Assembly (NCBI GenBank): GCA_965223265.1
Contig: OZ244999.1
Coordinates: 5,184,001 to 5,248,000 of the forward strand
DNA: 64,000 nt
Direction: 5' to 3'
Source of the DNA: Planctomycetota bacterium
GTDB lineage: Bacteria > Planctomycetota > UBA8108 > SXIK01
Shown: piece after piece, positions 1-64,000 of the stretch
How positions within the stretch are numbered: the first letter of the stretch is position 1
How the letters are laid out: each line of letters starts with the position of its first letter
The notes under the pieces: model-generated
The model's database searches: none
The model's input: only the letters and a program-made list of their open reading frames with translations
What the model was told of the DNA's origin: nothing
Position numbers and translations under genes: made by a program

Positions 1-527
1 TGCCATAAGAGCTCGCCCGTCGCAGCGCTCAAAAGACTCAGCGTCGGACCAGCCGCCAGCAAAAGCGCGTCATCGTGAAGCTCACCGAGGCGGCCGAAGT
101 AGACAAGCGAACCCGAGACGGTACTTCTCCACAGCGTGCGTCCCGCGGCACTGATCAGTCGCAGCTGGTTGTCGCGTACGAGACAGAGGTCGTCACCGCG
201 GGAGTCGCGAACGACTTTGAGCCAATTGAGCTTGCCGCCGAAGCGCACGCTGCTCCACATTTTCGGCGCTTGCGTCATGCCACATGTCAGCGGCGAGAAC
301 CCAGTCAGCTGCGCGTCGTGAAGCGTCCGTGGCCACTCCGGGTTGTTCACTTCATTCGAGCGGATTCCCGGCAGAAGCGGGTGAGTCCCCGTGCCAGACG
401 ACGATGATTGAGCATCCACGAGTACGGGCAACAACACTCCAGCGACTGCAGTCACGACAGCGCACGCACTCGATCGCTCGCGGCAAAGCTGCCTCACACA
501 GAAACTCACGAAAGCCACGGCGAACAT
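1..527 (-). CDS. Partial (runs off the left edge) secreted PQQ-like/BamB-type beta-propeller protein
   Basis: Absent from the ORF track. Manual translation of the minus frame is open from ATG 527 (alternative 566) to the edge. It reads hydrophobic N-terminus, EWPRTLHDAQLTGFSP (typical propeller N-terminal motif), then Trp-docking repeats AAGRTLW and LSAATGELLW. Confidence 0.7.
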   Translation of the reverse strand, partial: MFAVAFVSFCVRQLCRERSSACAVVTAVAGVLLPVLVDAQSSSSGTGTHPLLPGIRSNEVNNPEWPRTLHDAQLTGFSPLTCGMTQAPKMWSSVRFGGKLNWLKVVRDSRGDDLCLVRDNQLRLISAAGRTLWRSTVSGSLVYFGRLGELHDDALLLAAGPTLSLLSAATGELLW

Positions 528-799
528 GAAGGGTGAGATCCTCGAAACAGAGCACCGGCGAAGCATCGGTCCAACGTGATCCCATGCATTGAAACACAGC
601 TCTCCGTCGCTGCACCAGGTGTACCGCTGCGCTTTCTCATACCCGGCTCCATTGAAGTCGCAGGCGCACGACTGCGCTCGGCTCGATCGACTCACAATGA
701 CAGAGCAACTACGGAGACGCCGTCACCCCAAAAACCCATGTAAGGTGCGACGACATGAGGAACCTATCCCTCTGTCGCCAGCACAGCGCGAAGCATCCG

Positions 800-3700
800 T
801 CAGTTGGCACTAGCAGCCTGACGTCGTCCGACGATGAGAGCGACGATCATCAGCGCAGCAACCGACGTTCCGATCGCGCGCACGAGCGTCCAGCCGCGAT
901 CGTCAGTCTCAGTCGCAGCCTCGCTTGCAGACGTCTTCTCCTGAGTAGATGACTGCACCGGGGAGAACGCTTGCGCAACTTGGCGAGCATCCTCTCTTCG
1001 GACACCAGGTTGGAAGTTCTCGAATGGGTTCTCCATGGGCGCGTCCGGTTTGTGGCGTAGGGTGCGCATGAGCCGGAGTGCGTATGGTTTGAGGGGCTGC
1101 TTCCATCCACGTGACCCGTACGTCTGGTAGAGCAGTCCAAACTCCGCATCGCCCCCTGCGTCCAGAGCCTTTTGGGCCCAACGTAGAGCGCTTGGGACGT
1201 CACCGCTGCGCTTCTTGATGAGAGCAAGCATGAGGTAGGCGTTCGCATGCAAAAGCGCCACCTCACTCTGACCCTGGCCGGCCTCGATCGACCACGTTAG
1301 CATCTCCTCATAGAGCTCTTCGGCGTCTGCGTCGAAACCGGCTCGAAACAAATCGAGCGCGACTTGGCTTGAGATCTTCAAACCGTCCGGGCTCTTCGGT
1401 CTTGCGCGCAAGAGTGTCCGCAAGACCTCGAGGTGTTCTAAGTGAAGCTGGCCGAGCTCACGCGGAGACGATCGTTTACGTTTCCAGCCTGCAAACTCAA
1501 GCCAAGTGTGCGGCGTACCCCTCAGCCATGCGTCGCGGGCGCGCGCGATCAGGAGACTCTCGATTCGTGCGTTCGGCAGCGGCGGCCAACCGTCGAGTGC
1601 TTCCACGACTCGCAGAATGACACGGTCGCCAGAAGCACCGACACCACGGCTCTCGAGCGCCGCTGAGACAGCCGCTCGAAGCTCGTCGCGACATGCGGCC
1701 AAACGTTCACTATTCGCCATCCAGTCGAAAAGGACGCTCGGTGACATCAGCGTCCGGATGCGATGGAGTATCTCGCTCGATGAGCACAGTTCGGGCCGGG
1801 CGCGCAACTCCTCCTGTGTGCGGTGCGTCAAGAATTCATAAAGCCCCAAAAGATCATTCTGCTTCCAACGCACCCGGCGGGCCGGCAACACAGTGTTCAT
1901 ACTCGAGAGGAAATCAAGGGCGTAGGCGAGCAGAACGTTCGCGTTGGGGTAGGCACGGGTGAGCCGTCTCAGCGCATCCGGCTCTGGATCAAGACGTCGA
2001 AGCGCCAGCGGCAACAGTGCGAGCCGCGCCCGAACTTCCTGGCGGCGCTCAGGCGCCGCCATGTCGCTTGGCATCCCCTGGTCGAACGTTGGCCAAGGCG
2101 ACCCGATACCGACTGTTGGTCCGCCGCTCCCTCCCCAAGCGGCGTTCACGAAACCGAAGAATCCGGGCGCATCGGAGCTGCGACGATCGTTTCCGAACGC
2201 GAAGTCAAGAACCGCCACCCAGCGACGTAGAGCTGTGGTCACGCGGTTGCGAGCAGATGCGTAGCCTTTAGGAGTGGAATGAATGTCGCTTGGATCACTC
2301 AACTCAAGCGCCAACGCTTCCAACGCGCGGCGACCCGCGCGCATCCGGTCGTCGTCGACAATGCCGCGCGTGGGGTCGCCGAGTTCGTAGAGACACAGAT
2401 TGACGCGCGCCAGCCGTCCCACCGGATGGCCCGGGTAGCGTTTCGCGAGATCGCGCAGTCCAGCGATGTGATCAGTCCATGGCGACTCGTGCAGGACGCC
2501 CGGGTAGACGCGTTCATTCCCCGGTGCATGACGCTCACAAAGAAACGCAAACTCGTACCACGGACGTAGCGGTGCATCGGGCGGCAGCTGGCGCAGAATC
2601 CACCGCATCAACCCGTAGTCAACAAAGTGCCATAGATCAGATCGCTTTGAGGCCCGCCACGCGTCTCGAAACCTCGACGGAGAAGGGTCCTGCAGCTGGT
2701 ACTTGAAATATTTGGCGGCATCAAACCGTACCTCGAGCCTATCAGCAAGCTGATCCGCGGGCTCGCCCGGCGCGAACTCGGGCAATTGCATGCTCGTCAC
2801 TGCCTCCGGTGGTCGAGCCAAAACCTCCGCGATCGTCCGTCGCCACTTCTCTCGATCGGCAGGTAACCGCACGACGTGACGCGTCTGGCGTTCGGGATCC
2901 AGCTGCTCCGTGTACCGAATCTCCAACCGAAAACCGACGAGCCCACTCGACTGCTTCGGTAGTGTCGGCACGCCCCGGGTGAGGTGAGCCGAAACCGTCG
3001 TCCCAAAGAAGAGTTGTGGTGCACGTTTCCAGGTCACGCCCTGCGCTGAACTGAGACCGACGAGTACATCGTACTCGCGGCGCAGTCGCGCCAGATCGTC
3101 AGCAAGAAAAACCGGACTCTGCGTCGTCGTGTGCAGCAACTCGACCAGGAGAAGTGATAACGAGTTCGCGAGCGGTTTCGAGATCGCGACGTCAGCACGC
3201 ACGCCAGTAAAGTTGGTACCGGGCTGTGCGCTCACGAGCTTCGCACTGCCGGCTCCCAGCCATCGCCCCCGCCTCTGACGCACGAACGCCTTAACGGCAG
3301 CGGCAACCTCGTCGAACCCGCTGGCCGTGTAGGCACGCTCCATCCAAACATACGGTTCAATGAGGCGGCTGTCCTGAAGCGCGGCGAGGTGAAAGCTGTT
3401 GATCGCGTCGAGATAACGTCCAGCGTCGTAGAGTTCAATGCCGCGATAGAACGACTGCAGCGTTTCCGGATCAAGCCCACCGGTGCCTTTCTGCCCCTTC
3501 GGTGGCGTGTTGAAAAGATCGGACGCGCCGCTTGTCACCCGCGCCTGGATCCACACAGCAGCACGGGCAGCCATCGACGCATCCTCAGGGTCCGCACGGA
3601 AAACCTCCTGAGCGACGCGTCGACCTGTTCGGGTGTCGAGGATGACGATCTCCACATCTCCGTCAGACGAAATCGTGGGGACAACAAGATAGCGTGCGCC

Positions 3701-4372
3701 CAAAAACTCGGTCGGCATCTCACCGATCGTCGTCCATCCCTTTTCGTGCAGCACCTTCTCGGCGAGCATGCGCTCCATCGCCTCCGCCCGGTGCAAAAGC
3801 GGAACGTCGAGATGTCGCAGCTGCCGCCTCACCTTGTCGAGGAAAGCTATACGCAGTGGATCGCCCTCGAGTGTCGACGAACGTCCTGACGGCGTGAGAA
3901 TCGCCACGGCGTCGCTCGCCAGGGCGGCTGAGTGAATCCGCTCACTGACCAGCCGTTCGACTCGGTCTCGGACCTGCGTCGCCAGGGCGGTCACGCTCGG
4001 CAAATCCATTTTCTCTACCGCGACGATTTCGCCGCTCAGCGCAGCGATCATCTCGAACTCTACGTGCTCACTCGCTGCATCCACCCGACACAATACGACG
4101 TAGTCGGCGCCAAGAAGTGAACCGAGGCGCTTTGAGTCTTCCCTCGCATCAGCCGCGAACGCGTTCCATTCGCGAAAGATCGGCGCAAGATCAGCTCGTT
4201 CGACAACCGCGACTTCGGAGCTACGGGACATCTCGCCAGCAACGAGATCCGAAAGAGACAGATCGAAACCACCGGTTCCATGCACAAACACTGCGACGCC
4301 GGGCGGTCCGGCTTCGGCCGGAGGTCCAGTGAGCGCGGCAACCAAGAGAAGAAATGAATAGCGACAGTTCAT
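800..4372 (-). CDS. Large exported protein with CsgG/TolB-N-like domains, TPR-like helices and a C-terminal TM anchor
   Basis: 1190-aa ORF. Signal peptide; VVERADL...LGSLLGADYV and FLGARYLVV CsgG-like motifs; TPR-like segments (FYRGIELYDAGRYLDAI); C-terminal hydrophobic helix followed by RR. Confidence 0.6.
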   Translation of the reverse strand: MNCRYSFLLLVAALTGPPAEAGPPGVAVFVHGTGGFDLSLSDLVAGEMSRSSEVAVVERADLAPIFREWNAFAADAREDSKRLGSLLGADYVVLCRVDAASEHVEFEMIAALSGEIVAVEKMDLPSVTALATQVRDRVERLVSERIHSAALASDAVAILTPSGRSSTLEGDPLRIAFLDKVRRQLRHLDVPLLHRAEAMERMLAEKVLHEKGWTTIGEMPTEFLGARYLVVPTISSDGDVEIVILDTRTGRRVAQEVFRADPEDASMAARAAVWIQARVTSGASDLFNTPPKGQKGTGGLDPETLQSFYRGIELYDAGRYLDAINSFHLAALQDSRLIEPYVWMERAYTASGFDEVAAAVKAFVRQRRGRWLGAGSAKLVSAQPGTNFTGVRADVAISKPLANSLSLLLVELLHTTTQSPVFLADDLARLRREYDVLVGLSSAQGVTWKRAPQLFFGTTVSAHLTRGVPTLPKQSSGLVGFRLEIRYTEQLDPERQTRHVVRLPADREKWRRTIAEVLARPPEAVTSMQLPEFAPGEPADQLADRLEVRFDAAKYFKYQLQDPSPSRFRDAWRASKRSDLWHFVDYGLMRWILRQLPPDAPLRPWYEFAFLCERHAPGNERVYPGVLHESPWTDHIAGLRDLAKRYPGHPVGRLARVNLCLYELGDPTRGIVDDDRMRAGRRALEALALELSDPSDIHSTPKGYASARNRVTTALRRWVAVLDFAFGNDRRSSDAPGFFGFVNAAWGGSGGPTVGIGSPWPTFDQGMPSDMAAPERRQEVRARLALLPLALRRLDPEPDALRRLTRAYPNANVLLAYALDFLSSMNTVLPARRVRWKQNDLLGLYEFLTHRTQEELRARPELCSSSEILHRIRTLMSPSVLFDWMANSERLAACRDELRAAVSAALESRGVGASGDRVILRVVEALDGWPPLPNARIESLLIARARDAWLRGTPHTWLEFAGWKRKRSSPRELGQLHLEHLEVLRTLLRARPKSPDGLKISSQVALDLFRAGFDADAEELYEEMLTWSIEAGQGQSEVALLHANAYLMLALIKKRSGDVPSALRWAQKALDAGGDAEFGLLYQTYGSRGWKQPLKPYALRLMRTLRHKPDAPMENPFENFQPGVRREDARQVAQAFSPVQSSTQEKTSASEAATETDDRGWTLVRAIGTSVAALMIVALIVGRRQAASAN

Positions 4373-4894
4373 GGGGCTTCGAAGAAGAAGACTCGTTCGA
4401 GCCGATCAACTGACTCTTCGCCGCGTATCCTGGTTTCCCGGCGACTCTCGTGCGGCGCGAGGAGCGGGCTTTCAAGTCAAGAGACGACGATCTATCTGAA
4501 GTCTACGACTTTGTGGCGACCAAGGCCAAAGCTCACCAGCGATCGTCCGTTTCACTGCACTAGCTGAAGAAGAACGGAACTGCAAGGCGCGAGGAAACCT
4601 CAGGACAGAATCGGCCCATACCACGACGCACGATTTACGCTCGTGGCTCACGACGGCAATGACCTGAACAACCAGTGTCGCGCAAACGACCGGGGCGGCA
4701 GCGCACATAAAGGGGCGAATCCTCGGACCCAACGCGGCCCGTTAAAAAGCAATCGAGGAGCATCGATGAACATGACCCCCTCCAGTCAAGCACAGTCGTG
4801 CCTCGAAGCACCAGGCGCGCCGCACGGTTTCTCGCTTCGCTGTGTGTGCAGCACGACGAAGAGGCAGGGAGGCGGCGTTCACGCTCCGCGCGCA

Positions 4895-5902
4895 TTACTC
4901 GAGACAAGCTCTAGGATTCTCGCAGCCGAGATCGACCTGCGCGACTCCGTTCACCAAGCGACCGATGGGGGCTCCGCACTCAGAGATCGGTGGATCGGGA
5001 GCTGGACCGTCGACGAAGAGCCACCCGAAAATGCGGAGCGCATCCGCCATGTCCAGACCGTTCGTCGAATCAGTGTTCGCCGCATTCGCGCAGGGAAGAT
5101 GTTGGTTGCTGGTAAACAGGAAATTCAGGATGAAGATTCCGTCCCCGAGATCGACCCCGCCGTCGGCGTTGGCGTCACCGCGGACGATGAGCGCCGGTGA
5201 CTCGAACGACCGAACCAGCACTGTCGTCTCGTCGACGGCTCGATCACCGTCGCCGCTCTCGACTGTCAATCGGTACGAATACTCTCCAGGCGCCTCGAAC
5301 GTGACTGAAGTGGTGGGCTCGTTTGGCGTCTGGGGCGCAGGAGCGTTATCCAACGCTTCCCACCGGAAGGATTTCAAAGTCAGAGTGTCGCACACCGGTG
5401 AACGCCCCGACTTCGATTCGATTCCCGACAGGCTGACCGTCTGCGCCTCACCATTGGGAAGCAGAACCTCAAATGGTCGCGTGATGGCGGCAGACGGAAC
5501 GCAGGTGCTCTCCAAATCCAAAACAGCGGCGACCGACGCCCAAGCGGTGTCGACGTTGCCATCGTCGTCGGTAATCTCGAGTAGAAAGGAAAAGAGGCCA
5601 GTCTCGTGGACGAGGACATCCGTCTCAGAATCGGATGGGCTGACGATGCGTGTCGGTTGATCTACTGCGTTGCTCCACCGAAAAGACAGTCCGCGGTCGA
5701 CACAGCTCAACCCGAATCCAGCGATGGACTGCGAAGCATCCAGTCGCACGACGAGGGCCTCTTCGAACTGCACGTACGACCCTGGCGACACGCTCGCCCT
5801 GGCTCTTGGGTTGCAGTCATCTGCAACGAGACGACTTCCGAACACGACCAACAACACGGTTGCCCACAGAGTCTTGAGAACAAAAGGGCTCGCTGTTCGC
5901 AT
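4895..5902 (-). CDS. Secreted PKD/REJ-like repeat protein with C-terminal dockerin-like domain
   Basis: GGAGGAG RBS before ATG 5902; signal peptide; two PKD-like units (LDASQS..FRWS; FRWE..PGEYSYRLTV); RGDANADGGVDLGD dockerin motif. Confidence 0.75.
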   Translation of the reverse strand: MRTASPFVLKTLWATVLLVVFGSRLVADDCNPRARASVSPGSYVQFEEALVVRLDASQSIAGFGLSCVDRGLSFRWSNAVDQPTRIVSPSDSETDVLVHETGLFSFLLEITDDDGNVDTAWASVAAVLDLESTCVPSAAITRPFEVLLPNGEAQTVSLSGIESKSGRSPVCDTLTLKSFRWEALDNAPAPQTPNEPTTSVTFEAPGEYSYRLTVESGDGDRAVDETTVLVRSFESPALIVRGDANADGGVDLGDGIFILNFLFTSNQHLPCANAANTDSTNGLDMADALRIFGWLFVDGPAPDPPISECGAPIGRLVNGVAQVDLGCENPRACLE

Positions 5903-6028
5903 CACGACTCCTCCGTTCATTCGGCGGTAACACCACGATGCCTACGCTCGCTCCAACCCGTCGCCATCGTAAGGGACGCCCCCTGAGGGTGCATCCACAA
6001 TCTCTCACACAGCGCTGACGGCGCCGAG

Positions 6029-6682
6029 CTACTCGCGCTCAGGACGTTCGCCAGGAGAGGACGTGTTGGGCCCGTCCTGAGGCTCGGGCCGTGTCGTCGA
6101 GGCCGCCGCTGCGGCCGCAGCCTCGAGCACTGTGGGCGCGCTCACAGCATCGGGAGACGGTGGTTCTGAGTTCTCCAGCGCCGTGGGATCGAGCTCACCG
6201 ATCGCCTCATTCACGGCCGCCAGCGCCAGCCAAAGATCCTGGCGTGATCGAGATTGACGCAAGTGTGTGACCCGTCGAGTAAAGGTGTCGAAGTCAAAGT
6301 GACCAAGTGACTTGGCGTCACGTGTTTGCGCCATGTGGATTTCTTCCAAGAGACGCTCCCTGGCTGAACGGAGTGCAGTGAGGGTCGTTTCGACGCGAGG
6401 GTCGGAGGGGTCGAACGCAGAGTTTGAGTCAGATGGCGACGCCTCACTCGCCGTCGAGTCGGCTCCGTCCGACACACCGCTGCGGCGCTGAGACACGCGA
6501 AGATCGCCAACGATCTCACCGGCGGCCACGCGCACCCGTTCCGGCGCGCCGCGTTCGAGCACTTCGAAGGCCGACGCATCCGCTGCCAGCTCGTCGCTCG
6601 AGTGCTCTCCCCAGAGAAAGACCAGGAGGCCGACCAAAACGAGCGCCCCGATGGCAAGAATCAGCTCACGTCCAAGGCTCAT
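6029..6682 (-). CDS. Hypothetical membrane-anchored protein
   Basis: 217-aa ORF, N-terminal TM helix, GAGGAGAG RBS upstream. Confidence 0.6.
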   Translation of the reverse strand: MSLGRELILAIGALVLVGLLVFLWGEHSSDELAADASAFEVLERGAPERVRVAAGEIVGDLRVSQRRSGVSDGADSTASEASPSDSNSAFDPSDPRVETTLTALRSARERLLEEIHMAQTRDAKSLGHFDFDTFTRRVTHLRQSRSRQDLWLALAAVNEAIGELDPTALENSEPPSPDAVSAPTVLEAAAAAAASTTRPEPQDGPNTSSPGERPERE

Positions 6683-7218
6683 TGACCGTTCTCTCTCCTC
6701 ATATCCGACTCCACCAACGCCGGTTCCGAGCGGACAAGACGAACATCTCCTAGGAGTTTAGCCTCGACACCGCGGTGCACACCCGAAAAATCCAGGCGCT
6801 GCCAGTGGGATCTGTCATTTTGCCGAAAAGCAGGGAACCTAACCACCCGACGCCGTCGTTCTTCTTTTGTTCTGGCCCCTAACGGGGCCATGCCGCCGGC
6901 AGTGGCACCCCCCTACAGTTACCAATGCGTCTACCTCGATCCTAACCTATCCGACCATTGGCCCTGTCGGCGGCGCCTTTTCGATCGTGGCAGGCTGAAG
7001 GGCGGATCGAGCCCCAATACTGGCTCCTTCGCACTCAGTCCGCTCTCTTAGCAGCCCGGCACGATCGAGTCGTGTTGAAGGCCGCCCCGCGTCCTTGAGT
7101 CGCCAAGCCGCTCCGCACGCGGTCAACATGCCTTCTGAGCACTGAGCTCCCGCGTGTCACACCCTTGCGATTGCGAGCTCGGCGTCCTTTGAGAAAGCGT
7201 ACCGCGCGATCTAGCGAT

Positions 7219-8208
7219 CTAGCCGGTGGAAACCCGCCCGCGACGCTCGCCACCAAGTTTGAGAAACAGCTGATTGCGCACTTTCTCCGTGGCGTCGAGT
7301 TTCGAATGCAGCACTTCGCGCTGGTCCCGGACTCTCTTGAGATACGTCTCGCTCTTCTCGAACGCCGTTTCAATGACGCTGAGGGATCTCACAAGTCTTC
7401 CCTCGAGAAAGATATCCTCGAAGAGAGCACTGAGAAACTGACTGAGCATCGGCTCGAACCCTTCGAGCTCGACATGAAGATGGACCATGCAGCACAGCTC
7501 GTTTCGGGCCAGCTTCTGGTTGCGGCAAGCACCGTCGAACATCTCCTTGGCGCGCGCGATGTTCGAGTGACGGAAGAGATCTGTGACGAATCCGCTATCG
7601 AGCCAATTCTCAACGTCAAAGCTCCCCTTGGCCGCGACCAGGAAAGAGCGGGCACTCTTGATGTAGTCCACGTTTCGTGACAAGTAGAAAATTGCCTCGT
7701 CGAGGTTGAGAGCGTCCTCGGTGAGAGAATTCCAATCGGCTTCGACCGCTTTGAATTCGTCCCCGAGCCTCTGAACGCGACCAGCTTGAGACGACCCAAG
7801 CGAGGTGAGTGTCTCTTCGCGTTCGCTTTCCAAGACGTTTCTCTTGGCGGAGAAACCAGAGTAGTTCGCGAGTTTAGTGCGGATCTCATTCCGCTCTCGA
7901 ACGAGCGTCTCTTGGTCCTCACGCACGAGTTGAAAAACTCCCGCAGAGACAAAATCCTCGCGGGCACGCTCAAATGCGGGGCCCGGCTTTTCGCTGCGTG
8001 ATCGTTCGACGGCGATTTGCTGCGAAATGGCGGCGAACGGGAGCTCGTGAAGCTTGAGATCGGAACTCTCGTAAAGCTTGAGAAATCGACCGACAGCCTC
8101 AAGTTCCGCCGACAGGAAGTCTTGCTGTTTTTTGAGACGACGCGCCTTCTCGAGCTTCACCTCGCAGTAGCCCAGTTCCTTGTCGATCTTTTCGAGCTTG
8201 CGAACCAT
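7219..8208 (-). CDS. Hypothetical coiled-coil protein
   Basis: GGAGG RBS before ATG 8208; heptad-rich helical sequence throughout. Confidence 0.7.
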   Translation of the reverse strand: MVRKLEKIDKELGYCEVKLEKARRLKKQQDFLSAELEAVGRFLKLYESSDLKLHELPFAAISQQIAVERSRSEKPGPAFERAREDFVSAGVFQLVREDQETLVRERNEIRTKLANYSGFSAKRNVLESEREETLTSLGSSQAGRVQRLGDEFKAVEADWNSLTEDALNLDEAIFYLSRNVDYIKSARSFLVAAKGSFDVENWLDSGFVTDLFRHSNIARAKEMFDGACRNQKLARNELCCMVHLHVELEGFEPMLSQFLSALFEDIFLEGRLVRSLSVIETAFEKSETYLKRVRDQREVLHSKLDATEKVRNQLFLKLGGERRGRVSTG

Positions 8209-8569
8209 CCTACTTCCCTCCAGCGCCCAGGCTGCGGGCGCCGCGAAACTCCCGCGCTCGAGGAGCCCTCCTCCGTAACATTCGCCAGTTAGGGAACGCA
8301 CGGATCGGCCTCGAAAACGCCGCGACCCGAATCGAACGGCCTACCAGTCCCGTCAATCGGTGTGCCGAACTGAGCTATTATATGGGCCGAATCACGCCGC
8401 CGCTGCGTTGCATTTGTCCGCACAGGCCCAAACTAAACCCGCAACCTCTTTACGCAAAAAGAGTTGTGGACATCGATGCGATTCCGGATTTCACCTCTTG
8501 CGTAACTCGACCGTGCCCCTCAGGATCGAAGAAGCCTGTCTGCCCCTTTCACCTTTGAACTGGCCCCAC

Positions 8570-9376
8570 ATGCAATCCCCTCCCATGCCCCATCAAGTCG
8601 CCATCTTGTTCCTCACCTTTGGCTCACTCGCCCTCTGCGCACCGGCAGCCGCAAGCCCCAAGGAAGTCTCCTACCCGTGGGAACTCAACACCGAACACCG
8701 CTACGTGTGGCTGCGCAAGGCGGACAAAGTCGGCGAGACACGGTTTCAGATTCGCCACGTACCCCACCCAACACGGCGTGGCGAAATGATCTACGAGATC
8801 CAGGCGAGGCGCACGTACAACTACGGCGGCGCCATTCGCGCCGCCCGCGGCACCACGTTTTTGACGACGACGGGGGAAACTCTGCGTTTCGAGGAGACTC
8901 TGCGCGCCGCGCACGTCGACGGCAATGTTTCCGAACAGCGCACGCTCTATGAGCGCAAAAGCGAAAGCCAGGCCCAAGTCACCTATCTCCAACCGGGCGC
9001 GAAACCAATCGTCAGGGATCACACTCTCGAGGCGAATTCGTTTCTCTGCGGCAATCAGGCCATGGAGCACTGGGTCGCGTTCACCGCGTCGCTTGCAGGG
9101 TCACTCGATGGCCGCGAAGTGTCGCTTCTCTACCCCGACTTCAACCGTACGGTACGATTACGGATCGACAAGAAGGGGGAAGAACCGCTACGACTGGGTG
9201 GGCGCTCGATCGACGCCACCCGCTACGCGTTTAAGTCGACCGAAATGAGCGGCACTCTTTGGTTGGACGCCCAGAATCGCCTGCTGCAGATCGAGTTTCC
9301 GTCCACACGATTGAAAGTCGTGCTCGCCGGCACCGCGTCGCGTGCTACCGGCGCCGGGAAGTCAGCCGCCCAGTAG
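8570..9376 (+). CDS. Secreted beta-rich protein (DUF6134/DUF3108-like)
   Basis: Signal peptide ending CAPAAA; KVGETRF and GTLWLDAQNRLLQI motifs. Start is 8570 or 8585. Confidence 0.6.
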   Translation: MQSPPMPHQVAILFLTFGSLALCAPAAASPKEVSYPWELNTEHRYVWLRKADKVGETRFQIRHVPHPTRRGEMIYEIQARRTYNYGGAIRAARGTTFLTTTGETLRFEETLRAAHVDGNVSEQRTLYERKSESQAQVTYLQPGAKPIVRDHTLEANSFLCGNQAMEHWVAFTASLAGSLDGREVSLLYPDFNRTVRLRIDKKGEEPLRLGGRSIDATRYAFKSTEMSGTLWLDAQNRLLQIEFPSTRLKVVLAGTASRATGAGKSAAQ

Positions 9377-9511
9377 ATGAGCGCCCGCCTGCGTTCTTCC
9401 GCAGCTTCTCAGCAGCAGCGTTGCCGATTCCGCCTGGGTACCGGGCGCGGTCAGCGCCCGGCCGAGGGCGCGCCGAACGCGCTGCGGAGTTGACAGCCCG
9501 TTGGGCCCTCA

Positions 9512-10915
9512 TCACCACCGATCCGTGAGGTGGCAGTAGCGCTCAAGCGCCGCAAAACGATTGCGGATCCGCCGTTCGGCGAGTTGAAGGTCGCCGTCGC
9601 CGAACTCGTCGAGGTATTCGTCTGCTGGATGCGGAGGCAGCCCGAATCTGGGATAAACAATGAACTTCGAAAACGACAAGCTCTGAAGATGGAGGTCCTC
9701 GTAAAGGCCAACGAGATGCGCTTCGGCCTCGCGATACTTACCGCTTCCTCTTTCCTTGTGCGCTGCCAGCAGTTCGACGATCTGCGGGCGCCAGCGTTGA
9801 TCGAGAAAATCTCGCCAGGCAACCTCGTTCAACGAACCGTCTTCGTTGACCATCTTCGACCCAAACCAAGACACCTGCGCCTGCCGCTGCGCTGCGACGA
9901 GATGTGGAGACCAGCCGCGCGACAGCAATTCGACTGACTGAACCTGGGTCTTTAGGACGGTGTACAGTTGACGCGCTGTCGACAATCGCTCGGAAAAGTA
10001 GGTTTCTAATTGGCGATCCTCCTCGAGCGCCTCCTCACGGTCGCCGATGAAGACCTCCGCGCGTACGTTGCGATCGAACACTCGGTCGAGCTCGAGGTCG
10101 GCATGCGACTCCAACCAGGTACCGATGTCAGTCGGTGATTCCATGTTGCGGTTGAACGAGATTTCCAGCAAGTAACGACCAGAGTAAAACGGCACAATGC
10201 CGGTCGACCAAATCGCCGCGACGAATCGCCCCTCACTTGCCTTGACTGCGTCGATGCTGGCGAAGGATCTGACATCGTCGAAATAGAGGCTCGCTACGAG
10301 ACTGGCGCCATCGGGAAGATTCGTAGTGCCGGAGCAGCGCACGCGCCCACCGCGCCCCCAGTCTTCCACGAGAACCGAGTTCGCGACGATCGATATGGGG
10401 GACGCAGGCTGATCGGTATCGGTCGGCTCCGGCACATGTTGCGGCGCCAAGTTGATTGTCAGACGTAAACGCTCGAACGGCTGCGGCAGAATGTCCGAGG
10501 CAACGACGCCCAGTTCGATGGCTTTGGGTCCTAGAACCACATCCTCCCACCTTGTGATCACCGTGTCCCCGCGCCGGCACTCGATGACGCCGACGCCATC
10601 GCGCTGGGCGGCCGGGAACGCAAAGCGGCCGTGTCCGTCGGTCTCGGCGATCTCTTCGTTCAAGGCGACCGTCACCCCCGGTTGCGGCTCGAGTCCGCTG
10701 CCGAGAACGTATCCCGTAACCTCAAACGACGAGGGCCCAACCACTCGGGGCTCGACGGAAACGCTTTCGTCGACACGAGTCCACTCTTCTTCGTCCTCCC
10801 AGTGGGGCTCCCACGGTTCGTCCACGGGCGCGCGGGGCGGCGTCCAAAAAACCATGGCCAGCCCTCCCCCCACCACCAGCGCGGCTCCAAGCAAGAGGAG
10901 GAGAGGGCGCTTCAC
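9512..10915 (-). CDS. Membrane-anchored protein with carboxypeptidase-regulatory-like domain
   Basis: N-terminal TM; VTGYVLG..PQPGVTV..TDGHGRFAF motif; GTTNLPDGA Ig-like segment. Confidence 0.65.
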   Translation of the reverse strand: MKRPLLLLLGAALVVGGGLAMVFWTPPRAPVDEPWEPHWEDEEEWTRVDESVSVEPRVVGPSSFEVTGYVLGSGLEPQPGVTVALNEEIAETDGHGRFAFPAAQRDGVGVIECRRGDTVITRWEDVVLGPKAIELGVVASDILPQPFERLRLTINLAPQHVPEPTDTDQPASPISIVANSVLVEDWGRGGRVRCSGTTNLPDGASLVASLYFDDVRSFASIDAVKASEGRFVAAIWSTGIVPFYSGRYLLEISFNRNMESPTDIGTWLESHADLELDRVFDRNVRAEVFIGDREEALEEDRQLETYFSERLSTARQLYTVLKTQVQSVELLSRGWSPHLVAAQRQAQVSWFGSKMVNEDGSLNEVAWRDFLDQRWRPQIVELLAAHKERGSGKYREAEAHLVGLYEDLHLQSLSFSKFIVYPRFGLPPHPADEYLDEFGDGDLQLAERRIRNRFAALERYCHLTDRW

Positions 10916-11326
10916 GTCGTATCGGGCTCCATGGTGAACACTCTAAGGTCGACGCTGCACCGCCGCGATCCAGACGCGAGCGGCCGGCACGAAGAAAACT
11001 CGTACAGATCCTACCGATCGCAGACGGCGCGCCGGTAAGGAATTCGCCTCGGGCGCTCCGATTTCTCTGCGGCCACGAAGACTGGCGGCGCCAAGACACC
11101 GCTGCAGAGACGCAGGGTCGCTGAGGAGACCGCCGGTCTGAGGACGAAGGCATACACCCGGGTGTTGCACACAACTCCGCCGTCGGTTCATATGGCATCG
11201 ACCTACGCACCCGCGCAGTAGGCCACGATCGTTCTGGTCGTACGCTCGCACTCGACGCTACGGGCGATCGCGAGGCCGTCTCCTGCTGCGATGAGGCACG
11301 GTCGAGCACTGGACGAAGAGACGCCC

Positions 11327-12301
11327 ATGGCCATCCACATCTACTCACACGCTGCCCTTCTGCGACACGAGACAGGCCCCCATCCGGAATGCGCCGATCG
11401 CATTCGTGTGATGGAATCATCGCTCAAAGAGGCGCCTCAATTGAAAGGCCGCCTCGAGTGGCGCGACGCCGAGCCAGCGACAGAGCGAGATCTGCTCCGA
11501 TGCCATAGCAAAGAACACGTCGACCGCGTCACCGCTGCAGCAGGAAAATCGGGGCGATTCGACGCGGACACCCCGTATTCACCGCAGTCCAGCGACGCGG
11601 CCCGACGCGCGGCCGGACTGACGATCGCAGCCGCACAAAGGGTCTTCGAGTCAGGACAGCCTGCCTTTTGCCTTGTGCGGCCGCCAGGCCATCACGCCAC
11701 TGGCAAACACGCGATGGGGTTCTGCCTCTTCAATAACGTCGCCATCGCGGCACGCGCGGTTCAGCAGATGGGCTGCCGGAAAGTGTTGATCGTTGATTGG
11801 GACGTGCACCACGGAAACGGCACGCAGGACATCTTCTATGAAGACGCGACGATCTTTTACTACTCACTGCATGCGCACCCCCACTACCCGGGCACCGGAG
11901 GCTCTCACGAGACGGGCCGCGGTGACGGGCTAGGAACCACACTGAACCGCCCGCTGCCACACGGGTTCTCACGCCGGCGCTACGTCGAAATCTTCTCCGC
12001 CGACGTGACGAAGATCCACCGCGACTTCGCCCCCGACTTAGTGATCGTGAGCTGTGGCTTCGATGCCCATTGGCAAGATCCTCTAGGTGGACTCACGCTA
12101 CGCGACGATGACTTCGCAACTCTCACCGCCCGGCTTCTCGGCTTGGATGAGAAAATGCGCCTCTTGTCTGTCCTCGAAGGCGGATACAATTTAGAGACAC
12201 TCGGGAAGAGCGTTGCGGCGCACGTCGGAGCCCTGGAGCGGCGGGACCTCGACCGAACAAACACCTCCCGTGGCTCGCCGGACGCTGGTGCTCGTCCGTA
12301 G
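11327..12301 (+). CDS. Histone deacetylase family (Zn-dependent) amidohydrolase
   Basis: [31 protein letters not shown], GFDAHxxDPLG and LEGGY motifs. Confidence 0.95.
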
Positions 12302-12378
12302 CACTTTTTTCGACAATGCTTCGCACCGAAGACCAGGTCATTCGCGAGTTACGGCCTCACAAGCTGGAGAAATCCTCG

Positions 12379-13455
12379 ATGACACTACGTTTCATGACGT
12401 CGCCGATCGCAGTTGCCAGCGTACTCTGCGCCTGCGTTTCAATCCTCGGCGCCGACACCAAACCGCGAGCCAGTGGCACGAAGGCGAAAAAGCCTGTCGA
12501 TCCGATCGTCAAGCCTGGCCTCGAGCTGCGCCAGGCTAGGAAGTTTGATGCCGCCGTCGACGCCCTTCAAGCGGCACTCGATAGAGACCTCGACGACGAG
12601 AGACGCGCACTCGTGCTGTTCGAACTCGGCCAAACGCATTACCTGAGGGCTCAGCACTCCAAGGACCTCAATCTCTCGCCCGAAGACGCCGCCGCCGCTC
12701 GCAATCAAGCGCTGACAACGTTCGAGCAGGTTTTCCGCAGACTGCCGCAGACTGCGAAAGCCGGCACGTCACGCTATATGGCGGGTTCGACCTACTTACT
12801 CATGGAAAAGTACGATGAGGCCCTGAGCTCATACCTCGCCGCGTACCGCGAGTATCCGAAATATGAAGCCCGCTCGCGCGCGCTTTTGCGTGCCGGCGTG
12901 ACGCTGGCAGGGCTCGACCGACCGGCGGAGGCACGACGGATGTACCAGCGGGTCATACGTGAGTTTCCGCAGCGGAAATTCGACGTGCGCAAAGCGCGCA
13001 GCTACACCCAGCAGATCGACATCGTGGGTAGACCAGCGCTCAACTTGACGCCGGCAACTTGGCAGAACGGAGTGGTCGACGGCAGCGCGGGGCTGAAGAC
13101 ATTTGATGGGGAAGTCGTGGGGGTCGTGTTCCTCGCCACCTGGTGCACCAGCTGCAGCAAGGCGCTTCCCCAGCTGCGCGGTGTGATGGAACGCTGGACA
13201 GATGCCGGAATCGTCTTTCTGGGCGTTCTGAATCCTAAGGACCCCAAGAGCACGATGCCGCCTCGCGCCTATGTGGAGAAGTCTCGTCTCGATTTCGTCG
13301 ACATCGGCTTCATCGAGAATCAGCGAGTGTGGAACGCCTACCGCGCGCAAAGCCTGCCGGCAGTAGCGCTGATCGACCGCCGAGGCACAGTGCGCTGGCG
13401 AGGCCACCCAGTTTTCTTTCCAGTCCCCCTGGCGACCAAGCTCCTAACGGAGTGA
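12379..13455 (+). CDS. Exported TPR-repeat plus TlpA/thioredoxin-like disulfide oxidoreductase
   Basis: GGAG RBS before ATG 12379; signal-like N-terminus; BamD/YfiO-like TPRs; FLATWCTSC CxxC; LPAVALIDRRGTVRW cis-Pro motif. Confidence 0.8.
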   Translation: MTLRFMTSPIAVASVLCACVSILGADTKPRASGTKAKKPVDPIVKPGLELRQARKFDAAVDALQAALDRDLDDERRALVLFELGQTHYLRAQHSKDLNLSPEDAAAARNQALTTFEQVFRRLPQTAKAGTSRYMAGSTYLLMEKYDEALSSYLAAYREYPKYEARSRALLRAGVTLAGLDRPAEARRMYQRVIREFPQRKFDVRKARSYTQQIDIVGRPALNLTPATWQNGVVDGSAGLKTFDGEVVGVVFLATWCTSCSKALPQLRGVMERWTDAGIVFLGVLNPKDPKSTMPPRAYVEKSRLDFVDIGFIENQRVWNAYRAQSLPAVALIDRRGTVRWRGHPVFFPVPLATKLLTE

Positions 13456-13582
13456 GATGATCCGCAGATGGTTCGCAAAAAAGTGTCAGGTTTCTGGGCG
13501 CTGGGCAGATGGCGCAACCGGCACGTGAAACCTAAGATAATTATATACATAGGTTTATAGCAAACTCTATGTATTGAGGGAG

Positions 13583-13598
13583 TGGCATGCGGGTTGCT
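13583..13598 (+). promoter_or_regulatory. sigma54 (RpoN) -24/-12 promoter
   Basis: TGGCATGCGGGTTGCT has GG-N10-GC spacing and differs by one base from TGGCAC-N5-TTGCW. It follows an AT-rich tract with the inverted repeat AAACCTA/TAGGTTT (13528-13556). Confidence 0.75.
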
Positions 13599-13608
13599 TT
13601 ATTGACCA

Positions 13609-13732
13609 CTGAGACCCAAAACCCTAACCCAACCCCCTCCCTCAATTGCATCCTCGACCCCTTCGAGGATCCCTCCAACCAAGGGCACCGGCTGGCCGCG
13701 AAAGCCACCCAGCCGTGCCCTTCGTGTCTTTC
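13609..13732 (+). ncRNA. Candidate sigma54-dependent C-rich small RNA or leader RNA
   Basis: Begins at the predicted +1 of the sigma54 site. C-rich tracts with two CCCTCC; hairpin ATCCTCGA-ccccT-TCGAGGAT (13650-13670); terminal 14-bp stem (13681-13722). Confidence 0.5.
13681..13732 (+). terminator. Putative intrinsic terminator/attenuator hairpin
   Basis: AAGGGCAC(C)GGCTGG pairs with CCAGCCGTGCCCTT; weak U-tract (CGTGTCTTTCT). Confidence 0.55.
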
Positions 13733-13954
13733 TGGGGCGGGGTGACGCAGGCGGTGGTTGAGATTCGTTCGTGCGTTTCAGCTTTCGGCTCGAAGCCTTT
13801 TGAGCGCCGAAGGTGGAGAAAAAACGACTCGCACTACCCAACAACGCGGCGGAACGGTCCAACTGCGGTTAGACTCGAGTTCGCTCGAGTTGACCTCACC
13901 GCCGGGAGCGCTTCAATGCCCGATCACCCCTCGACCAACGCAAAGCGTCGGCCC

Positions 13955-16900
13955 ATGTTGCGCGCGGCGCTTTTCCTCTCCACGCTTCTCGTCAGTGGAA
14001 CAACACCACTGATGGCACTGCGCATCACCGAGGTGTTCTACCACCCGGCCGCGACCGAGGATCCGCAGCAGATCCTGGAGTTCGTCGAGCTCTTCAATGA
14101 CTCCTCGGTCGGGGTCGACCTGGGCGGTGCCTACTTCAGTAGCGGAATCGATTTCGTTTTCCCCGAAGGCACGTTTCTTTCGGCCCAGTCCTACCTCGTG
14201 GTTTGCCGCGATGCTGAGGCTGTCGGACGTCGGTATGGCATCGACAATGTGATCGGCAACTTCGCGCGGCGGTTGAGTGACGGCGGCGAACGCCTCGAGG
14301 TGCTGACCCACGCTGGCGCGCCGCTGGCTTCGATTCGCTACCGAGACCGCGGCGACTGGCCCGTAGCGCCCGACGGCGCTGGCTACAGCCTCTCACTGCG
14401 GCGACCGCACAGCGATGGCCAGCGCGTCTCCGACTGGGCGGTCAGTCGGGAGGTGGGCGGCACTCCAGGCGAAGAGAACTTTCCGCCGACAGAAACCATC
14501 GACACCGTCCTGATTGCGGCCAACGGTCCGGACGCTCACTGGCTCCTGCGCAAGGGGCGCGATCCCGAGAGCGGCCGGCCCGCAGAGTTTTCGAATCCGC
14601 CCGACGCGTGGTATCAGCTGGATTTCGACGCGTCGCAATGGGAAGCGGTTGAGGCTCCCGTCGGCTACAACGCGCCGGGCATAGCGACGGAACTGAACGA
14701 CATGCGCCGTCAGTATCTCGCCTTCGCACTGCGTCGTGAGTTCGAGTTGACGCCGGAGGCAATCGACGAAGCGGAGCGACTCGTGCTCTCATTGCGTGTC
14801 GACGACGGGGCTGTCGCGTATGTCAACGGCGAGACAGTCGCAACGTTCAATCTCGATCTCGCCCCCGGAGAGGTCGTCAGCGCGACCACGCGGGCCCGCG
14901 TCGCTCGCAATATGGAGGACGGAGAGATCACGTTCGAACTCCCCCGGGAGCTCTTCCGCGCCGGTGTCAATGTCGTCGGTGTGCAAGTCCACAACGCCGG
15001 AGCTGGCTCCGACGACGCTGGCGTTTCGGTCTCGCTGGTCTCGCATCGCCAGCCCGACTCTGAGCCGCCTGCGGCCGTCGCGATCAACGAGGTCATCGTT
15101 GCAGCGACTGATTCCCAGCGACGAGTCGAGCTCATGAATCTTACGTCGGTCCCGGTGGATCTGTCCGGCTATGAGCTCTCGGACGACCCAGGAGGGTCGA
15201 CAGGCTTTCGTTTTGCGGCCGGAACGACAATCGCGGCCAACGGATTCCTGACGCTGACCGAGACCGAGCTCGGATTCGAGCTCGGTGAAGATCGGATCCG
15301 CCTCTTCCTACACGACGCCACCGGGCGCCTTGTCGACGCGATGCAGCAGGATGGCGCGCCAACCACTGCACCGTCTCAGAGTCACGCGCGGTTTCCCGAT
15401 GGCGTTGGCGGCTGGTGGGTTTCCACCCAACCGACACCCAATGAGGCAAATCGCGTCGATCTTGAGCGCAGCGTCGTCATCAATGAGATCATGTTCCACC
15501 CGCGTCAGATCGACCAAAACGGTCAACTGATTCAAGACACATCGTTTGCAGAGTACATCGAACTGCTCAACGTCTCGGATCGCCGCGTCAGCCTGGACGG
15601 CTTTCGTTTCGACGCTGGAATCCAGTTTGCATTCGGAGCTGAACACGAGATGGCTCCAGGCGAATATCTCGTCGTCGCGCGGCGACCCGAATGGGTTCGA
15701 CAAACATATCAGCTCACACCGCAGCAAGTCGTCGGACCACCGAGCGACGCGTCCGCAGAGGAGATAGAGCGCTTCGGGCGTCTGAGCAATCGTGGTGAGG
15801 CGCTGCGTCTCGTCGATCCCTTCGGCAACACGGTCGACGAGGTCAGCTACGCCGACGAGGGCGACTGGGACGAATTCGCTGACCACGGTGGATCGAGCCT
15901 GGAGCTCATCGACCCGCTGCACGACAATTCGTTCCCTCACGCCTGGACGGCAAGCGACGAGAGCGCAGGGGCGAGCTGGACGGAAATCGATTACACGGCG
16001 CCCCTCACGTTCCCGAGCCCAGGACCACCGGAGTTCGAACTCCACCTCTATCTCATCGCGCGCGGCGAGTGTCTCATCGATGCGGTCTCAGTCGTTGCGG
16101 ACGACGGAGAAGAGCTCGTACCGAACGGCAGTTTCGAAGGGGACGACGATTCGCCAGAAGTCGGCACGGGCACAGAACCGTGGCGCCTTTGGGGTACGCA
16201 CGATGCTTCGTTCCGCACCACGCAAGAGTCGAGCGAGGGAAGTGCCAGTTTGCATCTTGTCGCGCTCGGCTCGGGGAACAACAAGGCGAATCGACTCGAG
16301 GTCGATCTGCCAACGGTCGAAGGCGCCAGTCAGGTGCGAATACGCTTAGCAGCGCGCTGGCTCGCCGGGTCGAACATGCTGCACATCAGCGGTCACAACA
16401 ACGCCTACGGCCGCACGGTTGCGCTTTCGCTGCCGCCGCGCATGGGGACGCCTGGCAGGGAGAATCGAGCGACGCGGCAGCTGCTCGACCGCCGTGGTGA
16501 CACGAACCTAGGTCCCGTCGTCAAAGACGTCCGGCACGACCCTGCCGTACCCAACGCGGGGAGTCAAATCGCCGTCACCGCGCACGTAGTGGACGGAGAT
16601 GGAATCGATCGTGTCGAACTCGTCTACACGATCGACGGGACGGAGACGCCGGCGCGTTTGCCAATGCTCGACGACGGTGCGAACCGAGACGGTGTGGCGG
16701 GCGACGGGATATTCGGGGTGATCATCGGATCGCTACAAGACAACACGATCGTCGACTTTTGGATCGAGACAGAAGACTCGGCGCGTGCCGTCCACGCCTA
16801 CCCGTGGAACGCACCACAGCGAACGCTCAATTTCATCGTCGCACCGCCGCTAGAAAGTAGCGTTTTGCGCTACCGATTGGTGATGAACCAAGCCAGTCGC

Positions 16901-18532
16901 GAGCAGCTCAACACGCAGCTTCTTCACTCCAACCGCCTCGTTCCAGCGACTCTCGTCTTCGAGGAGTCCGAAATCTTTTACGAAGTAGGAGTTCGCTATC
17001 AAGGCAGTCCGTGGGGTCGCGCTGGGCGCGACATGTTCCGAGTCCGCCTGCCAGGTGACCGCCGCTTACGCGGCGAAACGAAGAGAATCAACATCAAAGA
17101 GCAGAACAGCCAAGAACAGGGCACCGCACGTCAACTATTCTTCAAGGGATCCGTGCCCGGGGCGATCGTACCGATATCGCCTCGCTACGAATACGGCACG
17201 GTCCGTATCAATAATCCTTCCCAGGATATGGAAACGAAGGGGATCATTCGCCCCATCGATAAAGACTACGTTGCCTTCAACTGGCCGGAAGATGCGGAGG
17301 GCACGGGCTGGAAAATTGCCGGCAAAATTGCATTCGACGACGACGGCTCAATGTCGGGCGCCGAAGGAGCTTTCTTTCGCCTCTATCGGGACGGCCCCTA
17401 CCCAGGCGTCGACCATTTCGAAAACCTGCGCCACTACTTCGAGCCTAGGGTGCGGAAGGACGAGGACCGATTCGCAGAACTCGTTCGATTGCTCCAAGCA
17501 ATGGATCAGCGCGCTACGCCCGATTCGGAATACGAGGCGACTCTGGAAGACATCATGAACGTCGAGTCGTGGTTGCGAACGTTTCTCCTGCGGCTGCTAC
17601 TCGCGGACACCGACACGATCGGCACGGTCGGTTCAGGGGGCGGAAAAAACGCGTATCTGTACTACGCTCCCGTCGAGGAGCGACTCTATCTTATCCCGTG
17701 GGATCCCGACTTCTCTTTCGGCAATTCAGATCACGAACTGACGCCCCCCGGAGACCGGCGGTGGGGGCTTACCCGCATTTTCACGCGACCGAAGTATCGA
17801 CGCCTCTACGGGCGTCTGCTCCACGAATATGTCCACGGCGCGTTCTCACGAGAATACGTTCAGCGCTGGACCGATCTGGTCAGCGAGACAACCGACGCCG
17901 TCAGCGTTGGCCCAGCAAACGGCGCGGTGAATTTCACGGCGGCCAGAGGCGCCCGTGTCCTCGACTTCCTCGGCGATGCGGCAACGGCAGCCCTCTCGAT
18001 CACGACGCCCTCCCCGTTCACGGCAACGTCGACGTCGGCGGTGATCGCGGGGACGGCGCCGCTCACGGCCGCGACGCTACAGATCAGTACCAACAACGCG
18101 CCTTTCGAGCCGTTCGAGCCAGAATGGATTGGCCCCCCGCAGGCCATTCCGTGGCGGTGGCAACACCAGTTGACGCAGCTTCGCAGCGGCGAAAACACCA
18201 TCCGCATTGCAGCCTTCGAGCCGGATGGCGCGACAATCGACGTGGCGGCGATCACCGTCCGTCTGGTCGACCGTGAAGCCGACTTTCTCCGTGGAGACGT
18301 CAACGGAGACGGCACCCTCGACCTGAGCGATCCTGTCGAGATTCTCAACTACCTGTTTCGCGAAACTGCCCTTACTTGCCTCGACGCGGCAGATGTCAAC
18401 GACGACGGACGCCTCAACGTTTCGGATCCGATCCGCGTCGTCCTGCATCTTTTCGCCGGCGGTCCGTCACCGCCAACACCGTTTCCTGACGTTGGGGCCG
18501 ACCCCACCGAAGATGCTCTCCGTTGTTTCTGA
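13955..18532 (+). CDS. Secreted lamin-tail-domain / CotH-kinase / dockerin-like multidomain protein
   Basis: Signal peptide from ATG 13955 (alternative 13916). Three LTD-like starts (ITEVFYHP, INEVIV, INEIMFHP); DDGAVAYVNG jelly-roll; PMLDDG..DGVAGDG motif; CotH-like KNAYLY..PWDPDFSFG; C-terminal RGDVNGDG dockerin. Confidence 0.85.
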   Translation: MLRAALFLSTLLVSGTTPLMALRITEVFYHPAATEDPQQILEFVELFNDSSVGVDLGGAYFSSGIDFVFPEGTFLSAQSYLVVCRDAEAVGRRYGIDNVIGNFARRLSDGGERLEVLTHAGAPLASIRYRDRGDWPVAPDGAGYSLSLRRPHSDGQRVSDWAVSREVGGTPGEENFPPTETIDTVLIAANGPDAHWLLRKGRDPESGRPAEFSNPPDAWYQLDFDASQWEAVEAPVGYNAPGIATELNDMRRQYLAFALRREFELTPEAIDEAERLVLSLRVDDGAVAYVNGETVATFNLDLAPGEVVSATTRARVARNMEDGEITFELPRELFRAGVNVVGVQVHNAGAGSDDAGVSVSLVSHRQPDSEPPAAVAINEVIVAATDSQRRVELMNLTSVPVDLSGYELSDDPGGSTGFRFAAGTTIAANGFLTLTETELGFELGEDRIRLFLHDATGRLVDAMQQDGAPTTAPSQSHARFPDGVGGWWVSTQPTPNEANRVDLERSVVINEIMFHPRQIDQNGQLIQDTSFAEYIELLNVSDRRVSLDGFRFDAGIQFAFGAEHEMAPGEYLVVARRPEWVRQTYQLTPQQVVGPPSDASAEEIERFGRLSNRGEALRLVDPFGNTVDEVSYADEGDWDEFADHGGSSLELIDPLHDNSFPHAWTASDESAGASWTEIDYTAPLTFPSPGPPEFELHLYLIARGECLIDAVSVVADDGEELVPNGSFEGDDDSPEVGTGTEPWRLWGTHDASFRTTQESSEGSASLHLVALGSGNNKANRLEVDLPTVEGASQVRIRLAARWLAGSNMLHISGHNNAYGRTVALSLPPRMGTPGRENRATRQLLDRRGDTNLGPVVKDVRHDPAVPNAGSQIAVTAHVVDGDGIDRVELVYTIDGTETPARLPMLDDGANRDGVAGDGIFGVIIGSLQDNTIVDFWIETEDSARAVHAYPWNAPQRTLNFIVAPPLESSVLRYRLVMNQASREQLNTQLLHSNRLVPATLVFEESEIFYEVGVRYQGSPWGRAGRDMFRVRLPGDRRLRGETKRINIKEQNSQEQGTARQLFFKGSVPGAIVPISPRYEYGTVRINNPSQDMETKGIIRPIDKDYVAFNWPEDAEGTGWKIAGKIAFDDDGSMSGAEGAFFRLYRDGPYPGVDHFENLRHYFEPRVRKDEDRFAELVRLLQAMDQRATPDSEYEATLEDIMNVESWLRTFLLRLLLADTDTIGTVGSGGGKNAYLYYAPVEERLYLIPWDPDFSFGNSDHELTPPGDRRWGLTRIFTRPKYRRLYGRLLHEYVHGAFSREYVQRWTDLVSETTDAVSVGPANGAVNFTAARGARVLDFLGDAATAALSITTPSPFTATSTSAVIAGTAPLTAATLQISTNNAPFEPFEPEWIGPPQAIPWRWQHQLTQLRSGENTIRIAAFEPDGATIDVAAITVRLVDREADFLRGDVNGDGTLDLSDPVEILNYLFRETALTCLDAADVNDDGRLNVSDPIRVVLHLFAGGPSPPTPFPDVGADPTEDALRCF

Positions 18533-18674
18533 AGTCGCGCACCTACGACGGTCAGGGGTACTTGGGCAGATCGATATAATCGATATCGATGCGCACGAAA
18601 CGTGGCGCGGGAGCACAACAGAACCGCGCCCATGCTCACCCGTCTCTCCCACCACGACAGAACCTGAGAGTTGT

Positions 18675-19451
18675 TCACGCTTTCTTTTCGAACACGCCGA
18701 TCAACGAAATCCCGAGCGGGAATGGATTGATTCGATCCGCGAGGCGCGACAGCCCGACGCCGTAGCGTGCGTACAGCTTGACTTGACCGGACGGCAACAT
18801 CGAGCGCTTCAGCACTTTACAGTTGAGCCACCAACCGAACGTGCCAACTGGATTGAAATAGCGCAAGCGGGAAGTCACCAGTCCCGCGTCCTCAGCCACG
18901 GCACGCAGCCGCGCTCGGGAGTATCTGCGGAAGTGGGACAGGTTCTCGTCGAGTGAACCGAACAGGAAGGGATGAGCCGGTACAAGAATCAGCGCCACGC
19001 CACCAGGACGTAGAAGGCTCTCGACGTGCCGCATGACGGCACCGTCGTCCTCGATGTGCTCGAGAACGTTCGTCGAAAAGACGAAGTCAAACCCTGCTTC
19101 AGCGCTGGTAAAACGCTCCGGGCAATACGTCGCGGCGTCCGCCACAACTGCTTCGAGTCGCGAGTCATCGATTTCGCGCCGCAGCCGATCGACGTAGGCA
19201 CTCTCTAGATCCACCGCGTGGACAAACGAGATACCCGAGTGCCGCAACAGGATTCGTGTTAGATTACCGATGCCGCAGCCGACCTCAAGTACCCGGCCGG
19301 CGAACGGTCGAGGCGACAGGGCCACGAGTCGCGAAAAAAGAAACTCCGAATAGGAGTCGCTCTCGCTGAGCAATTCCAGCGTCGCCTCGCCAATCGCATC
19401 GGTGGCCTGCTGCGGCGTCGCGGCAGGCTCGCTCTCTGTTCGGGAGGTCAT
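18675..19451 (-). CDS. Class I SAM-dependent methyltransferase
   Basis: VLEVGCGIG, NVLEHIEDD, LRPGG, VPAH..D..HFRRY motifs. Confidence 0.9.
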   Translation of the reverse strand: MTSRTESEPAATPQQATDAIGEATLELLSESDSYSEFLFSRLVALSPRPFAGRVLEVGCGIGNLTRILLRHSGISFVHAVDLESAYVDRLRREIDDSRLEAVVADAATYCPERFTSAEAGFDFVFSTNVLEHIEDDGAVMRHVESLLRPGGVALILVPAHPFLFGSLDENLSHFRRYSRARLRAVAEDAGLVTSRLRYFNPVGTFGWWLNCKVLKRSMLPSGQVKLYARYGVGLSRLADRINPFPLGISLIGVFEKKA

Positions 19452-19867
19452 GTTCCCGATTCCTCCGATTCAAGGTCGAGGGCATCATCGGACGCGTCTT
19501 CTTCGACATCCGACGACTCGGGGACCTCCTCCATCGCCTCCTCATCCTCAATCGGCACCGTATCCTCAATCGGCACCGTGCGGCGACGCAGAGGTAAGCC
19601 ATCGGTGCGGGACGCACGGTCGGCGAGCTGTTCGACGCGCCGCGAAAGCGAATCGATCCTACGCAGGATCTCGCCACGCGACCGCTTCACTTCCTCGACG
19701 CTTCGAGAAAGCCGCGACAACGTTGCATCAAGATCGTCGAGTTTTGCTACAGCGCTGCCGTCGCCATTGCTACCGTTTTCCTCATCGACCCCTTGCGAGA
19801 CCAAGAGAAAGGTTGCCGCATTGAGAAACAGAACGACCACGAGCAGAGTAAGAAGCAACTTCGCCAT
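19448..19867 (-). CDS. Hypothetical membrane protein (TM, coiled coil, acidic tail)
   Basis: ATG 19867; its stop overlaps the methyltransferase start (ATGA). Confidence 0.65.
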   Translation of the reverse strand: MAKLLLTLLVVVLFLNAATFLLVSQGVDEENGSNGDGSAVAKLDDLDATLSRLSRSVEEVKRSRGEILRRIDSLSRRVEQLADRASRTDGLPLRRRTVPIEDTVPIEDEEAMEEVPESSDVEEDASDDALDLESEESGT

Positions 19868-19938
19868 CTCGGCCGACTCCAAAAAAAAGCCTCGGCATAG
19901 TATCGGCAGATGGTCCTCTACCGCTGCAGTCGACGTTG

Positions 19939-21465
19939 CTATCGAAGCTCAAAGCGGTGGAGGCGCGAACGAAAAGCCGGCACGAACGCCGCGATCAATA
20001 CCACGTCAAAAACGACGACAAGTCCGATAAGACCGGCGGCGGAGCTACCCCCGACCACAAACGCTAAGACGTGAAGGAACACGACGCCACCGATCGACCC
20101 AAGCGTAGCCAAGACAGCGTGAACAGCGCTCGACGCGCGGATCGAGAAAAAAATCGTAACGTAGACGACGACAAAGAGCCCGACGTACGAGTAGAGAAAG
20201 CAGCACATGGTGAACGGGATGATGAGAAAGACTCTCATGGCGATCGATCCGAGTGCAACCGATGACCAGATTTTCGCTGGCAAGAGAAGGCTGTACATCG
20301 CCGTCGGCACGATGAGAGCCCAAAAGAGCGCGTCCACTTTCCACAGGATCACTTCATCGCGCGTGTATGGCGTCGCTAGGAGGAGCTCAAGCGTCCGCTC
20401 CGTACGCTCCTCCATCCACATCTGCGCCGACACCAGACAGGCCCAAAGGAAGGTCCATGCCATGACGACAAAACCGATCAGCGCGACGGCATCGCGCGCC
20501 GGCTGCTGCATGAAGAACGTGTCCCAAACCTCAAAGCCGATCGCGAGAACGCAGGTCGCGCTCAGAGCGAAGGCCTTCGGAACACCCAGAAGCGGATCAA
20601 ATCGCTTCAGTACCAGCCAACTGATCGGGTTACCGACGATCGGTTTGAACTCTGCCACTTTCGCCGCCTTGAGCTGACTCCGACCTGGGCTCAAATCCGC
20701 ACCGCTCACGAGCGTTCTTCTGGCGAGCCAGACAAAGACAGCCGCGCAGAGCAGAAGCCCGACGTTCAAGATCAACCAGTTTCCGCTCGCCCCCCAACGA
20801 TTTCCTCCTTCCACCGAATGCATCGACCAGGTCCACGGCAGTGCATGTTCGGTCAATCTCTTCATCGCGACCGCAGGGCTCCACGCCAGCCAAGGCAGTG
20901 CCTGCACGCGTTCGACGACGTAAAGACTCACCAGCTGCGGCAAGCCGATGATGAGGAAGCTGAGGAGAAGAGACATTTCTCTCTTCTTGACGACACTGCT
21001 CGCCAGAAGAGAAAACGCACCATAAAAGACCGTCAGCGAGACGAGCAAACCGGAGAACTGAAACATCTGGATCTTGCCGACGCCACCGAAGCTCATGATC
21101 GCGACGAAGAGCGGTAGGCACGCGCAAAGATTCGCAAGGACGACGAGCACGCGTGAGCCAAGAATACCGCGCAGGATCGCCCCCACGGACGTATCGGCCA
21201 GCACGAGAACCGACAACGTGTTAGACTGCCACTCCTCTGCGAGCACTCCCGAGACAAGCAGAGACATGGCGGCGAACGTGAAGATGTTGAAGCCGACCAC
21301 AATCCATTCGAACGATTCGATGCCTGCCTGCGAACCGGAGTCGAGGGAAGACAGGACGAGAAGCAGGCCGCCTATGGCAAGAGGCGGAATCGATCGCAAG
21401 ACATAGAAACTCGCGGTCCGCCCAAGACGCAGCAACTCACGAAAGAGGACTTCGTTTCGTTCCAT
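19939..21465 (-). CDS. ABC-2-type transporter permease-like membrane protein (duplicated)
   Basis: About 12 TM helices; two copies of the EE..TL..L..(T/D) motif (EEWQSNTLSVLVL, EERTERTLELLLATP). Confidence 0.8.
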   Translation of the reverse strand: MERNEVLFRELLRLGRTASFYVLRSIPPLAIGGLLLVLSSLDSGSQAGIESFEWIVVGFNIFTFAAMSLLVSGVLAEEWQSNTLSVLVLADTSVGAILRGILGSRVLVVLANLCACLPLFVAIMSFGGVGKIQMFQFSGLLVSLTVFYGAFSLLASSVVKKREMSLLLSFLIIGLPQLVSLYVVERVQALPWLAWSPAVAMKRLTEHALPWTWSMHSVEGGNRWGASGNWLILNVGLLLCAAVFVWLARRTLVSGADLSPGRSQLKAAKVAEFKPIVGNPISWLVLKRFDPLLGVPKAFALSATCVLAIGFEVWDTFFMQQPARDAVALIGFVVMAWTFLWACLVSAQMWMEERTERTLELLLATPYTRDEVILWKVDALFWALIVPTAMYSLLLPAKIWSSVALGSIAMRVFLIIPFTMCCFLYSYVGLFVVVYVTIFFSIRASSAVHAVLATLGSIGGVVFLHVLAFVVGGSSAAGLIGLVVVFDVVLIAAFVPAFRSRLHRFELR

Positions 21466-21681
21466 TCCACCAATCCGCTTCGCCGAGCGCCGCGCCGATC
21501 CAGCACTATAGCTTGCCGGGGCCAGGGACTACCCCGAAGAATGTTTTCTCTGGAGTGACGCAGCAATCGCGACAATAATCAGCCTCCCGCTATCGTACTC
21601 CGCGCGGGTCAAGCCGACAACGCGTCGTCCTCGGGGGTTGTCGATGCTCGCGTGACGCTGACAGAGGTGAACGCTGAAGAC

Positions 21682-22473
21682 ATGAAGGTGCTCGTTTTTC
21701 AGGACTCCGGCTCGGCAGCGAGAGCCGTGGCGCAAGAGATCGTGCAAAAACTGGCGAAGAAGTCAGATTTGGTGCTCGGGCTGGCGACCGGTTCGACCCC
21801 CATCGGTGTCTACGCTGAGCTGAGCCGATGGCATCGCGAAGAAGGCGTCGACTTTTCTGCCGTTCGAACTTTCAATCTTGACGAATACGTCGGCTTGCCA
21901 CCTTCCCACAAGCAGAGCTACCACCACTTCATGGAAGCGAATCTGTTCCGGCACGTCAACATTTCGCCAGCGAACATCCATTTTCCTCCGACCGACTTTC
22001 CCAACCTCGAAGCGAAGTGCGAAGCGTTCGAGCAAAAGATCGACGACTGCGGCGGCATCGACATCCAGATCCTCGGAATCGGCTCGAATGGCCACATCGG
22101 CTTCAACGAACCGACTTCCTCACTCGCGTCGCGAACCCGCATCAAGACTCTGACGCGAAAGACGCTCGAGGACAATTCCCGGTTTTACGGCCCGGACGAG
22201 CAGCCCCCGCACCTCGCCGTTACGATGGGGATCGGAACGATTCTACGCGCCAGGCGCATCCTGCTGCAGGCGTTCGGTTCGCGCAAAGCAGAAGCGGTTC
22301 GTGCGGGCATCGAGCGGCCGATCTCGTCATTCTGGCCGGGAAGCGCGCTGCAGCTCCATCCCGACACAACGTTCTTCCTCGACAATGAGTCGGCCTCGAA
22401 GCTGACGCTCCGAGAGTACTACCAGGCAGCGCAGGAGAACGATCGCCGTTTACGCCTCGAGAATCTCCTCTAG
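21682..22473 (+). CDS. nagB: Glucosamine-6-phosphate deaminase
   Basis: LGLATGSTP, TFNLDEY, LGIGSNGHIGFNEP, TMGIGTI, LQLHP. Confidence 0.97.
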   Translation: MKVLVFQDSGSAARAVAQEIVQKLAKKSDLVLGLATGSTPIGVYAELSRWHREEGVDFSAVRTFNLDEYVGLPPSHKQSYHHFMEANLFRHVNISPANIHFPPTDFPNLEAKCEAFEQKIDDCGGIDIQILGIGSNGHIGFNEPTSSLASRTRIKTLTRKTLEDNSRFYGPDEQPPHLAVTMGIGTILRARRILLQAFGSRKAEAVRAGIERPISSFWPGSALQLHPDTTFFLDNESASKLTLREYYQAAQENDRRLRLENLL

Positions 22474-22490
22474 CCGTGGACCCGACTGCA

Positions 22491-24449
22491 TCAACATGAC
22501 GTGTAGTCGGTGCAGGTGAGATCGGTCGGCGTGGGCTCGTCATCGCAGGTGTCGACCGGTGGTAGCAGTACAAAGCCGCTCCTGAACAGAAAGTTCAGGG
22601 TGAAGATCGGGTCACTGACGTCCATGACCGCGTCGCTATTCGAATCGCAAGCGTCTTCGCACGTGATGACTCCGACGCCGACGAAGAGGCTGTTGACGAG
22701 AAAAATCGCATCCGAGATGTCGACCACGCCATCGTCGTTGCAATCAGCGCGACGGAATGGATTCTGCTCTGGCCGCCCGTCGTTGGGCGATCCGATGCTG
22801 GGCCGCTCGTCGAGCGCGTAATCGCTGACCAGGTCACCGTCGCCGTCGTACGCGATACTAGATCCGTCGCTACGACCGCTCACATCTACTGACGCTCCAG
22901 CCATCCAGGCACCGACGGCGGCGGCCTGCGCGCCTTGCGTACTGTCGTGACCACCCCAGCTCACGTAATCGACCAAGTTTCGAGCCAGAGAGTTGTCCGT
23001 TCCAACGTAGAGAGCAATGCTCCCCGCGTCGGCGTGGATCTCCTCGATCGGCCCCGTAAACACCGTGTTGCCGCCAAGATTCGGCAAGCTCTGGTTCCAG
23101 CCGATCACGCCGACCCCCAGCGGATCGAGCACAAATTGGGTGTCGACCACGAAGCAGTGCGCAGCGCCGGCTCCAGGAGTCTCCAGGCAGATCGAGTATC
23201 CGGTGAGGTGAAGCTCCTGGTTTTCGAGGTTGAGGAGCTCCACGGCCCCATTACTCCCAGCGTCCCCGAGTGGGTCGATCAGAATTTCGTTGATCACGAT
23301 AGGACGTCGCGGTGGTGTGTCGTTCTCCTCGCCAATCGTCCCGGTGTTGTCGACGAGCCAGCGGGTTGACCCGAACTGCGGTACGGCACCCACGGGCGCC
23401 ACCGCGAACGATCCCGCCGGCAGCCGCGACGCCGCGTCAACGAATCCGTTGTTGTTCCAGATCCCGGCGGCGACTGCGGAGCCCTGATGCGACGACGGTG
23501 CACCCCACGCTACGAAGTCCAACACGCTTGTCGGATCTGTGAGGTCTGCGGAGGCATGAAGCGACACCGCCCCCTGAGCACCCGCTGCCCACTCCACCTC
23601 CGGGCCAGTGTAGACGTTCGTATCGGAGGTGGGCCCGTTGATGCCAAAGTGGATCACCAGAATCTCGCCCGGCAACATCACCGTGGCCGCAGGAATCTCG
23701 AACCGTGCTTCCCCGTCGAGCGCGATCCAGCGTCCCGACAAATCTTCGGGAGAGCCGCCGTCGAGTCGCAGCTCGATCGCGACATGTGGCGGGTCCGGGC
23801 CGAACTCGACAAAGCCGACTTCATTGAGCCGCACCTCGCTTTGGACGAATGACACATCGCACGTATCGTTGTTCTGGCCAAGCGTTGGAGAGCCGTCAAC
23901 ACACCAGTCAATGGCGCGATCACCGGAGCCGTCGTAGGAAATCGAGGCTCCCTCGCGTGCCGACGAGACGTCGACGAAAGAGCCTTCAGTCCACTCGCCG
24001 GCGCTGACTGCGACATCCTCGCCGATCTGCCCTGAAGCACCCCACTGGGCAAAGTCGACCAAAGCGTTCGGATCCGCGAACAGTTGGTCTGCATAGAGAC
24101 CGATCGAGTCTACAGCACCGAGGCTTCGCATGCCGGAGACCCCGGTATAGAATTCCACAGCCGAATTGGTACCCGCACGATTCAAGTGAACCATGACGCG
24201 GCCCCCTGGCGGCACCGTCACGCCAGCGGGGAATTGCCACCGCGCAGGTGGCCAATAGATCCAGAACCCAGCGCCCATGTTCACTGTCTGGTTGCCGACG
24301 TTCTTGAACTCAACGACCTGTTGACCGTGATCGACGCCTGCGGGATCGAAAAGGATCTCGTTGAAGACAAGTTGAGCTTCCAACGAAGCTACAAAAGACA
24401 CATGAATGGCAAAAACAAAGATAGAGCCGGCCCACCAACGCTTTTTCAC
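22491..24449 (-). CDS. Secreted protein with three lamin-tail-like units and C-terminal dockerin-like domain
   Basis: AGGAG RBS before GTG 24449; signal peptide; FNEILFDP/LNEVGF/INEILIDP units; FRRADCNDDG dockerin. Confidence 0.8.
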   Translation of the reverse strand: MKKRWWAGSIFVFAIHVSFVASLEAQLVFNEILFDPAGVDHGQQVVEFKNVGNQTVNMGAGFWIYWPPARWQFPAGVTVPPGGRVMVHLNRAGTNSAVEFYTGVSGMRSLGAVDSIGLYADQLFADPNALVDFAQWGASGQIGEDVAVSAGEWTEGSFVDVSSAREGASISYDGSGDRAIDWCVDGSPTLGQNNDTCDVSFVQSEVRLNEVGFVEFGPDPPHVAIELRLDGGSPEDLSGRWIALDGEARFEIPAATVMLPGEILVIHFGINGPTSDTNVYTGPEVEWAAGAQGAVSLHASADLTDPTSVLDFVAWGAPSSHQGSAVAAGIWNNNGFVDAASRLPAGSFAVAPVGAVPQFGSTRWLVDNTGTIGEENDTPPRRPIVINEILIDPLGDAGSNGAVELLNLENQELHLTGYSICLETPGAGAAHCFVVDTQFVLDPLGVGVIGWNQSLPNLGGNTVFTGPIEEIHADAGSIALYVGTDNSLARNLVDYVSWGGHDSTQGAQAAAVGAWMAGASVDVSGRSDGSSIAYDGDGDLVSDYALDERPSIGSPNDGRPEQNPFRRADCNDDGVVDISDAIFLVNSLFVGVGVITCEDACDSNSDAVMDVSDPIFTLNFLFRSGFVLLPPVDTCDDEPTPTDLTCTDYTSC

Positions 24450-24905
24450 CTGATTCTCCTCGATTGGAATTCGAACCGTGCAGTTCATCGAAACTCGAGA
24501 CAGGCTACGAGATCGCCCGGTAGCGCTCGCGACCACCACGCCTGTGGGAAAACCCGTCGTTCGAGATTTCGAACCCCGCGCGGACCCGACGCACCGCCCC
24601 AGCACTCAACCCTAACGCGTCAGGACCTGGAGGCCCATCGTACCCCTAAGAGCGCTCGAAGTGGGTGCGAAAAGACTAACCGGGCGCACGAAGATTCGAC
24701 GCCCGGTCGCCCCATGCGCGGCGCCGCCGAGGGCCAGGACCAGACGCCCCCCCCACTCGATTCCCGAACACGGGGCCACCAGTTCATTCGCAAAGGCGAA
24801 CGGCAAGAGTCGGAAGGCGTAGACAACGCCCCAGCTCCCCCGGACGAGATCGCGCGTCGCTCAGCCGGTGAGGTAACGCTCCCGGGCGCTCGACATCGCC
24901 CAAGC

Positions 24906-25961
24906 ATGGTGTGGGACGCTGCACAGCGCTACGTCCAGCCGCCCGTCTACGCCGCTCGACGTGCGCATCCAGCCACGTTCGTCGCACTGACGCTGTTAGC
25001 GAGCGGCTGCGGCAGCCCCGGGGCGGATGACAACGCTCAGCTGCAGGCCGAATCGCCACGCTCCCTCCTACGCCTGGTGCGCATCGACTACCTGAGCGCC
25101 GTGGGATGGCACTCTCTCGACGTCGACGTCGACGTCGGCGCAGCTAACCTCAAGGCCACAGCGAAGGGTCTGTGGCCACTCGTCGTCGCGTCTGAGTCGG
25201 CATCGGCGGTCGACCTGAGTCGTTCAAACGCGACCGCGACGCCGTGCTGGAAGTTTCACTTCTCGTTCTCCGGCAAGCGCCGCGAGCGAGCGCAGCAGAC
25301 GACTCTTGTCGTTCCGTGCGACGACGCTGTCGCCACGTGGTTTCAACCGACCGAAGACGAGAAAAGACTCGACGTCGAAGGCACGAGATTTCCCGTCGAC
25401 GTGACGCCGTTTCGCGCTGAACTGGAGCGCGAAGCTTTTCGCGCACTGAGCCGCAGCACACGCCCACCCCGCGCCCCAGCACTTTGGCAAACTCTGGCGC
25501 TGGCAAGATTCCTTCGCTCTTCAATCGCAGAGCCGAGGCTGCTCTATGCTCAGCTGGTCCAGCACCTCTATCGGGTGAAAAACACGACGGAGGCCGCTCA
25601 CGTCGCGGCCGAGCTGGTTCAGTTCGCGAGCTGGCTCGAGCCAAGCGCTGCTGCGGCCGCGCGCCACGCGCGATTCGTGCCGCAGCAACTCCCCGCCCTC
25701 GTGCAGCAGGCGCAAGCCGGTGACAGGGATGCGGTGGACGAGATCCTAGTGCTCGCACTTGAATACGCAGGAGATTTGACCTGCTTCGACCGAGCTGTTC
25801 GCGTCCTCTTTCCGCGAGGTCTGAACGCCGCACTCGACGCAAGGTTTCCGCCGACACAGGACGAGTCGACGACGCCTCGTCTCATCCACACACTACAGGG
25901 ACATCTCATGGACGCCGTTTATGTGGCAGACGAGACCGCTTGGAAGGTCGAGATCAAATGA
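24906..25961 (+). CDS. Hypothetical lipoprotein
   Basis: Lipobox LLASG-C; stop overlaps the tatD start (ATGA); start uncertain. Confidence 0.6.
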   Translation: MVWDAAQRYVQPPVYAARRAHPATFVALTLLASGCGSPGADDNAQLQAESPRSLLRLVRIDYLSAVGWHSLDVDVDVGAANLKATAKGLWPLVVASESASAVDLSRSNATATPCWKFHFSFSGKRRERAQQTTLVVPCDDAVATWFQPTEDEKRLDVEGTRFPVDVTPFRAELEREAFRALSRSTRPPRAPALWQTLALARFLRSSIAEPRLLYAQLVQHLYRVKNTTEAAHVAAELVQFASWLEPSAAAAARHARFVPQQLPALVQQAQAGDRDAVDEILVLALEYAGDLTCFDRAVRVLFPRGLNAALDARFPPTQDESTTPRLIHTLQGHLMDAVYVADETAWKVEIK

Positions 25962-26761
25962 TCGATTCACACGCACACCTCTATTTCGATCGTTTCGACG
26001 AAGACCGGAGCGAGACAATCGAGCGCGCACGGGAAAACGGTGTTACTGAGATCATCAATATCGGCATCGATTGCGATACGAGCCGCTGCTCGATCGAGCT
26101 CGCGCGCGAGTACCAGGGCTTCTTTGCTGCCGTCGGCATCCATCCGACGACTGAACTCGAGACCGAGCCCGCGCGACTCGAGGCAGCGGCGCGTGAGATC
26201 CGTGCACTGGCGCTTGAAAACAGGGAGCACGTCGTCGCGATCGGCGAAATCGGTCTCGACTACTACTGGAAAAACGTGCCACCGCAAGATCAGAAGCCCA
26301 AACTACAGCTTCAACTCGAGCTCGCGCGCGAACTCGAGTTACCCGTGATCTTTCACTGCCGAGACGCCCTGGGCGATCTGTTCACTCTCCTCGAAACCCA
26401 GCCGAGCCTCCCATCTGGCGGTGTGTTTCATTGCTTCGGGGGCGACGCGACAGATGCCGAACGGGCAGTCGGACTTGGCTTTCATGTCTCTTTCGCCGGC
26501 AACGTGACCTATCGGAACGCCAAGGAACTTCAGGACGCCGCACGGGTCGTCCCAGTCGAGCGCCTCCTGCTCGAGACCGACGCACCGTTTTTACCACCTC
26601 AGCCGCAGCGCGGCCGACGGAACGAACCGGGATTCTTGCCTCACACGGCGGCCTTTCTGGCCGATCTCAAAGGTGTGCCATTCGACACCCTCGTCGACTC
26701 AACCGAACGAGCCACTCGAGCTCTGTTCGGCCTGCCGGCACGTGGCATGGACGTGGGATGA
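25958..26761 (+). CDS. tatD: TatD family deoxyribonuclease
   Basis: DSHAHL, GIHP, GEIGLDY, FHCR, FHCF, LETDAP and NEP motifs. Confidence 0.95.
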   Translation: MIDSHAHLYFDRFDEDRSETIERARENGVTEIINIGIDCDTSRCSIELAREYQGFFAAVGIHPTTELETEPARLEAAAREIRALALENREHVVAIGEIGLDYYWKNVPPQDQKPKLQLQLELARELELPVIFHCRDALGDLFTLLETQPSLPSGGVFHCFGGDATDAERAVGLGFHVSFAGNVTYRNAKELQDAARVVPVERLLLETDAPFLPPQPQRGRRNEPGFLPHTAAFLADLKGVPFDTLVDSTERATRALFGLPARGMDVG

Positions 26762-27003
26762 TTCGAACGGATGGAGGAGCCGGATCCAGAGACCGACGAA
26801 CCGGACACCGCTGACGGGAGACGCTTGGGAGAAGAAACCAAGAAGCTGATCGCAAGCGGCACAAACTCGTCCGGTCCACAGGTTAACGGAATGTTCCCTA
26901 ACGTCCCAGCCGCTGACGGCGAAGAAGATTTGCGCGGCAGCTACCACCCATGTAGAGTTATCCAGAAGGTCTCGTACCGACCCCCTCTGAGGAGGAACTT
27001 CCT

Positions 27004-27333
27004 ATGGCACAGACCGTACCTTTCGGCTGGGAGGCAGGCGCCCACTGGCGCGACGACGCCATCACCCGCCTGCAAGACTTCATTGCCCGCAAGAGCGTCC
27101 GTGCGGCCCATCATTGGGGCGCGCTGAGGCGCCGTCTTGAAGCGTCGACTTCGGTAGATCAGCTCAAGGCGGTCGTGCGCGACGTCGTCGCGACTCTGCG
27201 CCGCGACAGAACGGCCGGTGTCGGCGTCGACGCAGAATTCGAAGAGCTGTGCGAGCGTATCCTTGCCTACGGCGAGAGGCGCAGTATTGAGAACTACAGC
27301 GCCTTCCTGTTCACCGTCGACGTTGAGCTATAG
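27004..27333 (+). CDS. Hypothetical protein
   Basis: Strong GAGGAGG RBS; 109-aa helical ORF. Confidence 0.65.
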   Translation: MAQTVPFGWEAGAHWRDDAITRLQDFIARKSVRAAHHWGALRRRLEASTSVDQLKAVVRDVVATLRRDRTAGVGVDAEFEELCERILAYGERRSIENYSAFLFTVDVEL

Positions 27334-27481
27334 TCGCGACTTCTCGCGGCGCGGCGGTTTTTTTCGCAGACCAGCCGAGAAGGCTGTCGGGCGGCGCCGC
27401 GGTCATCTCGCTCCTGAGTGAACGTGGCGCGAACACGACGTGGACGTGGCTGTCTGGGGCTCCAGTACCTAGTCGACTGTT

Positions 27482-28237
27482 TCAGTCAACCACCGTCAGG
27501 GTCGCGAAGACGCCAAGGTTCGGCCGATCGTGATTGTGGCAGCTCGCACATCGCTCGCTGCGGTCCGCAGCGAGCTTGAACGGCACGGACGCACTAGAGC
27601 GCTGCCACGTTGCGAACTCCCAACTACCGTCTACATGCCGCAGCACGTCGATCTGGCGGATGAAGTTGTCAGCTGCGGTCTTCGACTCCCGCAGGAAGAC
27701 GGCATCGTCCTCGATCGCTGGAAGCTGCGTTCCACGACTCGGCACCCCAAGGTTCTTCATCGAGACGTAGGTGCGAAAAACCGGCGGGTGCGGCATGGCC
27801 GCAGCCAGATCCTGGGGCACCGCCTCCGGTTCGGCAACCACTGGCCAGGAAACATAGGCCGCAAGGTCTTCATCGAGCCCACGCGAACTGCGCCGCGTCA
27901 TGGGAGAGATCGCGGCGTCGACGTCCGCGGCACTTCCTGTGCTCTCCGGCCGCGTCGAAGGCGTCGCGTCGAGGGTGATGGACGACTCGCCCCCGGCGGT
28001 CGTGGTCCCGACGGCCCCCTGCGCCGCCGCCGCCGGCGTCACGTCGGTTGGCGTGATCGGCACGCTCTCGCCTGCTCCTGCGCCCGCGTCCGCGGGGACA
28101 GCTTCGCCTCGGCTCCCCACGAGATCGGGGTCCACCACTTCGGTCTGGGGAGGCTGCTCGGCAGATTGCTCGTCAGGCGGCGAGCTGCAGGCCATCAAAG
28201 CGCACAGGACCAAAACAGGCGTGCCAATTCTCTTCAT
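27482..28237 (-). CDS. Lipoprotein with C-terminal cytochrome P460 / c'-beta family domain
   Basis: GAGG RBS; lipobox LMA-C; Ala/Pro/Thr linker; YxxW, RTYV, GSWEF and C-terminal CASCH heme motif. Confidence 0.75.
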   Translation of the reverse strand: MKRIGTPVLVLCALMACSSPPDEQSAEQPPQTEVVDPDLVGSRGEAVPADAGAGAGESVPITPTDVTPAAAAQGAVGTTTAGGESSITLDATPSTRPESTGSAADVDAAISPMTRRSSRGLDEDLAAYVSWPVVAEPEAVPQDLAAAMPHPPVFRTYVSMKNLGVPSRGTQLPAIEDDAVFLRESKTAADNFIRQIDVLRHVDGSWEFATWQRSSASVPFKLAADRSERCASCHNHDRPNLGVFATLTVVD

Positions 28238-28683
28238 ATCACTTCCTCTCGCTGATCCTCCGCGCAGCCAGCTCGGATACGGATCGCGGACGTGCCCACC
28301 GGCTTCACGCGAGAACACGCACAGACAAAAGAGACGATCCGTTCCACCGACGGGCTCCACGCCACCTGAGTTTTAGGACACTCAGCGACCATTCACGTAC
28401 AGTGTGCTCTGTTCCAACGATAGATTCTGCGGATCACCGCCCCTCGCAGCGATCCACTTACAGAGGAGCGCCGCAAGAGCTTCGATGGAAAATGGTCGCC
28501 TTTAAGTTTCGTGCGTCGATCATCTCACGTGGACATCAGCCGCGGCGCAAGTAAAATCTCCACGACTGGACGGAGCGGTGGCAAGAACCCAACACACGCT
28601 AAGGCCGGGTCGGCCCAAGCAGGGGCGAATGTTGCCGAATGACGATCGACCACCTATGTGCGATGCATTGGGATGTTCATCGA

Positions 28684-29175
28684 ATGAAGGGCTTTCAGAA
28701 GATCGTAATTCTCTTGGTGGTGGCCGCCGGCAGCGTTGGTGGTTACGTCTTTTTCACGCAAGACGGAGTCAACCGCCGCGTCGACGACCATGAGGAGCGC
28801 CTGCAGCAGCAACAAGAGACGCTGACGACACACACGTCGGAGATCGCCGAGACTCGACAGCAGGTCGAGCTCAATCGCCAACGAGTGGAAGCGCTCGAAA
28901 CGAATCTTCGTGAGACGAACTCGCAGCTCAAAGGTGTGGAATCCGAAGTCAAGTCGCAGCAAGCTAAGATCACGGCGCTGGAAGAGGCCGGTGAAGCGAG
29001 CACGCGAGAAGCAGAATCTCTACGCGAGCGTCTCGCGACGCTGCAGGAGACGTACATGGCGCTGCAGCGCCAGCAAGACGAGCTCTCGCGCCAGCTCGAA
29101 GAGCAGAAGGCGGCGACGGAGTCTCGCCTCAACGCGATCGAGGAAAAGCTTCGGCTGACGCCCCCGTCACCCTGA
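28684..29175 (+). CDS. Membrane-anchored coiled-coil protein
   Basis: N-terminal TM followed by continuous heptads. Confidence 0.7.
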   Translation: MKGFQKIVILLVVAAGSVGGYVFFTQDGVNRRVDDHEERLQQQQETLTTHTSEIAETRQQVELNRQRVEALETNLRETNSQLKGVESEVKSQQAKITALEEAGEASTREAESLRERLATLQETYMALQRQQDELSRQLEEQKAATESRLNAIEEKLRLTPPSP

Positions 29176-29250
29176 CGCCACCACCTCCCCGACGCCACCA
29201 CCTCCCCGACGCCACCACCTCCCCGACGCCACCACCTCTCCGACGCCACC
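29174..29250. repeat. 17-bp tandem repeat GACGCCACCACCTCCCC, about 4.5 copies
   Basis: Units start at 29174, 29191, 29208, 29225 (one mismatch), with a partial unit at 29242. Confidence 0.95.
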
Positions 29251-29359
29251 GTCACAACGCGAGCCGACAACCTCGGAGAATACCGACGTCGTCACTGCGG
29301 CTGATCTGGACGACCAGTTTTCGACTCGAAGCCCTTTTCAACGGGCTGTTAACTCGAGG

Positions 29360-30301
29360 TTAAGCGAAGCCCTCCAGCGCGCTGCGGAGCTGACCGTCGT
29401 GTTCGCGCAGGCGGTGTGACGCGTCGCCTACTGTCAGCCCGCTCTGCGCCATGACGGTCGCGACTTTGACGTTCCAATCACACTCTTTGAGCAGCCTCAG
29501 CGCGGTCTCGTCGTCGACACCGGCGATCGTCCGAACAAGGCGCACGGCTCGCTCCCGCAGCTTGGCGTTGACGGGCGTCAGATCCACCATCAAGTTGTCG
29601 TAGACCTTGCCCCAACGAATCATCGCTGCCGTCGTCATCATGTTCAGCGCCATCTTGGTCGCGGTCCCGGCCTTCAATCGTGACGAGCCGGCGATCACTT
29701 CGGGCCCGACGTCGAGAACCACCGCAAGATCAGGTACCCGCTGCCAGCCCGTCGCCTGCCAGCCTGGGTTACACGTGATCAGAGCCGTCGCGGAGCCAAG
29801 CGTCCTGGCTGCTTCGATCGCACCACGGACAAAGGGCGTGCGTCCGCTGACTGCGATGCCGCAGACGAAGTCACAACTCTCGGCGCCGAAGTCGTGCACG
29901 ACGCGGGCTCCCCGTTCGGGGCTATCCTCGGCTTCTTCAATCGACGAGCGGAGCGCAGCGTCTCCGCCCGCGATTTCCCCGTGGACAAGCCCCGGGTCGA
30001 CCCCGAACGTCGGTGGGCACTCGGAGGCGTCAAGCACCCCAAGTCGACCGCTGGTGCCGGCTCCGACGTAGAGCAGCCTTCCGCTGCGACGAAATGACGC
30101 CACAATACCGTCGACACAACGTGCGATTTCAGCGGTCGCCCTCCCGACGGCCTCCCACGCCTCGCGATCGACGCTGTGCATGAGCTTGCAGATCTCCAGC
30201 GCCGACTTGGAATCGATGCCAGCCGAGAGAGGGTGCCGTGCTTCGGTCGGCGAAGACTTCGCGTCGTCGCCTGCGGCTTGAACGTCGCCCTCAGCGTCCA
30301 C
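29360..30301 (-). CDS. murQ: N-acetylmuramic acid 6-phosphate etherase
   Basis: GAGTSGRLGVLDASECPPTFG, GPEVIAGSSRLKAGTATK, NLMVD..NAKL. Confidence 0.97.
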   Translation of the reverse strand: MDAEGDVQAAGDDAKSSPTEARHPLSAGIDSKSALEICKLMHSVDREAWEAVGRATAEIARCVDGIVASFRRSGRLLYVGAGTSGRLGVLDASECPPTFGVDPGLVHGEIAGGDAALRSSIEEAEDSPERGARVVHDFGAESCDFVCGIAVSGRTPFVRGAIEAARTLGSATALITCNPGWQATGWQRVPDLAVVLDVGPEVIAGSSRLKAGTATKMALNMMTTAAMIRWGKVYDNLMVDLTPVNAKLRERAVRLVRTIAGVDDETALRLLKECDWNVKVATVMAQSGLTVGDASHRLREHDGQLRSALEGFA

Positions 30302-31415
30302 GGCGGGTTGTCGTCAACTGCAGCTTGCGAGCGATCTCCCCCTTGCGAATCGCAGCACGCTTGCGGATGTCCCGGAATGCGAAGTCCTGGAGTACACGCT
30401 CGTACGCGATCAACGCCTGGTCGTACTTACCGCCGCGATCAAGCTTGTCGGCGGCGTCCATTTCCTTGGTCGCAACGCCACGGTACTTTTCGACAACGGC
30501 GATCAACTGTTTTTTTACCAACTCATCCATGTTGCGTTGCCGCTTCGGCTTTTGCAGCTCAACCACAGCGAGGACGGCCTGTTTTCTCTTGCCGGCAGAA
30601 AAGGTGTAGAGCGACTTTTCCAGAATCGGCTCGATCTTCAAGGCATTGGCTGCATGGATCTTGTTGACCTTCGCAACCCGCGACACCTGCTCACGGAATT
30701 GGCGTGGGCGTGGCAGCTTCTTTTCATACCGCTTCACCGGCAACTCTCGATGGCTGAGTAGCAAGACGGCGGCCTGGTCCGAAACCAGTTGGAGCCTATT
30801 GAGAACTTTCTGCTGCGTCGAAAGTGGATCAAGCTTGGCGCGATCTTCAGGAGCCAGCAGTTTCACACATCCTCGTGAACGAGCCTCAAGAGCCGGTTTT
30901 CTCTCTAATTTCGGCCACGACCCGTTAAGGTCCCCGGGTCGAACGCGGATGAACACGCAGCGTTTCGCGACATACGCTCTGAGCGCTCGACTACTCAGGT
31001 GATCCTCGAGGACTTGAGCAACCGATGTGGAAAGCGCCCCCGGGGAAACCGACGAAGCGGCATCTGCACCCGCTGCTTCATCGCCGTCGCCATCTCCAGA
31101 ATCCTTACTGGTCTGTCGGTCAACACCGTCGGGAGCGAACACCAGCAGCCCGACGCGCTTTTTCAACCGCATCGCCTGTAGTCCGTCGGCGAGGCTGAGC
31201 CAATGAATCTCATTCTCCCCTTTGCTCTTCCCGTTCTTTGCCCCTCGCCGTGCTTTCGAGGCGTCAGCGCGGCGCTGCTTGGCAGCTTCCCGCCTCTTCC
31301 CACCCTCCGTGATCTCCGCGGCCGCGGGAGCCGCACCTCGATCGGTGAAGAGAACGCCTCCGATCCCAATCGCCGCGAAAACAGCAGCCCACCACAGCGA
31401 CCGAGGCGCGGTCAT
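30291..31415 (-). CDS. Exported hypothetical protein (CxxC-less thioredoxin-like region, helical C-terminus)
   Basis: GGAGG RBS before ATG 31415; N-terminal TM/signal; IHWLSLADGL motif; overlaps the murQ start. Confidence 0.6.
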   Translation of the reverse strand: MTAPRSLWWAAVFAAIGIGGVLFTDRGAAPAAAEITEGGKRREAAKQRRADASKARRGAKNGKSKGENEIHWLSLADGLQAMRLKKRVGLLVFAPDGVDRQTSKDSGDGDGDEAAGADAASSVSPGALSTSVAQVLEDHLSSRALRAYVAKRCVFIRVRPGDLNGSWPKLERKPALEARSRGCVKLLAPEDRAKLDPLSTQQKVLNRLQLVSDQAAVLLLSHRELPVKRYEKKLPRPRQFREQVSRVAKVNKIHAANALKIEPILEKSLYTFSAGKRKQAVLAVVELQKPKRQRNMDELVKKQLIAVVEKYRGVATKEMDAADKLDRGGKYDQALIAYERVLQDFAFRDIRKRAAIRKGEIARKLQLTTTRRGR

Positions 31416-31597
31416 CGCCACCGCCTCCCCCCTGCATTCGATCAACTCACCATCGAGCAGGGCGCCCGGCTCGGTTCGGAACGACTGCGCTGCGACCATA
31501 AAAGGTCCTCCAGATCACTCAGGGTTCCTTATATAATCCGGCCCATGCACCTGATTAGGGGGCCTCAAAGCTCAACCTGCAACTACTCTTTTCTCCG

Positions 31598-32407
31598 ATG
31601 AGGGTACAAAAGGACGGCGAACGCATCCGTCGCATGTTCGCTTCGATCGCCCCGCGCTACGATCTCCTCAATCACGTTCTCAGCCTGAACGTCGATCGCT
31701 CCTGGCGTCGACGTACCGTGCGTGAACTCAACCTCGACGCCTCGGCGCGGGTCCTCGACGTCTGTACCGGCACAGCTGATCTGGCACTCGAGCTCACGCG
31801 TGCCGTCCGCCCAGCCGACGGTGGTCTCGTCGTCGGCAGCGATTTTACTGCCGAAATGGTCAAACTCGGCGCCGAGAAGATCGGTGGCGAAAAGAGAAGG
31901 CGCTCCTGCGGTGATCGCCCGAACCTTTGCGTTGCGGATACGCTGGCGTTGCCGTTTCCCGACGCCGCGTTCGACGCCGTTACCGTCGGCTTCGGCGTCA
32001 GGAACCTGGCCGACCTCCGCGCCGGTCTCGTCGAGATGTTGAGGGTCCTGAAGCCCCACGGCCAGGTGGCGATCCTGGAGTTTTCGACGCCACGCTCGCC
32101 GGCCTTTCGCGGTCTCTACAAGTTTTACTTTCGCCGCTTGCTGCCGAAACTGGGCAGCTGGATTTCACGCACGGAGTGTGGCAAAAGTGCGTATGAGTAC
32201 CTCCCAGCCTCCGTGGCGGAGTTCCCATCTGCTCCAGCGTTGTCGGATCTCATGAAGAGCTGTGGATACGAAGACGTTCGATACCACACCTTGACGTTTG
32301 GCATCACGACACTCCACCTCGCCTGCAGGCCGCCCGCTTCGACGGCAGCAGACGATCTCGAGACAGGGACACGCACAATCGCGCCGGTAGAGAGCGACAC
32401 GCAATGA
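31598..32407 (+). CDS. menG: Demethylmenaquinone methyltransferase (UbiE/MenG)
   Basis: MFASIAPRYDLLN, LDVCTGTAD, GFGVRN, LEFS, YEYLPAS; TATAAT upstream at 31532. Confidence 0.92.
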   Translation: MRVQKDGERIRRMFASIAPRYDLLNHVLSLNVDRSWRRRTVRELNLDASARVLDVCTGTADLALELTRAVRPADGGLVVGSDFTAEMVKLGAEKIGGEKRRRSCGDRPNLCVADTLALPFPDAAFDAVTVGFGVRNLADLRAGLVEMLRVLKPHGQVAILEFSTPRSPAFRGLYKFYFRRLLPKLGSWISRTECGKSAYEYLPASVAEFPSAPALSDLMKSCGYEDVRYHTLTFGITTLHLACRPPASTAADDLETGTRTIAPVESDTQ

Positions 32408-32428
32408 GTTCTCTCTCGGCAGACCTTC

Positions 32429-33082
32429 ATGACCGCGAGCACCGAGACCTCGCAAGCAGGCTCCATGAATAAGCCACCAGGAGAAGGCCCCATCGTCGTC
32501 GGCGTTACCGGCGCAAGCGGGGTTGTCTACGCGCAGCGTCTCGTCCGCTTCCTGCTGCACGCCGGTCACGAAGTCCAACTGGCGATCTCGCGCGCAGGGC
32601 GCCTGGTGATCCAACAGGAAATCGAGCTTTCGGGCGCCAACGATCCGTGGGGCGAGGAACATCGCGAACGTCTGACGATCTTTTCCGAAGCGAATCTTAT
32701 GGCCCCGTTTTGCAGCGGTTCGTACAGATTCCGCGGTGTGGCCATCGTGCCCGCCTCAATGAGCACCGTCGCGGCCATCGCCAACGGCTTTAGCGCTAAC
32801 AACATCCACCGCGCCGCCGACGTCGCGCTGAAAGAACAGCGACCGCTCGTTCTCGTGCCGCGCGAGACGCCGCTCTCGGTCATTCACCTACAGAATCTTC
32901 TCAAACTGGCGCAAGCGGGTGCAGTCATTTTGCCGCCGTGCCCGGCGTTCTACCAACGACCGGCGACCATGAACGAGTCCATCGATTTCGTCGTCTCGCG
33001 GGTGCTTGACGCGCTAGGGATCAGCAACGAACTATATCCTCGCTGGCCGGAAACGCCTGGCTCATACGACGAGCACACTTGA
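32429..33082 (+). CDS. ubiX: Flavin prenyltransferase
   Basis: GVTGASG, SGS, RAADVALKE, PRETP, PAFY. Confidence 0.95.
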   Translation: MTASTETSQAGSMNKPPGEGPIVVGVTGASGVVYAQRLVRFLLHAGHEVQLAISRAGRLVIQQEIELSGANDPWGEEHRERLTIFSEANLMAPFCSGSYRFRGVAIVPASMSTVAAIANGFSANNIHRAADVALKEQRPLVLVPRETPLSVIHLQNLLKLAQAGAVILPPCPAFYQRPATMNESIDFVVSRVLDALGISNELYPRWPETPGSYDEHT

Positions 33083-33107
33083 CGCCGTCCTTGCATCCCG
33101 AGATTTC

Positions 33108-33959
33108 ATGTTCAGAAGAATCTCCACGTTCTGCGAATCGATCAAGATCTCCCATTCGGTTTTCGCTCTGCCGTTCGCTGTTGCGGCTGCGTTCCTCGCC
33201 AGCTCGGGCTTGCCACCGGGGCTGCTCCTCATCAAGATCATCCTGGCGGTCGTCTTCGCACGTACGTCCGCAATGGCCTTCAATCGCTGGTGCGACGCGC
33301 GAATCGATGCTCTCAATCCCAGAACAGAAAACCGCGCTGTCGTTACTGGCGAGCTCACTGGCCGCTTCATGCTCGGCGCGGCGATCTGCAGCTCGCTCGC
33401 TTTTGTCGCGGTCGCCGCAACGATCAATCCGCTCGCGTTGATCCTGTCGCCCGTCGCGCTGGGAATCCTCTTGGGATATTCCTACACGAAACGCTTTACG
33501 CCGCTGTCGCACGTCGTGCTCGGCGTTGCGCTTGGGCTCTCCCCCCTCGGTGCATGGATCGCCGTTCGCGGCGAATTCGCCCTCGTGCCGACCCTGCTTG
33601 GTCTCGCCGTGCTCCTCTGGACCGCGGGGTTCGATATCATTTACGCCTGTCAAGACGAGGCGTTCGATCGCCAGCACGGGCTTTTCTCGATTCCACAGAC
33701 GCTAGGTGTCGGCGCGGCGCTTTGGGTGACGCGGGTGTTCCATCTCATCGCCGTCGCGCTGCTTGCCATCGTCGGTTGGCAAGCGCAGCTTGGCGTGATC
33801 TACGCCTCAGGAGTCGCTATGGTCGCGATCATTCTCGCGTACGAGAACTCGCTCGTCAGAGCTGAGGATTTGTCGCGCGTCAACCTTGCATTCTTCACGC
33901 TAAACGGCATCGTCAGCCTCGTTTTTATGGCGGCAGTGATCCTTCAAATCGTGCTATAA
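33108..33959 (+). CDS. ubiA: UbiA-family prenyltransferase (MqnP-like)
   Basis: HSVFALPF, ARTSAMAFNR..D..IDALNPRT..R, YSYTKRF, GFDIIYACQD, AFFTLNG. Confidence 0.9.
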   Translation: MFRRISTFCESIKISHSVFALPFAVAAAFLASSGLPPGLLLIKIILAVVFARTSAMAFNRWCDARIDALNPRTENRAVVTGELTGRFMLGAAICSSLAFVAVAATINPLALILSPVALGILLGYSYTKRFTPLSHVVLGVALGLSPLGAWIAVRGEFALVPTLLGLAVLLWTAGFDIIYACQDEAFDRQHGLFSIPQTLGVGAALWVTRVFHLIAVALLAIVGWQAQLGVIYASGVAMVAIILAYENSLVRAEDLSRVNLAFFTLNGIVSLVFMAAVILQIVL

Positions 33960-34104
33960 TGACCTAAATCCGGGCGTTGCACGCGCTCAACTCTTGTCAG
34001 GCTTTGGGGTCTGTCGACTGCCCATGCATTCCTGCTCTAGAGTAGACACTCTCAGGACGGTGGGTAAGGGGCCTGACACGTTGTTTCCGAGCGTTTCCTT
34101 GACG

Positions 34105-34228
34105 CAACCTATTGAGAAGGTCGTTTGCCCCGAGACCGGGTCTGTGCGTCACAGACCGTGCCCATCTTCATCGGTCGGTCTGTGAAGATGAGCGACACAC
34201 CTTGGCGCGAGCACTTTTCAATAGGCTG
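34105..34228. mobile_element. Putative MITE-like element with terminal inverted repeats
   Basis: CAACCTATTGAGAAG (34105-34119) vs CTTTTCAATAGGCTG (34214-34228), a 13/15 inverted match; intergenic. Confidence 0.55.
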
Positions 34229-34283
34229 TTAACCAAAAACTTTTCACACGAGCAACGCGAAACCGCGGCGCTCACGGGAAGCT

Positions 34284-36206
34284 ATGGCAACTCAGCAGGG
34301 ACTAACTCTCGACCAATATCTTCGTGCCAAAGGACCGCTACCGCCCCTGAAGGCGGCTCGCGTGATGCGGGACATCGCCGAACAGGCGCAAGTGGGCACT
34401 GATTTTTGCGCCATCTCACCGGCGCGCATCGCGATTTCGAAGTCAGGCGTTCGCCTTCTCGCGGCTCCGAACCCAACGAAGCCGGTCATCGTTCAACGAG
34501 TCAACTACGTCGCTCCTGAGACGATTCGCCACGGCACCCAGGACGAATCAAGCCTCCTCTACTCCCTCGGCTGCACCTTGTTCGAACTCGTCGCCGGTAC
34601 AGCGCCCTTCGCTAGCGAGAATCCCAAAGCGACTCTCAAAGCACACCTGACGGCGGTTCCGCCGAGCCTCGAGCATGCCGCACCAGGAACTCCGCCGCGT
34701 CTCTTGGCAGTGGTCAACGCGCTCCTGCAACGAGATCCGACGCGGCGACCGAATTCCCTAGCAGAGGTCGCCCAGGCGTTGGTCAACATCGATTCGGACG
34801 CCCCCCCGATCGCGAGCGTCCCCACGCGAACTTCCACTGCCGCCAGCCGGCGACCGACTTCCAGATCCAGATTGGCCGCGCGGCGTCGTCGCGAAGAAGA
34901 CGACGACGGCAAGCGGCCGACGCGAAAGAAGAAGAGTTATGGTTTTACGATCGCGGGTGCGTTGATCGGGTTGGTCATAGCTCTCTTCCTGGTCCCATGG
35001 GAGATCGCGCGACAGGACAGGCAAACACTCACGAAGCGTGACGCAAACCGCAGCAAGTTGGAAGTCGAACGCAGCGAGCGAAAAGAGGCGCTGCGGGCGG
35101 AAATCGGCGCTGCGCAGGCCGAAGTCGATCGTCTGATACAAACTCGCGGCTCTGACGCACAAGCGATTGGCTACCACCTCGCTGAGCTCGTCCATGCACG
35201 TGGAGCTGAACGCCTGGGCGAACTCTACGTTGATCTCGCGATGACAGGCGGAGCGAAGAAAGGCGGAGAAGTCGACCCAGCGTACGAAGAGCTGCGAGCG
35301 AAGATCAGCGAGCTTCTGGCAGAGAATCGACACGGTGACGCTCTCAAGCAACTCGCGGATGCAGGGCGAACGTTTCCAGGTCGCACTGCCGACATTGAAC
35401 GACAGATCCTTGAGGTCTCCGAGCAGCTAACGAAGCAGTGGAATCGCGACAAAAACGCGATTGAGGCCATGCTGCGGCGAGAGCGTTTCAATCAAGCCCT
35501 CAGCCTGATCGCGCAGGTCCACGTCTACGGCGACGCCCCCATTCGGCGAGAGCTCGAGACCTACGAAGATCAGGCGCGGCGGCTCAAGGCAGAGGCTCAG
35601 GCAGAGGTCGAAGCGGAGATCATGAGAGCCAAGCGACGACGGTCGGACAAAGAGGACGACGAAGAAGACGAAGATGAAGAGGACGACGACGAGGAAGAGG
35701 ACGAAGAAGACGAAGAGGACGACTGGGGCGATGACGACGACGAGGAAGAAGACGAAGAGGAAGAAGACGAAGAGGACGACTGGGGCGATGACGACGACGA
35801 GGAAGAGGACGACGACGACTGGGGCGATGACGACGAGGAAGAAGACGAGGACGACGAAGAAGACGAAGAAGACGACTGGGGCGATGACGACGACGAGGAC
35901 GAAGAAGACGAGGACGAAGAAGACGAAGAAGACGAAGAGGAAGAAGACGAAGAGGACGACTGGGGCGATGACGACGACGAGGAAGAAGACGAAGAAGACG
36001 ACTGGGGCGATGACGACGACGAAGACGACGAAGACGAAGAAGACGACTGGGGCGATGACGACGAAGAAGACGAAGAGGACGACTGGGGCGATGACGACGA
36101 CGAGGAAGAAGACGAGGACGACGATGACTGGGACGATGACGAAGAGGACGACGATGAGGAGGAGGATGAAGAGGATGACGACGAGGACGAGGACGACGAC
36201 TGGTGA
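34284..36206 (+). CDS. Membrane pseudokinase (Ser/Thr kinase C-lobe) with extreme acidic DDW-repeat tail
   Basis: YVAPE and YSLGCTLFELVAGTAPF are present; Gly-loop, HRD and DFG are absent. RKKK then TM, a helical domain and a 184-aa D/E/W/G tail. Confidence 0.8.
   Translation: MATQQGLTLDQYLRAKGPLPPLKAARVMRDIAEQAQVGTDFCAISPARIAISKSGVRLLAAPNPTKPVIVQRVNYVAPETIRHGTQDESSLLYSLGCTLFELVAGTAPFASENPKATLKAHLTAVPPSLEHAAPGTPPRLLAVVNALLQRDPTRRPNSLAEVAQALVNIDSDAPPIASVPTRTSTAASRRPTSRSRLAARRRREEDDDGKRPTRKKKSYGFTIAGALIGLVIALFLVPWEIARQDRQTLTKRDANRSKLEVERSERKEALRAEIGAAQAEVDRLIQTRGSDAQAIGYHLAELVHARGAERLGELYVDLAMTGGAKKGGEVDPAYEELRAKISELLAENRHGDALKQLADAGRTFPGRTADIERQILEVSEQLTKQWNRDKNAIEAMLRRERFNQALSLIAQVHVYGDAPIRRELETYEDQARRLKAEAQAEVEAEIMRAKRRRSDKEDDEEDEDEEDDDEEEDEEDEEDDWGDDDDEEEDEEEEDEEDDWGDDDDEEEDDDDWGDDDEEEDEDDEEDEEDDWGDDDDEDEEDEDEEDEEDEEEEDEEDDWGDDDDEEEDEEDDWGDDDDEDDEDEEDDWGDDDEEDEEDDWGDDDDEEEDEDDDDWDDDEEDDDEEEDEEDDDEDEDDDW
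35652..36203 (+). repeat. Coding low-complexity repeat: 8 x GACTGGGGCGATGACGAC within GAN codon runs
   Basis: Encodes 8 DDWG, 1 DDWD and a terminal DDW. Confidence 0.95.
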
Positions 36207-37114
36207 AACGCTCTGAGCCGATCCCGCCATCGAGGGACGACGACACTCCCTGGCTCAGCGAAATGGTGGACGAAGAGCTTCTGGTTCTCTTTTCCGAGGA
36301 CACAGAAGACATCGCGCGGGGCGTCCTTCATCTTCTCCGCTTGGCGACGATCCGCCCCGATGTCGAAGAGCAGCTCGTCGATCTGATCGACGCGGCGCTC
36401 GAACATTCGAACGACGATGCGCAAGCCGCCACGTGGGCAACGGTGATTCTGGCGGAACTCGGATCCTCTCTTGGTATCGGAGTGATCCAGAGAGCGCTGC
36501 TGGCAGAAAACGACGAGACGCTCCAAAACACTGCGGCGGTCGCTCTTCTGCGCCTCGGAAGCCGCGGCCTCGACGCTGTCATGGAGACGATCGAGGAAAC
36601 CCAAAGCCCCACGTTCAACCGCCACGCCTACCGCGTCCTCGCCAACACCGGTGTCCTTGAGGATCCAGACACGACGCAGCGAGTGACGGAATTCCTCGAA
36701 GAACGAGTGCCGATCGAGCGCGGCCTACCGCCCCAAGACCGCGTGCTCGAAGAACTCGCAGATGCCCTGGCGAGGGTGGGCGCGCGTGAGAACATTAGCG
36801 TCCTCAAGGAGATCCTCGCCGAGGAATTTCAAGGCTCGAACTGCGCCCTTGAGGACTCGATCGCCATGCTCGAGGAAAACGACAGCGGCGATCCGATCGG
36901 CGCCCACACTCCACCGTGGGAGGAGCTGTACGGTTGGATGTTCGAACGTGCCGCACCGTCGGCTCTGCTTGAGCGCGATGCTGGGGGGGACATCACGATC
37001 GACCTGCCGTTCGGAGAAACTACGGACCCATCGTCTACCTCACCCGAGCACCGCTCGTCGTTTCTACGAGGCTTGAACGTCGAACCAAGAGAGAAGCCAG
37101 ACGAAGAGACATGA
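36203..37114 (+). CDS. HEAT-repeat protein
   Basis: GTGA overlap with the upstream stop; ATVILAELG, AAVALLRLG and LADALARVG HEAT-like helices. Confidence 0.7.
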   Translation: MKRSEPIPPSRDDDTPWLSEMVDEELLVLFSEDTEDIARGVLHLLRLATIRPDVEEQLVDLIDAALEHSNDDAQAATWATVILAELGSSLGIGVIQRALLAENDETLQNTAAVALLRLGSRGLDAVMETIEETQSPTFNRHAYRVLANTGVLEDPDTTQRVTEFLEERVPIERGLPPQDRVLEELADALARVGARENISVLKEILAEEFQGSNCALEDSIAMLEENDSGDPIGAHTPPWEELYGWMFERAAPSALLERDAGGDITIDLPFGETTDPSSTSPEHRSSFLRGLNVEPREKPDEET

Positions 37115-37262
37115 GCGGTCGTGGCCGCGCGCTTGGCGCCTCGCGCCGAAAGGCAGCCGGGACGAGTCCCCTGCTCCCTTCAGAGGCATGCCGGACGTCC
37201 TGCCGATCGCTCAAACTCGAAGGCGCCGAGCAGAGCGTTGAACAGCCCTTTCCAAGAGGCTG

Positions 37263-39035
37263 TTAGGTAAAATCGTCTTCCTCGTCATCGTCGTCCTCGT
37301 AATCGAGCGGCGCCAGCGAACGGAGGACAGCTTTGACGATATGTTTGAGCAACAGCAGGTTCTCTGGATGCGCTCGCAACATGTCCCAGCGGAAGTTCCA
37401 AGCTCGTTCCGATTGCATGGCAGCTCCCATGCTCGAAACCGAAGTGTTCGGCCACTTCTCCTTGAGGTCCAGCCTGAGATTCCATGCTGCCGCGCTATCG
37501 ATGCCGCTGATCGAATCAAGAACTTCTTTGGCGTAGTTCTTCGCCGCGTCTCGAACCTTCCAAGCACGCGGGTCGTTCGAGCGTCCGATGGTCTGGACGA
37601 CGATTTTCGGCGCTCGTACGACGTGCTCTTCGCGTAGGGCCCAGGCTCGGTCTGAGCTCAGCCCACGAAGACTCATTAGCACCCACGGCAGGTACTCAGC
37701 CGACAAACGATCGCGCCACTCCCAGGCACGTTCGGTGTCGATTCCCGCGAGGCTTTCGAGTATGGCGGGAAAATGTGGGAAGTGCGCCCTCTTTTCCCGC
37801 ATCGCCCACGCCTCTTCGGTGTCGAGACCGCGGAGACTGATCAGCACCTCGCGCATGGCCGATTTGCCGATCATCCGGCGGATGTCCCACGCGTGCTCGG
37901 AGTCTGAACCGCGCACAGTCAAGGCCACATACTCGGGGACGACTTGAGCAAGCTCGGTTCTGAGCGCCATCGCTTCAGGAGACTGCCCCGTCAAACTTCG
38001 TGCCACATACGCCGGTTCGATTTGTTTCAGCTTCTCGCGAAGCTCGTAAGACTCTGGCGTCCGCACCCCACGCAGGCCGTAGGCGACAACACCTGGTTCG
38101 TCGTCAATGATCGCGAGACGAAGCTCATGGGTCTCGGGCGTGTTCAAACCGATCAGATGCAACCCTACCTGACTCGGGCTCGTCGCGACCCGTTGGCGAA
38201 GCTCTTCGAAGAACGCGGTGTACGCTGTCTCCCGACGCTCGACAGGATCCTCGATACTGAGAAAACGCGCCACGGCTTCAGCGAGACGCCCGCGCGGTTT
38301 CGACTGTGACGCGCTCGAAAAGTCCACCCATCGCGGGTTGGTCAACCTCTTGTAACCCTTGGACTCAAGAACCTGCGCGACGCGATCAAAAATCCTCTGC
38401 AGCGACTCTTCGATCGTGCTATTTGCGTTGTCGATCACAACCCAGCGTTCTGGGTCCTCTTGAGCAAGCTTCAGAAACCCGTTGCGCATCTCCTCGCGAA
38501 AACCGATCCCCATGAGCCCCTTGCGGCCGAAATCTCCAAGCTTTCGATGATCCCGGATTTTTTGAACTCGTTTGCGCATCCGCGACGTCAGAGGGTCAAC
38601 GTCACTATACACGACGAGGTCAGGCCAAAGCCCGCGTGCGGCGACTTCCACGACCGCATCCACCTGGTCGCGTGGCACGCCACGCGCGTGATGACTATGG
38701 GTGATCGCGGAGTACAGATAGCGGTCACTGAACACGATGTTTCCCGGCTTGAGCTTTGGCCGGATGAACTCGTCGATCATCTGAGTGTCACGCGCGACGT
38801 AGAGCAGCAACTCGGTTGCATCGGACATGCGGAGGAATCGCGGGTCGCGCGTCAGAAGTCGAATTTCCTTCGAAATCTCGGAGCGAAAAACGCCTCCACT
38901 TCGCGCGTGGTGAACCGGGATCCCCTGCTCCTCCAAAACCGCCGCAAGACGATTCGAAAGCGTCGTCTTGCCGCTACCGTCGATTCCTTCGAAGTCGATG
39001 AAGACTGGGGCGGGTCCGGCTTCACACTGATCCAT
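37263..39035 (-). CDS. tmk: Thymidylate kinase fused to a C-terminal helical repeat domain
   Basis: FEGIDGSGKTT P-loop, ELLLYVAR, DRYLYS, PDLV; about ten 27-aa repeats follow. Start is 39035 or 39086. Confidence 0.85.
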   Translation of the reverse strand: MDQCEAGPAPVFIDFEGIDGSGKTTLSNRLAAVLEEQGIPVHHARSGGVFRSEISKEIRLLTRDPRFLRMSDATELLLYVARDTQMIDEFIRPKLKPGNIVFSDRYLYSAITHSHHARGVPRDQVDAVVEVAARGLWPDLVVYSDVDPLTSRMRKRVQKIRDHRKLGDFGRKGLMGIGFREEMRNGFLKLAQEDPERWVVIDNANSTIEESLQRIFDRVAQVLESKGYKRLTNPRWVDFSSASQSKPRGRLAEAVARFLSIEDPVERRETAYTAFFEELRQRVATSPSQVGLHLIGLNTPETHELRLAIIDDEPGVVAYGLRGVRTPESYELREKLKQIEPAYVARSLTGQSPEAMALRTELAQVVPEYVALTVRGSDSEHAWDIRRMIGKSAMREVLISLRGLDTEEAWAMREKRAHFPHFPAILESLAGIDTERAWEWRDRLSAEYLPWVLMSLRGLSSDRAWALREEHVVRAPKIVVQTIGRSNDPRAWKVRDAAKNYAKEVLDSISGIDSAAAWNLRLDLKEKWPNTSVSSMGAAMQSERAWNFRWDMLRAHPENLLLLKHIVKAVLRSLAPLDYEDDDDEEDDFT

Positions 39036-39241
39036 GAGATTCGCTCGCGTTGCGCCAAAAGGTGGGGTAACCGCCCGCAGCTCCACTGTCGTAGCACGAC
39101 ACCAGACGAGCGCGCCGCGACTAACGGATGGGCAGTTCGCGCTCGGCCCGAGGAGACGCCTGCGACGAGGGAGGTGGAACGCGCGACTCTCCCTCGGCGA
39201 GGTTGTTCACGAAGTCGTCGCCTCGCAAGAAAAGACCACCC

Positions 39242-39269
39242 ATTATAGAGGCGGACGCCTTGCAGTCAA
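39242..39269 (-). promoter_or_regulatory. sigma70-type promoter for tmk
   Basis: TTGACT-16 nt-TATAAT on the minus strand. Confidence 0.6.
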
Positions 39270-39373
39270 GAAAGGCATGACGCTCCAGGCGAACGCTGGT
39301 GACGGCTTCTGACGCTCTTTGGGTCGCCTGGATGAGCTTTCACAGCCCAACAAGGGAATCGGCGTTCCGTCGC

Positions 39374-41059
39374 TCAGAAAAGAATGAGGAGCTCGACCAT
39401 CAACTCGTCGTTGTCAACGTCCCGAGGTCCCACGCCACCACCCGTGTCCTCGAAGTTGAACATGTACTCAGCCTTCAAGAGAATCTCGCCTGTCACTTCG
39501 GTGATCATGCCGACGACCAGACGCTCCCGCTCCCACGTAGCTGGTAGCGTCGCGAGCGGAGCAAGGCTCGTGTCCAGCTCGCCGTAGCGAACGAGCGGTT
39601 CGAAACTGCGTAGGTAGCGGTCGGCGATCAATCGGCCAACAGAGAATCGGTAGGAGCTTTGGACATACCAGCCTTCGCGCTCCAGCTGACCATCGTCACC
39701 TCGAATCCATTGTCCCTGGACTCGAAGCCCGTCGCGATTCCTGGTCTTGATCGCGGACCCAAAGAGTGTTCGTGCCGGCAGGAAGTATTCAGCGCCGACC
39801 CCGTACCGGATGCTCTTGCGGGATGTCGAATCGCCATACCCCGCCAAAGCAACGCCAACATTGTCGCGCAGCGTCAGGTCATTTTGTAAGAAACTGAGCG
39901 ACGTGTCGTCGAGTCGATCATGGTAGAAGAAACCCAGCAGGCTGAACTCACCGAGTGAAGCGAACTCACGACGGTATCGCAGACCGGCTCCGAGCTCGCT
40001 GACCGAAATGTCATCATCGAGATTTCGGTCATCTTGGATGATGTCGTTGAGGGCCGCTCGGTCGAAACCGATCTCGTTGTTGTCGAGCGAATTCCCCGTG
40101 CCGACCGAGAGGAAAAGAGTCAACTCACCTGCGTTCGCACCAAAATCGAAGGCTCCGTACGACTCGCGGAATTCCTCGCGGTAGCTGTCGCTGGAAACCT
40201 CGAGGTCCCGCCCTTCCGTTCCCGCTTCCCGCATGATGGAGTCGTCATCGAGGGGCAGCTCGTCGCCGAGACCGAGATCCAGCTCCGTCGCGCCAGCGTC
40301 AGGCGAGCTCAGATCGTCCTGCCGTCCGTCCTTGCTCGATTTCTTCGATTTCTTCTTCGACTTCTTCCCCGATTTCTTTTTCTTCTTGGTTTTCTTCTTC
40401 TTCGCTCCCTCGACCTTCGGCTTCGGCGGCCCTTGGGCTCTGCCGAATTTGAGCGCCCACACCGCGGCGACCGACTCGTCACGCCAGAATGCGTTGCCGA
40501 TCAGGGGATATGTCTTCGTGCGCCGATTCGGGCGGATGAAGCGATCGTCGAGTCCGAGTCGAAAGTCCGATTCGAACCACCATGCTGGGTCCGCTCGATG
40601 GCGAACCGTGATCTCTTTGAGCGTAAAGTTCTGCCCGGTCGGCTTGAGGTCGATCTGCGCACGCGTCGAGAAATGACGATTCAGCTTGAGCCGCGGCTCC
40701 AGACGTAAACGGTTAATCTCAAAGCGAGGATCAGGCTCGTCGGTCGGCCCAACGATCGGATCACCCTCGTTTTCGCTGTCTATGAAAAGTAATTCCGCCT
40801 TTCCTCCCAGCCGAAACTCAACGCCTTCGCCGACAGTGAGAATCCCTTCGGAAAAACCTCCCCCCTTCTTCTCCTTGTCCTCCAGCTTGTCGAGCTGTTT
40901 CTCGAGGTCGTTGATCCGCTCCTCGAGCTCTTCGATTCGCTGATGCGGCGACGGCACTCCAGTCTGGGCGTTGGCAGCAGTGCTCCAGACGAGCGCCAGG
41001 ACGAGCGCGCCCAATGCCGCGAACGAGATAGTCGTGTGTTTCTGGGAACAGGATCTCAT
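39374..41059 (-). CDS. Outer-membrane beta-barrel (porin-like) with poly-Lys insertion
   Basis: Signal peptide (ANA-Q); N-terminal coiled coil; amphipathic strands (GWYVQSSYRF, EPLVRY, LLKAEY); terminal Phe. Confidence 0.7.
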   Translation of the reverse strand: MRSCSQKHTTISFAALGALVLALVWSTAANAQTGVPSPHQRIEELEERINDLEKQLDKLEDKEKKGGGFSEGILTVGEGVEFRLGGKAELLFIDSENEGDPIVGPTDEPDPRFEINRLRLEPRLKLNRHFSTRAQIDLKPTGQNFTLKEITVRHRADPAWWFESDFRLGLDDRFIRPNRRTKTYPLIGNAFWRDESVAAVWALKFGRAQGPPKPKVEGAKKKKTKKKKKSGKKSKKKSKKSSKDGRQDDLSSPDAGATELDLGLGDELPLDDDSIMREAGTEGRDLEVSSDSYREEFRESYGAFDFGANAGELTLFLSVGTGNSLDNNEIGFDRAALNDIIQDDRNLDDDISVSELGAGLRYRREFASLGEFSLLGFFYHDRLDDTSLSFLQNDLTLRDNVGVALAGYGDSTSRKSIRYGVGAEYFLPARTLFGSAIKTRNRDGLRVQGQWIRGDDGQLEREGWYVQSSYRFSVGRLIADRYLRSFEPLVRYGELDTSLAPLATLPATWERERLVVGMITEVTGEILLKAEYMFNFEDTGGGVGPRDVDNDELMVELLILF

Positions 41060-41415
41060 GACGAAAATATCGGCATGTCGTGGAGTGAACTTCTAGGAGG
41101 CTGTCGAAAAAGTACTTCAAGCCGAAAACAAAGCCATTTGCGCTCAGATCGGCCGCGGCAGACTGCTTCGCCTCTGAATCTTTTCTCTGACGAGGGCGGG
41201 AGTGCGACCCGATAACGTTGCCCGAGAGCTGTCAGCAGGTCGAGACTTTGGATTCGTAGCGAATCAAGCCTTTCCGTTTATAAGGGCACTCGTCACTGAA
41301 AGGCAAGAACGACCGAATCGTCACCTTCTTGCTTCACGGCACGGCAAGAGCCGCCCACCTGAAAACGCACGAACATAGCCCGCGCACGGACGAGTCGCTC
41401 GAACACGCTCCAAAG

Positions 41416-44400
41416 TCATGGCCCACAACCCGCAATCGAGTCCGGCGTCTCATCGAAACCCAAATTGGGGTAGGGCGGCGGAATGAATGGTCCGTCCTTG
41501 AAGAGAAAGTTCGCCAGGAAGACAGGGTCGGCCACATCGATCAATCCACTGTCATCTGCGTCGAGGGCGTCGAGGCAAAACGGAAACCGTGACTCCTCCG
41601 AAAAAAGCAGCGCCAGGCTTCGTGTTACATCCGTGACGTTGAGACGGCCATCCTCGTTGGCATCGCCACGCAGGAACATCCGCGGCGCATCGGAATTGGA
41701 CACCCCGGGCGAAGGCGTCGCGAGGACCGAGATGTCCCCGAGCCCGTCTGGCTGCCGCCCGAGCGAACGATCCATCGCGAGAGCAGTAAAATCGAATTCG
41801 AACGAATCGATCACGCAGCTACCGTTCGCTACCGAGTTGATGAGATAGATCGCCCCCTGCCCGTCGAGGTCAAACGCGCTGAGCTCCTCTCCCGTCAACT
41901 CGAAAGCGGCGAAGCCATTCGGCTCGATGGCGGCAGCGCCAGCGAGCTCCAGCTTCTGCGGAAAGCGTTCATCGTCGGTCAACATGAGGCCGTCAATCGC
42001 GACCGTCTCCGTCGCACTAAGGTTCACTAGTTCGACCCACTTGCGAGGCACGCCCGATCCGTCTCCGAGCGGCGCATTCCGATTCAATTCGTTGATCGCC
42101 ACCGGGGGTCTCTCTGCCGCAGCCGTACCAAAGCTAAAGGGTCCGGCCGCGAGCGCCGAGCCGCACAGATCCGTGAGTTCGACTTCATACGAAACAACCG
42201 GTGGCAACTCTCCCCCTCTCAGATCCGCCACCACCTCGAGGTGCACACTCGTGTATCCCGGCGGCGAGACAGCGCAGGCGCCAGCTCCCAGGCCGCACGA
42301 GAAGTTTCTGATGCTCGCCCGCGTCTCTTCAGATGTGTCACCGATCTGGACACGGAACATCGCCTCGTCGATGGCGAAGTTCGGATTGAGTGTGGCGGGA
42401 TCGAGAGCCTCGATGAGCGAGGTATCAACGAAGACAACCGCCTGCAGGCGCACAAAACTCGTCGTCACACACGTATTGTTCGCGTCTAAGAGATCGGTGT
42501 GGAAGGCGCTGTGAAACAAGGGCGGCAGCAGATCCGACAGGTTGCGCTGATCAGGCGTCGGCACAAGTTCCGCGAATGGACTCTCGGCGTCGCAAAGCCG
42601 TCCGAACGAGATGTCGGCCCGACAGGTCCCGTCCGGAGCGTCGAGATCCCACGTCAGTGTATCGACGATCGAGTTGGCACCTCCTTCACGGCCGTCGGGC
42701 GCGATGAGGAAGAGCGTCTCTTCGCACGCGAGTTCGAAACTGCCTGACACCTCGAAGTACCGCGGCGGCACCGGATCTGGTGGCGGCCCGAAGTACAGCG
42801 TCAAGACGTCACCGGGAGCGACAATGGCCCCATCCGGGAAGCGCCATTCGCGCGCCCGGCGGACCGGCAAAGTAAACGACTCAGGAAACTTAGCCTGCGC
42901 CAGGTAGTAACCGCTGAGGTCGAACGGCTCACCGCCAGAATTAAAGAGCTCAACATAGTCGTGCGACTTGGGGTCAAGCGACCCGACAAACGGTGGCAAG
43001 AGCGTCGTCTCATTGTCCGGCAAGACCTCATTGAAGCGAGGCGTCGCGGGGTCGCGCTCGAATCCGACGAGATACTGAAACGACACTTCCACGTCCGGCC
43101 TGTCGTCGTAGATCGTCTCGAGTCCGAGCGCCAGGTCTTGAGCGACTAACGAAAACGTAACGAACGAACCGCTCGGCTGGGGCGGGATCTCGGCCTCGAC
43201 GTCGTAGAGCAGACTCGCAGCTGCGGCGGCGCCTTGATTGGTAGCGAGCTCAAGGTCCGCTCCCGTCAGCTGGACCACACCACCTTCGCCGGGATCGCTC
43301 GAGTAGTGAATCTCGACAATCGCTTGGCTCGGAAGTGTGTCCTGGTCGAAGCTCACCTGCGAGCGCACAAGCACGGCGTCATCCGCCTGTGGGTTGCGAG
43401 GAAAGACCGTAACGATTTCGTCAAACCGCGGCTGCACGTCACACACAAGCGTGTTGTCTCCGCCAGGTGTCGGTGTACACAGAAAGTTTCCCGGGGCCAA
43501 TTCGCCAGTAAACATCGATTCGACGACGGATGGACGACCAAGGGAAACGTCTGCCTTGACCGTAGGAATCATCGAGAGCTCGTCACGAAACTCCGGTGGC
43601 ACTTCCTCGAATCGGATCTCAACGAGATCGATCTTGCGGCCACTGGGATCAAGAAGCACGAAACCATCCGGGTCGTTGCGTCTTGTCGCGTCGAGCCGAA
43701 AGCTCGTCGACACGAAGTACGGAACGCCGTCGCCATCCAGCAATTGGCAACCCGCAGCCCCACGCAGCTGTCCCACGTCCTCAAGCCGGTAGATAGGACG
43801 TTCATCACGATCTCGATTGTCGGCCAGGACGACTAAGAAACATCCCGGCTCGAGTACGATCGACTCGGTGGCTATCTCGTATGGGACAGAAGGATCAATG
43901 AATCGCCACGGATCGAGTTGCAGCAACTCGCCGGTACCAAAGCGCCGCCAATCTCCGAGCGAGACCATGCCAAACTCACTGAGATCGACCGCCTCGGTGC
44001 CGAAGTTGTGTATCTCGAACCAGTCCGGCGTCTTGACGCGATTGCCGAGAAAGAACCGCAGCGAGTCATTGATTGGTACATATTCGTTGACTAAGAGGGT
44101 GGCGAGCTGACTCTGCCCCTCGCCGAACGTTAAACAATCGAGTAGTTGCCGGGTGGTCAGATTCTCGACCGTCACAGTCACACGCCCGCGGCGAACCGTG
44201 CCGCACGGAGCGCCTGGAATGACGCCACGATAGTTAAGCTGCGAGCGAGGAACGACTAGAGGAGTGCCGTTGATGTCCACGCGACTCGTGTCCGGTGGCG
44301 CCGGCGTCACAGAGTCGAGAAAGAGCTCGACGCCTTCGATCGTGAAGGGCTGATCCGCAACTCCCTGCACGCAAGAGTCGAGATCGGTATAGTCGAGCAC

Positions 44401-45174
44401 GGTGACGACCTCGTCGACTCTGGAGGTATCTACAGTGACTCTGAACCCGACGTCGGCACTCTCGCCGCAGGCTGGCAGAACTGTCGAAAGTTCCGTCCCG
44501 TTCACTGCTAAGGTGCCGGTATCCGTCGGCATATTCGGCGCACTCGGGGTCGGTCCGGAGTAGATCACACCAAACTCCCCAGCTCCATCCGGGAAACGCC
44601 CGACCGAGACATTCTGTTCGACCCCACGGACTCCGACACGGTCAACAAGCACGCCGCCGTCAAAGAGATAAAGCGTCTCCGCGGCACCGAAGCCGAAGTC
44701 CGCCGTCAGACCGGTCGGTGCACAACTGGTGACGCAGGTGTCGAACGCCGTAAAGCACTCCGCCTCGTCCGAGGGCGTCGGTTCCGTCAAAGCGGCCAGA
44801 CAGGCGTCTCGCTCTTCAGCGCACGTTGGCGCACACCTCTCCTTGCGAAACACGAAGACGACGACGAACTCCTTCGCGTCAATGACGGCGCCGGGGGGAA
44901 AACGAAACTTGCCGGGGCGATCAAGGTCGTCAGAGAGCGAAAACCCGGCAAGAGAGAGAGGAGTGCTGCCGTCGTTGAAGATCTCGACCCAATCCTGGAC
45001 GATCGGCGCACCAGCGTCGTCGAGGACCACCGTCGAGGAGTTTCTCGGCATCGCCTCGTTGAGGCGCAGGGCCCGTCGGCTGCTCGAGGAACGCGACGAT
45101 GGCTCACAGGAAAGAAGCGCGACGATGGCGAAACAGGCGCAAAGCCAAATGCGAGACCGGTCGTAGACCTTCAT
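41416..45174 (-). CDS. Secreted/lipoprotein with four lamin-tail domains and C-terminal dockerin-like domain
   Basis: Lipobox-like LLS-C; LNEAMP, VNEYVP, FNEVLP and INELN units with (D/K)(W/Y)xE(I/L)xN; FLRGDANEDG dockerin. Confidence 0.8.
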   Translation of the reverse strand: MKVYDRSRIWLCACFAIVALLSCEPSSRSSSSRRALRLNEAMPRNSSTVVLDDAGAPIVQDWVEIFNDGSTPLSLAGFSLSDDLDRPGKFRFPPGAVIDAKEFVVVFVFRKERCAPTCAEERDACLAALTEPTPSDEAECFTAFDTCVTSCAPTGLTADFGFGAAETLYLFDGGVLVDRVGVRGVEQNVSVGRFPDGAGEFGVIYSGPTPSAPNMPTDTGTLAVNGTELSTVLPACGESADVGFRVTVDTSRVDEVVTVLDYTDLDSCVQGVADQPFTIEGVELFLDSVTPAPPDTSRVDINGTPLVVPRSQLNYRGVIPGAPCGTVRRGRVTVTVENLTTRQLLDCLTFGEGQSQLATLLVNEYVPINDSLRFFLGNRVKTPDWFEIHNFGTEAVDLSEFGMVSLGDWRRFGTGELLQLDPWRFIDPSVPYEIATESIVLEPGCFLVVLADNRDRDERPIYRLEDVGQLRGAAGCQLLDGDGVPYFVSTSFRLDATRRNDPDGFVLLDPSGRKIDLVEIRFEEVPPEFRDELSMIPTVKADVSLGRPSVVESMFTGELAPGNFLCTPTPGGDNTLVCDVQPRFDEIVTVFPRNPQADDAVLVRSQVSFDQDTLPSQAIVEIHYSSDPGEGGVVQLTGADLELATNQGAAAAASLLYDVEAEIPPQPSGSFVTFSLVAQDLALGLETIYDDRPDVEVSFQYLVGFERDPATPRFNEVLPDNETTLLPPFVGSLDPKSHDYVELFNSGGEPFDLSGYYLAQAKFPESFTLPVRRAREWRFPDGAIVAPGDVLTLYFGPPPDPVPPRYFEVSGSFELACEETLFLIAPDGREGGANSIVDTLTWDLDAPDGTCRADISFGRLCDAESPFAELVPTPDQRNLSDLLPPLFHSAFHTDLLDANNTCVTTSFVRLQAVVFVDTSLIEALDPATLNPNFAIDEAMFRVQIGDTSEETRASIRNFSCGLGAGACAVSPPGYTSVHLEVVADLRGGELPPVVSYEVELTDLCGSALAAGPFSFGTAAAERPPVAINELNRNAPLGDGSGVPRKWVELVNLSATETVAIDGLMLTDDERFPQKLELAGAAAIEPNGFAAFELTGEELSAFDLDGQGAIYLINSVANGSCVIDSFEFDFTALAMDRSLGRQPDGLGDISVLATPSPGVSNSDAPRMFLRGDANEDGRLNVTDVTRSLALLFSEESRFPFCLDALDADDSGLIDVADPVFLANFLFKDGPFIPPPYPNLGFDETPDSIAGCGP

Positions 45175-45410
45175 CGTCAGACGGCGCATAGAGAGAAAGG
45201 CTCCTCTTTCCAGCACCCGTTCAATTCGAGATCCTCCCGCGGTCAGATCCGCAGTCGGGATGTTCGGGACGTTACAATCAGGGAACTTTCCAGCCGGATA
45301 ACGTTGCAAGCCAGAACGCACGTCTCAGGCGAAGACATTCGGAATCGCGGCGATGGAACAACGGTGTGGACGGGCTGGTTCGATCAGGCGAGGAAACGCG
45401 AACGTTGGCG

Positions 45411-45419
45411 ATTATAGCA
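45411..45419 (-). promoter_or_regulatory. Extended -10 promoter element
   Basis: TGCTATAAT upstream of the 41416-45174 gene. Confidence 0.45.
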
Positions 45420-45556
45420 CAACGTTAGATGCGGAGCGCTGAAACTTTCCCAAACCACTGAGCTTGATACATAGGTCGCTCTTGCATAGGCTTCCTCAAA
45501 CCAAACAAGGCCTGCTGCGTCCCACCTCAGTGCCCGTCAAGTGGAGGAACCTGCCG

Positions 45557-46735
45557 ATGGCGACAGAATCGATGACGCTGATCACGCGTGTCGACGTCGT
45601 TCGTGCGGCGAGCATTCTGCCCAACAGTTCGGTGCTTGTCAGCGGCAGTAGAATCGTCGCTGTCGGGAAGCCAGCTTCGCAAGCGGCCCGCCGCTCGAGC
45701 GTCCAACGCCTCGACGGCCGTGGCGGCTACCTCTCCGCCGGCTTCGTCGATCTCCACACCCACGGGGTGGTCGGAGTCGACTTGGTTCGGGCCGACGAGG
45801 CGGAGTTCTCGCGGGCGATGCAGTTCTATCTTTCGTGCGGCGTGACATCGATTCTCGCCAGCGTCTACCCCCAGCCCTGGTCGCAGCTGCTGAAGTGTGT
45901 CCGGCGGTTGGCGCGCTTCGTGGAGGAGGGCATCGGAAACGGTGTCGCTGTTGGACTGCATCTCGAGGGCCCCTACCTCAGTTCGAAGCGCCCGGGCGCC
46001 CTACCCGCCAAGCACTTTCGACGCTATGCGGCCGGCGATCTCGATGCGTTGCTGGAGGCGGGAGGTGGCATGGTGCGCACCATGACGTTGGCGCCCGAGA
46101 TCGCGGGAAGCAGTCGCCTGATCGATCGCCTCCGTCGGCACGGGGTCGTCCCGGCGTTTGGCCACTCTGACGCTGACTACCAGGGCACCCGCGCCTGCTT
46201 GGCACGCGGCGTGAGCTACGCCACTCACCTCTTCAACGCCATGAACGGCGTTCACCACCGCTCCCCTGGAGCCGTCATGGCGCTCCTGGAAGACAGAGAC
46301 ACTGCCGTTGAGCTCATCGCCGACGGCCACCATGTGGACGTGCCGCTTCTGCGTCTCGTGGAGCGGGAAAAACGGGCCGATAAGATTCTCCTGGTCAGCG
46401 ATTCAGTGCAGCCGTGTGGCCTGAAGCCGGGACGCTGCAGCTTCGCAGGACGCAGCGGCTACGCACGTGGTGGTCGCGTGACGCTGGCAGACGGCACCCT
46501 CGCCGGCAGCTTGCTGACGCTCCCGGAAGCCGTCCGCCGCTGGGTGCAAGAGGTCGGGGCGCCGCCGGCGGCCGCTTTCGCCGCAGCGACGCGCAACCCG
46601 GCACGCGCGATTGGGCTCCGGCGCGGCGAACTGGTCAAAGGGCGGCCGGCTGATCTGACGCTCCTGGACAAAGACTTTCGCGTTCAGGCGACTTGGCTCG
46701 GCGGGCGGCTCGCATTTCGTCGCCGCCGCGGCTAG
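45557..46735 (+). CDS. nagA: N-acetylglucosamine-6-phosphate deacetylase
   Basis: GFVDLHTHG, LHLEGPY, TLAPE, GHS, THLFNAM, IADGHH, LAGS; GGAGG RBS. Confidence 0.95.
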   Translation: MATESMTLITRVDVVRAASILPNSSVLVSGSRIVAVGKPASQAARRSSVQRLDGRGGYLSAGFVDLHTHGVVGVDLVRADEAEFSRAMQFYLSCGVTSILASVYPQPWSQLLKCVRRLARFVEEGIGNGVAVGLHLEGPYLSSKRPGALPAKHFRRYAAGDLDALLEAGGGMVRTMTLAPEIAGSSRLIDRLRRHGVVPAFGHSDADYQGTRACLARGVSYATHLFNAMNGVHHRSPGAVMALLEDRDTAVELIADGHHVDVPLLRLVEREKRADKILLVSDSVQPCGLKPGRCSFAGRSGYARGGRVTLADGTLAGSLLTLPEAVRRWVQEVGAPPAAAFAAATRNPARAIGLRRGELVKGRPADLTLLDKDFRVQATWLGGRLAFRRRRG

Positions 46736-46905
46736 GCGCCGGTTTCGCAGCCTGCCGGCGGGCTGCTCGTGGGGCTCTGCCGGCTCCGGCAGCGTTTGTG
46801 CGCGGCGCAGAGGGGCCTGCGGACAACTGTAGATTGCATTCCCCGGCGCAAGAGCCTCGCAAGGACCCAGTCAGAAACCCTCGCCCAGCGGCACGCAATT
46901 TCGCC

Positions 46906-46934
46906 TTGGAAGCGGTTGCTGCCCCACCTATAAT
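46906..46934 (+). promoter_or_regulatory. sigma70-type promoter for rpmH
   Basis: TTGGAA-17 nt-TATAAT. Confidence 0.6.
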
Positions 46935-47023
46935 GCCGCCTGGATTTTCAGCCAGGGCGCTCCCCGGCTGCGTCAGCAAACGACACGTCTCATCAGATTC
47001 ATCAGATCGATAGGAACCTGGGC

Positions 47024-47170
47024 ATGCGCGTCAGGATCAGAAAGAGCAACGTCAAACGAGACAAGCGCGGTTTTCGGCATCGAATGAAGACGCGCGCCGG
47101 TCGCAAGATGATCAACAAGCGACGACGCATCGGGCGCAAACTGCCCGGCCACAAGAAGCCGCGACGTTGA
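47024..47170 (+). CDS. rpmH: 50S ribosomal protein bL34
   Basis: Below the ORF-track cutoff. Translates as MRVRIRKSNVKRDKRGFRHRMKTRAGRKMINKRRRIGRKLPGHKKPRR, with the GFRxRMxTxxGRxxxxxRRxxGR signature; AGGA RBS. Confidence 0.92.
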   Translation: MRVRIRKSNVKRDKRGFRHRMKTRAGRKMINKRRRIGRKLPGHKKPRR

Positions 47171-47278
47171 CGCCTTTTTGAGCGGGCTGTTCACTCGAGT
47201 TTCAGTGAACGCTCGTACGCTTGTTGGTGGCCGATCGCCGTCGGCGAAGGCGAAAAGCAGCGACCAAAAGAGTGTGAC

Positions 47279-47321
47279 AAAAAAATGGGACAACCCCGTG
47301 ATCGAGGTTGTCCCATTTTTT
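47279..47321. terminator. Bidirectional intrinsic terminator
   Basis: A7-TGGGACAACC-10 nt loop-GGTTGTCCCA-T6, between convergent rpmH and the actin-like gene. Confidence 0.85.
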
Positions 47322-47362
47322 GCTACAGATACTACAGAGCCGCGCGATCGCTGACCGCTGCC

Positions 47363-48472
47363 TTACATAGGCACTTGCCACTGATCGTCACGCACGTTGT
47401 CGGCGACTTTGAGGGCGCCGTTGGCAACGAGGCGCTTGTAGTCACTTGGACGCACCGTGCGAGCACAGTCGTAACCCTCTTCGCGAAGCGTCTCCTGGAG
47501 GCGCTCGCAGAGGCCGCTGATCTGTGAACCACCGCCGGTGACGATGATGTTTTCCATGACCTTGACAATGGAGTCTGAGTCACAGCGCGACAAGAGATCA
47601 CGAATACCGCGGAGGATCAGCGGCACGAGAGCGTCGCAAGCCTCTTGAATGATTTCGGCGAAGTCAACGATCCGAGGGCGTCCATCAACGTAAACCTTGA
47701 CGTTGGCGTCGCGGTCGAAGCCCTCGACGAAGGAGTGACTCTCCTTGAGCTGCGTGATCGTTACGCGAGTGAGCTTGAGGTCAGGATAGCGCCGGGCGAT
47801 ACACTGCGCCAAGGTGTCGTCGATAAAGTTTCCGGCTTGCGGGAAACTGATCTGGTCGTCGGCGGTCGGGTAGTAGCCGCGGACGAGGCAGAGATCTGTC
47901 GTCCCTGCGCCGATATCGACGATCAGCGAGTGCTTGGTGGGATCGCCGCCCGTCTTCCCGTAGTGCGGGTCATCGCGCAGACCCATGGCGGCCAGGAAAG
48001 GCTCTGGGACAACCACGAGTCGATCGAGGACTCCGACCATCGTGGCGCGGAGACTTTTCTGCTGCTCCTTCGTACAGTTCGCGGGCGCACCAACGACACC
48101 CCAGACCTGCTGCTTTGGGTCGTTGGTCACGACGTTGCGCAGGTGCTTCGTGAAAAGACGAGTGGTCTCGACGTCGTCGACACAACCCTCGTGAAGAATC
48201 CATTTCAGATCGAGATGCAAGCGGTAATCGACGGCCTCGTCGCCAAAGAGCGTATCGGTATCGTTCGGAAGGATTCCAGGGATGATTCCGGCTTTCGGAA
48301 AGCCGATGACTGATCGAATCAGATCCGTTTCGTTCGGAAAGTCGATCAACTGCTCGCCACACTTTGCAGCGACCACGGTCGTGTTCGTGCCGAGGTCCAA
48401 ACCAAGCTTGACGACGGTCGCTGCCGGCTTGGGAGCAGGCGTCTTCGCTTTGACGTTTTCGTTTTTGGGCAT
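47363..48472 (-). CDS. MamK-like (MreB/MamK family) bacterial actin
   Basis: GLDLGT (phosphate 1), IRSVIGFPK, FGDEA, VPEPFLAA, IVDIGAGTTDLC..G..P...DQI....AGNFID (phosphate 2), TGGGSQI (adenosine). Confidence 0.85.
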   Translation of the reverse strand: MPKNENVKAKTPAPKPAATVVKLGLDLGTNTTVVAAKCGEQLIDFPNETDLIRSVIGFPKAGIIPGILPNDTDTLFGDEAVDYRLHLDLKWILHEGCVDDVETTRLFTKHLRNVVTNDPKQQVWGVVGAPANCTKEQQKSLRATMVGVLDRLVVVPEPFLAAMGLRDDPHYGKTGGDPTKHSLIVDIGAGTTDLCLVRGYYPTADDQISFPQAGNFIDDTLAQCIARRYPDLKLTRVTITQLKESHSFVEGFDRDANVKVYVDGRPRIVDFAEIIQEACDALVPLILRGIRDLLSRCDSDSIVKVMENIIVTGGGSQISGLCERLQETLREEGYDCARTVRPSDYKRLVANGALKVADNVRDDQWQVPM

Positions 48473-48860
48473 CGCTATTCCCTTCTTACAACCTTCAAAA
48501 ACACATTCAGCTGTCCGCAGGAAAGCTATGGCCCAACGGGGGCATGCGAAGGACAAAGTCCTGCGGCTACCACAAGCAATCTGTCAAGAGTGTCAAAGTG
48601 TGTTCCACCACCAGCACCTTCAACGGCTTTCGCCATCCCAGGCGCCAGCGGTTGACCCAATCATCTTCTGGCCGTTAGCCATGAATTGACGGGCTGCAGA
48701 ACACGCAGAGTTCGTAAGAGGGACACGGTTGTTTGCCGGCCGCCACCGAGTCCTTACGAGCTCGAATTGAACACCTGACAATGAGCAAGAAGCGCGCCAC
48801 GCTCGCGCGGCTCGCCGACGCGTCATGACCACCACCCGGAAGGTCAATCGCATGAACCAA

Positions 48861-50288
48861 TTACGGCGAGACCATGTTCCCCGGCTGCGTTTTCCACCAT
48901 TCAATCCATGCAAGCGCCGCGCCCTCGGAGGCGGCAACTTCTCGGGTTCCAGTCCGGGATTTTGACAGCTGTTCCAGCGCCTCAAGCGAAAGGCCTGCTG
49001 ACCCTCGCAGATGCGCCGTCGCCCACGCGACGACCTCCTCGGCGCCAAAATCGTCAAACATGTGGCGACGCTCGAGGATCGACATCAGCACTGGAACCGT
49101 CTCGGGGTGTCCTTCGGCCGCCATAGCCTCGACGACGCTCATCGCCTTCGACGCGTGAGAGGCCCCCGCGACGTACGCCCGCCAGGTCGATGCAGGAAAG
49201 CAGCATCTCAGCGTAGCGCGAACCACTTCGATCTCGACGTAGGGGTCCTCAAGCTTCTCGTACAGCTCCTGCACCCAAGGCATGTCACTGGGGCGGAGCG
49301 CGCGGCCGAGCTCAAGAAAGAATAGCGTCGGTCGCATCCCTCTTGGCAGGCTGCTCAGGTCACCGAGCACGCGCCGCACAAAACTCCGATCCTTCAACCG
49401 ACGTCTGAGCTCGGCTTGCGTACGCTCGAGGTCCGAAAAATGCGAACCCCGAACAGTTTCTTCGCCTGCCGGCAAGCGCTCGCTCAGGTGACGAAGTCGA
49501 TAGTCCACCACGAGCTCATCAGCCTCGGCCGAGAAGACGGTGGCGATCACCCGCAGCGGAAAACCACCAAGCAGCTGAGCAACGCGTCGAGCTCGAACTG
49601 GGGCGACCCCGAGGACAGCGACAAGATATGCCTCTGTGGCAGCGCGAGACGCGACCGGCTCGGCGGTGGCGGCCCACAACTCCCAGTAGACCCCAGGCTC
49701 AATCGCGATCACCTGATGCCGAACGACGAACCCATCCAGCTCGTCCCAACCCATGACGATTGACCGCTCGTCACCAACAAAGAAATCGACATGCTCGAGC
49801 CCACGTACGGCCTCAGATTCGGAGAACGCCGTGAGAAAGTCGACGAGATTACGACGCCGACGCATCCCGTCCTCATAGTCGAGCTCAGCAAAGGAAAGCT
49901 CTTCGACTTCCTCACCTCTCACGACACGGAGACTTCTTTTACCGAAGTCGAAAACCTGAGTTGTGGTGACCTCCCCTGGGTCGGATAGCGCATCCTCGGC
50001 AACAGTTGTGCTGAGAGTTCCAATCGCACCGTCGACTTCCAGGAGCAGCGTGACACTCCAATCTTCCCCGTCCACCGCTGCGTCTTGCGAAGCCGCGCCA
50101 TACTCGACGATTTCAGCTTCGAGTACAGCGATGTGGTGCGCGTCGAGCGAACATCCAGCGATCCCCAAAAGGGCGCACGCGGCTGCTAACTTCACCGCAG
50201 TGCAGAGCTTGGCCCAACGCTGTGCGTCATGGCAAGAGCAGACGCGTGAGCCGATAACACCACGTGCATCTCGCATTGGGTCAAGCAT
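48861..50288 (-). CDS. Hypothetical lipoprotein
   Basis: Lipobox IAG-C; true start may be GTG 50195; helical C-terminus. Confidence 0.6.
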   Translation of the reverse strand: MLDPMRDARGVIGSRVCSCHDAQRWAKLCTAVKLAAACALLGIAGCSLDAHHIAVLEAEIVEYGAASQDAAVDGEDWSVTLLLEVDGAIGTLSTTVAEDALSDPGEVTTTQVFDFGKRSLRVVRGEEVEELSFAELDYEDGMRRRRNLVDFLTAFSESEAVRGLEHVDFFVGDERSIVMGWDELDGFVVRHQVIAIEPGVYWELWAATAEPVASRAATEAYLVAVLGVAPVRARRVAQLLGGFPLRVIATVFSAEADELVVDYRLRHLSERLPAGEETVRGSHFSDLERTQAELRRRLKDRSFVRRVLGDLSSLPRGMRPTLFFLELGRALRPSDMPWVQELYEKLEDPYVEIEVVRATLRCCFPASTWRAYVAGASHASKAMSVVEAMAAEGHPETVPVLMSILERRHMFDDFGAEEVVAWATAHLRGSAGLSLEALEQLSKSRTGTREVAASEGAALAWIEWWKTQPGNMVSP

Positions 50289-50350
50289 ATTTTAGTGTCT
50301 CGTTGTTCGTACTCCGCGGCGAAGAATGTCCATCCCTCACCCCAGAGGAG

Positions 50351-50359
50351 TGTTATAAT
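50351..50359 (+). promoter_or_regulatory. Extended -10 promoter element
   Basis: TGTTATAAT about 30 nt upstream of ATG 50390. Confidence 0.5.
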
Positions 50360-50389
50360 CAATGCACGTTCAAGCAGGAAGAACTTGTC

Positions 50390-51205
50390 ATGGTCGTGTG
50401 GTCAACGATAGAAGCAAGCTGCCCGATGTGCCGAAATCGGGTTCGACTGAGGGAGGTCGGTAGCGGGTTCTCCATCGGTCAAGATTCCGACTTGTTCGTC
50501 CGCATGAAGGGTAAACACATCATTCAAGCGGAGGTTCACACCTGCCACCATTGCCGTTTTTCTGGTTACACAGAGGACTTTCTTCGCGACATTTCGTCGG
50601 AGGCTCGTTCACGTTTCGTCAAGGAGGTCGCTCCGGGACTCGTCGACGAAGCTGAAGACACACGCACCACGAAAGACCTCGAGGGCTTGCGCCGAGTACC
50701 CAAGACGAAACGCAAAGCTCCGGCGGGAAAGAAAAAATCCGGCAAGCTGCGCCGCTGCCGCACAACACCGCTACCACACATCCAATATGAGTGGGCAAGT
50801 CGAGCCGCGGCGGCGATTGGTCTTTCGGCTCACGAGCAGGCAAAGCGCCTTTTGCGCGCCTACTGGTGCTTGCGCATTTCGCCGTCGTCAAATCTCAGCG
50901 ACCGCACCCTGAAACGATTGCGCAAAAACTACCTCCAGGCGGCGATTCGCAAGTTCCGTCAGGAGCTGCGATTTCAGAAAGACCCCAACCTGGTCTATGT
51001 AGTGGCCGAACTGTGCCGGCGCAACGGCAACTACTCGTTAGCGACGAACTACTTCCGACGCTTCGTTGAACGCGAGCAAGCGCCCGCGAAGTACCTGCGC
51101 GAAGCCGCAACCAAACTCTTAGAGTTCGCGCAGGATGAGAACAGCGCGGAGCTGTCGATGGAGGAGCTCCTCTACAATCCGGCCCCGGAGCCGGAAGACG
51201 ACTGA
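50390..51205 (+). CDS. DUF2225-like zinc-ribbon/TPR protein
   Basis: CPMC..DSD..CHHCRFS and YVVAELCRRNG..A..YF motifs. Confidence 0.75.
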   Translation: MVVWSTIEASCPMCRNRVRLREVGSGFSIGQDSDLFVRMKGKHIIQAEVHTCHHCRFSGYTEDFLRDISSEARSRFVKEVAPGLVDEAEDTRTTKDLEGLRRVPKTKRKAPAGKKKSGKLRRCRTTPLPHIQYEWASRAAAAIGLSAHEQAKRLLRAYWCLRISPSSNLSDRTLKRLRKNYLQAAIRKFRQELRFQKDPNLVYVVAELCRRNGNYSLATNYFRRFVEREQAPAKYLREAATKLLEFAQDENSAELSMEELLYNPAPEPEDD

Positions 51206-51283
51206 ACCTCACCAACGGCCTCCATCCATCGTCGCCACGAGAGACCTCATGAACTCGTAGAGACGCCCAAGCAGCTCTCTATG

Positions 51284-51598
51284 CTACTGCTTGACCAACT
51301 TCTTCAGCGCCTGGCGCACGTCCTTGTAGAAGCTGGCGAACGCGTTGCTCCGCGCGTCCCCGCCCTGCTGGCTCTTGCTTCGGGTATTCGACTGCACCCA
51401 GTTGAACTCTTTCAGGCCCCAATCGTTGGTGATGTTCTCGACGCGCTCCGCCAGCTGCCCGTTCTTGTCGAGCCAGCGCATCAGGTTTGGTGTCTTTGAT
51501 GCACCGCCGAACTCGGTCTCGTCCTTCTGAAACACCTCAAGGTGCTCCTCTTGGAATGCGGCTGCCTCCTTCTTGACGAGATCCATATAGTCGCTCAT
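51284..51598 (-). CDS. Hypothetical protein
   Basis: AGGAG RBS; 104 aa with strongly biased codon usage. Confidence 0.75.
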   Translation of the reverse strand: MSDYMDLVKKEAAAFQEEHLEVFQKDETEFGGASKTPNLMRWLDKNGQLAERVENITNDWGLKEFNWVQSNTRSKSQQGGDARSNAFASFYKDVRQALKKLVKQ

Positions 51599-51797
51599 TG
51601 CATCTCCTGTACGTCTCTAAGTAGCCCGTCGCGGCGCATTGTACGGAGACGAGCGTCGGTGGGCAAGCACTGCCATGCGTGCGACGGGATGGTTGAACGA
51701 AACGGCTCTTCGCCGCCAATTCGTGCAGACATCGGAAGGATCGTCTGGACTCCCTGAAGACTGGACATTGCGGCTGATTGGTGTAAGAAGGGACGCT

Positions 51798-52553
51798 ATG
51801 AGATTCGATGGCTGTGTCGCCCTCATCACCGGTGCAGGTTCCGGAATCGGCCGCGAAACAGCACTTCAGCTAGCGACTGAAGGAGCATCCGTCTGTCTGC
51901 TCGGGCGATCGCGAAATAAGCTTGAGGAGACAGCGGCAATGGTACCAGCGGATCGCGCCATGATCCTGGAGGCGCATCATGAGCGTAGCGATGACGTCAC
52001 CGCTGCGATCGAGCAAATCCGCAGCCGCTTCGGCAGCCTCGATATTCTCGTCAACAATGCCGGCGAGTACGTCCCCGGCACTGTGGAGAAGACCTCGGAG
52101 AAAGCTTGGAATTCGGCGCTCGCCTCGAACCTCACGGGTCCCTTTCTCGTCATGCGAACGGCACTCCCTCTGCTGCGCTCGTCGGAGCGCGGCGTCGTGA
52201 TCAACGTAGCTTCGACCCTGGGACTCCGACCAGTTCCAGGCACGGTAGGATACTCTGTCGCCAAATCGGGGCTGGTGATGCTCACGAAAGCAGCGGCGCT
52301 CGAAGAAGCGCCACACGGGGTTCGTGTTGTCGTCGTTTGTCCCGGCGTCGTGGATACCCCGATTCACCGCGACCCGGCGCAGCCGCCGCAAGAAGCGGAA
52401 GCTCACATCAAACGTCTCGGCACGATGCATCCACTGGGACGCGTCGGAAGTGCCTCAGAGGTGGCTGCCGCAATCCTCTTCCTCGCTAGCGCTGCATCTT
52501 GCTGGACGACAGGTTCTGTGTTCACGATCGATGGAGGAATCTCACTCGTATGA
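51798..52553 (+). CDS. Short-chain dehydrogenase/reductase
   Basis: TGAGSGIG, NNAG, YSVAK, PLGRVG, IDGG. Confidence 0.93.
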   Translation: MRFDGCVALITGAGSGIGRETALQLATEGASVCLLGRSRNKLEETAAMVPADRAMILEAHHERSDDVTAAIEQIRSRFGSLDILVNNAGEYVPGTVEKTSEKAWNSALASNLTGPFLVMRTALPLLRSSERGVVINVASTLGLRPVPGTVGYSVAKSGLVMLTKAAALEEAPHGVRVVVVCPGVVDTPIHRDPAQPPQEAEAHIKRLGTMHPLGRVGSASEVAAAILFLASAASCWTTGSVFTIDGGISLV

Positions 52554-53029
52554 GTTTCGCTCGACCCGTGCTCATCACCCGGCGTGTGAGCTTTTGTGCT
52601 GCGCATCGATATCACAACTCATCGTGGGACGATGAGACGAACCGTCGCGTGTTCGGCGCGTGCAACCATCGCTATGGTCACGGGCACAACTACGAGCTCG
52701 ACGTGACAGTGATCGGAGACATCGACCCAGAGACGGGTATGGTGATGAATCTCCGAACTCTTGACACAATCCTCAACGATGTCGTTGTTTCGAGACTCGA
52801 CCACCGCCACCTCAACGAAGAGCTTCCTGAGTGGAAAGAGAAGATCCCAACGACGGAAAATCTTGCGATCGATCTATGGCAACGTCTCTTCGACAAGATC
52901 GAACGGCCAAATGCTCGACTCTTCCGAGTCCGAATCTACGAAAGTCCGACGCTGTTCGCCGAGTACTTCGGGCCGCCCTCTGTCCGGCAGACGAACGACA
53001 CACACGACGCCAACCAAACCGACTCATAA
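52550..53029 (+). CDS. 6-pyruvoyl-tetrahydropterin synthase / QueD family protein (copy 1)
   Basis: FCAAHR, CNHRYGHGHNY, LDHRHLN, PTTENLA; ATGA overlap with the SDR gene. Confidence 0.9.
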   Translation: MSFARPVLITRRVSFCAAHRYHNSSWDDETNRRVFGACNHRYGHGHNYELDVTVIGDIDPETGMVMNLRTLDTILNDVVVSRLDHRHLNEELPEWKEKIPTTENLAIDLWQRLFDKIERPNARLFRVRIYESPTLFAEYFGPPSVRQTNDTHDANQTDS

Positions 53030-53057
53030 CTCTGTTCGTTGCGAAAGGCCACGACCG

Positions 53058-53528
53058 ATGCCTCCTTCAGAAGACACGGTTCACATCTCGCGGATCTACC
53101 ACTTCAACGCGGGGCATCGTCTATTTCGCGCCGACTGGTCCGACGAGAAGAACTGGGAGTTTTTCGGCAAATGTAGCTATGCCGATGGCCACGGGCACAA
53201 CTACACACTCGAGGTGACGGCCGTAGGAGTACCCGATCCCGACACGGGGTGGGCCGCGCCCATTGTCGAGCTAGATCGGGCCGTCGATCAAGAAGTGATG
53301 GAACGTCTGGATCACCACAATCTCAACGAGCAGCTACCGTCGAGGTATGGTCCGGCGCCGACGACAGAAGTTCTCATCCTTGAGGTTTGGGATGCACTGG
53401 TGGCGAGAATCGGAGCCCGCTTTCAGCTGCATCGTTTGAGAATCCAGGAAACAGCGAGAAACACTTTCGAGTATTTCGGGCCGAATGTTTCGTTCGACGG
53501 GTCCTTCGGTGAACCGCCCTCGAGGTGA
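53058..53528 (+). CDS. 6-pyruvoyl-tetrahydropterin synthase / QueD family protein (copy 2)
   Basis: FNAGHRL, CSYADGHGHNY, LDHHNLN, PTTE. Confidence 0.9.
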   Translation: MPPSEDTVHISRIYHFNAGHRLFRADWSDEKNWEFFGKCSYADGHGHNYTLEVTAVGVPDPDTGWAAPIVELDRAVDQEVMERLDHHNLNEQLPSRYGPAPTTEVLILEVWDALVARIGARFQLHRLRIQETARNTFEYFGPNVSFDGSFGEPPSR

Positions 53529-53579
53529 ACCGCTACCGAGACGTGCTCTTCGTCTGTCGCACGCAACTACTGCGCGGCG

Positions 53580-54668
53580 TCACGCAAGCATCTGGTAGAG
53601 GTTCTGGAGAAAGACGCGGTTGTCCATGCCGAGATACCTCAGCTCGCCACCCATGCGAGAGAAGGACTTGCAGAAGCGCACGTAATACGCTGGGTTATCG
53701 ACAGGTGGCTCCCCCTTCGACCAGTCCCACGTCGACTCCGCTAAGTCGTTGACCACGATGGTGAAGTCATCGAGCTTCTCTCCTCGCTGCAGGAGTACGT
53801 TGCGGGACATAGAAATCGACTTTTCGAAGATCATTGGCGACATCACCGACGAGCCCGCCGAGATGTAGACGCCTCCCGCGAGGTTTTGGATGCTGCTGGC
53901 GTAAGAGAGAAAATCGAAAAGAGAAGCCCTGCCGACGCCTCCCCCGGTGATGAGAGGGTGGCTGTAGATAATGTCCTGCCCAATCCCGGGGTGAACGGTG
54001 AAGGGGACGGACTTCTCGTAACACGCGCACTGGATGCTTTTCGCTTTCCACGGATGCGGAATCGTCCGAACACCGCCCGCCGTCCTCGTTTGTTCCAGCG
54101 CCCCGAGAAGGTCGATCGCCGCGGCCGCCTTTTCGTGAGATCCACTCTCTAGGTGTTCGGCGGCGATGCCGCGCAGCTCAGTGGGTGCGGGAATCGCGAG
54201 CTTTTCAGAGGCGATCAATCGGCCCACCGAGGCTCCGTACCCGAGACCTTCCAACGCACCCGAGAGGAGCGCGAGGCCGATGAAAGCGCCAGTCTCCTCC
54301 CAGATCCCAAACTCGCCGACCGCCACGTTCTCACGGACGTCCTCGCAACTGCTGCCAAGAAAAGCAAACTCCCAGTCATGAATGGAGCCGGCGCCGTTGG
54401 TAGCAACATGGGTCAACCATCCTTCACGGACAAGCCGAATCAACAGCGGCGCCAGTCCGTTCTTGACCAGATGCGCGCCGTGACAGATCACCACCGGAGC
54501 GCCGCGGTCCCTGGCCTCACGCACGCGCTGCGCGACGGTCGCGATGTCGTCACCAAGTGCGCCCGGATCCGGAGCCTTGGCGTCCGGATCGACAGCGATC
54601 TCATCGATGCGGAATTTGTTTCGGCGCTCCCGGACAGAGCGAAAACGAATCGTACGTCGATCGAACAT
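53580..54668 (-). CDS. Conserved protein with deoxyhypusine-synthase-like fold (GSU2086-like)
   Basis: GAHLVKNGL, ATNGAGSIHDWE, FGIWEETG, TVHPGIGQDI, GSSVMSPMIFEKS. Confidence 0.65.
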   Translation of the reverse strand: MFDRRTIRFRSVRERRNKFRIDEIAVDPDAKAPDPGALGDDIATVAQRVREARDRGAPVVICHGAHLVKNGLAPLLIRLVREGWLTHVATNGAGSIHDWEFAFLGSSCEDVRENVAVGEFGIWEETGAFIGLALLSGALEGLGYGASVGRLIASEKLAIPAPTELRGIAAEHLESGSHEKAAAAIDLLGALEQTRTAGGVRTIPHPWKAKSIQCACYEKSVPFTVHPGIGQDIIYSHPLITGGGVGRASLFDFLSYASSIQNLAGGVYISAGSSVMSPMIFEKSISMSRNVLLQRGEKLDDFTIVVNDLAESTWDWSKGEPPVDNPAYYVRFCKSFSRMGGELRYLGMDNRVFLQNLYQMLA

Positions 54669-54680
54669 GATCCTAAGTTC

Positions 54681-55709
54681 CTAGGCAGTCGTCTCGAAGT
54701 CATTGATTAGGTTGATCAACTGTCGAAGGCGGCTAATCCGCTTACGCTCGAAACGACCGCCGATACGGTGAAGGCTGGCAGTCTCTGGTTCATCTCGCTC
54801 CTCGTAGCGATGAGCGTCGACACGCTGAAACCGTCCAGAGCTCAGGAGATCGCCGAACTCCGAATTGACCTTGTCTAGAAGTGCGTCGCTGACGGGCTCA
54901 ACAACACGGAGCACAAGGTACTCCGGCAAGTACCGGAAGGAATGAAAATTCGAGTAGAAGTGGCGAACGATCTCAACGGCTTCGTCGACGTCCTGCGTCG
55001 TCTGGACGAGGTGAAGATCTGTCGGATCGATGTACCGCCCAGCAGACAGATTTCTGCGCACGTATTCGAGCCACTCTTGCCAGTAGGTTCCTCCTGGCTC
55101 ATCAATGCAGACGATCGGCACAATCTTGCTCTTACCGGTCTGGATCAAGGTCAGCGATTCGTAGGCTTCGTCGAACGTCCCGAAGCCACCTGGAAAGAGA
55201 CAGATCGCGTCGACCTCTTTAACGAACACAACCTTGCGTGAGAAAAAATATTTGAAGTTAACAAGCTTGGGGTCGTCGGCAATGACTGGATTCGCTTTCT
55301 GTTCAAACGGCAGCCGAATATTGACCCCAAAACTGTTCGAGCGACCCGCTCCGCCCTGCGCTGCCTGCATGATGCCTGGTCCAGCACCTGTGACAACCAT
55401 CCACCCAATGCGGATCATCTGATTGGCAAGCCGAAAAGCAGCTTCGTACTCCGGTGCACCTTCAGGCGTTCTCGCTGAACCAAACACGGCCACCTTCCGA
55501 ATCCTCCGATAGGGAGCGAACACGCGAAAGGCGTAGCGCAGCTCCTTAAAGGCCTGCGTGACCATCTTCATATCGCCACGCGAAGGTCGATCACGTGTGA
55601 ACTTGATGGCGGTCGATATGATGTCGTGGAGGCACTTCGACTCCGGATACTCTTCCGGATTCGAGGCAATCTCGCGAATGGATTTGATGAGAGCTTCTAA
55701 GTCGCGCAT
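54681..55709 (-). CDS. LOG family nucleotide monophosphate nucleosidase
   Basis: VFGSAR, TGAGPGIM, FKYFFSRK, PGGFGTFDE. Confidence 0.92.
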   Translation of the reverse strand: MRDLEALIKSIREIASNPEEYPESKCLHDIISTAIKFTRDRPSRGDMKMVTQAFKELRYAFRVFAPYRRIRKVAVFGSARTPEGAPEYEAAFRLANQMIRIGWMVVTGAGPGIMQAAQGGAGRSNSFGVNIRLPFEQKANPVIADDPKLVNFKYFFSRKVVFVKEVDAICLFPGGFGTFDEAYESLTLIQTGKSKIVPIVCIDEPGGTYWQEWLEYVRRNLSAGRYIDPTDLHLVQTTQDVDEAVEIVRHFYSNFHSFRYLPEYLVLRVVEPVSDALLDKVNSEFGDLLSSGRFQRVDAHRYEERDEPETASLHRIGGRFERKRISRLRQLINLINDFETTA

Positions 55710-56153
55710 GGAATCACCCGGACTCGAACCTCGGAGTCCTGGACGCAATCCCCAACGCCGGCGAAAAATGGTGCGCACCAGCGACGAAGATCGCGTCAGC
55801 GTTTCGAGATGCAGTGGCCCACCGGGCGTACTTCACCGCAGGCGAGTCTTGCCGACGCGGCTCAACCGTCGCCAATGGCGCGCTCTTCGGCGAGCCGGGG
55901 GCATTTCGAGCTATCATTTTTTGCAGGCGTTGGGGTCAAACTTCAACAATTCGTTTCCGCTGCATTTGAACGCCGCACGTCGTCATCACGCCATCACTGC
56001 TGACGCGACCACCAGCGCGCACACGAGACCGTCTCAACGAACGCCGTCGTGACCGGATACTCTCCAATCTCGGTGAGGTGCACCGACTCACACCGCGGCG
56101 CACCTGCCCACCGAGCCCACGCAGCCTTCCTATCGGTGTCGAAGGAGCTGGTC

Positions 56154-58334
56154 TCACTCGAAAAACGAGCGGATCCCCTCTATTTTAATGCGAAGGGAGC
56201 CACCGGGTAACTCCACATCCGCCTGTTCGCCCGCTCGTTTGCCAAACAAAGAGCGAGCTAAAGGCGAGCTGTAGGCGAGCACGCCCTCCTCTGGCGATCC
56301 ATCCCAAGGGCCAAGCACTCGATACAGCAGCTCCTGCCCCGTCTCGAGGTTCACAGCACTCACGACAGACCCAAGCGAGACGACTTCGTTCTGCTGGGAC
56401 GTAGCTTCGATCAGTACCGCTTTGTCGAGCTCTTCCTTCATGCGCGTCGCCTGACTCGTCAGCTGATCCCGGGTTTCAAGCGCCGCGGTGTACTCAGCGT
56501 TTTCCGACAAATCTCCAAAGCCAGCCGCTCGTCCAATGTCTTCGAAGTTTTTCGGCAGCTTCACTTCCATGATCTCTCGAAACTCGTTGCGCCGTCGCTC
56601 GAGTCCCTCTGCCGTCGTGTAGATACACTCCTCCTCCCACGGAGGAACCGCCTTCTGCTCGAGCTGTGGCTCGTGCTCGGCGAGAATCTCGAGAAGCGCG
56701 CCCTTGGTCTCCGGAGTGAAGTTCTCTTGCGAAACGATGCGACGGTGAAGTTCGCGTAGCTCCTGACCGCTCATCAGTTCGATGCCTGCAACGAAAAGAT
56801 CGCTTCTGTCGGGATCCAGAATCGACTGAATCTTCGTCAAGAAATCCTTAAACTGTTCCTTCGCAACGCGGACCGCTCGGTGGGAGACGTGGTCAATGAG
56901 GTCGAATGCGATGACGAGGAGTTCACGCTTAGAGCGCTGGCCCACGATGTCATTGTGCGGGCGCTTTTGCCCGCTAACGAAGGAGGACAGAAGGAAGCAG
57001 ACAGCCCGAGGAGACGTGTTGGGCGACGCCAGAAGCCCGTCGACCACCTCTGCCGCAGTCTCGGGCGCGTGTTGCGCCAACGCGTTCAACATGACGGTAC
57101 GCAGCGCGTCACTGTCACCAGCGACCAGCTTTCGCGCGATCTCTTTCCAGTCCGCCGGCCGGGCGTCAAAAATCGCCGCGGCCGCCTTGCGCTGAGCTTC
57201 GGGCCCGGGTAGTCGCTGCAGCGATTCAGCCAGTTTCTCAACGCCCAAGCGGCTGACGATGTCATGGAGCGCCTTGGGGTCGCCGTCGCTCTCTGCTCGA
57301 GCCAGAATGGACGCCGCATCGATCGCGACGACCACGTCCTCGCCCTGCACTCGTTCGGCGAGATTAGATCGAATTTGTGACCACACTTCCTTGAGGTCGG
57401 GCCCAGAGCGCCGGGCGGCTTGCTTCGCGATCTTGCGGGCAGCAGGCCACTGCGCGGCGAAATACTCAGCGACTAACTCGTCGGCGTAGCTTACGGCCGC
57501 CTCGAGACGTTCGACCAAGTAGGGAGAACGTTCGCCGATCCTGTAAAACCCGGACGACCGCAGCACCGATCGAGTCTTAGACCACCACCGGGCCCACGTC
57601 TTCGCATCGATGACGTTCGGCACGAGGTGGCCACGAATCTCCTTCGCCCCCAAGGGGTTCCCGAAGGAATCCAGAACGCGATCGACCAGCTCGGTGGGTG
57701 CCTCATCGCGCAATCGGGCCAGCTCGTCGCCGCCTTCATAGAGAAGCGCGCGGAAGCTCTGGGGTGGGACAAACTCAAGAATCGAGTCGACTGCATCGAC
57801 GGCGATGCGGTGATCCGGCTTCTCCTCAAGGTTAACCCGTACCTGTTTCAAGAAGGGATCCACCCCAAGGACTTTCCCCATCCCCCAGCCCGACGCATGG
57901 AAGACGTATGCCCCCTCTCGATAGAGCATCAGGCGTTCAAGCCGAGTCAAAGCGCCTAGAAGGTCGCTACTTTCACGCACTTGAACTGCGTCGTAAAACG
58001 CACGCTCCGGAGACGCCATTGGATAGTGCTTTTCGAACGAGTCGCAGAACGCTTCGCGGTGCTGGCGGTTGCGCGGATCTTCACGCGCCAGCATCGAAAA
58101 CAAGCGCAGCGAGAGGCGGGCCGGCGTCTCGTCGTCGACGCAACTGCCGAGAAGCTCAAGGAGCGTGCCGAGCGGCGCGTCAGACCGGTCGTTCTCTTGA
58201 ATCGACTCGGCGACGTCGATCAATCCCTCCAGGGTCTGTGAATCGACAACCCCCTCGCCGATTGCCTCGATCCAAGTTTCCTCGAGACGTGAATAGTCTC
58301 GGGAGGCCGCCAACTCTCGCAACTGACTCAACAT
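56154..58334 (-). CDS. greA: Long-form GreA/GreB transcription elongation factor
   Basis: C-terminal GDLSENAEY, VLGPWD, YSSPLA; about 560-aa N-terminal extension containing FHASGWGMG and WARWWSK. Confidence 0.85.
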   Translation of the reverse strand: MLSQLRELAASRDYSRLEETWIEAIGEGVVDSQTLEGLIDVAESIQENDRSDAPLGTLLELLGSCVDDETPARLSLRLFSMLAREDPRNRQHREAFCDSFEKHYPMASPERAFYDAVQVRESSDLLGALTRLERLMLYREGAYVFHASGWGMGKVLGVDPFLKQVRVNLEEKPDHRIAVDAVDSILEFVPPQSFRALLYEGGDELARLRDEAPTELVDRVLDSFGNPLGAKEIRGHLVPNVIDAKTWARWWSKTRSVLRSSGFYRIGERSPYLVERLEAAVSYADELVAEYFAAQWPAARKIAKQAARRSGPDLKEVWSQIRSNLAERVQGEDVVVAIDAASILARAESDGDPKALHDIVSRLGVEKLAESLQRLPGPEAQRKAAAAIFDARPADWKEIARKLVAGDSDALRTVMLNALAQHAPETAAEVVDGLLASPNTSPRAVCFLLSSFVSGQKRPHNDIVGQRSKRELLVIAFDLIDHVSHRAVRVAKEQFKDFLTKIQSILDPDRSDLFVAGIELMSGQELRELHRRIVSQENFTPETKGALLEILAEHEPQLEQKAVPPWEEECIYTTAEGLERRRNEFREIMEVKLPKNFEDIGRAAGFGDLSENAEYTAALETRDQLTSQATRMKEELDKAVLIEATSQQNEVVSLGSVVSAVNLETGQELLYRVLGPWDGSPEEGVLAYSSPLARSLFGKRAGEQADVELPGGSLRIKIEGIRSFFE

Positions 58335-58605
58335 CTTGGTTCGCTCGACGCCTGAACGATCTTGGAACCCGCCTGCAATCGTCTGCAAGCAGAACGAAAA
58401 GGAAGTCACCGTGCGGCCCTAGTCAGCGCGCGGAAGCTTGAGATTTGAACCGGTGGTGAAGGAAAATACAAGGAAGAAGTGGACCCGCGCTGAAGCACAA
58501 AAGAGGCTGAGAGAAGAGCGTTTCAACGGCCTGAAATGCCGCGGAGTGCGCGCAGACGACGGGTCGATTTCTCCCCATCCCACGTTTGCCTCCGGCTGCA
58601 AAGTT

Positions 58606-58709
58606 AACAACCTGTTGAAAAGTGCCTCGAGCTGAAATCGTTCGCCTCACGGCCGACCTGCTCGTGAGGAGGCCGGTGTCTCCGACGAGTGACTTTTCAT
58701 TGGGCTGTT
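58606..58709. mobile_element. Putative MITE-like element (second copy of the TIR family)
   Basis: AACAACCTGTTGAAAAGT vs ACTTTTCATTGGGCTGTT, a 14/18 inverted match; intergenic. Confidence 0.45.
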
Positions 58710-59366
58710 CAGTTGAAGACGAAAGTTGTGAGTCTCACAAACCGCGCTGTTTCCTTTGGCGGTCGCCCTAACGCGGAAACGCACGAAGCATCTGTGGGTC
58801 GCGCCCTAAGCGCCGCACCAACTCCTCCGAACCCCGCAAGAGCGAACAGCGATAGCCGCCCGCCTTTTCCGTTACGACTGTTCGCAGACGCAAAAACAGA
58901 ATCGCCGCACCGTCTACGCGCACGATTGGCGCGCGGTTCAACCCATCGATCTAACGACAGTTTTGCGGCGCCGCAGCGATAGCGACGGCACTTCGGGAAA
59001 CCACGGTTTCGTTAGACTTTGGCTACACTTTTTGTTAGGATTGGCGCCTTCGTCTGATTGTTGAATTGTTGACGCTTCGTTGGCGAGGTCCCGCGAGTTC
59101 TTCGGGCTCCGAGCCGATGCCGCGAGAGACGTTCGAGATTCGCCAAGCGACTTCGGACGGTCCACGGCACGCCGTGCACGCCGAGTCATGCTTGCCGGGT
59201 CGTTCGAAGCACAACACGGACACGCCACGGTGCGGCTCGGCGTAGAAGACGCCAGGCTTCCGGGCGCTCGGGCTGAGCCACGGGGACGAGGTGAGCAGCC
59301 TGAAAGCGCTCGACGGCGTTATGAATCACCGCGACTCCGCGAAAGACCAAGTAAGGAGACTCCCTC

Positions 59367-60365
59367 ATGACGATTCGAGTTGGCATCAATGGGTTTGGCC
59401 GGATCGGGCGTGCGGTTTTCCGCATCCTCCGCCAGCGCAAAATCGACGTCGTTGGCATCAATGACCTCACCGACGCGAAGACGCTCGCACACTTGCTAAA
59501 GTACGACACCGTCATGGGTCGCCACTTCGAGACCGTCGAGTCCTCGCAGGGCGCTCTGAAGGTTGGCGGCGACGATATCCCGATCAGCGCCATCCGCAAT
59601 CCCGAGGAAATCCCCTGGAAAGAGCTTGGTGCCGACTTCGTCGTCGAGTCGACCGGGGTGTTTGGCAAGCGGCAAGATCTCGAAAAACATCTCGCCGCAG
59701 GTGCGAAGAAGGTCGTTCTGACTGTCCCCCCGAAGGAGCCGATTGATGCTCTCGTCGTGTTGGGTGTTAACGACGACACCCTGAAACCGGATCACAAGCT
59801 GATTTCGAATGCTTCGTGCACAACGAACTGCTTGGCTCCGCTCGCCAAAGTGATCCATGAGGCGTTTGGAATCGAGTCGGGCATCATGACGACCGTGCAT
59901 GCCTACACGAACGACCAACGTCTCTCAGATCTACCTCACTCCGATCTCCGCCGAGCCCGGGCGGCAGCGCAAAACATCATCCCGACCACAACCGGCGCAG
60001 CTCGTGCGGTTGGCAAAGTGCTGCCAGAGCTCGACGGCAAACTCGACGGCATCGCGCTTCGCGTGCCAGTGCTCGACGGCTCGGTCGTCGACTTAGTCGC
60101 GACACTCCAGCGCGAAGTCACGGCTGAAGAGGTGAATGCTGCCGTCAAAGCGGGCGCCGACAAGATCCCAAACGTTCTAGAATACTGCGAAGACCCCATC
60201 GTCTCGAGCGACGTCATCGGCAACCCTCATTCATCGGTGTTTGACGCTTTGTCGACGATGGTCATGGGCGGAAAAGGAAATCAAGTGAAGCTGATCTCGT
60301 GGTACGACAATGAGTGGGGTTACTCGAGCCGGGTCTGCGATCTCCTTGAGAAGATCGCCAGATAG
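59367..60365 (+). CDS. gap: Type I glyceraldehyde-3-phosphate dehydrogenase
   Basis: [31 protein letters not shown]; AAGGAG RBS. Confidence 0.98.
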
Positions 60366-60380
60366 AACAGATCTTAGCAG

Positions 60381-60454
60381 CCGCAAAAAAGTGGCGGCGC
60401 GGTCTCGCCTCGCGCCGCGGAGACAACCGAATGGCTCGCCGCTCTTTTTTGCGG
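60381..60454. terminator. Long inverted repeat / terminator after gap
   Basis: CCGCAAAAAAGTGGCGGCG pairs with CGCCGCTCTTTTTTGCGG. Confidence 0.55.
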
Positions 60455-60521
60455 GGGTTCGAATTCAGTCGCGCCCGGCGATGGTAACTGATCCGGTGGC
60501 GACCGATCATGGGACGCCGGC

Positions 60522-61379
60522 ATGTCGCCTTGCGCTGTAGCGGTCGGCTGCGACATCGGTGGCACCGCCATCAAATGCGTGCGCGTGGCGAACAAAGAGA
60601 TCGAGTCTGAATCTCGCGTTGCGACTCCAGCGTCGACTGCGGATCTCGTCGATGCAGTCGTCGAATCGATCGACCAGCACTTGATGCCTCATTCTCACAG
60701 CGCGGTCGGTGTCGCGTTTTGCGGCCACCTCGACGCAGCGCGGAGAAGTGTCATCCGTTCGACAAATCTGCCATTTCTTGAAGACTTCCCGTTGGCCGAC
60801 GCGATCGAAGCACGTTTTTCCGGCGCCACGGTTGTCCTCGATACAGACACCAACGCGGGTGCAGTCGCAGAATCGGTCGACGATGATCCGGCGCACCATA
60901 CCCTGTACGTTGCCCTCGGAACGGGCGTCGGTGCGGCTTTGACGCGTGGCGGTGAACCGGTTCGAGTACGCCACCACACGGTCGGACACATCGCGGCGCT
61001 GCGCCTCCCCGGCGCTCATGAACAAGCCACCGTTGAGAGTGAACTCTCCAGCCGCGGCATATTGGAACGAGCCGCGCGCTCAGGCATCCACGTCGCCACC
61101 ACCGCCGAACTCTACGACCTCGCGTGTCGGGACGATATGGCGCAGGAGGTTTGGCGACGTGTCGGCGTGCGCCTCGGAGAGCTCCTAGCACAGCTCAGCG
61201 TGCTGTGGTCGCCGCAGCGGATCGTCATCGGCGGCGGCACGACCGGCGCTGACGAGTACTTTCTTCAAAGCGCTCAACAGCAGCTCGCCGTTCGACTCGA
61301 GGCGCCGCCGCGTCTGACGACAGCTCGTCACGGCACATTCGCGAACGCCGTTGGCGCCGCGTTCCTAGCAAGCCGATAG
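60522..61379 (+). CDS. ROK family protein (sugar kinase-like)
   Basis: GCDIGGT, DTDTNAGAVAE, LGTGVG, IVIGGG, AVGAA. Confidence 0.85.
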   Translation: MSPCAVAVGCDIGGTAIKCVRVANKEIESESRVATPASTADLVDAVVESIDQHLMPHSHSAVGVAFCGHLDAARRSVIRSTNLPFLEDFPLADAIEARFSGATVVLDTDTNAGAVAESVDDDPAHHTLYVALGTGVGAALTRGGEPVRVRHHTVGHIAALRLPGAHEQATVESELSSRGILERAARSGIHVATTAELYDLACRDDMAQEVWRRVGVRLGELLAQLSVLWSPQRIVIGGGTTGADEYFLQSAQQQLAVRLEAPPRLTTARHGTFANAVGAAFLASR

Positions 61380-61509
61380 GAGCGCCCAGGCCTGCGCCCG
61401 TCCTCCGCCATGACCCGAACGGGTTCGAGCCCGCGTCGCTCCAGGCGTTCCCAGGCTCGACGCGAAATGGCAGTAGCGTGCGTGCAGGCCAGCGGTTCGA
61501 CTCTTGATC

Positions 61510-63534
61510 CTAGCCGCTCGAGCAGTCGTTCTGGATGCAGAAGCCGAGATCGTCCGGCGTCGGGTCGACCCCTTGCGTCTCGGCCCCCGGCGCCGGCGGA
61601 ATCGGGGTATTCTCGACGAAGAGGAAATTGAGGAGAAAGATCGCGTCCGACAGGTCAACCTTGGTGTCATCATTCGTGTCGCCGGCGTCACGGCACGAAA
61701 TCGGCCCTTCTCCTTTGAAGAGCGCGTTCAGAATGAAGATGCCGTCCGCCAAGTCGACGCCGCAGTCGTTGTTCGCGTCGCCGCGAAGAAACTGAGGCGG
61801 CTCGTCGCTACACTCAGCGACACCGGGGTTCGCCAGACCCAACGTCGCCTCCTCAGGCAAGCGAACCTCGAAGAGTCCAAAGCGACAGCCGTCGGGCTTC
61901 AAAGCAAACGACTGGTCGATCTCTTGCGCGCCGAACTCAACGGAATGGATCACTCCGAAACCGTTTTCAGCTCTGTCGTAGAGGTAGATTTGATCGCCGT
62001 CACCCGTGAGGGTGAAGTCTGTGTGGTACGCCCCCATGGCGGGATCTGTAGGATCTGGACACTCCTGCCCATCACCGGGCTTGTCTTCCAGCGGTCGTGG
62101 GCACTTTCCACCATCGTTATCGGTCCAAACGAGTAAGTACTCACCGGCGGCGATGGAAGAGCCGGCCGGGAACTGCCACAGCTGAGGCTCTAGGCGGCGG
62201 TTCGACAGCCACATTCCGGAAAGATCGATGCTTTCGGCCGCCCCATTGTAGAGCTCGATCACGTCGTCGAACTGGCAATTCGGCGCCGTATCAGGGCATG
62301 AGCTCTCGGTCGGATCCGCGATCACAGATGACTGGCGAGCGAGAACTTCGTTGATCACCAGATTCGCGAGGACGCCCTGAGGCTCGTAGCCCGACTGATA
62401 GCGGTAGCGCACGTCGCAGCTCAAAAACTCGTCGGCGTTCGCCGGGTCGCGAACACAGTTCGGACCGGGCAAACCGATGCGGTTACACGGCCCCTGGCCG
62501 GGATCACATAGATTTGAGGGATTGGTCCCGACACCGCCCTGGGCGTCCTCAACGACGAACTGAAACTCAACGCGGGCACCGGCCGGCTGCGCCGGGATCG
62601 TCGCTTCCCAGAGGCTCGAGCGGTCGAGAGGCGAGCCGTTGTCCTCGAGGCCCATAAATGTCAGCGCGATCGGCGCCTGCTCCGCACCATTGACACTGTA
62701 CTGAATCTCGGCGCGCGGCAAATTCGCTGCGCTCGGCTCCTGGTCGTCACGGACGCGCAAGACAAAGAGTATGGCCTCGTCGATCGCGGGACTGTTGTTG
62801 ATCTCCGTCAGATTCACCCGGGTGATACGTGGTGCCGCATTCTCTGGTGTACTGTTGGTAGCACCCGTGCAGGATCGAAACCTTCCGAAAAAGCCACACG
62901 TGCCGACCTCACCTTCGGTGCAGGTGCCGAACGTGGCCTGACCAGGCTGAAAAAAGTTGAACACGTTGAAAGTCTCGTCGATCGGCACTGGCGCGACACC
63001 CGCACCGTCCGGAGAACGTCCGAACGAGACGTTCTCTGACAGCGGCGGGAGAAAGATCTGATCGACCAAGGGACGCTGGAGCTCGCTTCCTCGCGGTCCC
63101 CAAAGGCTGATCGGTTCTGTTCCACCAGCACCTATCCGGAAATCCGCGTGGAGCTCACATTCCTTTTCGAGATCGCCATCGCAGAACACGACGATCGATG
63201 ACTGCGGTCCAATCTCGATTCCAGCCGGAAAACACCAGGGATCCTCGTCGACGAGATTGTCGCGATCGCCCAAACAGTACGACGTGAGAGGATCGCCAGT
63301 TCCGAGTATGACAGTCTCCTCCTCAGACGTGTTATAGAGCTCGATCATGTCAGTGGTGTTGCCATCGGCGTCCAACGGCTCGACGTCGGTGTTGTCGGCG
63401 ATGACTTCGTTGATCACAACCTGCCCGGAGATTTCCGTGACGAACCCAGAGATCAGGACGAGCGCGCAAGAGAGGCGCCCCACGTGCCTGCAAAAACCCC
63501 GCGACACTCCCCACATGGTCAAACCGTATCTCAC
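61510..63534 (-). CDS. Secreted Cys-rich lamin-tail-domain protein with C-terminal dockerin-like domain
   Basis: AGGAGG RBS before GTG 63534; signal peptide; INEVIADN..DMIELYN and INEVLA..DVIELYN; FLRGDANND dockerin. Confidence 0.8.
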   Translation of the reverse strand: MRYGLTMWGVSRGFCRHVGRLSCALVLISGFVTEISGQVVINEVIADNTDVEPLDADGNTTDMIELYNTSEEETVILGTGDPLTSYCLGDRDNLVDEDPWCFPAGIEIGPQSSIVVFCDGDLEKECELHADFRIGAGGTEPISLWGPRGSELQRPLVDQIFLPPLSENVSFGRSPDGAGVAPVPIDETFNVFNFFQPGQATFGTCTEGEVGTCGFFGRFRSCTGATNSTPENAAPRITRVNLTEINNSPAIDEAILFVLRVRDDQEPSAANLPRAEIQYSVNGAEQAPIALTFMGLEDNGSPLDRSSLWEATIPAQPAGARVEFQFVVEDAQGGVGTNPSNLCDPGQGPCNRIGLPGPNCVRDPANADEFLSCDVRYRYQSGYEPQGVLANLVINEVLARQSSVIADPTESSCPDTAPNCQFDDVIELYNGAAESIDLSGMWLSNRRLEPQLWQFPAGSSIAAGEYLLVWTDNDGGKCPRPLEDKPGDGQECPDPTDPAMGAYHTDFTLTGDGDQIYLYDRAENGFGVIHSVEFGAQEIDQSFALKPDGCRFGLFEVRLPEEATLGLANPGVAECSDEPPQFLRGDANNDCGVDLADGIFILNALFKGEGPISCRDAGDTNDDTKVDLSDAIFLLNFLFVENTPIPPAPGAETQGVDPTPDDLGFCIQNDCSSG

Positions 63535-64000
63535 CGGCGGCCTCCTTTGTCTCCCCACCTGCGAACATTTCTACGCGCCATGCTCATTCAGCAAACTCGG
63601 ACCGCGGCAACCCTCGCACCTGTAAGCGGCCTTTGACGGCCCTTACAGAATCTCAACGGTCGGCAACTCCAGCAAACCCGATCACGGTCGCCTTGGGTGG
63701 CACTTCGTGACGACAAGAATCTCTCTCAGCCTGAAACGATCTACCGGCTCTCCACAACCACAGGAATAACAGCCGTTGTATGGACCTTTTTCAGACCCCG
63801 TAACTCCCCAGTACACACATTATAGACGTCGTTTTTCGTGAAATCTCCGTGGAAGTTCGCAAATTCGCTGCCCGCGAACAAACAGTCCATCCCTGCGCTC
63901 GATCGTCGCTCCGGCGCCGCCGTCCGGCGCCTACGCGGCGTCGTAAAGTACGGAAATGAGCAGGTTTTCTGACGTCCACAGTGAAGACGGCGCAGTGGTT

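Follow-up and report, generated by a model that had tools for sequence, protein, structure and literature searches.

A predicted sigma-54-dependent small RNA gene present in all sampled genomes of one order of Planctomycetota

The DNA analysed here is a 64,000-nucleotide (64-kb) stretch of a Planctomycetota genome, called the window below, and a compact unit at positions 13484–13737 carries, in order, an upstream dyad, an AT-rich patch with two inverted repeats, a −24/−12 promoter and a set of elements that together would form a small RNA (Table 1). An earlier, sequence-only reading had described a shorter span. The features that it listed (the near-consensus −24/−12 element, the AAACCTA/TAGGTTT repeat in the AT-rich patch, the two CCCTCC tracts, the perfect 8-bp hairpin with a CCCCT loop and the 14-bp terminal stem) are all found, each to within one or two bases, but it had missed the dyad and the 3' G-run. 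The 5' end of the predicted sRNA is placed at about 13608–13611 by the distance, about 12 nt, at which transcription usually starts after the −12 GC, and its 3' end is placed between the hairpin tail and the G-run. The large open reading frame downstream (LTD/CotH/dockerin) has its next in-frame ATG at 13916, 194 nt after the stem and close to the earlier estimate of about 200 nt.

Table 1. Features of the predicted sRNA unit, in window coordinates
Feature	Position	Strand	Remarks
Upstream dyad TGTCAGGTTTCTGGGCG	13484–13500	+	The window's degenerate copy of TGTCMG-N5-CTGRCA; 99 bp before the promoter's first base
AT-rich patch, two inverted repeats	13528–13574		AAACCTA (13528–13534) / TAGGTTT (13550–13556); ATACATAG (13545–13552) / CTATGTAT (13567–13574), 8 bp
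Sigma-54 promoter TGGCAT-GCGGG-TTGCT (TGGCATGCGGGTTGCT)	13583–13598	+	−24 GG at 13584–13585; −12 GC at 13596–13597
Predicted sRNA	13609–13737	+	~115–130 nt; both ends inferred
5' block GAGACCCAAAACCCTAACCCAACC	13611–13634	+	Conserved, G-poor, unstructured; invariant columns
First CCCTCC(CTC) tract	13635–13643	+	CCCTCC at 13635–13640; anti-Shine-Dalgarno-like; corresponds to the family CUCC motif near RNA position 29
Hairpin 1	13650–13670	+	8-bp stem, ATCCTCGA (13650–13657) / TCGAGGAT (13663–13670); loop CCCCT
Second CCCTCC tract	13671–13676	+	Single-stranded, separating the two hairpins
Terminal GC-rich hairpin	13681–13722	+	8 + 6 bp, one bulged C
Tail CGTGTCTTTCT then GGGG	13723–13737	+	G-run at 13734–13737; from alignment

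When the window is scanned with a strict −24/−12 pattern (TGGCAY-N5-TTGCW), TGGCATGCGGGTTGCT is the sole match, where 0.06 matches are expected and at least one was found in 6 of 100 shuffles; the whole 9.18-Mb genome has 24 such matches. The GG and TGC of the promoter are invariant in all 23 aligned homologous loci, and GG-N10-GC is kept at 28 of 28. An exact pattern scan gave 7 matches outside Planctomycetota, about the same number as estimated by chance. The earlier reading had proposed RpoN-dependent transcription, and rpoN is present in the genome in two copies (two Sigma54_DBD genes), together with 41 Sigma54_activat matches, of which 33 at E < 1e-35 indicate about 33 enhancer-binding proteins.

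How widely does the unit occur? BLAST of a 460-nt intergenic query against the relative G001 showed similarity over exactly window positions 13583–13737 (74% identity), the rest of the query having no match. Model R3, a sequence model of the promoter plus the RNA 5' end, found the unit at 28 loci, one to four per genome, in all 21 genomes of the window's order and in 0 of 38 genomes from other orders of the same class, and model R1 found it in 20 of the 21; a single genus contributes ten of these 21 genomes, which makes the counts non-independent. In a 151-genome sample of the phylum the only scoring genomes were G000 and G005, plus two weak matches that were rejected as sigma-54 promoters ahead of coding sequence (prepilin-like in G134). 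Rfam 15 gave no match at gathering score in the 64-kb window, and a search of 13400–14000 at E up to 10 returned four chance-level matches only (CRISPR-DR20, two miRNA models and SNORD23). Conservation across other genomes is the strongest evidence against a chance origin of the unit, and, as judged from sequence comparison, the predicted sRNA is a member of a new, undescribed sigma-54-dependent sRNA family.

The arrangement upstream of the promoter is also conserved. The dyad TGTCMG-N5-CTGRCA occurs in 25 of the 28 loci, and for 23 of these the distance from its start to the promoter downstream is 98–101 bp; of the three loci that lack it, two are truncated by a contig end. An upstream activator site would be expected ~80–150 bp from the promoter, and on the grounds of position and conservation the dyad is presumed to be bound by an enhancer-binding protein. 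A box, GACTTAYGAC, is present in 23 of 28 loci, 31–33 bp upstream of the promoter; the AT-rich patch takes its place in the window, and G001 has a CCTAA...TTAGG repeat at the matching position. We presume that the AT-rich patch is a bending or accessory-protein site, and its role might conceivably be IHF-like. No activator gene lies beside the sRNA within the 64-kb window, and in genomes G001, G004, G005, G007 and G019 the nearest bEBP on the sRNA's contig is, among the matches listed, more than 50 kb away.

Within the predicted RNA, the core AGACCCAA.ACCC of the 5' block is invariant across 24 family sequences, CCCAAAACCC is entirely unpaired in 16 of 18 MFE folds, and the gap from the −12 GC to this block, the presumed seed for base-pairing, is 11–15 nt. 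The sequence-only reading had laid its weight on the C-rich tracts; these are present, but the most conserved element is the 5' block, which it had not singled out. Of the 28 loci, 26 have CUCC, mostly at RNA position ~29, and 20 have CCUCC; for genus g5, folding predicts a paired CUCC within small hairpin 1. Family f1 and genus g5 have a hairpin comparable to hairpin 1 (CCUC.../...GAGG), which the other family members lack, and since no covariation was seen in hairpin 1 we regard it as an optional element. A telomerase-template-like reading of CCCUAACCC was dropped because the genome has no matching repeats.

At the place of the terminal hairpin there is a strong hairpin in 18 of 18 relatives folded, with differing sequences, and in most family members it is followed by a pyrimidine stretch with a G-run at its end; in 13 of 18 MFE folds the pairing partner of this G-run is a C-run 5' of the hairpin. 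The terminal hairpin is presumed to be a terminator or 3' stabiliser. It has no canonical U-tail (of the 11 nt of the window tail, CGUGUCUUUCU, 6 are U, and the g5 tail is CCUCACAUCC), and a terminator scan called no canonical intrinsic terminator on the plus strand of the window and none in L030.

The RNA is predicted to fold considerably better than expected from its composition: positions 13609–13745 fold to −54.9 kcal/mol, compared with −39.6 ± 3.6 kcal/mol for 200 dinucleotide-preserving shuffles (z = −4.27, 0/200 as good), the predicted sRNA itself (13609–13737) has z = −4.66, and the 18 family RNAs folded have z values from −2.1 to −6.9, 14 of them being matched by none of 200 shuffles. 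RNAalifold on a MAFFT alignment of all 24 RNAs predicted zero pairs because unrelated hairpin sequences were misaligned, and the 13-sequence f2 subset was therefore used. Compensatory changes are found in 11 of 22 pairs, with 96.8% of cells paired; neither value was attained in any of 500 shuffles, and in slid controls the count was 0–2 pairs. In family f2 the terminal hairpin has compensatory changes in 10 of 18 pairs. Structure model R2 aligned the window RNA only as far as hairpin 1 and also matched opposite-strand hairpins, and its alignment is excluded from these counts. The stem covariation that the earlier reading would predict at homologous loci is thus present, and the maintenance of pairing through compensatory changes argues for selection at the RNA level.

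This bears directly on whether the block acts as DNA rather than as RNA, being either the regulatory region of a neighbour or a small mobile cassette with a sigma-54 promoter, whose "seed" would have no RNA function. The varied genomic contexts of the unit, its two to four copies in some genomes and its orientation relative to a TPR/AhpC-like neighbour, which is flipped between G000 and G001, are the sort of observations that such an element would explain. However, the compensatory changes in the hairpin speak against it, neither terminal repeats nor a transposase is found beside the unit, and the 5' block is strongly strand-asymmetric (G-poor) and lies directly 3' of the predicted start in 28 of 28 loci, and we consider a DNA-level function very unlikely. 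Small open reading frames at 13541–13708 (minus strand) and 13587–13745 (plus strand, beginning within the promoter) were rejected as not being conserved features; ATG or GTG occurs within the first 60 nt of the RNA at just 6 of 28 loci, so there is no conserved ORF.

Is the RNA independent, or is it the beginning of a longer message? The gene downstream is convergent with the unit in 16 of 24 loci, with Pfam support for 7 of these, and ends 13–118 nt past the RNA, which favours a stand-alone sRNA gene over a leader. Neighbouring genes of the family loci are from unrelated families, and the lack of a conserved downstream partner favours the trans-acting sRNA among the possibilities that the sequence-only reading had raised. 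Its other possibility was an attenuating leader of the lamin-tail/CotH gene, that is, a cis-acting 5' leader of the following gene with the terminal hairpin as a conditional terminator. The window's own locus would suit such a leader, in that the LTD/CotH/dockerin gene is co-oriented and no other promoter-like site was found, and the C-rich tract has possible pairing partners 3' of the hairpin, in the G-run and GGGGCGGGG, as in anti-terminator/anti-sequester designs; G005b and G005c also have a co-oriented downstream ORF. But the co-oriented downstream genes are not related to one another (one is LTD/CotH, one a short-chain dehydrogenase and one an ORF with no Pfam family), conservation ends at the G-run, and the leader fails as a family function because the LTD/CotH gene is downstream at the window's locus only. 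We judge a cis-acting leader to be highly improbable, and read-through could occur at the window's own locus. Taking the above together, the unit is very probably a genuine independent sigma-54-type sRNA gene.

The sRNA probably regulates other genes through base-pairing, but can its targets be recognised? An anti-Shine-Dalgarno mechanism, as proposed in the sequence-only reading, is plausible but unproven, and its basis is circumstantial. On its side are the CUCC motif at nearly all loci (above), a 16S 3' end that reads ...CACCTCCTTTCT, the canonical CCUCC tail, and, ahead of predicted starts, a peak of GGAG at −15 to −9; against it, target searches, which rested on our own crude gene calls, found no enrichment. 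Outside the locus there are 15 12-mers complementary to the seed, compared with ~27 estimated by chance, and strong predicted duplexes near predicted starts were fewer than in a reversed-sequence control (77 versus 116 at −24 kcal/mol). The frequency of 7- to 10-mers in translation-initiation windows was not above control, and 16-mers with three or fewer mismatches near starts were not enriched (4 versus 5, and 8 versus 3). In five genomes of genus g5, a search for 19-mers with three or fewer mismatches found no extended complement beyond the locus (4 non-self matches versus 5 in the control), and complementarity to the rRNA operon was limited to 8-mers. Among three candidate genes, which code for a di-haem peroxidase, for a WG-repeat protein and for an LTD/CotH paralog, only the LTD/CotH paralog pointed to any enrichment. 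Genome G000 has ~53 LTD/CotH paralogs, a greatly expanded secreted family of which one member adjoins the sRNA gene, and an 8-mer match occurs in 9 of 53 5' regions of such paralogs versus 328 of 5688; 5 of 200 shuffled seeds reach 9, and this excess is weak and post hoc and was not counted as support.

An invariant block with no detectable complementary partner, and predicted starts that are not enriched in matches, are also what would be seen if the same sigma-54-driven sRNA titrated a protein or another RNA instead of pairing with mRNAs. By analogy with GlmY and CrcZ, its ACCC-AAA-ACCC-(U)A-ACCC repeats and CCUCCU might bait a binder of C-rich RNA or of the anti-Shine-Dalgarno tail; three or four closely spaced ACCC units are found in all 24 aligned sequences, and several family members contain CCUCCU or CACCUCCU, which repeats the 16S 3' tail exactly. 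Sigma-54-dependent decoy sRNAs do exist, as the available parts of the reports on GlmY (PMC4152352) and CrcZ/CrcY (PMC6292655) describe. Against a decoy, the target-search failures say little because the power of these searches is low, and Hfq and CsrA gave no detectable match in the genome. We know of no candidate protein that would bind the predicted sRNA as a decoy. An invariant single-stranded 5' end is a classic mark of multi-target base-pairing sRNAs, and that of the predicted sRNA points the same way; a decoy function seems unlikely to us.

Our preferred reading is that unit 13484–13737 is a stand-alone regulatory RNA gene of ~115–130 nt, transcribed by sigma-54 RNA polymerase and acting by base-pairing, and we give this reading, mechanism included, a probability of roughly 0.6. 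Its parts would work as follows. An enhancer-binding protein encoded elsewhere would bind the conserved dyad, ~125 bp upstream of the start; the DNA between dyad and promoter would be bent, at the AT-rich patch or the GACTTAYGAC box; and the activator would then open the conserved −24/−12 promoter, with transcription predicted to start at ~13608–13611. The RNA so made would have, as conservation and predicted structure indicate, an unstructured 5' end nearly without G, whose core is invariant across the order, then the CUCC/CCUCC motif that copies the 16S anti-Shine-Dalgarno, and then the GC-rich terminal hairpin. Its C-rich 5' part would pair in trans, without Hfq, at the Shine-Dalgarno sites of several mRNAs and at stretches rich in G and U, so that ribosome binding is blocked. 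For this base-pairing, translation-blocking step taken alone, we put the chances at somewhat less than even.

A further-reaching version, which we regard as speculative and on balance improbable, places the unit at the output end of a dedicated order-specific signalling pathway: of the ~10–30 enhancer-binding proteins in each genome, one would act solely or mainly on this promoter, and the RNA would be a master switch like LuxO-Qrr, its anti-Shine-Dalgarno mimic and invariant, wobble-free C/A seed silencing, chaperone-free, mRNAs that may include those of the LTD/CotH family. Genome G000 has no second clear copy of the dyad: nhmmer matches were found only at E values of 0.85–3.9, and none has the promoter downstream.

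We found no paper describing a regulatory sRNA in the phylum in literature searches on Planctomycetes regulatory RNAs or sigma-54, and the words sRNA and non-coding are absent from the available part of a 2025 sigma-54 regulon survey that covers Planctomycetia (PMC12316311). The unit described here is a well-defined sRNA candidate, present in all 21 sampled genomes of the order, whose seed is invariant and whose enhancer, box and promoter keep a fixed spacing. It could show how riboregulation works in a lineage that apparently lacks both Hfq and CsrA. One branch of a very large sigma-54 network could also be traced through it to the signal and the activator, and the predicted family could join Rfam. 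Its reach is limited in that most of what is known of the lineage comes from metagenome assemblies, expression of the sRNA is predicted only, and sigma-54-dependent sRNAs are a kind already known elsewhere.

Several of these known systems resemble the predicted sRNA in part. CrcZ and CrcY of the Pseudomonadaceae, under CbrB and sigma-54, are RNAs of ~400 nt that sequester protein through repeated short motifs, which are A-rich and bind Hfq/Crc. The sRNA described here shares with them the repeated short motifs and the sigma-54 dependence (PMC6292655), but it is ~120 nt long and no Hfq was found in its genome. GlmY and GlmZ of the Enterobacteriaceae have a sigma-54 promoter with sites of consensus TGTCN10GACA for the response regulator GlrR upstream, and activity requires IHF sites that lie between these and the promoter (PMC3045617, as far as the available text goes). 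The best copies of the dyad here likewise read TGTC-N9-GACA, and a second conserved box is found where IHF would be expected; however, the half-site spacing is N9 rather than N10, there is one dyad rather than three sites, comparison by eye shows no match of GACTTAYGAC to the IHF consensus WATCARXXXXTTR, and the RNAs are unrelated, GlmY being a protein decoy.

The function of the Qrr RNAs is Hfq-dependent. In Vibrio, sigma-54 and LuxO, a dedicated enhancer-binding response regulator, drive four or five such short sRNAs (Qrr1-5), which act on ribosome-binding sites, according to the available section of PMC13501541. The predicted sRNA is like them in its sigma-54 promoter, its multiple copies (here one to four), its fixed upstream activator-type dyad and its invariant single-stranded region, and unlike them in having no Rfam sequence or structure match, another activator site, another phylum and no Hfq found. 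RsaE/RoxS of the Firmicutes, to our knowledge not transcribed from sigma-54 promoters, differ from the predicted sRNA in that it has no Rfam match and that its C/A-rich 5' end, not duplicated C-rich loops, is most conserved. In the available excerpt of PMC6158497, the unpaired C-rich motifs of RsaE/RoxS pair with G-rich and Shine-Dalgarno sequences, so that initiation is blocked, probably with no need for Hfq. With pairing predicted here, RsaE/RoxS are the closest match to the mode of action proposed for the sRNA in a genome without detectable Hfq.

Every element that the sequence-only reading had picked out, namely the inverted repeat in an AT-rich patch, the −24/−12 element, the CCCTCC tracts, the 8-bp hairpin and the 14-bp stem, is present in the intergenic region, and that observation is confirmed (table below). 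The strict −24/−12 pattern has one match in the window (0.06 expected) and 24 in the 9.18-Mb genome that carries it, 14 of them intergenic by crude gene calls, and the window promoter alone leads into a C-rich stretch in which no reading frame is obvious. The genome-wide count is inflated by four identical sigma-54-like motifs, TGGCATAGGCCTTGCT, outside the window (genome positions 1896430, 3424194, 3517329 and 5913250), which lie antisense within a repeated ~1.3-kb ORF, probably an insertion-sequence gene. Positions 13609–13745 fold with z = −4.27. Rfam 15 gave no match at gathering scores in the entire window and only four chance-level matches within 13400–14000 at E up to 10. The weak CRISPR-DR20 match at 13928–13964 (20.6 bits, gathering score 42; E 0.12) sits within the beginning of the lamin-tail/CotH ORF and is regarded as chance, as a repeat array is absent. 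The segment ATTGAGGGAGTGG (13573–13585), directly upstream of and overlapping the −24 element, is complementary at 12 of 13 positions to CCCCTCCCTCAAT inside the RNA (13634–13646); it would fall outside the predicted transcript, conservation of this complementarity among relatives was not seen, and chance is its probable origin.

Features of the intergenic region and its borders (window positions)
Feature	Position	Strand	Remark
TPR + AhpC/TSA-like gene	12316–13455	+	upstream border
Dyad TGTCAGGTTTCTGGGCG	13484–13500		99 bp 5′ of promoter; degenerate right half
Inverted repeat AAACCTA/TAGGTTT	13528–13534 / 13550–13556		within AT-rich patch
Strict −24/−12 element TGGCATGCGGGTTGCT	13583–13598	+	pattern scan
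CCCTCC tracts (two)	13635–13640 and 13671–13676
Hairpin, perfect 8-bp stem	13650–13670		CCCCT loop
Terminal stem, 14 bp	13681–13722		single bulge
1538-aa gene, lamin-tail + CotH + dockerin domains	in-frame ATG 13916		downstream border

A BLAST comparison of the 460-nt intergenic region against 40 relatives gave, for the nearest genus besides the window's own (G001), an alignment of 74% identity that spans exactly 13583–13737, from the promoter to slightly beyond the terminal stem, and no match elsewhere in the query; three further genomes gave shorter matches covering the promoter and the first ~40 nt of the RNA, and the layout is identical at all matched loci. Sequence-only covariance models of the promoter and RNA 5′ end, built from 6 and then 23 sequences, found the unit in 20 and in all 21 genomes of the order, respectively (28 loci with the larger model), where ten of the 21 represent one genus and many are incomplete. 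Copy number by the larger model is four in G005 and two each in G014, G016, G017 and G018, the G018 pair lying at contig ends, where it could be a single locus or variants from different strains. The same model had no matches in 38 genomes from other orders of the class, and among 151 genomes sampled across the phylum good scores were confined to the window's genome and G005; trained as they were on this order, the models could overlook more distant relatives outside it. Two weak matches in the phylum sample (E about 1e-3) were rejected as ordinary sigma-54 promoters preceding coding sequence. In G134, from another Planctomycetota family, such near-consensus promoters (L075, L077) lie ~45 nt 5′ of prepilin-like genes (MDKKGFTLIELMIVVAII...) and each is followed by a GGAG site. 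Across 185,579 species genomes, a scan for the exact pattern returned 12 loci, five in records titled Planctomycetota or Planctomycetia and seven in unrelated phyla. The unit is conserved and extends beyond the span first reported.

That extension comprises a dyad upstream and the G-run at the 3′ end (13734–13737). A dyad, TGTCMG-N5-CTGRCA (TGTC-N9-GACA in its best copies), is found at 25 of the 28 loci, and at 23 of these its start is placed 98–101 bp before the promoter; two of the three loci that miss it are cut by a contig end, and the third, in G003, is without it. A box, GACTTAYGAC, lies 31–33 bp upstream of the promoter at 23 of 28 loci, and in the window and in G001 its place is taken by an AT-rich patch that contains the inverted repeat CCTA...TAGG. 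The promoter bases GG and TGC are invariant in the family. The window's genome has two rpoN genes, as RpoN dependence would demand, and 41 hits for the AAA+ domain of sigma-54 activators, a very large paralog family (33 strong, several of them in ORFs of 1600–2000 aa). No second convincing dyad copy was found in this genome, and no activator gene near the sRNA gene there or in five relatives.

The predicted RNA carries, 11–15 nt after the promoter, the block GAGACCCAAAACCC(U)AAC(A)CCC, whose core AGACCCAA.ACCC does not vary among the 24 aligned RNAs. A CUCC motif follows in 26 of 28 loci, mostly at RNA position 28–29 (CCUCC in 20 of 28). Next come a small optional hairpin with a CCUC.../...GAGG stem (in family f1 and genus g5), a GC-rich terminal hairpin whose sequence varies among lineages, and a short pyrimidine-rich 3′ tail with a G-run at its end. 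The first 45 nt hold 2–7 G residues, and an ATG or GTG within the first 60 nt is limited to 6 of 28 loci, so the family has no conserved reading frame. Applied to the 13 RNAs from family f2, RNAalifold predicts a structure made up of the terminal hairpin and a 3′ mini-helix of 4 bp, with compensatory changes in 11 of 22 pairs. Paired cells on this structure amount to 96.8% (90.8 ± 0.8% in shuffles) and pairs changed on both sides to 11 (3.0 ± 1.2), values each reached by none of 500 shuffles, and slid controls gave 0–2 such pairs; the main hairpin carries the signal (10 of 18 pairs), and the mini-helix is weak (1 of 4). Folded individually, 18 family RNAs have z-scores of −2.1 to −6.9 (for 14 of them none of 200 shuffles folds as well), and all 18 place a strong hairpin at the same position. 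The core CCCAAAACCC is entirely unpaired in 16 of these folds, and in 13 the G-run at the 3′ end is paired with one or another of the many C-runs upstream of it, with no fixed partner. A consensus terminator scan called none in the window or on either strand of the g5 locus L030, and the terminal hairpin is not a textbook terminator. By eye, g5 terminal hairpins (L030:1580–1650 and other g5 loci) carry an A-rich 5′ flank, CCAAAUAAA, that on the opposite strand would become a U-tract for a convergent gene ending ~20 nt past the RNA, so the hairpin could serve as that gene's terminator.

Could the RNA instead be an attenuating leader of the lamin-tail/CotH gene, as had also been proposed? The nearest sizeable downstream ORF is on the other strand at 16 of 24 loci, ending 13–118 nt past the RNA, and on this ground the leader is rejected as the family's function. 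Pfam identifies seven of these 16 neighbors (a sulfatase, a TPR/AhpC-like protein, an RlmI-like methyltransferase, two GlpD-like oxidoreductases, a cytochrome c and a xylose-isomerase-like barrel). Co-oriented ORFs follow at three loci, including the window and G005b (a short-chain dehydrogenase), and the context is ambiguous or empty at five; with the ten syntenic g5 loci counted as one, there are ~7 independent convergent contexts vs 3 co-oriented. The TPR/AhpC-like gene lies upstream and co-oriented in the window and downstream and convergent in G001 (L023:1687–2913), and this opposite orientation suggests that the sRNA unit has been locally inverted or relocated. What comparison of the loci establishes is a fixed geometry of dyad, box and −24/−12 element, conserved non-coding sequence, and a structure kept by compensation. 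This evidence supports the proposed stand-alone sRNA, and we consider the unit very probably a sigma-54-dependent gene of its own (probability about 0.85).

The 16S rRNA of the window's genome ends in ...GGATCACCTCCTTTCT, and GGAG peaks ~8-fold at −15 to −9 before crude start calls; this organism thus uses Shine-Dalgarno pairing, for which a CCUCC-bearing RNA could compete. Neither Hfq nor CsrA had a match in this genome (single contig, estimated 91.7% complete). Target searches, of low power since they used a home-made gene caller (5741 genes, 86% of the genome) and single-genome statistics, gave no signal above their respective controls. A 10-nt seed match at the beginning of one lamin-tail/CotH paralog provided a post hoc lead: seed matches of at least 8 nt in −150 to +300 occur in 9 of 53 CotH genes vs 328 of 5688 others, and dinucleotide-shuffled seeds average 4.45 CotH matches, with 5 of 200 reaching 9. 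Because the gene family was chosen post hoc, this excess is a pointer and not evidence. (CotH proteins, too, form a very large paralog family in the genome, with 55 CotH-domain matches in ~53 genes, many >1000 aa with lamin-tail domains. The genome also holds 121 highly similar copies, on both strands, of a ~120-nt repeat found via its core TTTCGGCTCGAAGC, with consensus 3′ end ...CACTTTTTCAACAGGCTG, which may be a MITE, a REP-like element or of another type; the window has no more than a 23–24-nt look-alike, at 13779–13801, in the gap from the sRNA to the CotH gene.) Since neither the searches nor the CotH lead gave evidence of targets, an RNA that acts as a decoy for a protein or another RNA is a serious rival, if on balance an unlikely one.

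The most likely working of the unit is as follows. An enhancer-binding protein at the dyad would contact the closed complex by DNA looping, as established sigma-54 knowledge suggests, with DNA bending at the AT-rich patch or the box as an aid, and transcription would begin ~12 nt past the GC (~13608–13611) at the invariant block. The single-stranded extreme 5′ part, of C and A only, and the CUCC anti-Shine-Dalgarno-like motif after it would pair with targets; C and A form no wobble pairs, so recognition by the block would be strict. The RNA would then repress translation initiation of multiple targets by G-C-rich pairing without reliance on Hfq. By analogy it looks like a multi-target base-pairing repressor, and the anti-Shine-Dalgarno mechanism is plausible at slightly less than even odds.

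The openly searchable literature on Planctomycetes regulatory RNAs or sigma-54 that we covered describes no such RNA for the phylum, and the words "sRNA" and "non-coding" are absent from a 2025 survey of sigma-54 regulons in which Planctomycetia are represented (PMC12316311). We take the unit to be a new RNA family of an already known kind, sigma-54-dependent sRNAs; subscription-only papers or preprint supplements could hold earlier descriptions of it. Its proposed Hfq-independent C-rich pairing would resemble that of RsaE/RoxS, whose C-rich motifs are reported to pair G-C-rich, with Hfq likely dispensable (PMC6158497). The regulatory logic is like that reported for the Qrr sRNAs, driven by LuxO and sigma-54 (PMC13501541), and for GlmY/GlmZ, driven by GlrR, sigma-54 and IHF (PMC3045617), where the activator sites are TGTCN10GACA and the best dyad copies here have a spacer of nine. 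The unit appears to work like known sigma-54-dependent sRNAs but falls outside all curated Rfam families.

Follow-up and report, generated by a model that had tools for sequence, protein, structure and literature searches.

A planctomycetal membrane pseudokinase reduced to the kinase C-lobe and ending in a polyacidic tail punctuated by DDW motifs

The closest described relatives of the protein considered here, by both sequence and fold, are the PknB-type (Hanks-type) receptor kinases (best match to PknB 91–283), which share its layout of a kinase part, a basic linker, a single transmembrane helix and an extracytoplasmic part. Full-length kinases from planctomycetes also carry the same helical module, with its YGD motif, after the transmembrane helix. 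The present protein differs from PknB-type kinases in being without the N-lobe (Gly-loop, VAIK Lys and alphaC), the HRD Asp, the catalytic Asn and the DFG Asp, and in ending with a polyacidic tail and no sensor domain. A second comparison is with the KIND domain, which is described in animals and derived from PAK-like kinases. KIND is presented in PMC2064798 as a stand-alone kinase C-lobe that acts as a non-catalytic interaction module, and kinase homology confined to the C-lobe is equally true of our protein. The nearest relatives of the latter are, however, bacterial PknB-like kinases, and its C-lobe-only form looks to be of independent origin from KIND. Bacterial membrane pseudokinases (MviN/ActPs3, EssB/YukC, GLW and others) are described as dead bSTK-like domains tethered by a C-terminal transmembrane helix and, in the same accounts, as keeping the bilobal fold, unlike the C-lobe-only protein here (PMC12599244; bioRxiv 10.1101/2025.01.12.632604); the families named in the 2025 bSTK atlas (ActPs1-3, GLW, CP1, DYD and DLHK) are defined by constraint patterns specific to each family within a bilobal domain. 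The main texts of these two papers contain neither Planctomycetes nor N-lobe truncation, and their supplements may list more families. The cataloguing of bacterial pseudokinases has only recently begun, and as far as their main texts go both of these recent classifications describe bilobal families only. An order-wide family without the N-lobe would be the bacterial equivalent of animal KIND and a clean example of a kinase lobe put to new use as a scaffold.

Docking by acidic-aromatic tails takes place both in eukaryotic trafficking and at the replication fork. Such motifs include the DDW of WASP and cortactin, the W-acidic ligands of kinesin light chain (KLC), the GW/WG Argonaute hooks, the -DDDIPF end of SSB and the tail of T7 gp2.5, in which Trp, Phe or Tyr sit within D/E runs, often C-terminally and often in multiple copies, as here. 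All the examples known to us are short and either cytoplasmic or eukaryotic, whereas the tail described below has 184 residues and is presumed to be periplasmic. We know of no bacterial counterpart of Arp2/3 or KLC, the partners of the eukaryotic motifs, and the resemblance to their ligands is one of wording only. The bacterial envelope protein LbpB of Neisseria has extracytoplasmic stretches that are polyanionic and disordered, although according to PMC8577839 these are loops in a lobe of a lipoprotein and not a tail, and that account of them reports no Trp punctuation. Literature searches on planctomycete pseudokinases, N-lobe-less pseudokinases, acidic-Trp periplasmic tails and prokaryotic D/E repeats returned nothing on the family or its tail.

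Layout of the locus and the pseudokinase domain

The gene lies in a window of 64,000 nucleotides (the whole stretch of DNA analysed) and, as judged by sequence comparison, is real and conserved in Planctomycetota. Its start at 34284 is supported by residues 5–27, which are conserved in orthologues; the database gene call begins at M28. The features are listed below in window coordinates.

31598-32407, + strand: UbiE/MenG, upstream, menaquinone-type, syntenic
32429-33082, + strand: UbiX, upstream, menaquinone-type, syntenic
33108-33959, + strand: UbiA/MqnP-like prenyltransferase, upstream, menaquinone-type, syntenic
34284..36206, + strand: pseudokinase gene, 640 aa followed by TGA
34284..34808, + strand: C-lobe-only pseudokinase domain (residues 1-175), beginning at helix alphaD
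34809..34937, + strand: Pro/Arg/Ser-rich disordered linker (residues 176-218) with RKKK at its end; pLDDT <50 for 178-214
34938..34994, + strand: single transmembrane helix (residues 219-237), from hydrophobicity and the model
34995..35609, + strand: helical domain with a conserved W...YGD module (residues 238-442), presumed periplasmic
35652..36203, + strand: polyacidic tail (residues 457-640)
36203..37114, + strand: HEAT-like protein of 303 aa, directly downstream, GTG start
37263..39086, - strand: fusion of a dTMP-kinase-like (Tmk-like) domain and a repeat domain, convergent, syntenic; ends YEDDDDEEDDFT

Translation of the open reading frame confirmed the anatomy given in a preliminary description, namely a C-lobe, RKKK, one transmembrane helix, a helical domain and a tail of D, E, W and G. 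The GTG start of the HEAT-like gene overlaps the terminal Trp codon and stop of the pseudokinase (TGGTGA). The HEAT-like protein is syntenic in every orthologous locus inspected, and both families that hold the strongest relatives of the helical domain (f1 and f2, see below) preserve the order UbiE-UbiX-UbiA-pseudokinase-HEAT-(Tmk-like)-VTC. A scan of 33800-37400 gave no promoter-like sites and one terminator-like site, which lies within the HEAT gene, a smaller number than shuffled sequence yields; 33900-34400 had no match to Rfam. Open reading frames in alternative frames or on the reverse strand over the repeat (poly-S, poly-V and T/K-rich) were rejected as frame echoes of its GAN codons.

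The Pfam Pkinase profile (PF00069) matches residues 68–157 only, equivalent to profile positions 156–253 of 263, with a score of 37.4 bits (E 2.5e-9) against a curated cut-off of 31.7, and with the Pfam threshold relaxed to E 0.1, PK_Tyr_Ser-Thr was the sole addition for the kinase part. A phmmer search of the PDB aligned residues 5–175 with M. tuberculosis PknB 99–285 (E 7e-14). In this alignment HRD is replaced by FCA, the catalytic-loop K and N by S and R, and the DFG stretch is gapped, such that the HRD Asp, the catalytic-loop Asn and the DFG Asp are all missing; the motifs retained are APE (as VAPE) and LYSLGCT. The family consensus at the catalytic loop is xHPGRI...LLP. An AlphaFold2 model of residues 1–470 (mean pLDDT 87.3, and >90 for residues 11–170 of the kinase part) aligned structurally with PknB 1mru_A 91–283 in VIA (Z 24.5, rmsd 2.6, 172 residues) and matched 3oro in Foldseek (E 3.9e-10). 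The bilobal fold with its N-lobe elements (Gly-loop, beta3 Lys and alphaC Glu) is absent, the protein beginning at the equivalent of PknB ~91–99. No remnant of an N-lobe was found in the three forward frames of 33960-34288 and all the family members fetched begin at or near the same N-lobe-less point, and a frameshifted full kinase was rejected on these grounds. Residues P46, R48, P78, E79, Y93, G96, T98, G105, P127, L147 and R155 are invariant in 27 family sequences. Two of these, E79 at the APE-Glu position and R155 at the alphaH-I Arg position, stand where the C-lobe salt bridge of kinases forms, and their invariance argues that a folded domain is under selection. With a kinase-like fold kept in the model and structural residues conserved, the domain has the marks of a pseudokinase. 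On sequence and predicted structure it is catalytically dead and comprises the C-lobe only; the earlier designation as a C-lobe-only membrane pseudokinase was thus borne out by the sequence, the Pfam profile and the predicted fold.

The transmembrane stretch at residues 219–237 (YGFTIAGALIGLVIALFLV; mean Kyte-Doolittle 2.36) follows RKKK at residues 214–217, and a hydrophobic 19-mer is common to all orthologues (mean KD 1.9–2.8). In the AlphaFold2 model the transmembrane helix runs on as one long helix spanning residues 220–288. The tail had been placed outside the cytoplasm by appeal to the positive-inside rule. In 12 orthologues, K+R within 10 residues of the helix number 39 on the N side and 25 on the C side, but within 15 residues the count is 39 versus 34 and the rule alone is therefore weak. 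There is no signal peptide ahead of the 218-aa N-terminal part, and homologous receptor-type kinases carry the same helical module after the transmembrane helix, followed by further domains. This layout, together with the 39/25 count, makes it plausible that the stalk, YGD module and tail are periplasmic.

A profile of the helical domain, run against 301 genomes of the phylum, gave strong matches (E <=2.1e-39) only in f1 and f2, in seven genomes including this one, and weaker partial matches to longer proteins in 16 more, of which the two inspected were full-length kinases. Nothing in Pfam was significant for this domain (TPR models reached E 0.0065–0.13, any one of them matching at most 2 of 10 members), and the best match of the profile among PDB sequences was a de novo design (E 0.0057). 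The structural matches were weak: BamD in Foldseek (E 0.029, TM 0.28), a best Z of 9.9 over 56 residues in VIA, where the tool's level for helical proteins is ~13, and, for residues 300–525 of the homologue P0039 in the ESM Atlas, a best score of 0.86 (below the lead level of 0.9) with TPR hints only. The last 60 residues of the domain may be TPR-like.

The acidic tail and its counterparts in orthologues

The tail is composed exclusively of D (93), E (73), W (10) and G (8), encoded by GAC (79), GAA (46), GAG (27), GAT (14), TGG (10) and GGC (8), and displays eight DDWG motifs, one DDWD and a terminal DDDW followed by TGA. Its 184 residues carry a net charge near -166, and few natural polyanions on bacterial membrane proteins are likely to be more extreme. 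It holds the most acidic 30-aa segment of the 9.18-Mb genome (29/30 D/E), and 10 of the 11 [DE]2-W-[GDE]-[DE]2 motifs in all genome ORFs of >=150 aa fall within this gene; on both counts, the repeat is not a product of chance. The 39 nt around the eight WG pairs are identical in four copies and differ in the others by a few third-position bases. The Trp array is therefore an amplified DNA unit, its spacing does not reflect selection on each Trp, and the number and spacing of the eight WG units carry little independent information. It follows that the regular Trp punctuation, previously taken to suggest selection and not slippage, does not support that argument as it was stated. Constraint on DDW is suggested by a different observation, in that a deeply diverged orthologue with 44% identity in the kinase part keeps both DDWGDDD and the DDDW-stop while the background of its tail differs. 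Tandem Repeats Finder reported periods of 3, 18, 42 and 57, and a repeat-family search resolved no discrete unit in the tail, only a single blurred family. Protein searches started from the tail alone, or from an alignment, retrieved just this protein itself, probably because acidic words filled the candidate list, and they carry no information on relatives. The DxDxDG signature of EF-hand type Ca2+ loops occurs 0 times in the tail, where Trp precedes every Gly.

Short-read contigs from four runs (two samples of one study, probably the source of the assembly) reach 78 nt into the repeat at its 5' end and 118 nt at its 3' end, and short exact pieces within the repeat show no differences in the four runs. 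No contig in these runs bridges 35729-36086, and in run X3 one contig jumps from 35865 straight to 36179, omitting 313 nt, although one flank of this joint has a mere 21 nt. The content of the repeat is thus backed by the short-read contigs, and its copy number is as assembled.

Several unrelated proteins of this genome (FtsK-like, PilM/N-like and others) also have acidic tails, with Y, F or L interspersed. These point to a compositional habit, which counts against a docking role.

About 25 Planctomycetota sequence clusters have in common the N-lobe-less start, the transmembrane helix, the YGD module with its helices and a tail of acidic character, as well as, at the loci inspected, a single gene order from UbiE to the convergent Tmk-like fusion. 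In a HMMER scan of 1.84 billion representatives, ~28 proteins align their residues 1–5 to residues 1–5 of the query, and the named relatives are Planctomycetota MAGs. Orthologue tails vary in length from ~20 to 200 aa; 25 of the 26 complete ones have a net negative charge, and two have Trp arrays. A lack of the tail or of its Trp residues in orthologues had been put forward as a test of the preliminary description, and the outcome is divided: the acidic tail is kept, the Trp array is lineage-specific and, being so rare, Trp is not essential to the function of the family. The only other genus with a Trp array is represented by G001, whose 734-aa protein has 13 DDWG and a terminal DDDDDDDW-stop, set in a D/S and not a D/E background and encoded by highly regular 45-nt units. 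Its kinase part is 44% identical to the one described here, and in a quick ML tree the two fall in one clade with P0038 (SH-aLRT 96), the sequence of which ends before the tail. F and Y take the place of Trp in the G016 tail (DDDDDFG, DDDDFD and a terminal DDDDDY), and the G012 tail ends in DDDL. The motif PHI-[DE]-x-[DE]-PHI-[DE] (LDKELE type) is found in 11 of 24 non-Trp tails, several of which are close kin, compared with a mean of 0.94 and a maximum of 4 in 1000 composition-preserving shuffles. Against docking, the tails of G002 and G003 (same taxonomic family) are acidic and Pro-rich, with neither Trp nor the hydrophobic-acidic motif. The net charge of the helical domain is -3 in this genome, 0 in G001 and -1 to -13 in others, and does not co-vary with tail size; we see no sign of an intramolecular electrostatic partner, and charge compensation between the domain and the tail was dropped.

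DDW ends on other proteins and possible roles of the tail

The pattern xDDWGDDD is present at at least 119 loci in metagenomes. Among the matches listed, the motif lies in the last 30 residues in 52 of 100 closed ORFs of >=100 aa, where uniform placement expects 10.7, and 28 of 114 closed ORFs end in [DE][DE][W/F/Y]-stop, a C-terminal enrichment partly driven by two families (COX2 and cytochrome c) that are counted many times. The carriers among these matches include the COX2 periplasmic domain, multihaem cytochromes c of ~1000 aa and MlaA. The COX2 proteins and cytochromes c display the same DDWGDDD...W-stop C-terminus on domains that work in the periplasm, although they belong to unrelated protein families and have one or two DDW units versus ten here. 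A DDW-ended COX2 was sought in 201 Planctomycetota genomes, where the best identity was 46–48% and the tail was not matched, and a search of the literature on acidic COX2 tails found no paper on DDW-ended COX2 or cytochromes.

We tentatively favour, at a little below an even chance, the reading that a dead kinase serves as a membrane scaffold and that its polyanionic tail is a multivalent, acidic-aromatic docking device in the periplasm. The protein would be a bitopic inner-membrane scaffold descended from a PknB-type receptor Ser/Thr kinase, in which the cytoplasmic C-lobe would neither bind ATP nor catalyse and would have been selected as a protein-binding module, much like eukaryotic KIND, with the co-transcribed HEAT-like protein as its candidate partner. 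The transmembrane helix would be followed by a long stalk helix, the YGD module also seen on active planctomycetal receptor kinases, and the disordered polyanionic tail, on which hydrophobic or aromatic side chains would stand exposed among acidic ones. The exposed element would be the short L-D/E-x-E-L/F-E motif in most orthologues; here, it would be ten DDW units and a free ...DDDW-COOH, the array having arisen by amplification of one 39–57-nt unit. Such a tail could act as a long-reach, multivalent and electrostatically steered docking arm for a putative basic partner with an aromatic pocket.

The tail might instead be a periplasmic sponge of high capacity and low affinity (for Ca2+, Mg2+ or metals) or a decoy for polycations (antimicrobial peptides or polyamines), the Trp residues being passengers of the amplified unit. 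We hold this to be a possibility, if a minority one. It is consistent with the extreme net charge and with the acidity of every complete orthologue tail but one, whatever the motifs, and calsequestrin-type polyacidic stretches do buffer Ca2+. There is also a bacterial precedent in the anionic loops of Neisseria LbpB, which PMC8577839 proposes as neutralisers of cationic peptide. However, the tail has no canonical Ca2+ loop, and a sponge leaves unexplained why G001 keeps DDWGDDD and the DDDW end despite the change from D/E to D/S, as well as the hydrophobic-acidic motif of the other tails and the C-terminal DDW bias in unrelated proteins. The hydrophobic-acidic motif, enriched in tails that have no Trp, also speaks against a weakly constrained low-complexity expansion in which only negative charge matters (to keep the protein soluble, to repel the membrane or wall, or to form a spacer or entropic bristle) and in which slippage or unequal recombination, acting on a unit that held TGG GGC by chance, produced the Trp array incidentally. 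The near-identical 39-nt cores, the regular units of G001, the Tandem Repeats Finder periods, the wide range of tail lengths and the other acidic tails of this genome would all be expected of such an expansion, but 0 of 184 codons depart from GAN apart from the TGG and GGC of the unit, and the motif and the end are kept between orthologues that are 44% identical in the folded domain. We consider it unlikely.

Were the C-terminal topology reversed, or the hydrophobic stretch not to span the membrane, a cytoplasmic tail could dock on the HEAT-like or Tmk-like neighbours. The overlap of the stop with the HEAT gene start and the deep synteny fit this arrangement, as does the near balance of K+R over 15 residues, and eukaryotic helical-repeat proteins (the TPR of kinesin light chain) bind acidic-Trp peptides. 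We judge it very unlikely given the hydrophobic 19-mer conserved in all orthologues, the K+R excess over 10 residues, which favours N-in, and the full-length kinase homologues, in which the module and then more domains come after the transmembrane helix. To an assembly artefact we give almost no credence. The unbridged interior of the repeat and the X3 joint are what such an artefact might leave, but the pieces inside the repeat match in all four runs, the frame is open throughout and closes just where the next conserved gene begins, and the independent genome G001 has an array of the same kind.

For the docking tail that we favour, the DDW ends on periplasmic cytochromes and COX2 give rise to a testable idea, that acidic-aromatic tails may dock in the periplasm. 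A bolder extension, which we regard as doubtful, is that ...DDW(G)DDDW-COOH acidic tails form a general and undescribed periplasmic docking code, read by a putative receptor or pocket in diverse bacteria and serving the pairing of respiratory cytochrome c with COX2, and that the tenfold amplification on the dead-kinase scaffold here would create a multivalent hub, through which an assembly in the periplasm is coupled to a HEAT-protein complex in the cytoplasm. A cytochrome and a COX2 that both end in ...DDW share a locus in three cases (L121, L149 and L186), and in L186 the two flank COX1 and COX3.

The kinase-like part and its family

The subject gene is:

34284-36206 (+), membrane pseudokinase with a polyacidic DDW tail, 640 residues

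A public protein collection lists a 613-aa form (P0002) that starts at Met28 (34365 as opposed to 34284); the 640-aa form is favoured because residues 5-27 are conserved in all orthologues. The Pfam kinase profile covers only residues 68-157, equivalent to profile positions 156-253 of 263 (E 2.5e-9), while a comparison with PDB sequences aligns residues 5-175 to M. tuberculosis PknB 99-285 (E 7e-14). In that alignment FCA takes the place of HRD, Ser and Arg stand at the loop Lys and the catalytic Asn, respectively, and a gap crosses the DFG stretch. No N-lobe remnant was found in the three forward frames of the 325 bases upstream of the ORF. Residues 1-470 were modelled with AlphaFold2 from 27 family sequences (mean pLDDT 87.3); the model has a confident C-lobe (4-170), a disordered Arg/Pro-rich linker (178-214), a single very long helix (220-288) whose start is the TM segment (219-237) and a helical bundle extending to residue 459. 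PknB is the top match both by Foldseek (3oro, E 3.9e-10) and by VIA-align (1mru_A residues 91-283, Z 24.5, rmsd 2.6, 172 residues). Profile, alignment and structure searches all agree with the preliminary description of a kinase C-lobe only, with HRD changed to FCA and DFG missing, and a recount of residues and codons found its tail composition and DDW counts correct in every detail.

Run exhaustively over 1.84 billion representatives, HMMER gave about 28 proteins that align with the query from the first residues of both, and whole-genome searches added members from three families of the same order (f1, f2 and f3); where a relative is named, it is a Planctomycetota MAG. Every fetched member begins exactly at or close to M..G.TLD+YL, the position of helix alphaD. 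Complete members then have a basic linker, a single TM helix and a helical domain with a W...YGD signature; in most, an acidic tail follows. Across 27 family sequences eleven positions never vary, among them the APE Glu79 and Arg155, the pair that forms the C-lobe salt bridge. The gene is a conserved family member and not a decayed gene. In a quick maximum-likelihood tree of 29 rows (leaving out the fragments P0044, P0054, P0064, P0067, P0076 and P0144 and two near-duplicate loci), the proteins of this genome (G000) and of the planctomycete genome G001 group with P0038, whose sequence stops short of its tail (SH-aLRT 96, with long branches flagged by the tool).

Sequence searches with the helical domain gave no family. 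A separate model (mean pLDDT 77; confident for residues 95-205) gave nothing below E 0.001 in Foldseek (best BamD, E 0.029), and its best VIA-align score, Z 9.9 over 56 residues with mostly TPR proteins, is below the tool's meaningful level for helical proteins; a TPR-like end may be taken as a lead only. The domain profile matches 23 of 301 phylum genomes, strong and weak matches together. Strong full-length matches are restricted to f1 and f2, and the weaker ones cover its second half in 800-1240-aa proteins of other families. Two of the latter were inspected and are full-length, apparently active kinases, with the module placed after the TM helix and, in one, continued by TPR repeats. On account of this arrangement, the pseudokinase family looks to be derived from a receptor kinase via N-lobe loss. 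The main texts of two recent surveys of bacterial pseudokinases describe seven bilobal families and make no mention of Planctomycetes or truncation (PMC12599244; bioRxiv 10.1101/2025.01.12.632604), whereas the present family is C-lobe only. It is a real, conserved and undescribed variant of bacterial membrane pseudokinase, with a C-lobe only and an acidic, probably extracytoplasmic tail.

Topology, repeat structure and proposed role of the acidic tail

The tail is probably periplasmic. An N-in, C-out orientation is favoured by the absence of a signal peptide ahead of the 218-residue N-terminal part, by the Arg-rich linker upstream of the TM helix, by the K+R count up to 10 residues from that helix (summed over 12 orthologues, 39 N-terminal to it versus 25 C-terminal) and by homology to receptor kinases. 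The positive-inside rule, from which the preliminary description had argued, holds for the G000 copy (10 versus 5 K+R in 20 residues) but not for the family, where the same 12 orthologues have 39 versus 34 within 15 residues. In the orthologue of genome G012 (locus L096), the linker ahead of the TM helix contains the DDW wordings VEDDWDDWDDDDV and PEDDWQDEG, presumably on the cytoplasmic side.

Residues 457-640 comprise Asp 93, Glu 73, Trp 10 and Gly 8 and no other residue (codons GAC 79, GAA 46, GAG 27, GAT 14, TGG 10, GGC 8).

Tails of the pseudokinase and its orthologues
G000: 184 aa of D, E, W, G; 8 DDWG, 1 DDWD, terminal DDDW then TGA
G001 (kinase part 44% identical to G000): ~200 aa Asp with Ser-Ser; 13 DDWG; terminal DDDDDDDW-stop
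G016: DDDDDFG, DDDDFD; terminal DDDDDY
G012: ends DDDL
Most others: 20-80 acidic residues

The acidic tail thus recurs in the family (25 of 26 complete tails are net negative) and the DDW array recurs in G001, but 24 of the 26 have no Trp array. Eleven of these 24 contain PHI-[DE]-x-[DE]-PHI-[DE] (e.g. LDKELE, LEKEFE, LEAEFE), where 1000 composition-preserving shuffles yield 0.94 on average and never more than 4; this count overstates independence since several of the tails are close kin, although the motif is nevertheless present in separate clades. For the tail, multivalent acidic-aromatic docking is the likeliest role, if a tentative one. A cation or polycation sponge is a less likely but live alternative, and so, with slightly lower probability, is a passive polyanionic spacer.

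Four copies share the 39 nt GAAGACGAAGAGGACGAC-TGGGGC-GATGACGACGACGAG around WG, and the remaining four WG copies differ from this unit by one to a few third-position changes. Such near-identical cores imply a single DNA unit amplified or homogenised inside the tract, so the regular Trp punctuation, previously read as selection and not slippage, tells little about selection. Other features speak for constraint: all 184 codons stay GAN except the unit's TGG and GGC; DDWGDDD and DDDW-stop are common to G000 and G001 despite different remaining composition; and Phe, Tyr or Leu occupy the same kinds of position in related lineages. The tail is amplified into a ten-fold DDW array in the G000 lineage.

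Contigs of four runs (from two samples of a single study that is probably the source) run into the repeat from either side and tile parts of it with zero differences, and its content is sound; none bridges it, and the copy number is that of the original assembly, a single 9.18-Mb contig. In run X3, one contig has a join that skips 313 nt (35865-36179) at depth 2 with only 21 nt on one side, which is too weak to call as a length variant.

DDW endings in other proteins

Ten of the 11 DDW-type motifs of G000 fall in the pseudokinase gene. Other proteins end in acidic tails with Y, F or L punctuation, among them an FtsK-like protein, a PilM/N-like fusion and a HEAT-rich exported protein; in this genome acidic-hydrophobic tails are habitual.

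G000 proteins with Y/F/L-punctuated acidic tails
C1:7151418-7154510, 2153543-2155528, 6570877-6573453
Further: C1:6927352-6929859, 3938227-3938838, 987850-988494

An xDDWGDDD DNA pattern hit at least 119 loci in public metagenome contigs. Of the ORFs in the matches listed, 114 have a closed 3' end; 63 of these have the motif within the last 30 residues, and 28 end [DE][DE][W/F/Y]-stop; none has a kinase motif. Of the 100 closed ORFs in the same matches that reach 100 aa, 52 have the motif C-terminally versus 10.7 expected under uniform placement, an enrichment inflated by repeated counting of COX2 and cytochrome c families.

Carriers by Pfam, among the matches listed
COX2 periplasmic domain: ~282 aa, ends ...GDDDDWGDDDDW
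Multihaem cytochromes c: ~1000 aa, ends ...GDDDDWGDDDDW
Dihaem cytochrome c
MlaA
Hsp70, ArfGAP, ScpA and Tim44-like proteins

At loci L121, L149 and L186 the large cytochrome and COX2 lie ~6 kb apart on one strand, both ending ...DDW; in L186 (order cytochrome c, Sco1/CusF, COX1, COX3, COX2) they occupy 575-3571 and 9471-10319. The best COX2 matches in Planctomycetota are 46-48% identical and lack this tail, and a literature search on these cytochrome c and COX2 tails found nothing. Several unrelated extracytoplasmic proteins share the DDW ending, which shows that the periplasm does contain such tails and that their extreme C-terminal placement is non-random. In the oxidase clusters of L152, L116 and L132, too, the ~1000-aa multihaem cytochrome c and the COX2 carry acidic tails with a DDW-stop end. 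Long arrays rich in D, in which DDDWG recurs with His or Asn punctuation (e.g. DDDHDDDWGDDDN, 8 units), occur in L190 (9611-10570), L164, L145 and L221; these ORFs match no Pfam family and are further amplified DDWG arrays outside the pseudokinase family.

Gene neighbourhood

Neighbouring genes in the window are:

36203-37114 (+), HEAT-like protein
37263-39086 (-), dTMP-kinase-like domain (TIGR00041, 98 bits) fused to a ~370-aa repeat domain; C-terminus YEDDDDEEDDFT
41416-45321 (-), 1301-aa protein with Lamin Tail Domain

The order UbiE/MenG, UbiX, UbiA (MqnP-like), pseudokinase, HEAT-like, convergent dTMP-kinase-like fusion and VTC-domain is conserved in f1 and f2, the VTC-domain member being seen in the f2 locus. 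The GTG start of the HEAT gene overlaps the last Trp codon and stop of the pseudokinase (TGGTGA) in the window. Genomes G002 and G003 have an additional ~245-aa gene between the two (L015:3280-4023 and L014:3310-4047, respectively) with a signal-peptide-like start and DGDTV...VRY[LV]G[VI]DTPE, presumably of staphylococcal-nuclease type.

The HEAT-like protein is well conserved (mean column identity 54%) and has no signal peptide. It carries a conserved acidic N-terminus, D.PWL+[DE][ML][VL]D[DE], and a PWEE.YGW.FE motif, and its f2 orthologues have His/Cys-rich ends (HHHHDCGDDGCTH) that hint at metal binding. The dTMP-kinase-like fusion is a second, divergent copy, given the canonical 213-aa tmk at G000:C1:2832814-2833371, and its G001 and G002 orthologues likewise end D-x-DFT. 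In the 1301-aa protein, the Lamin Tail Domain match (E 1e-29) covers two stretches.
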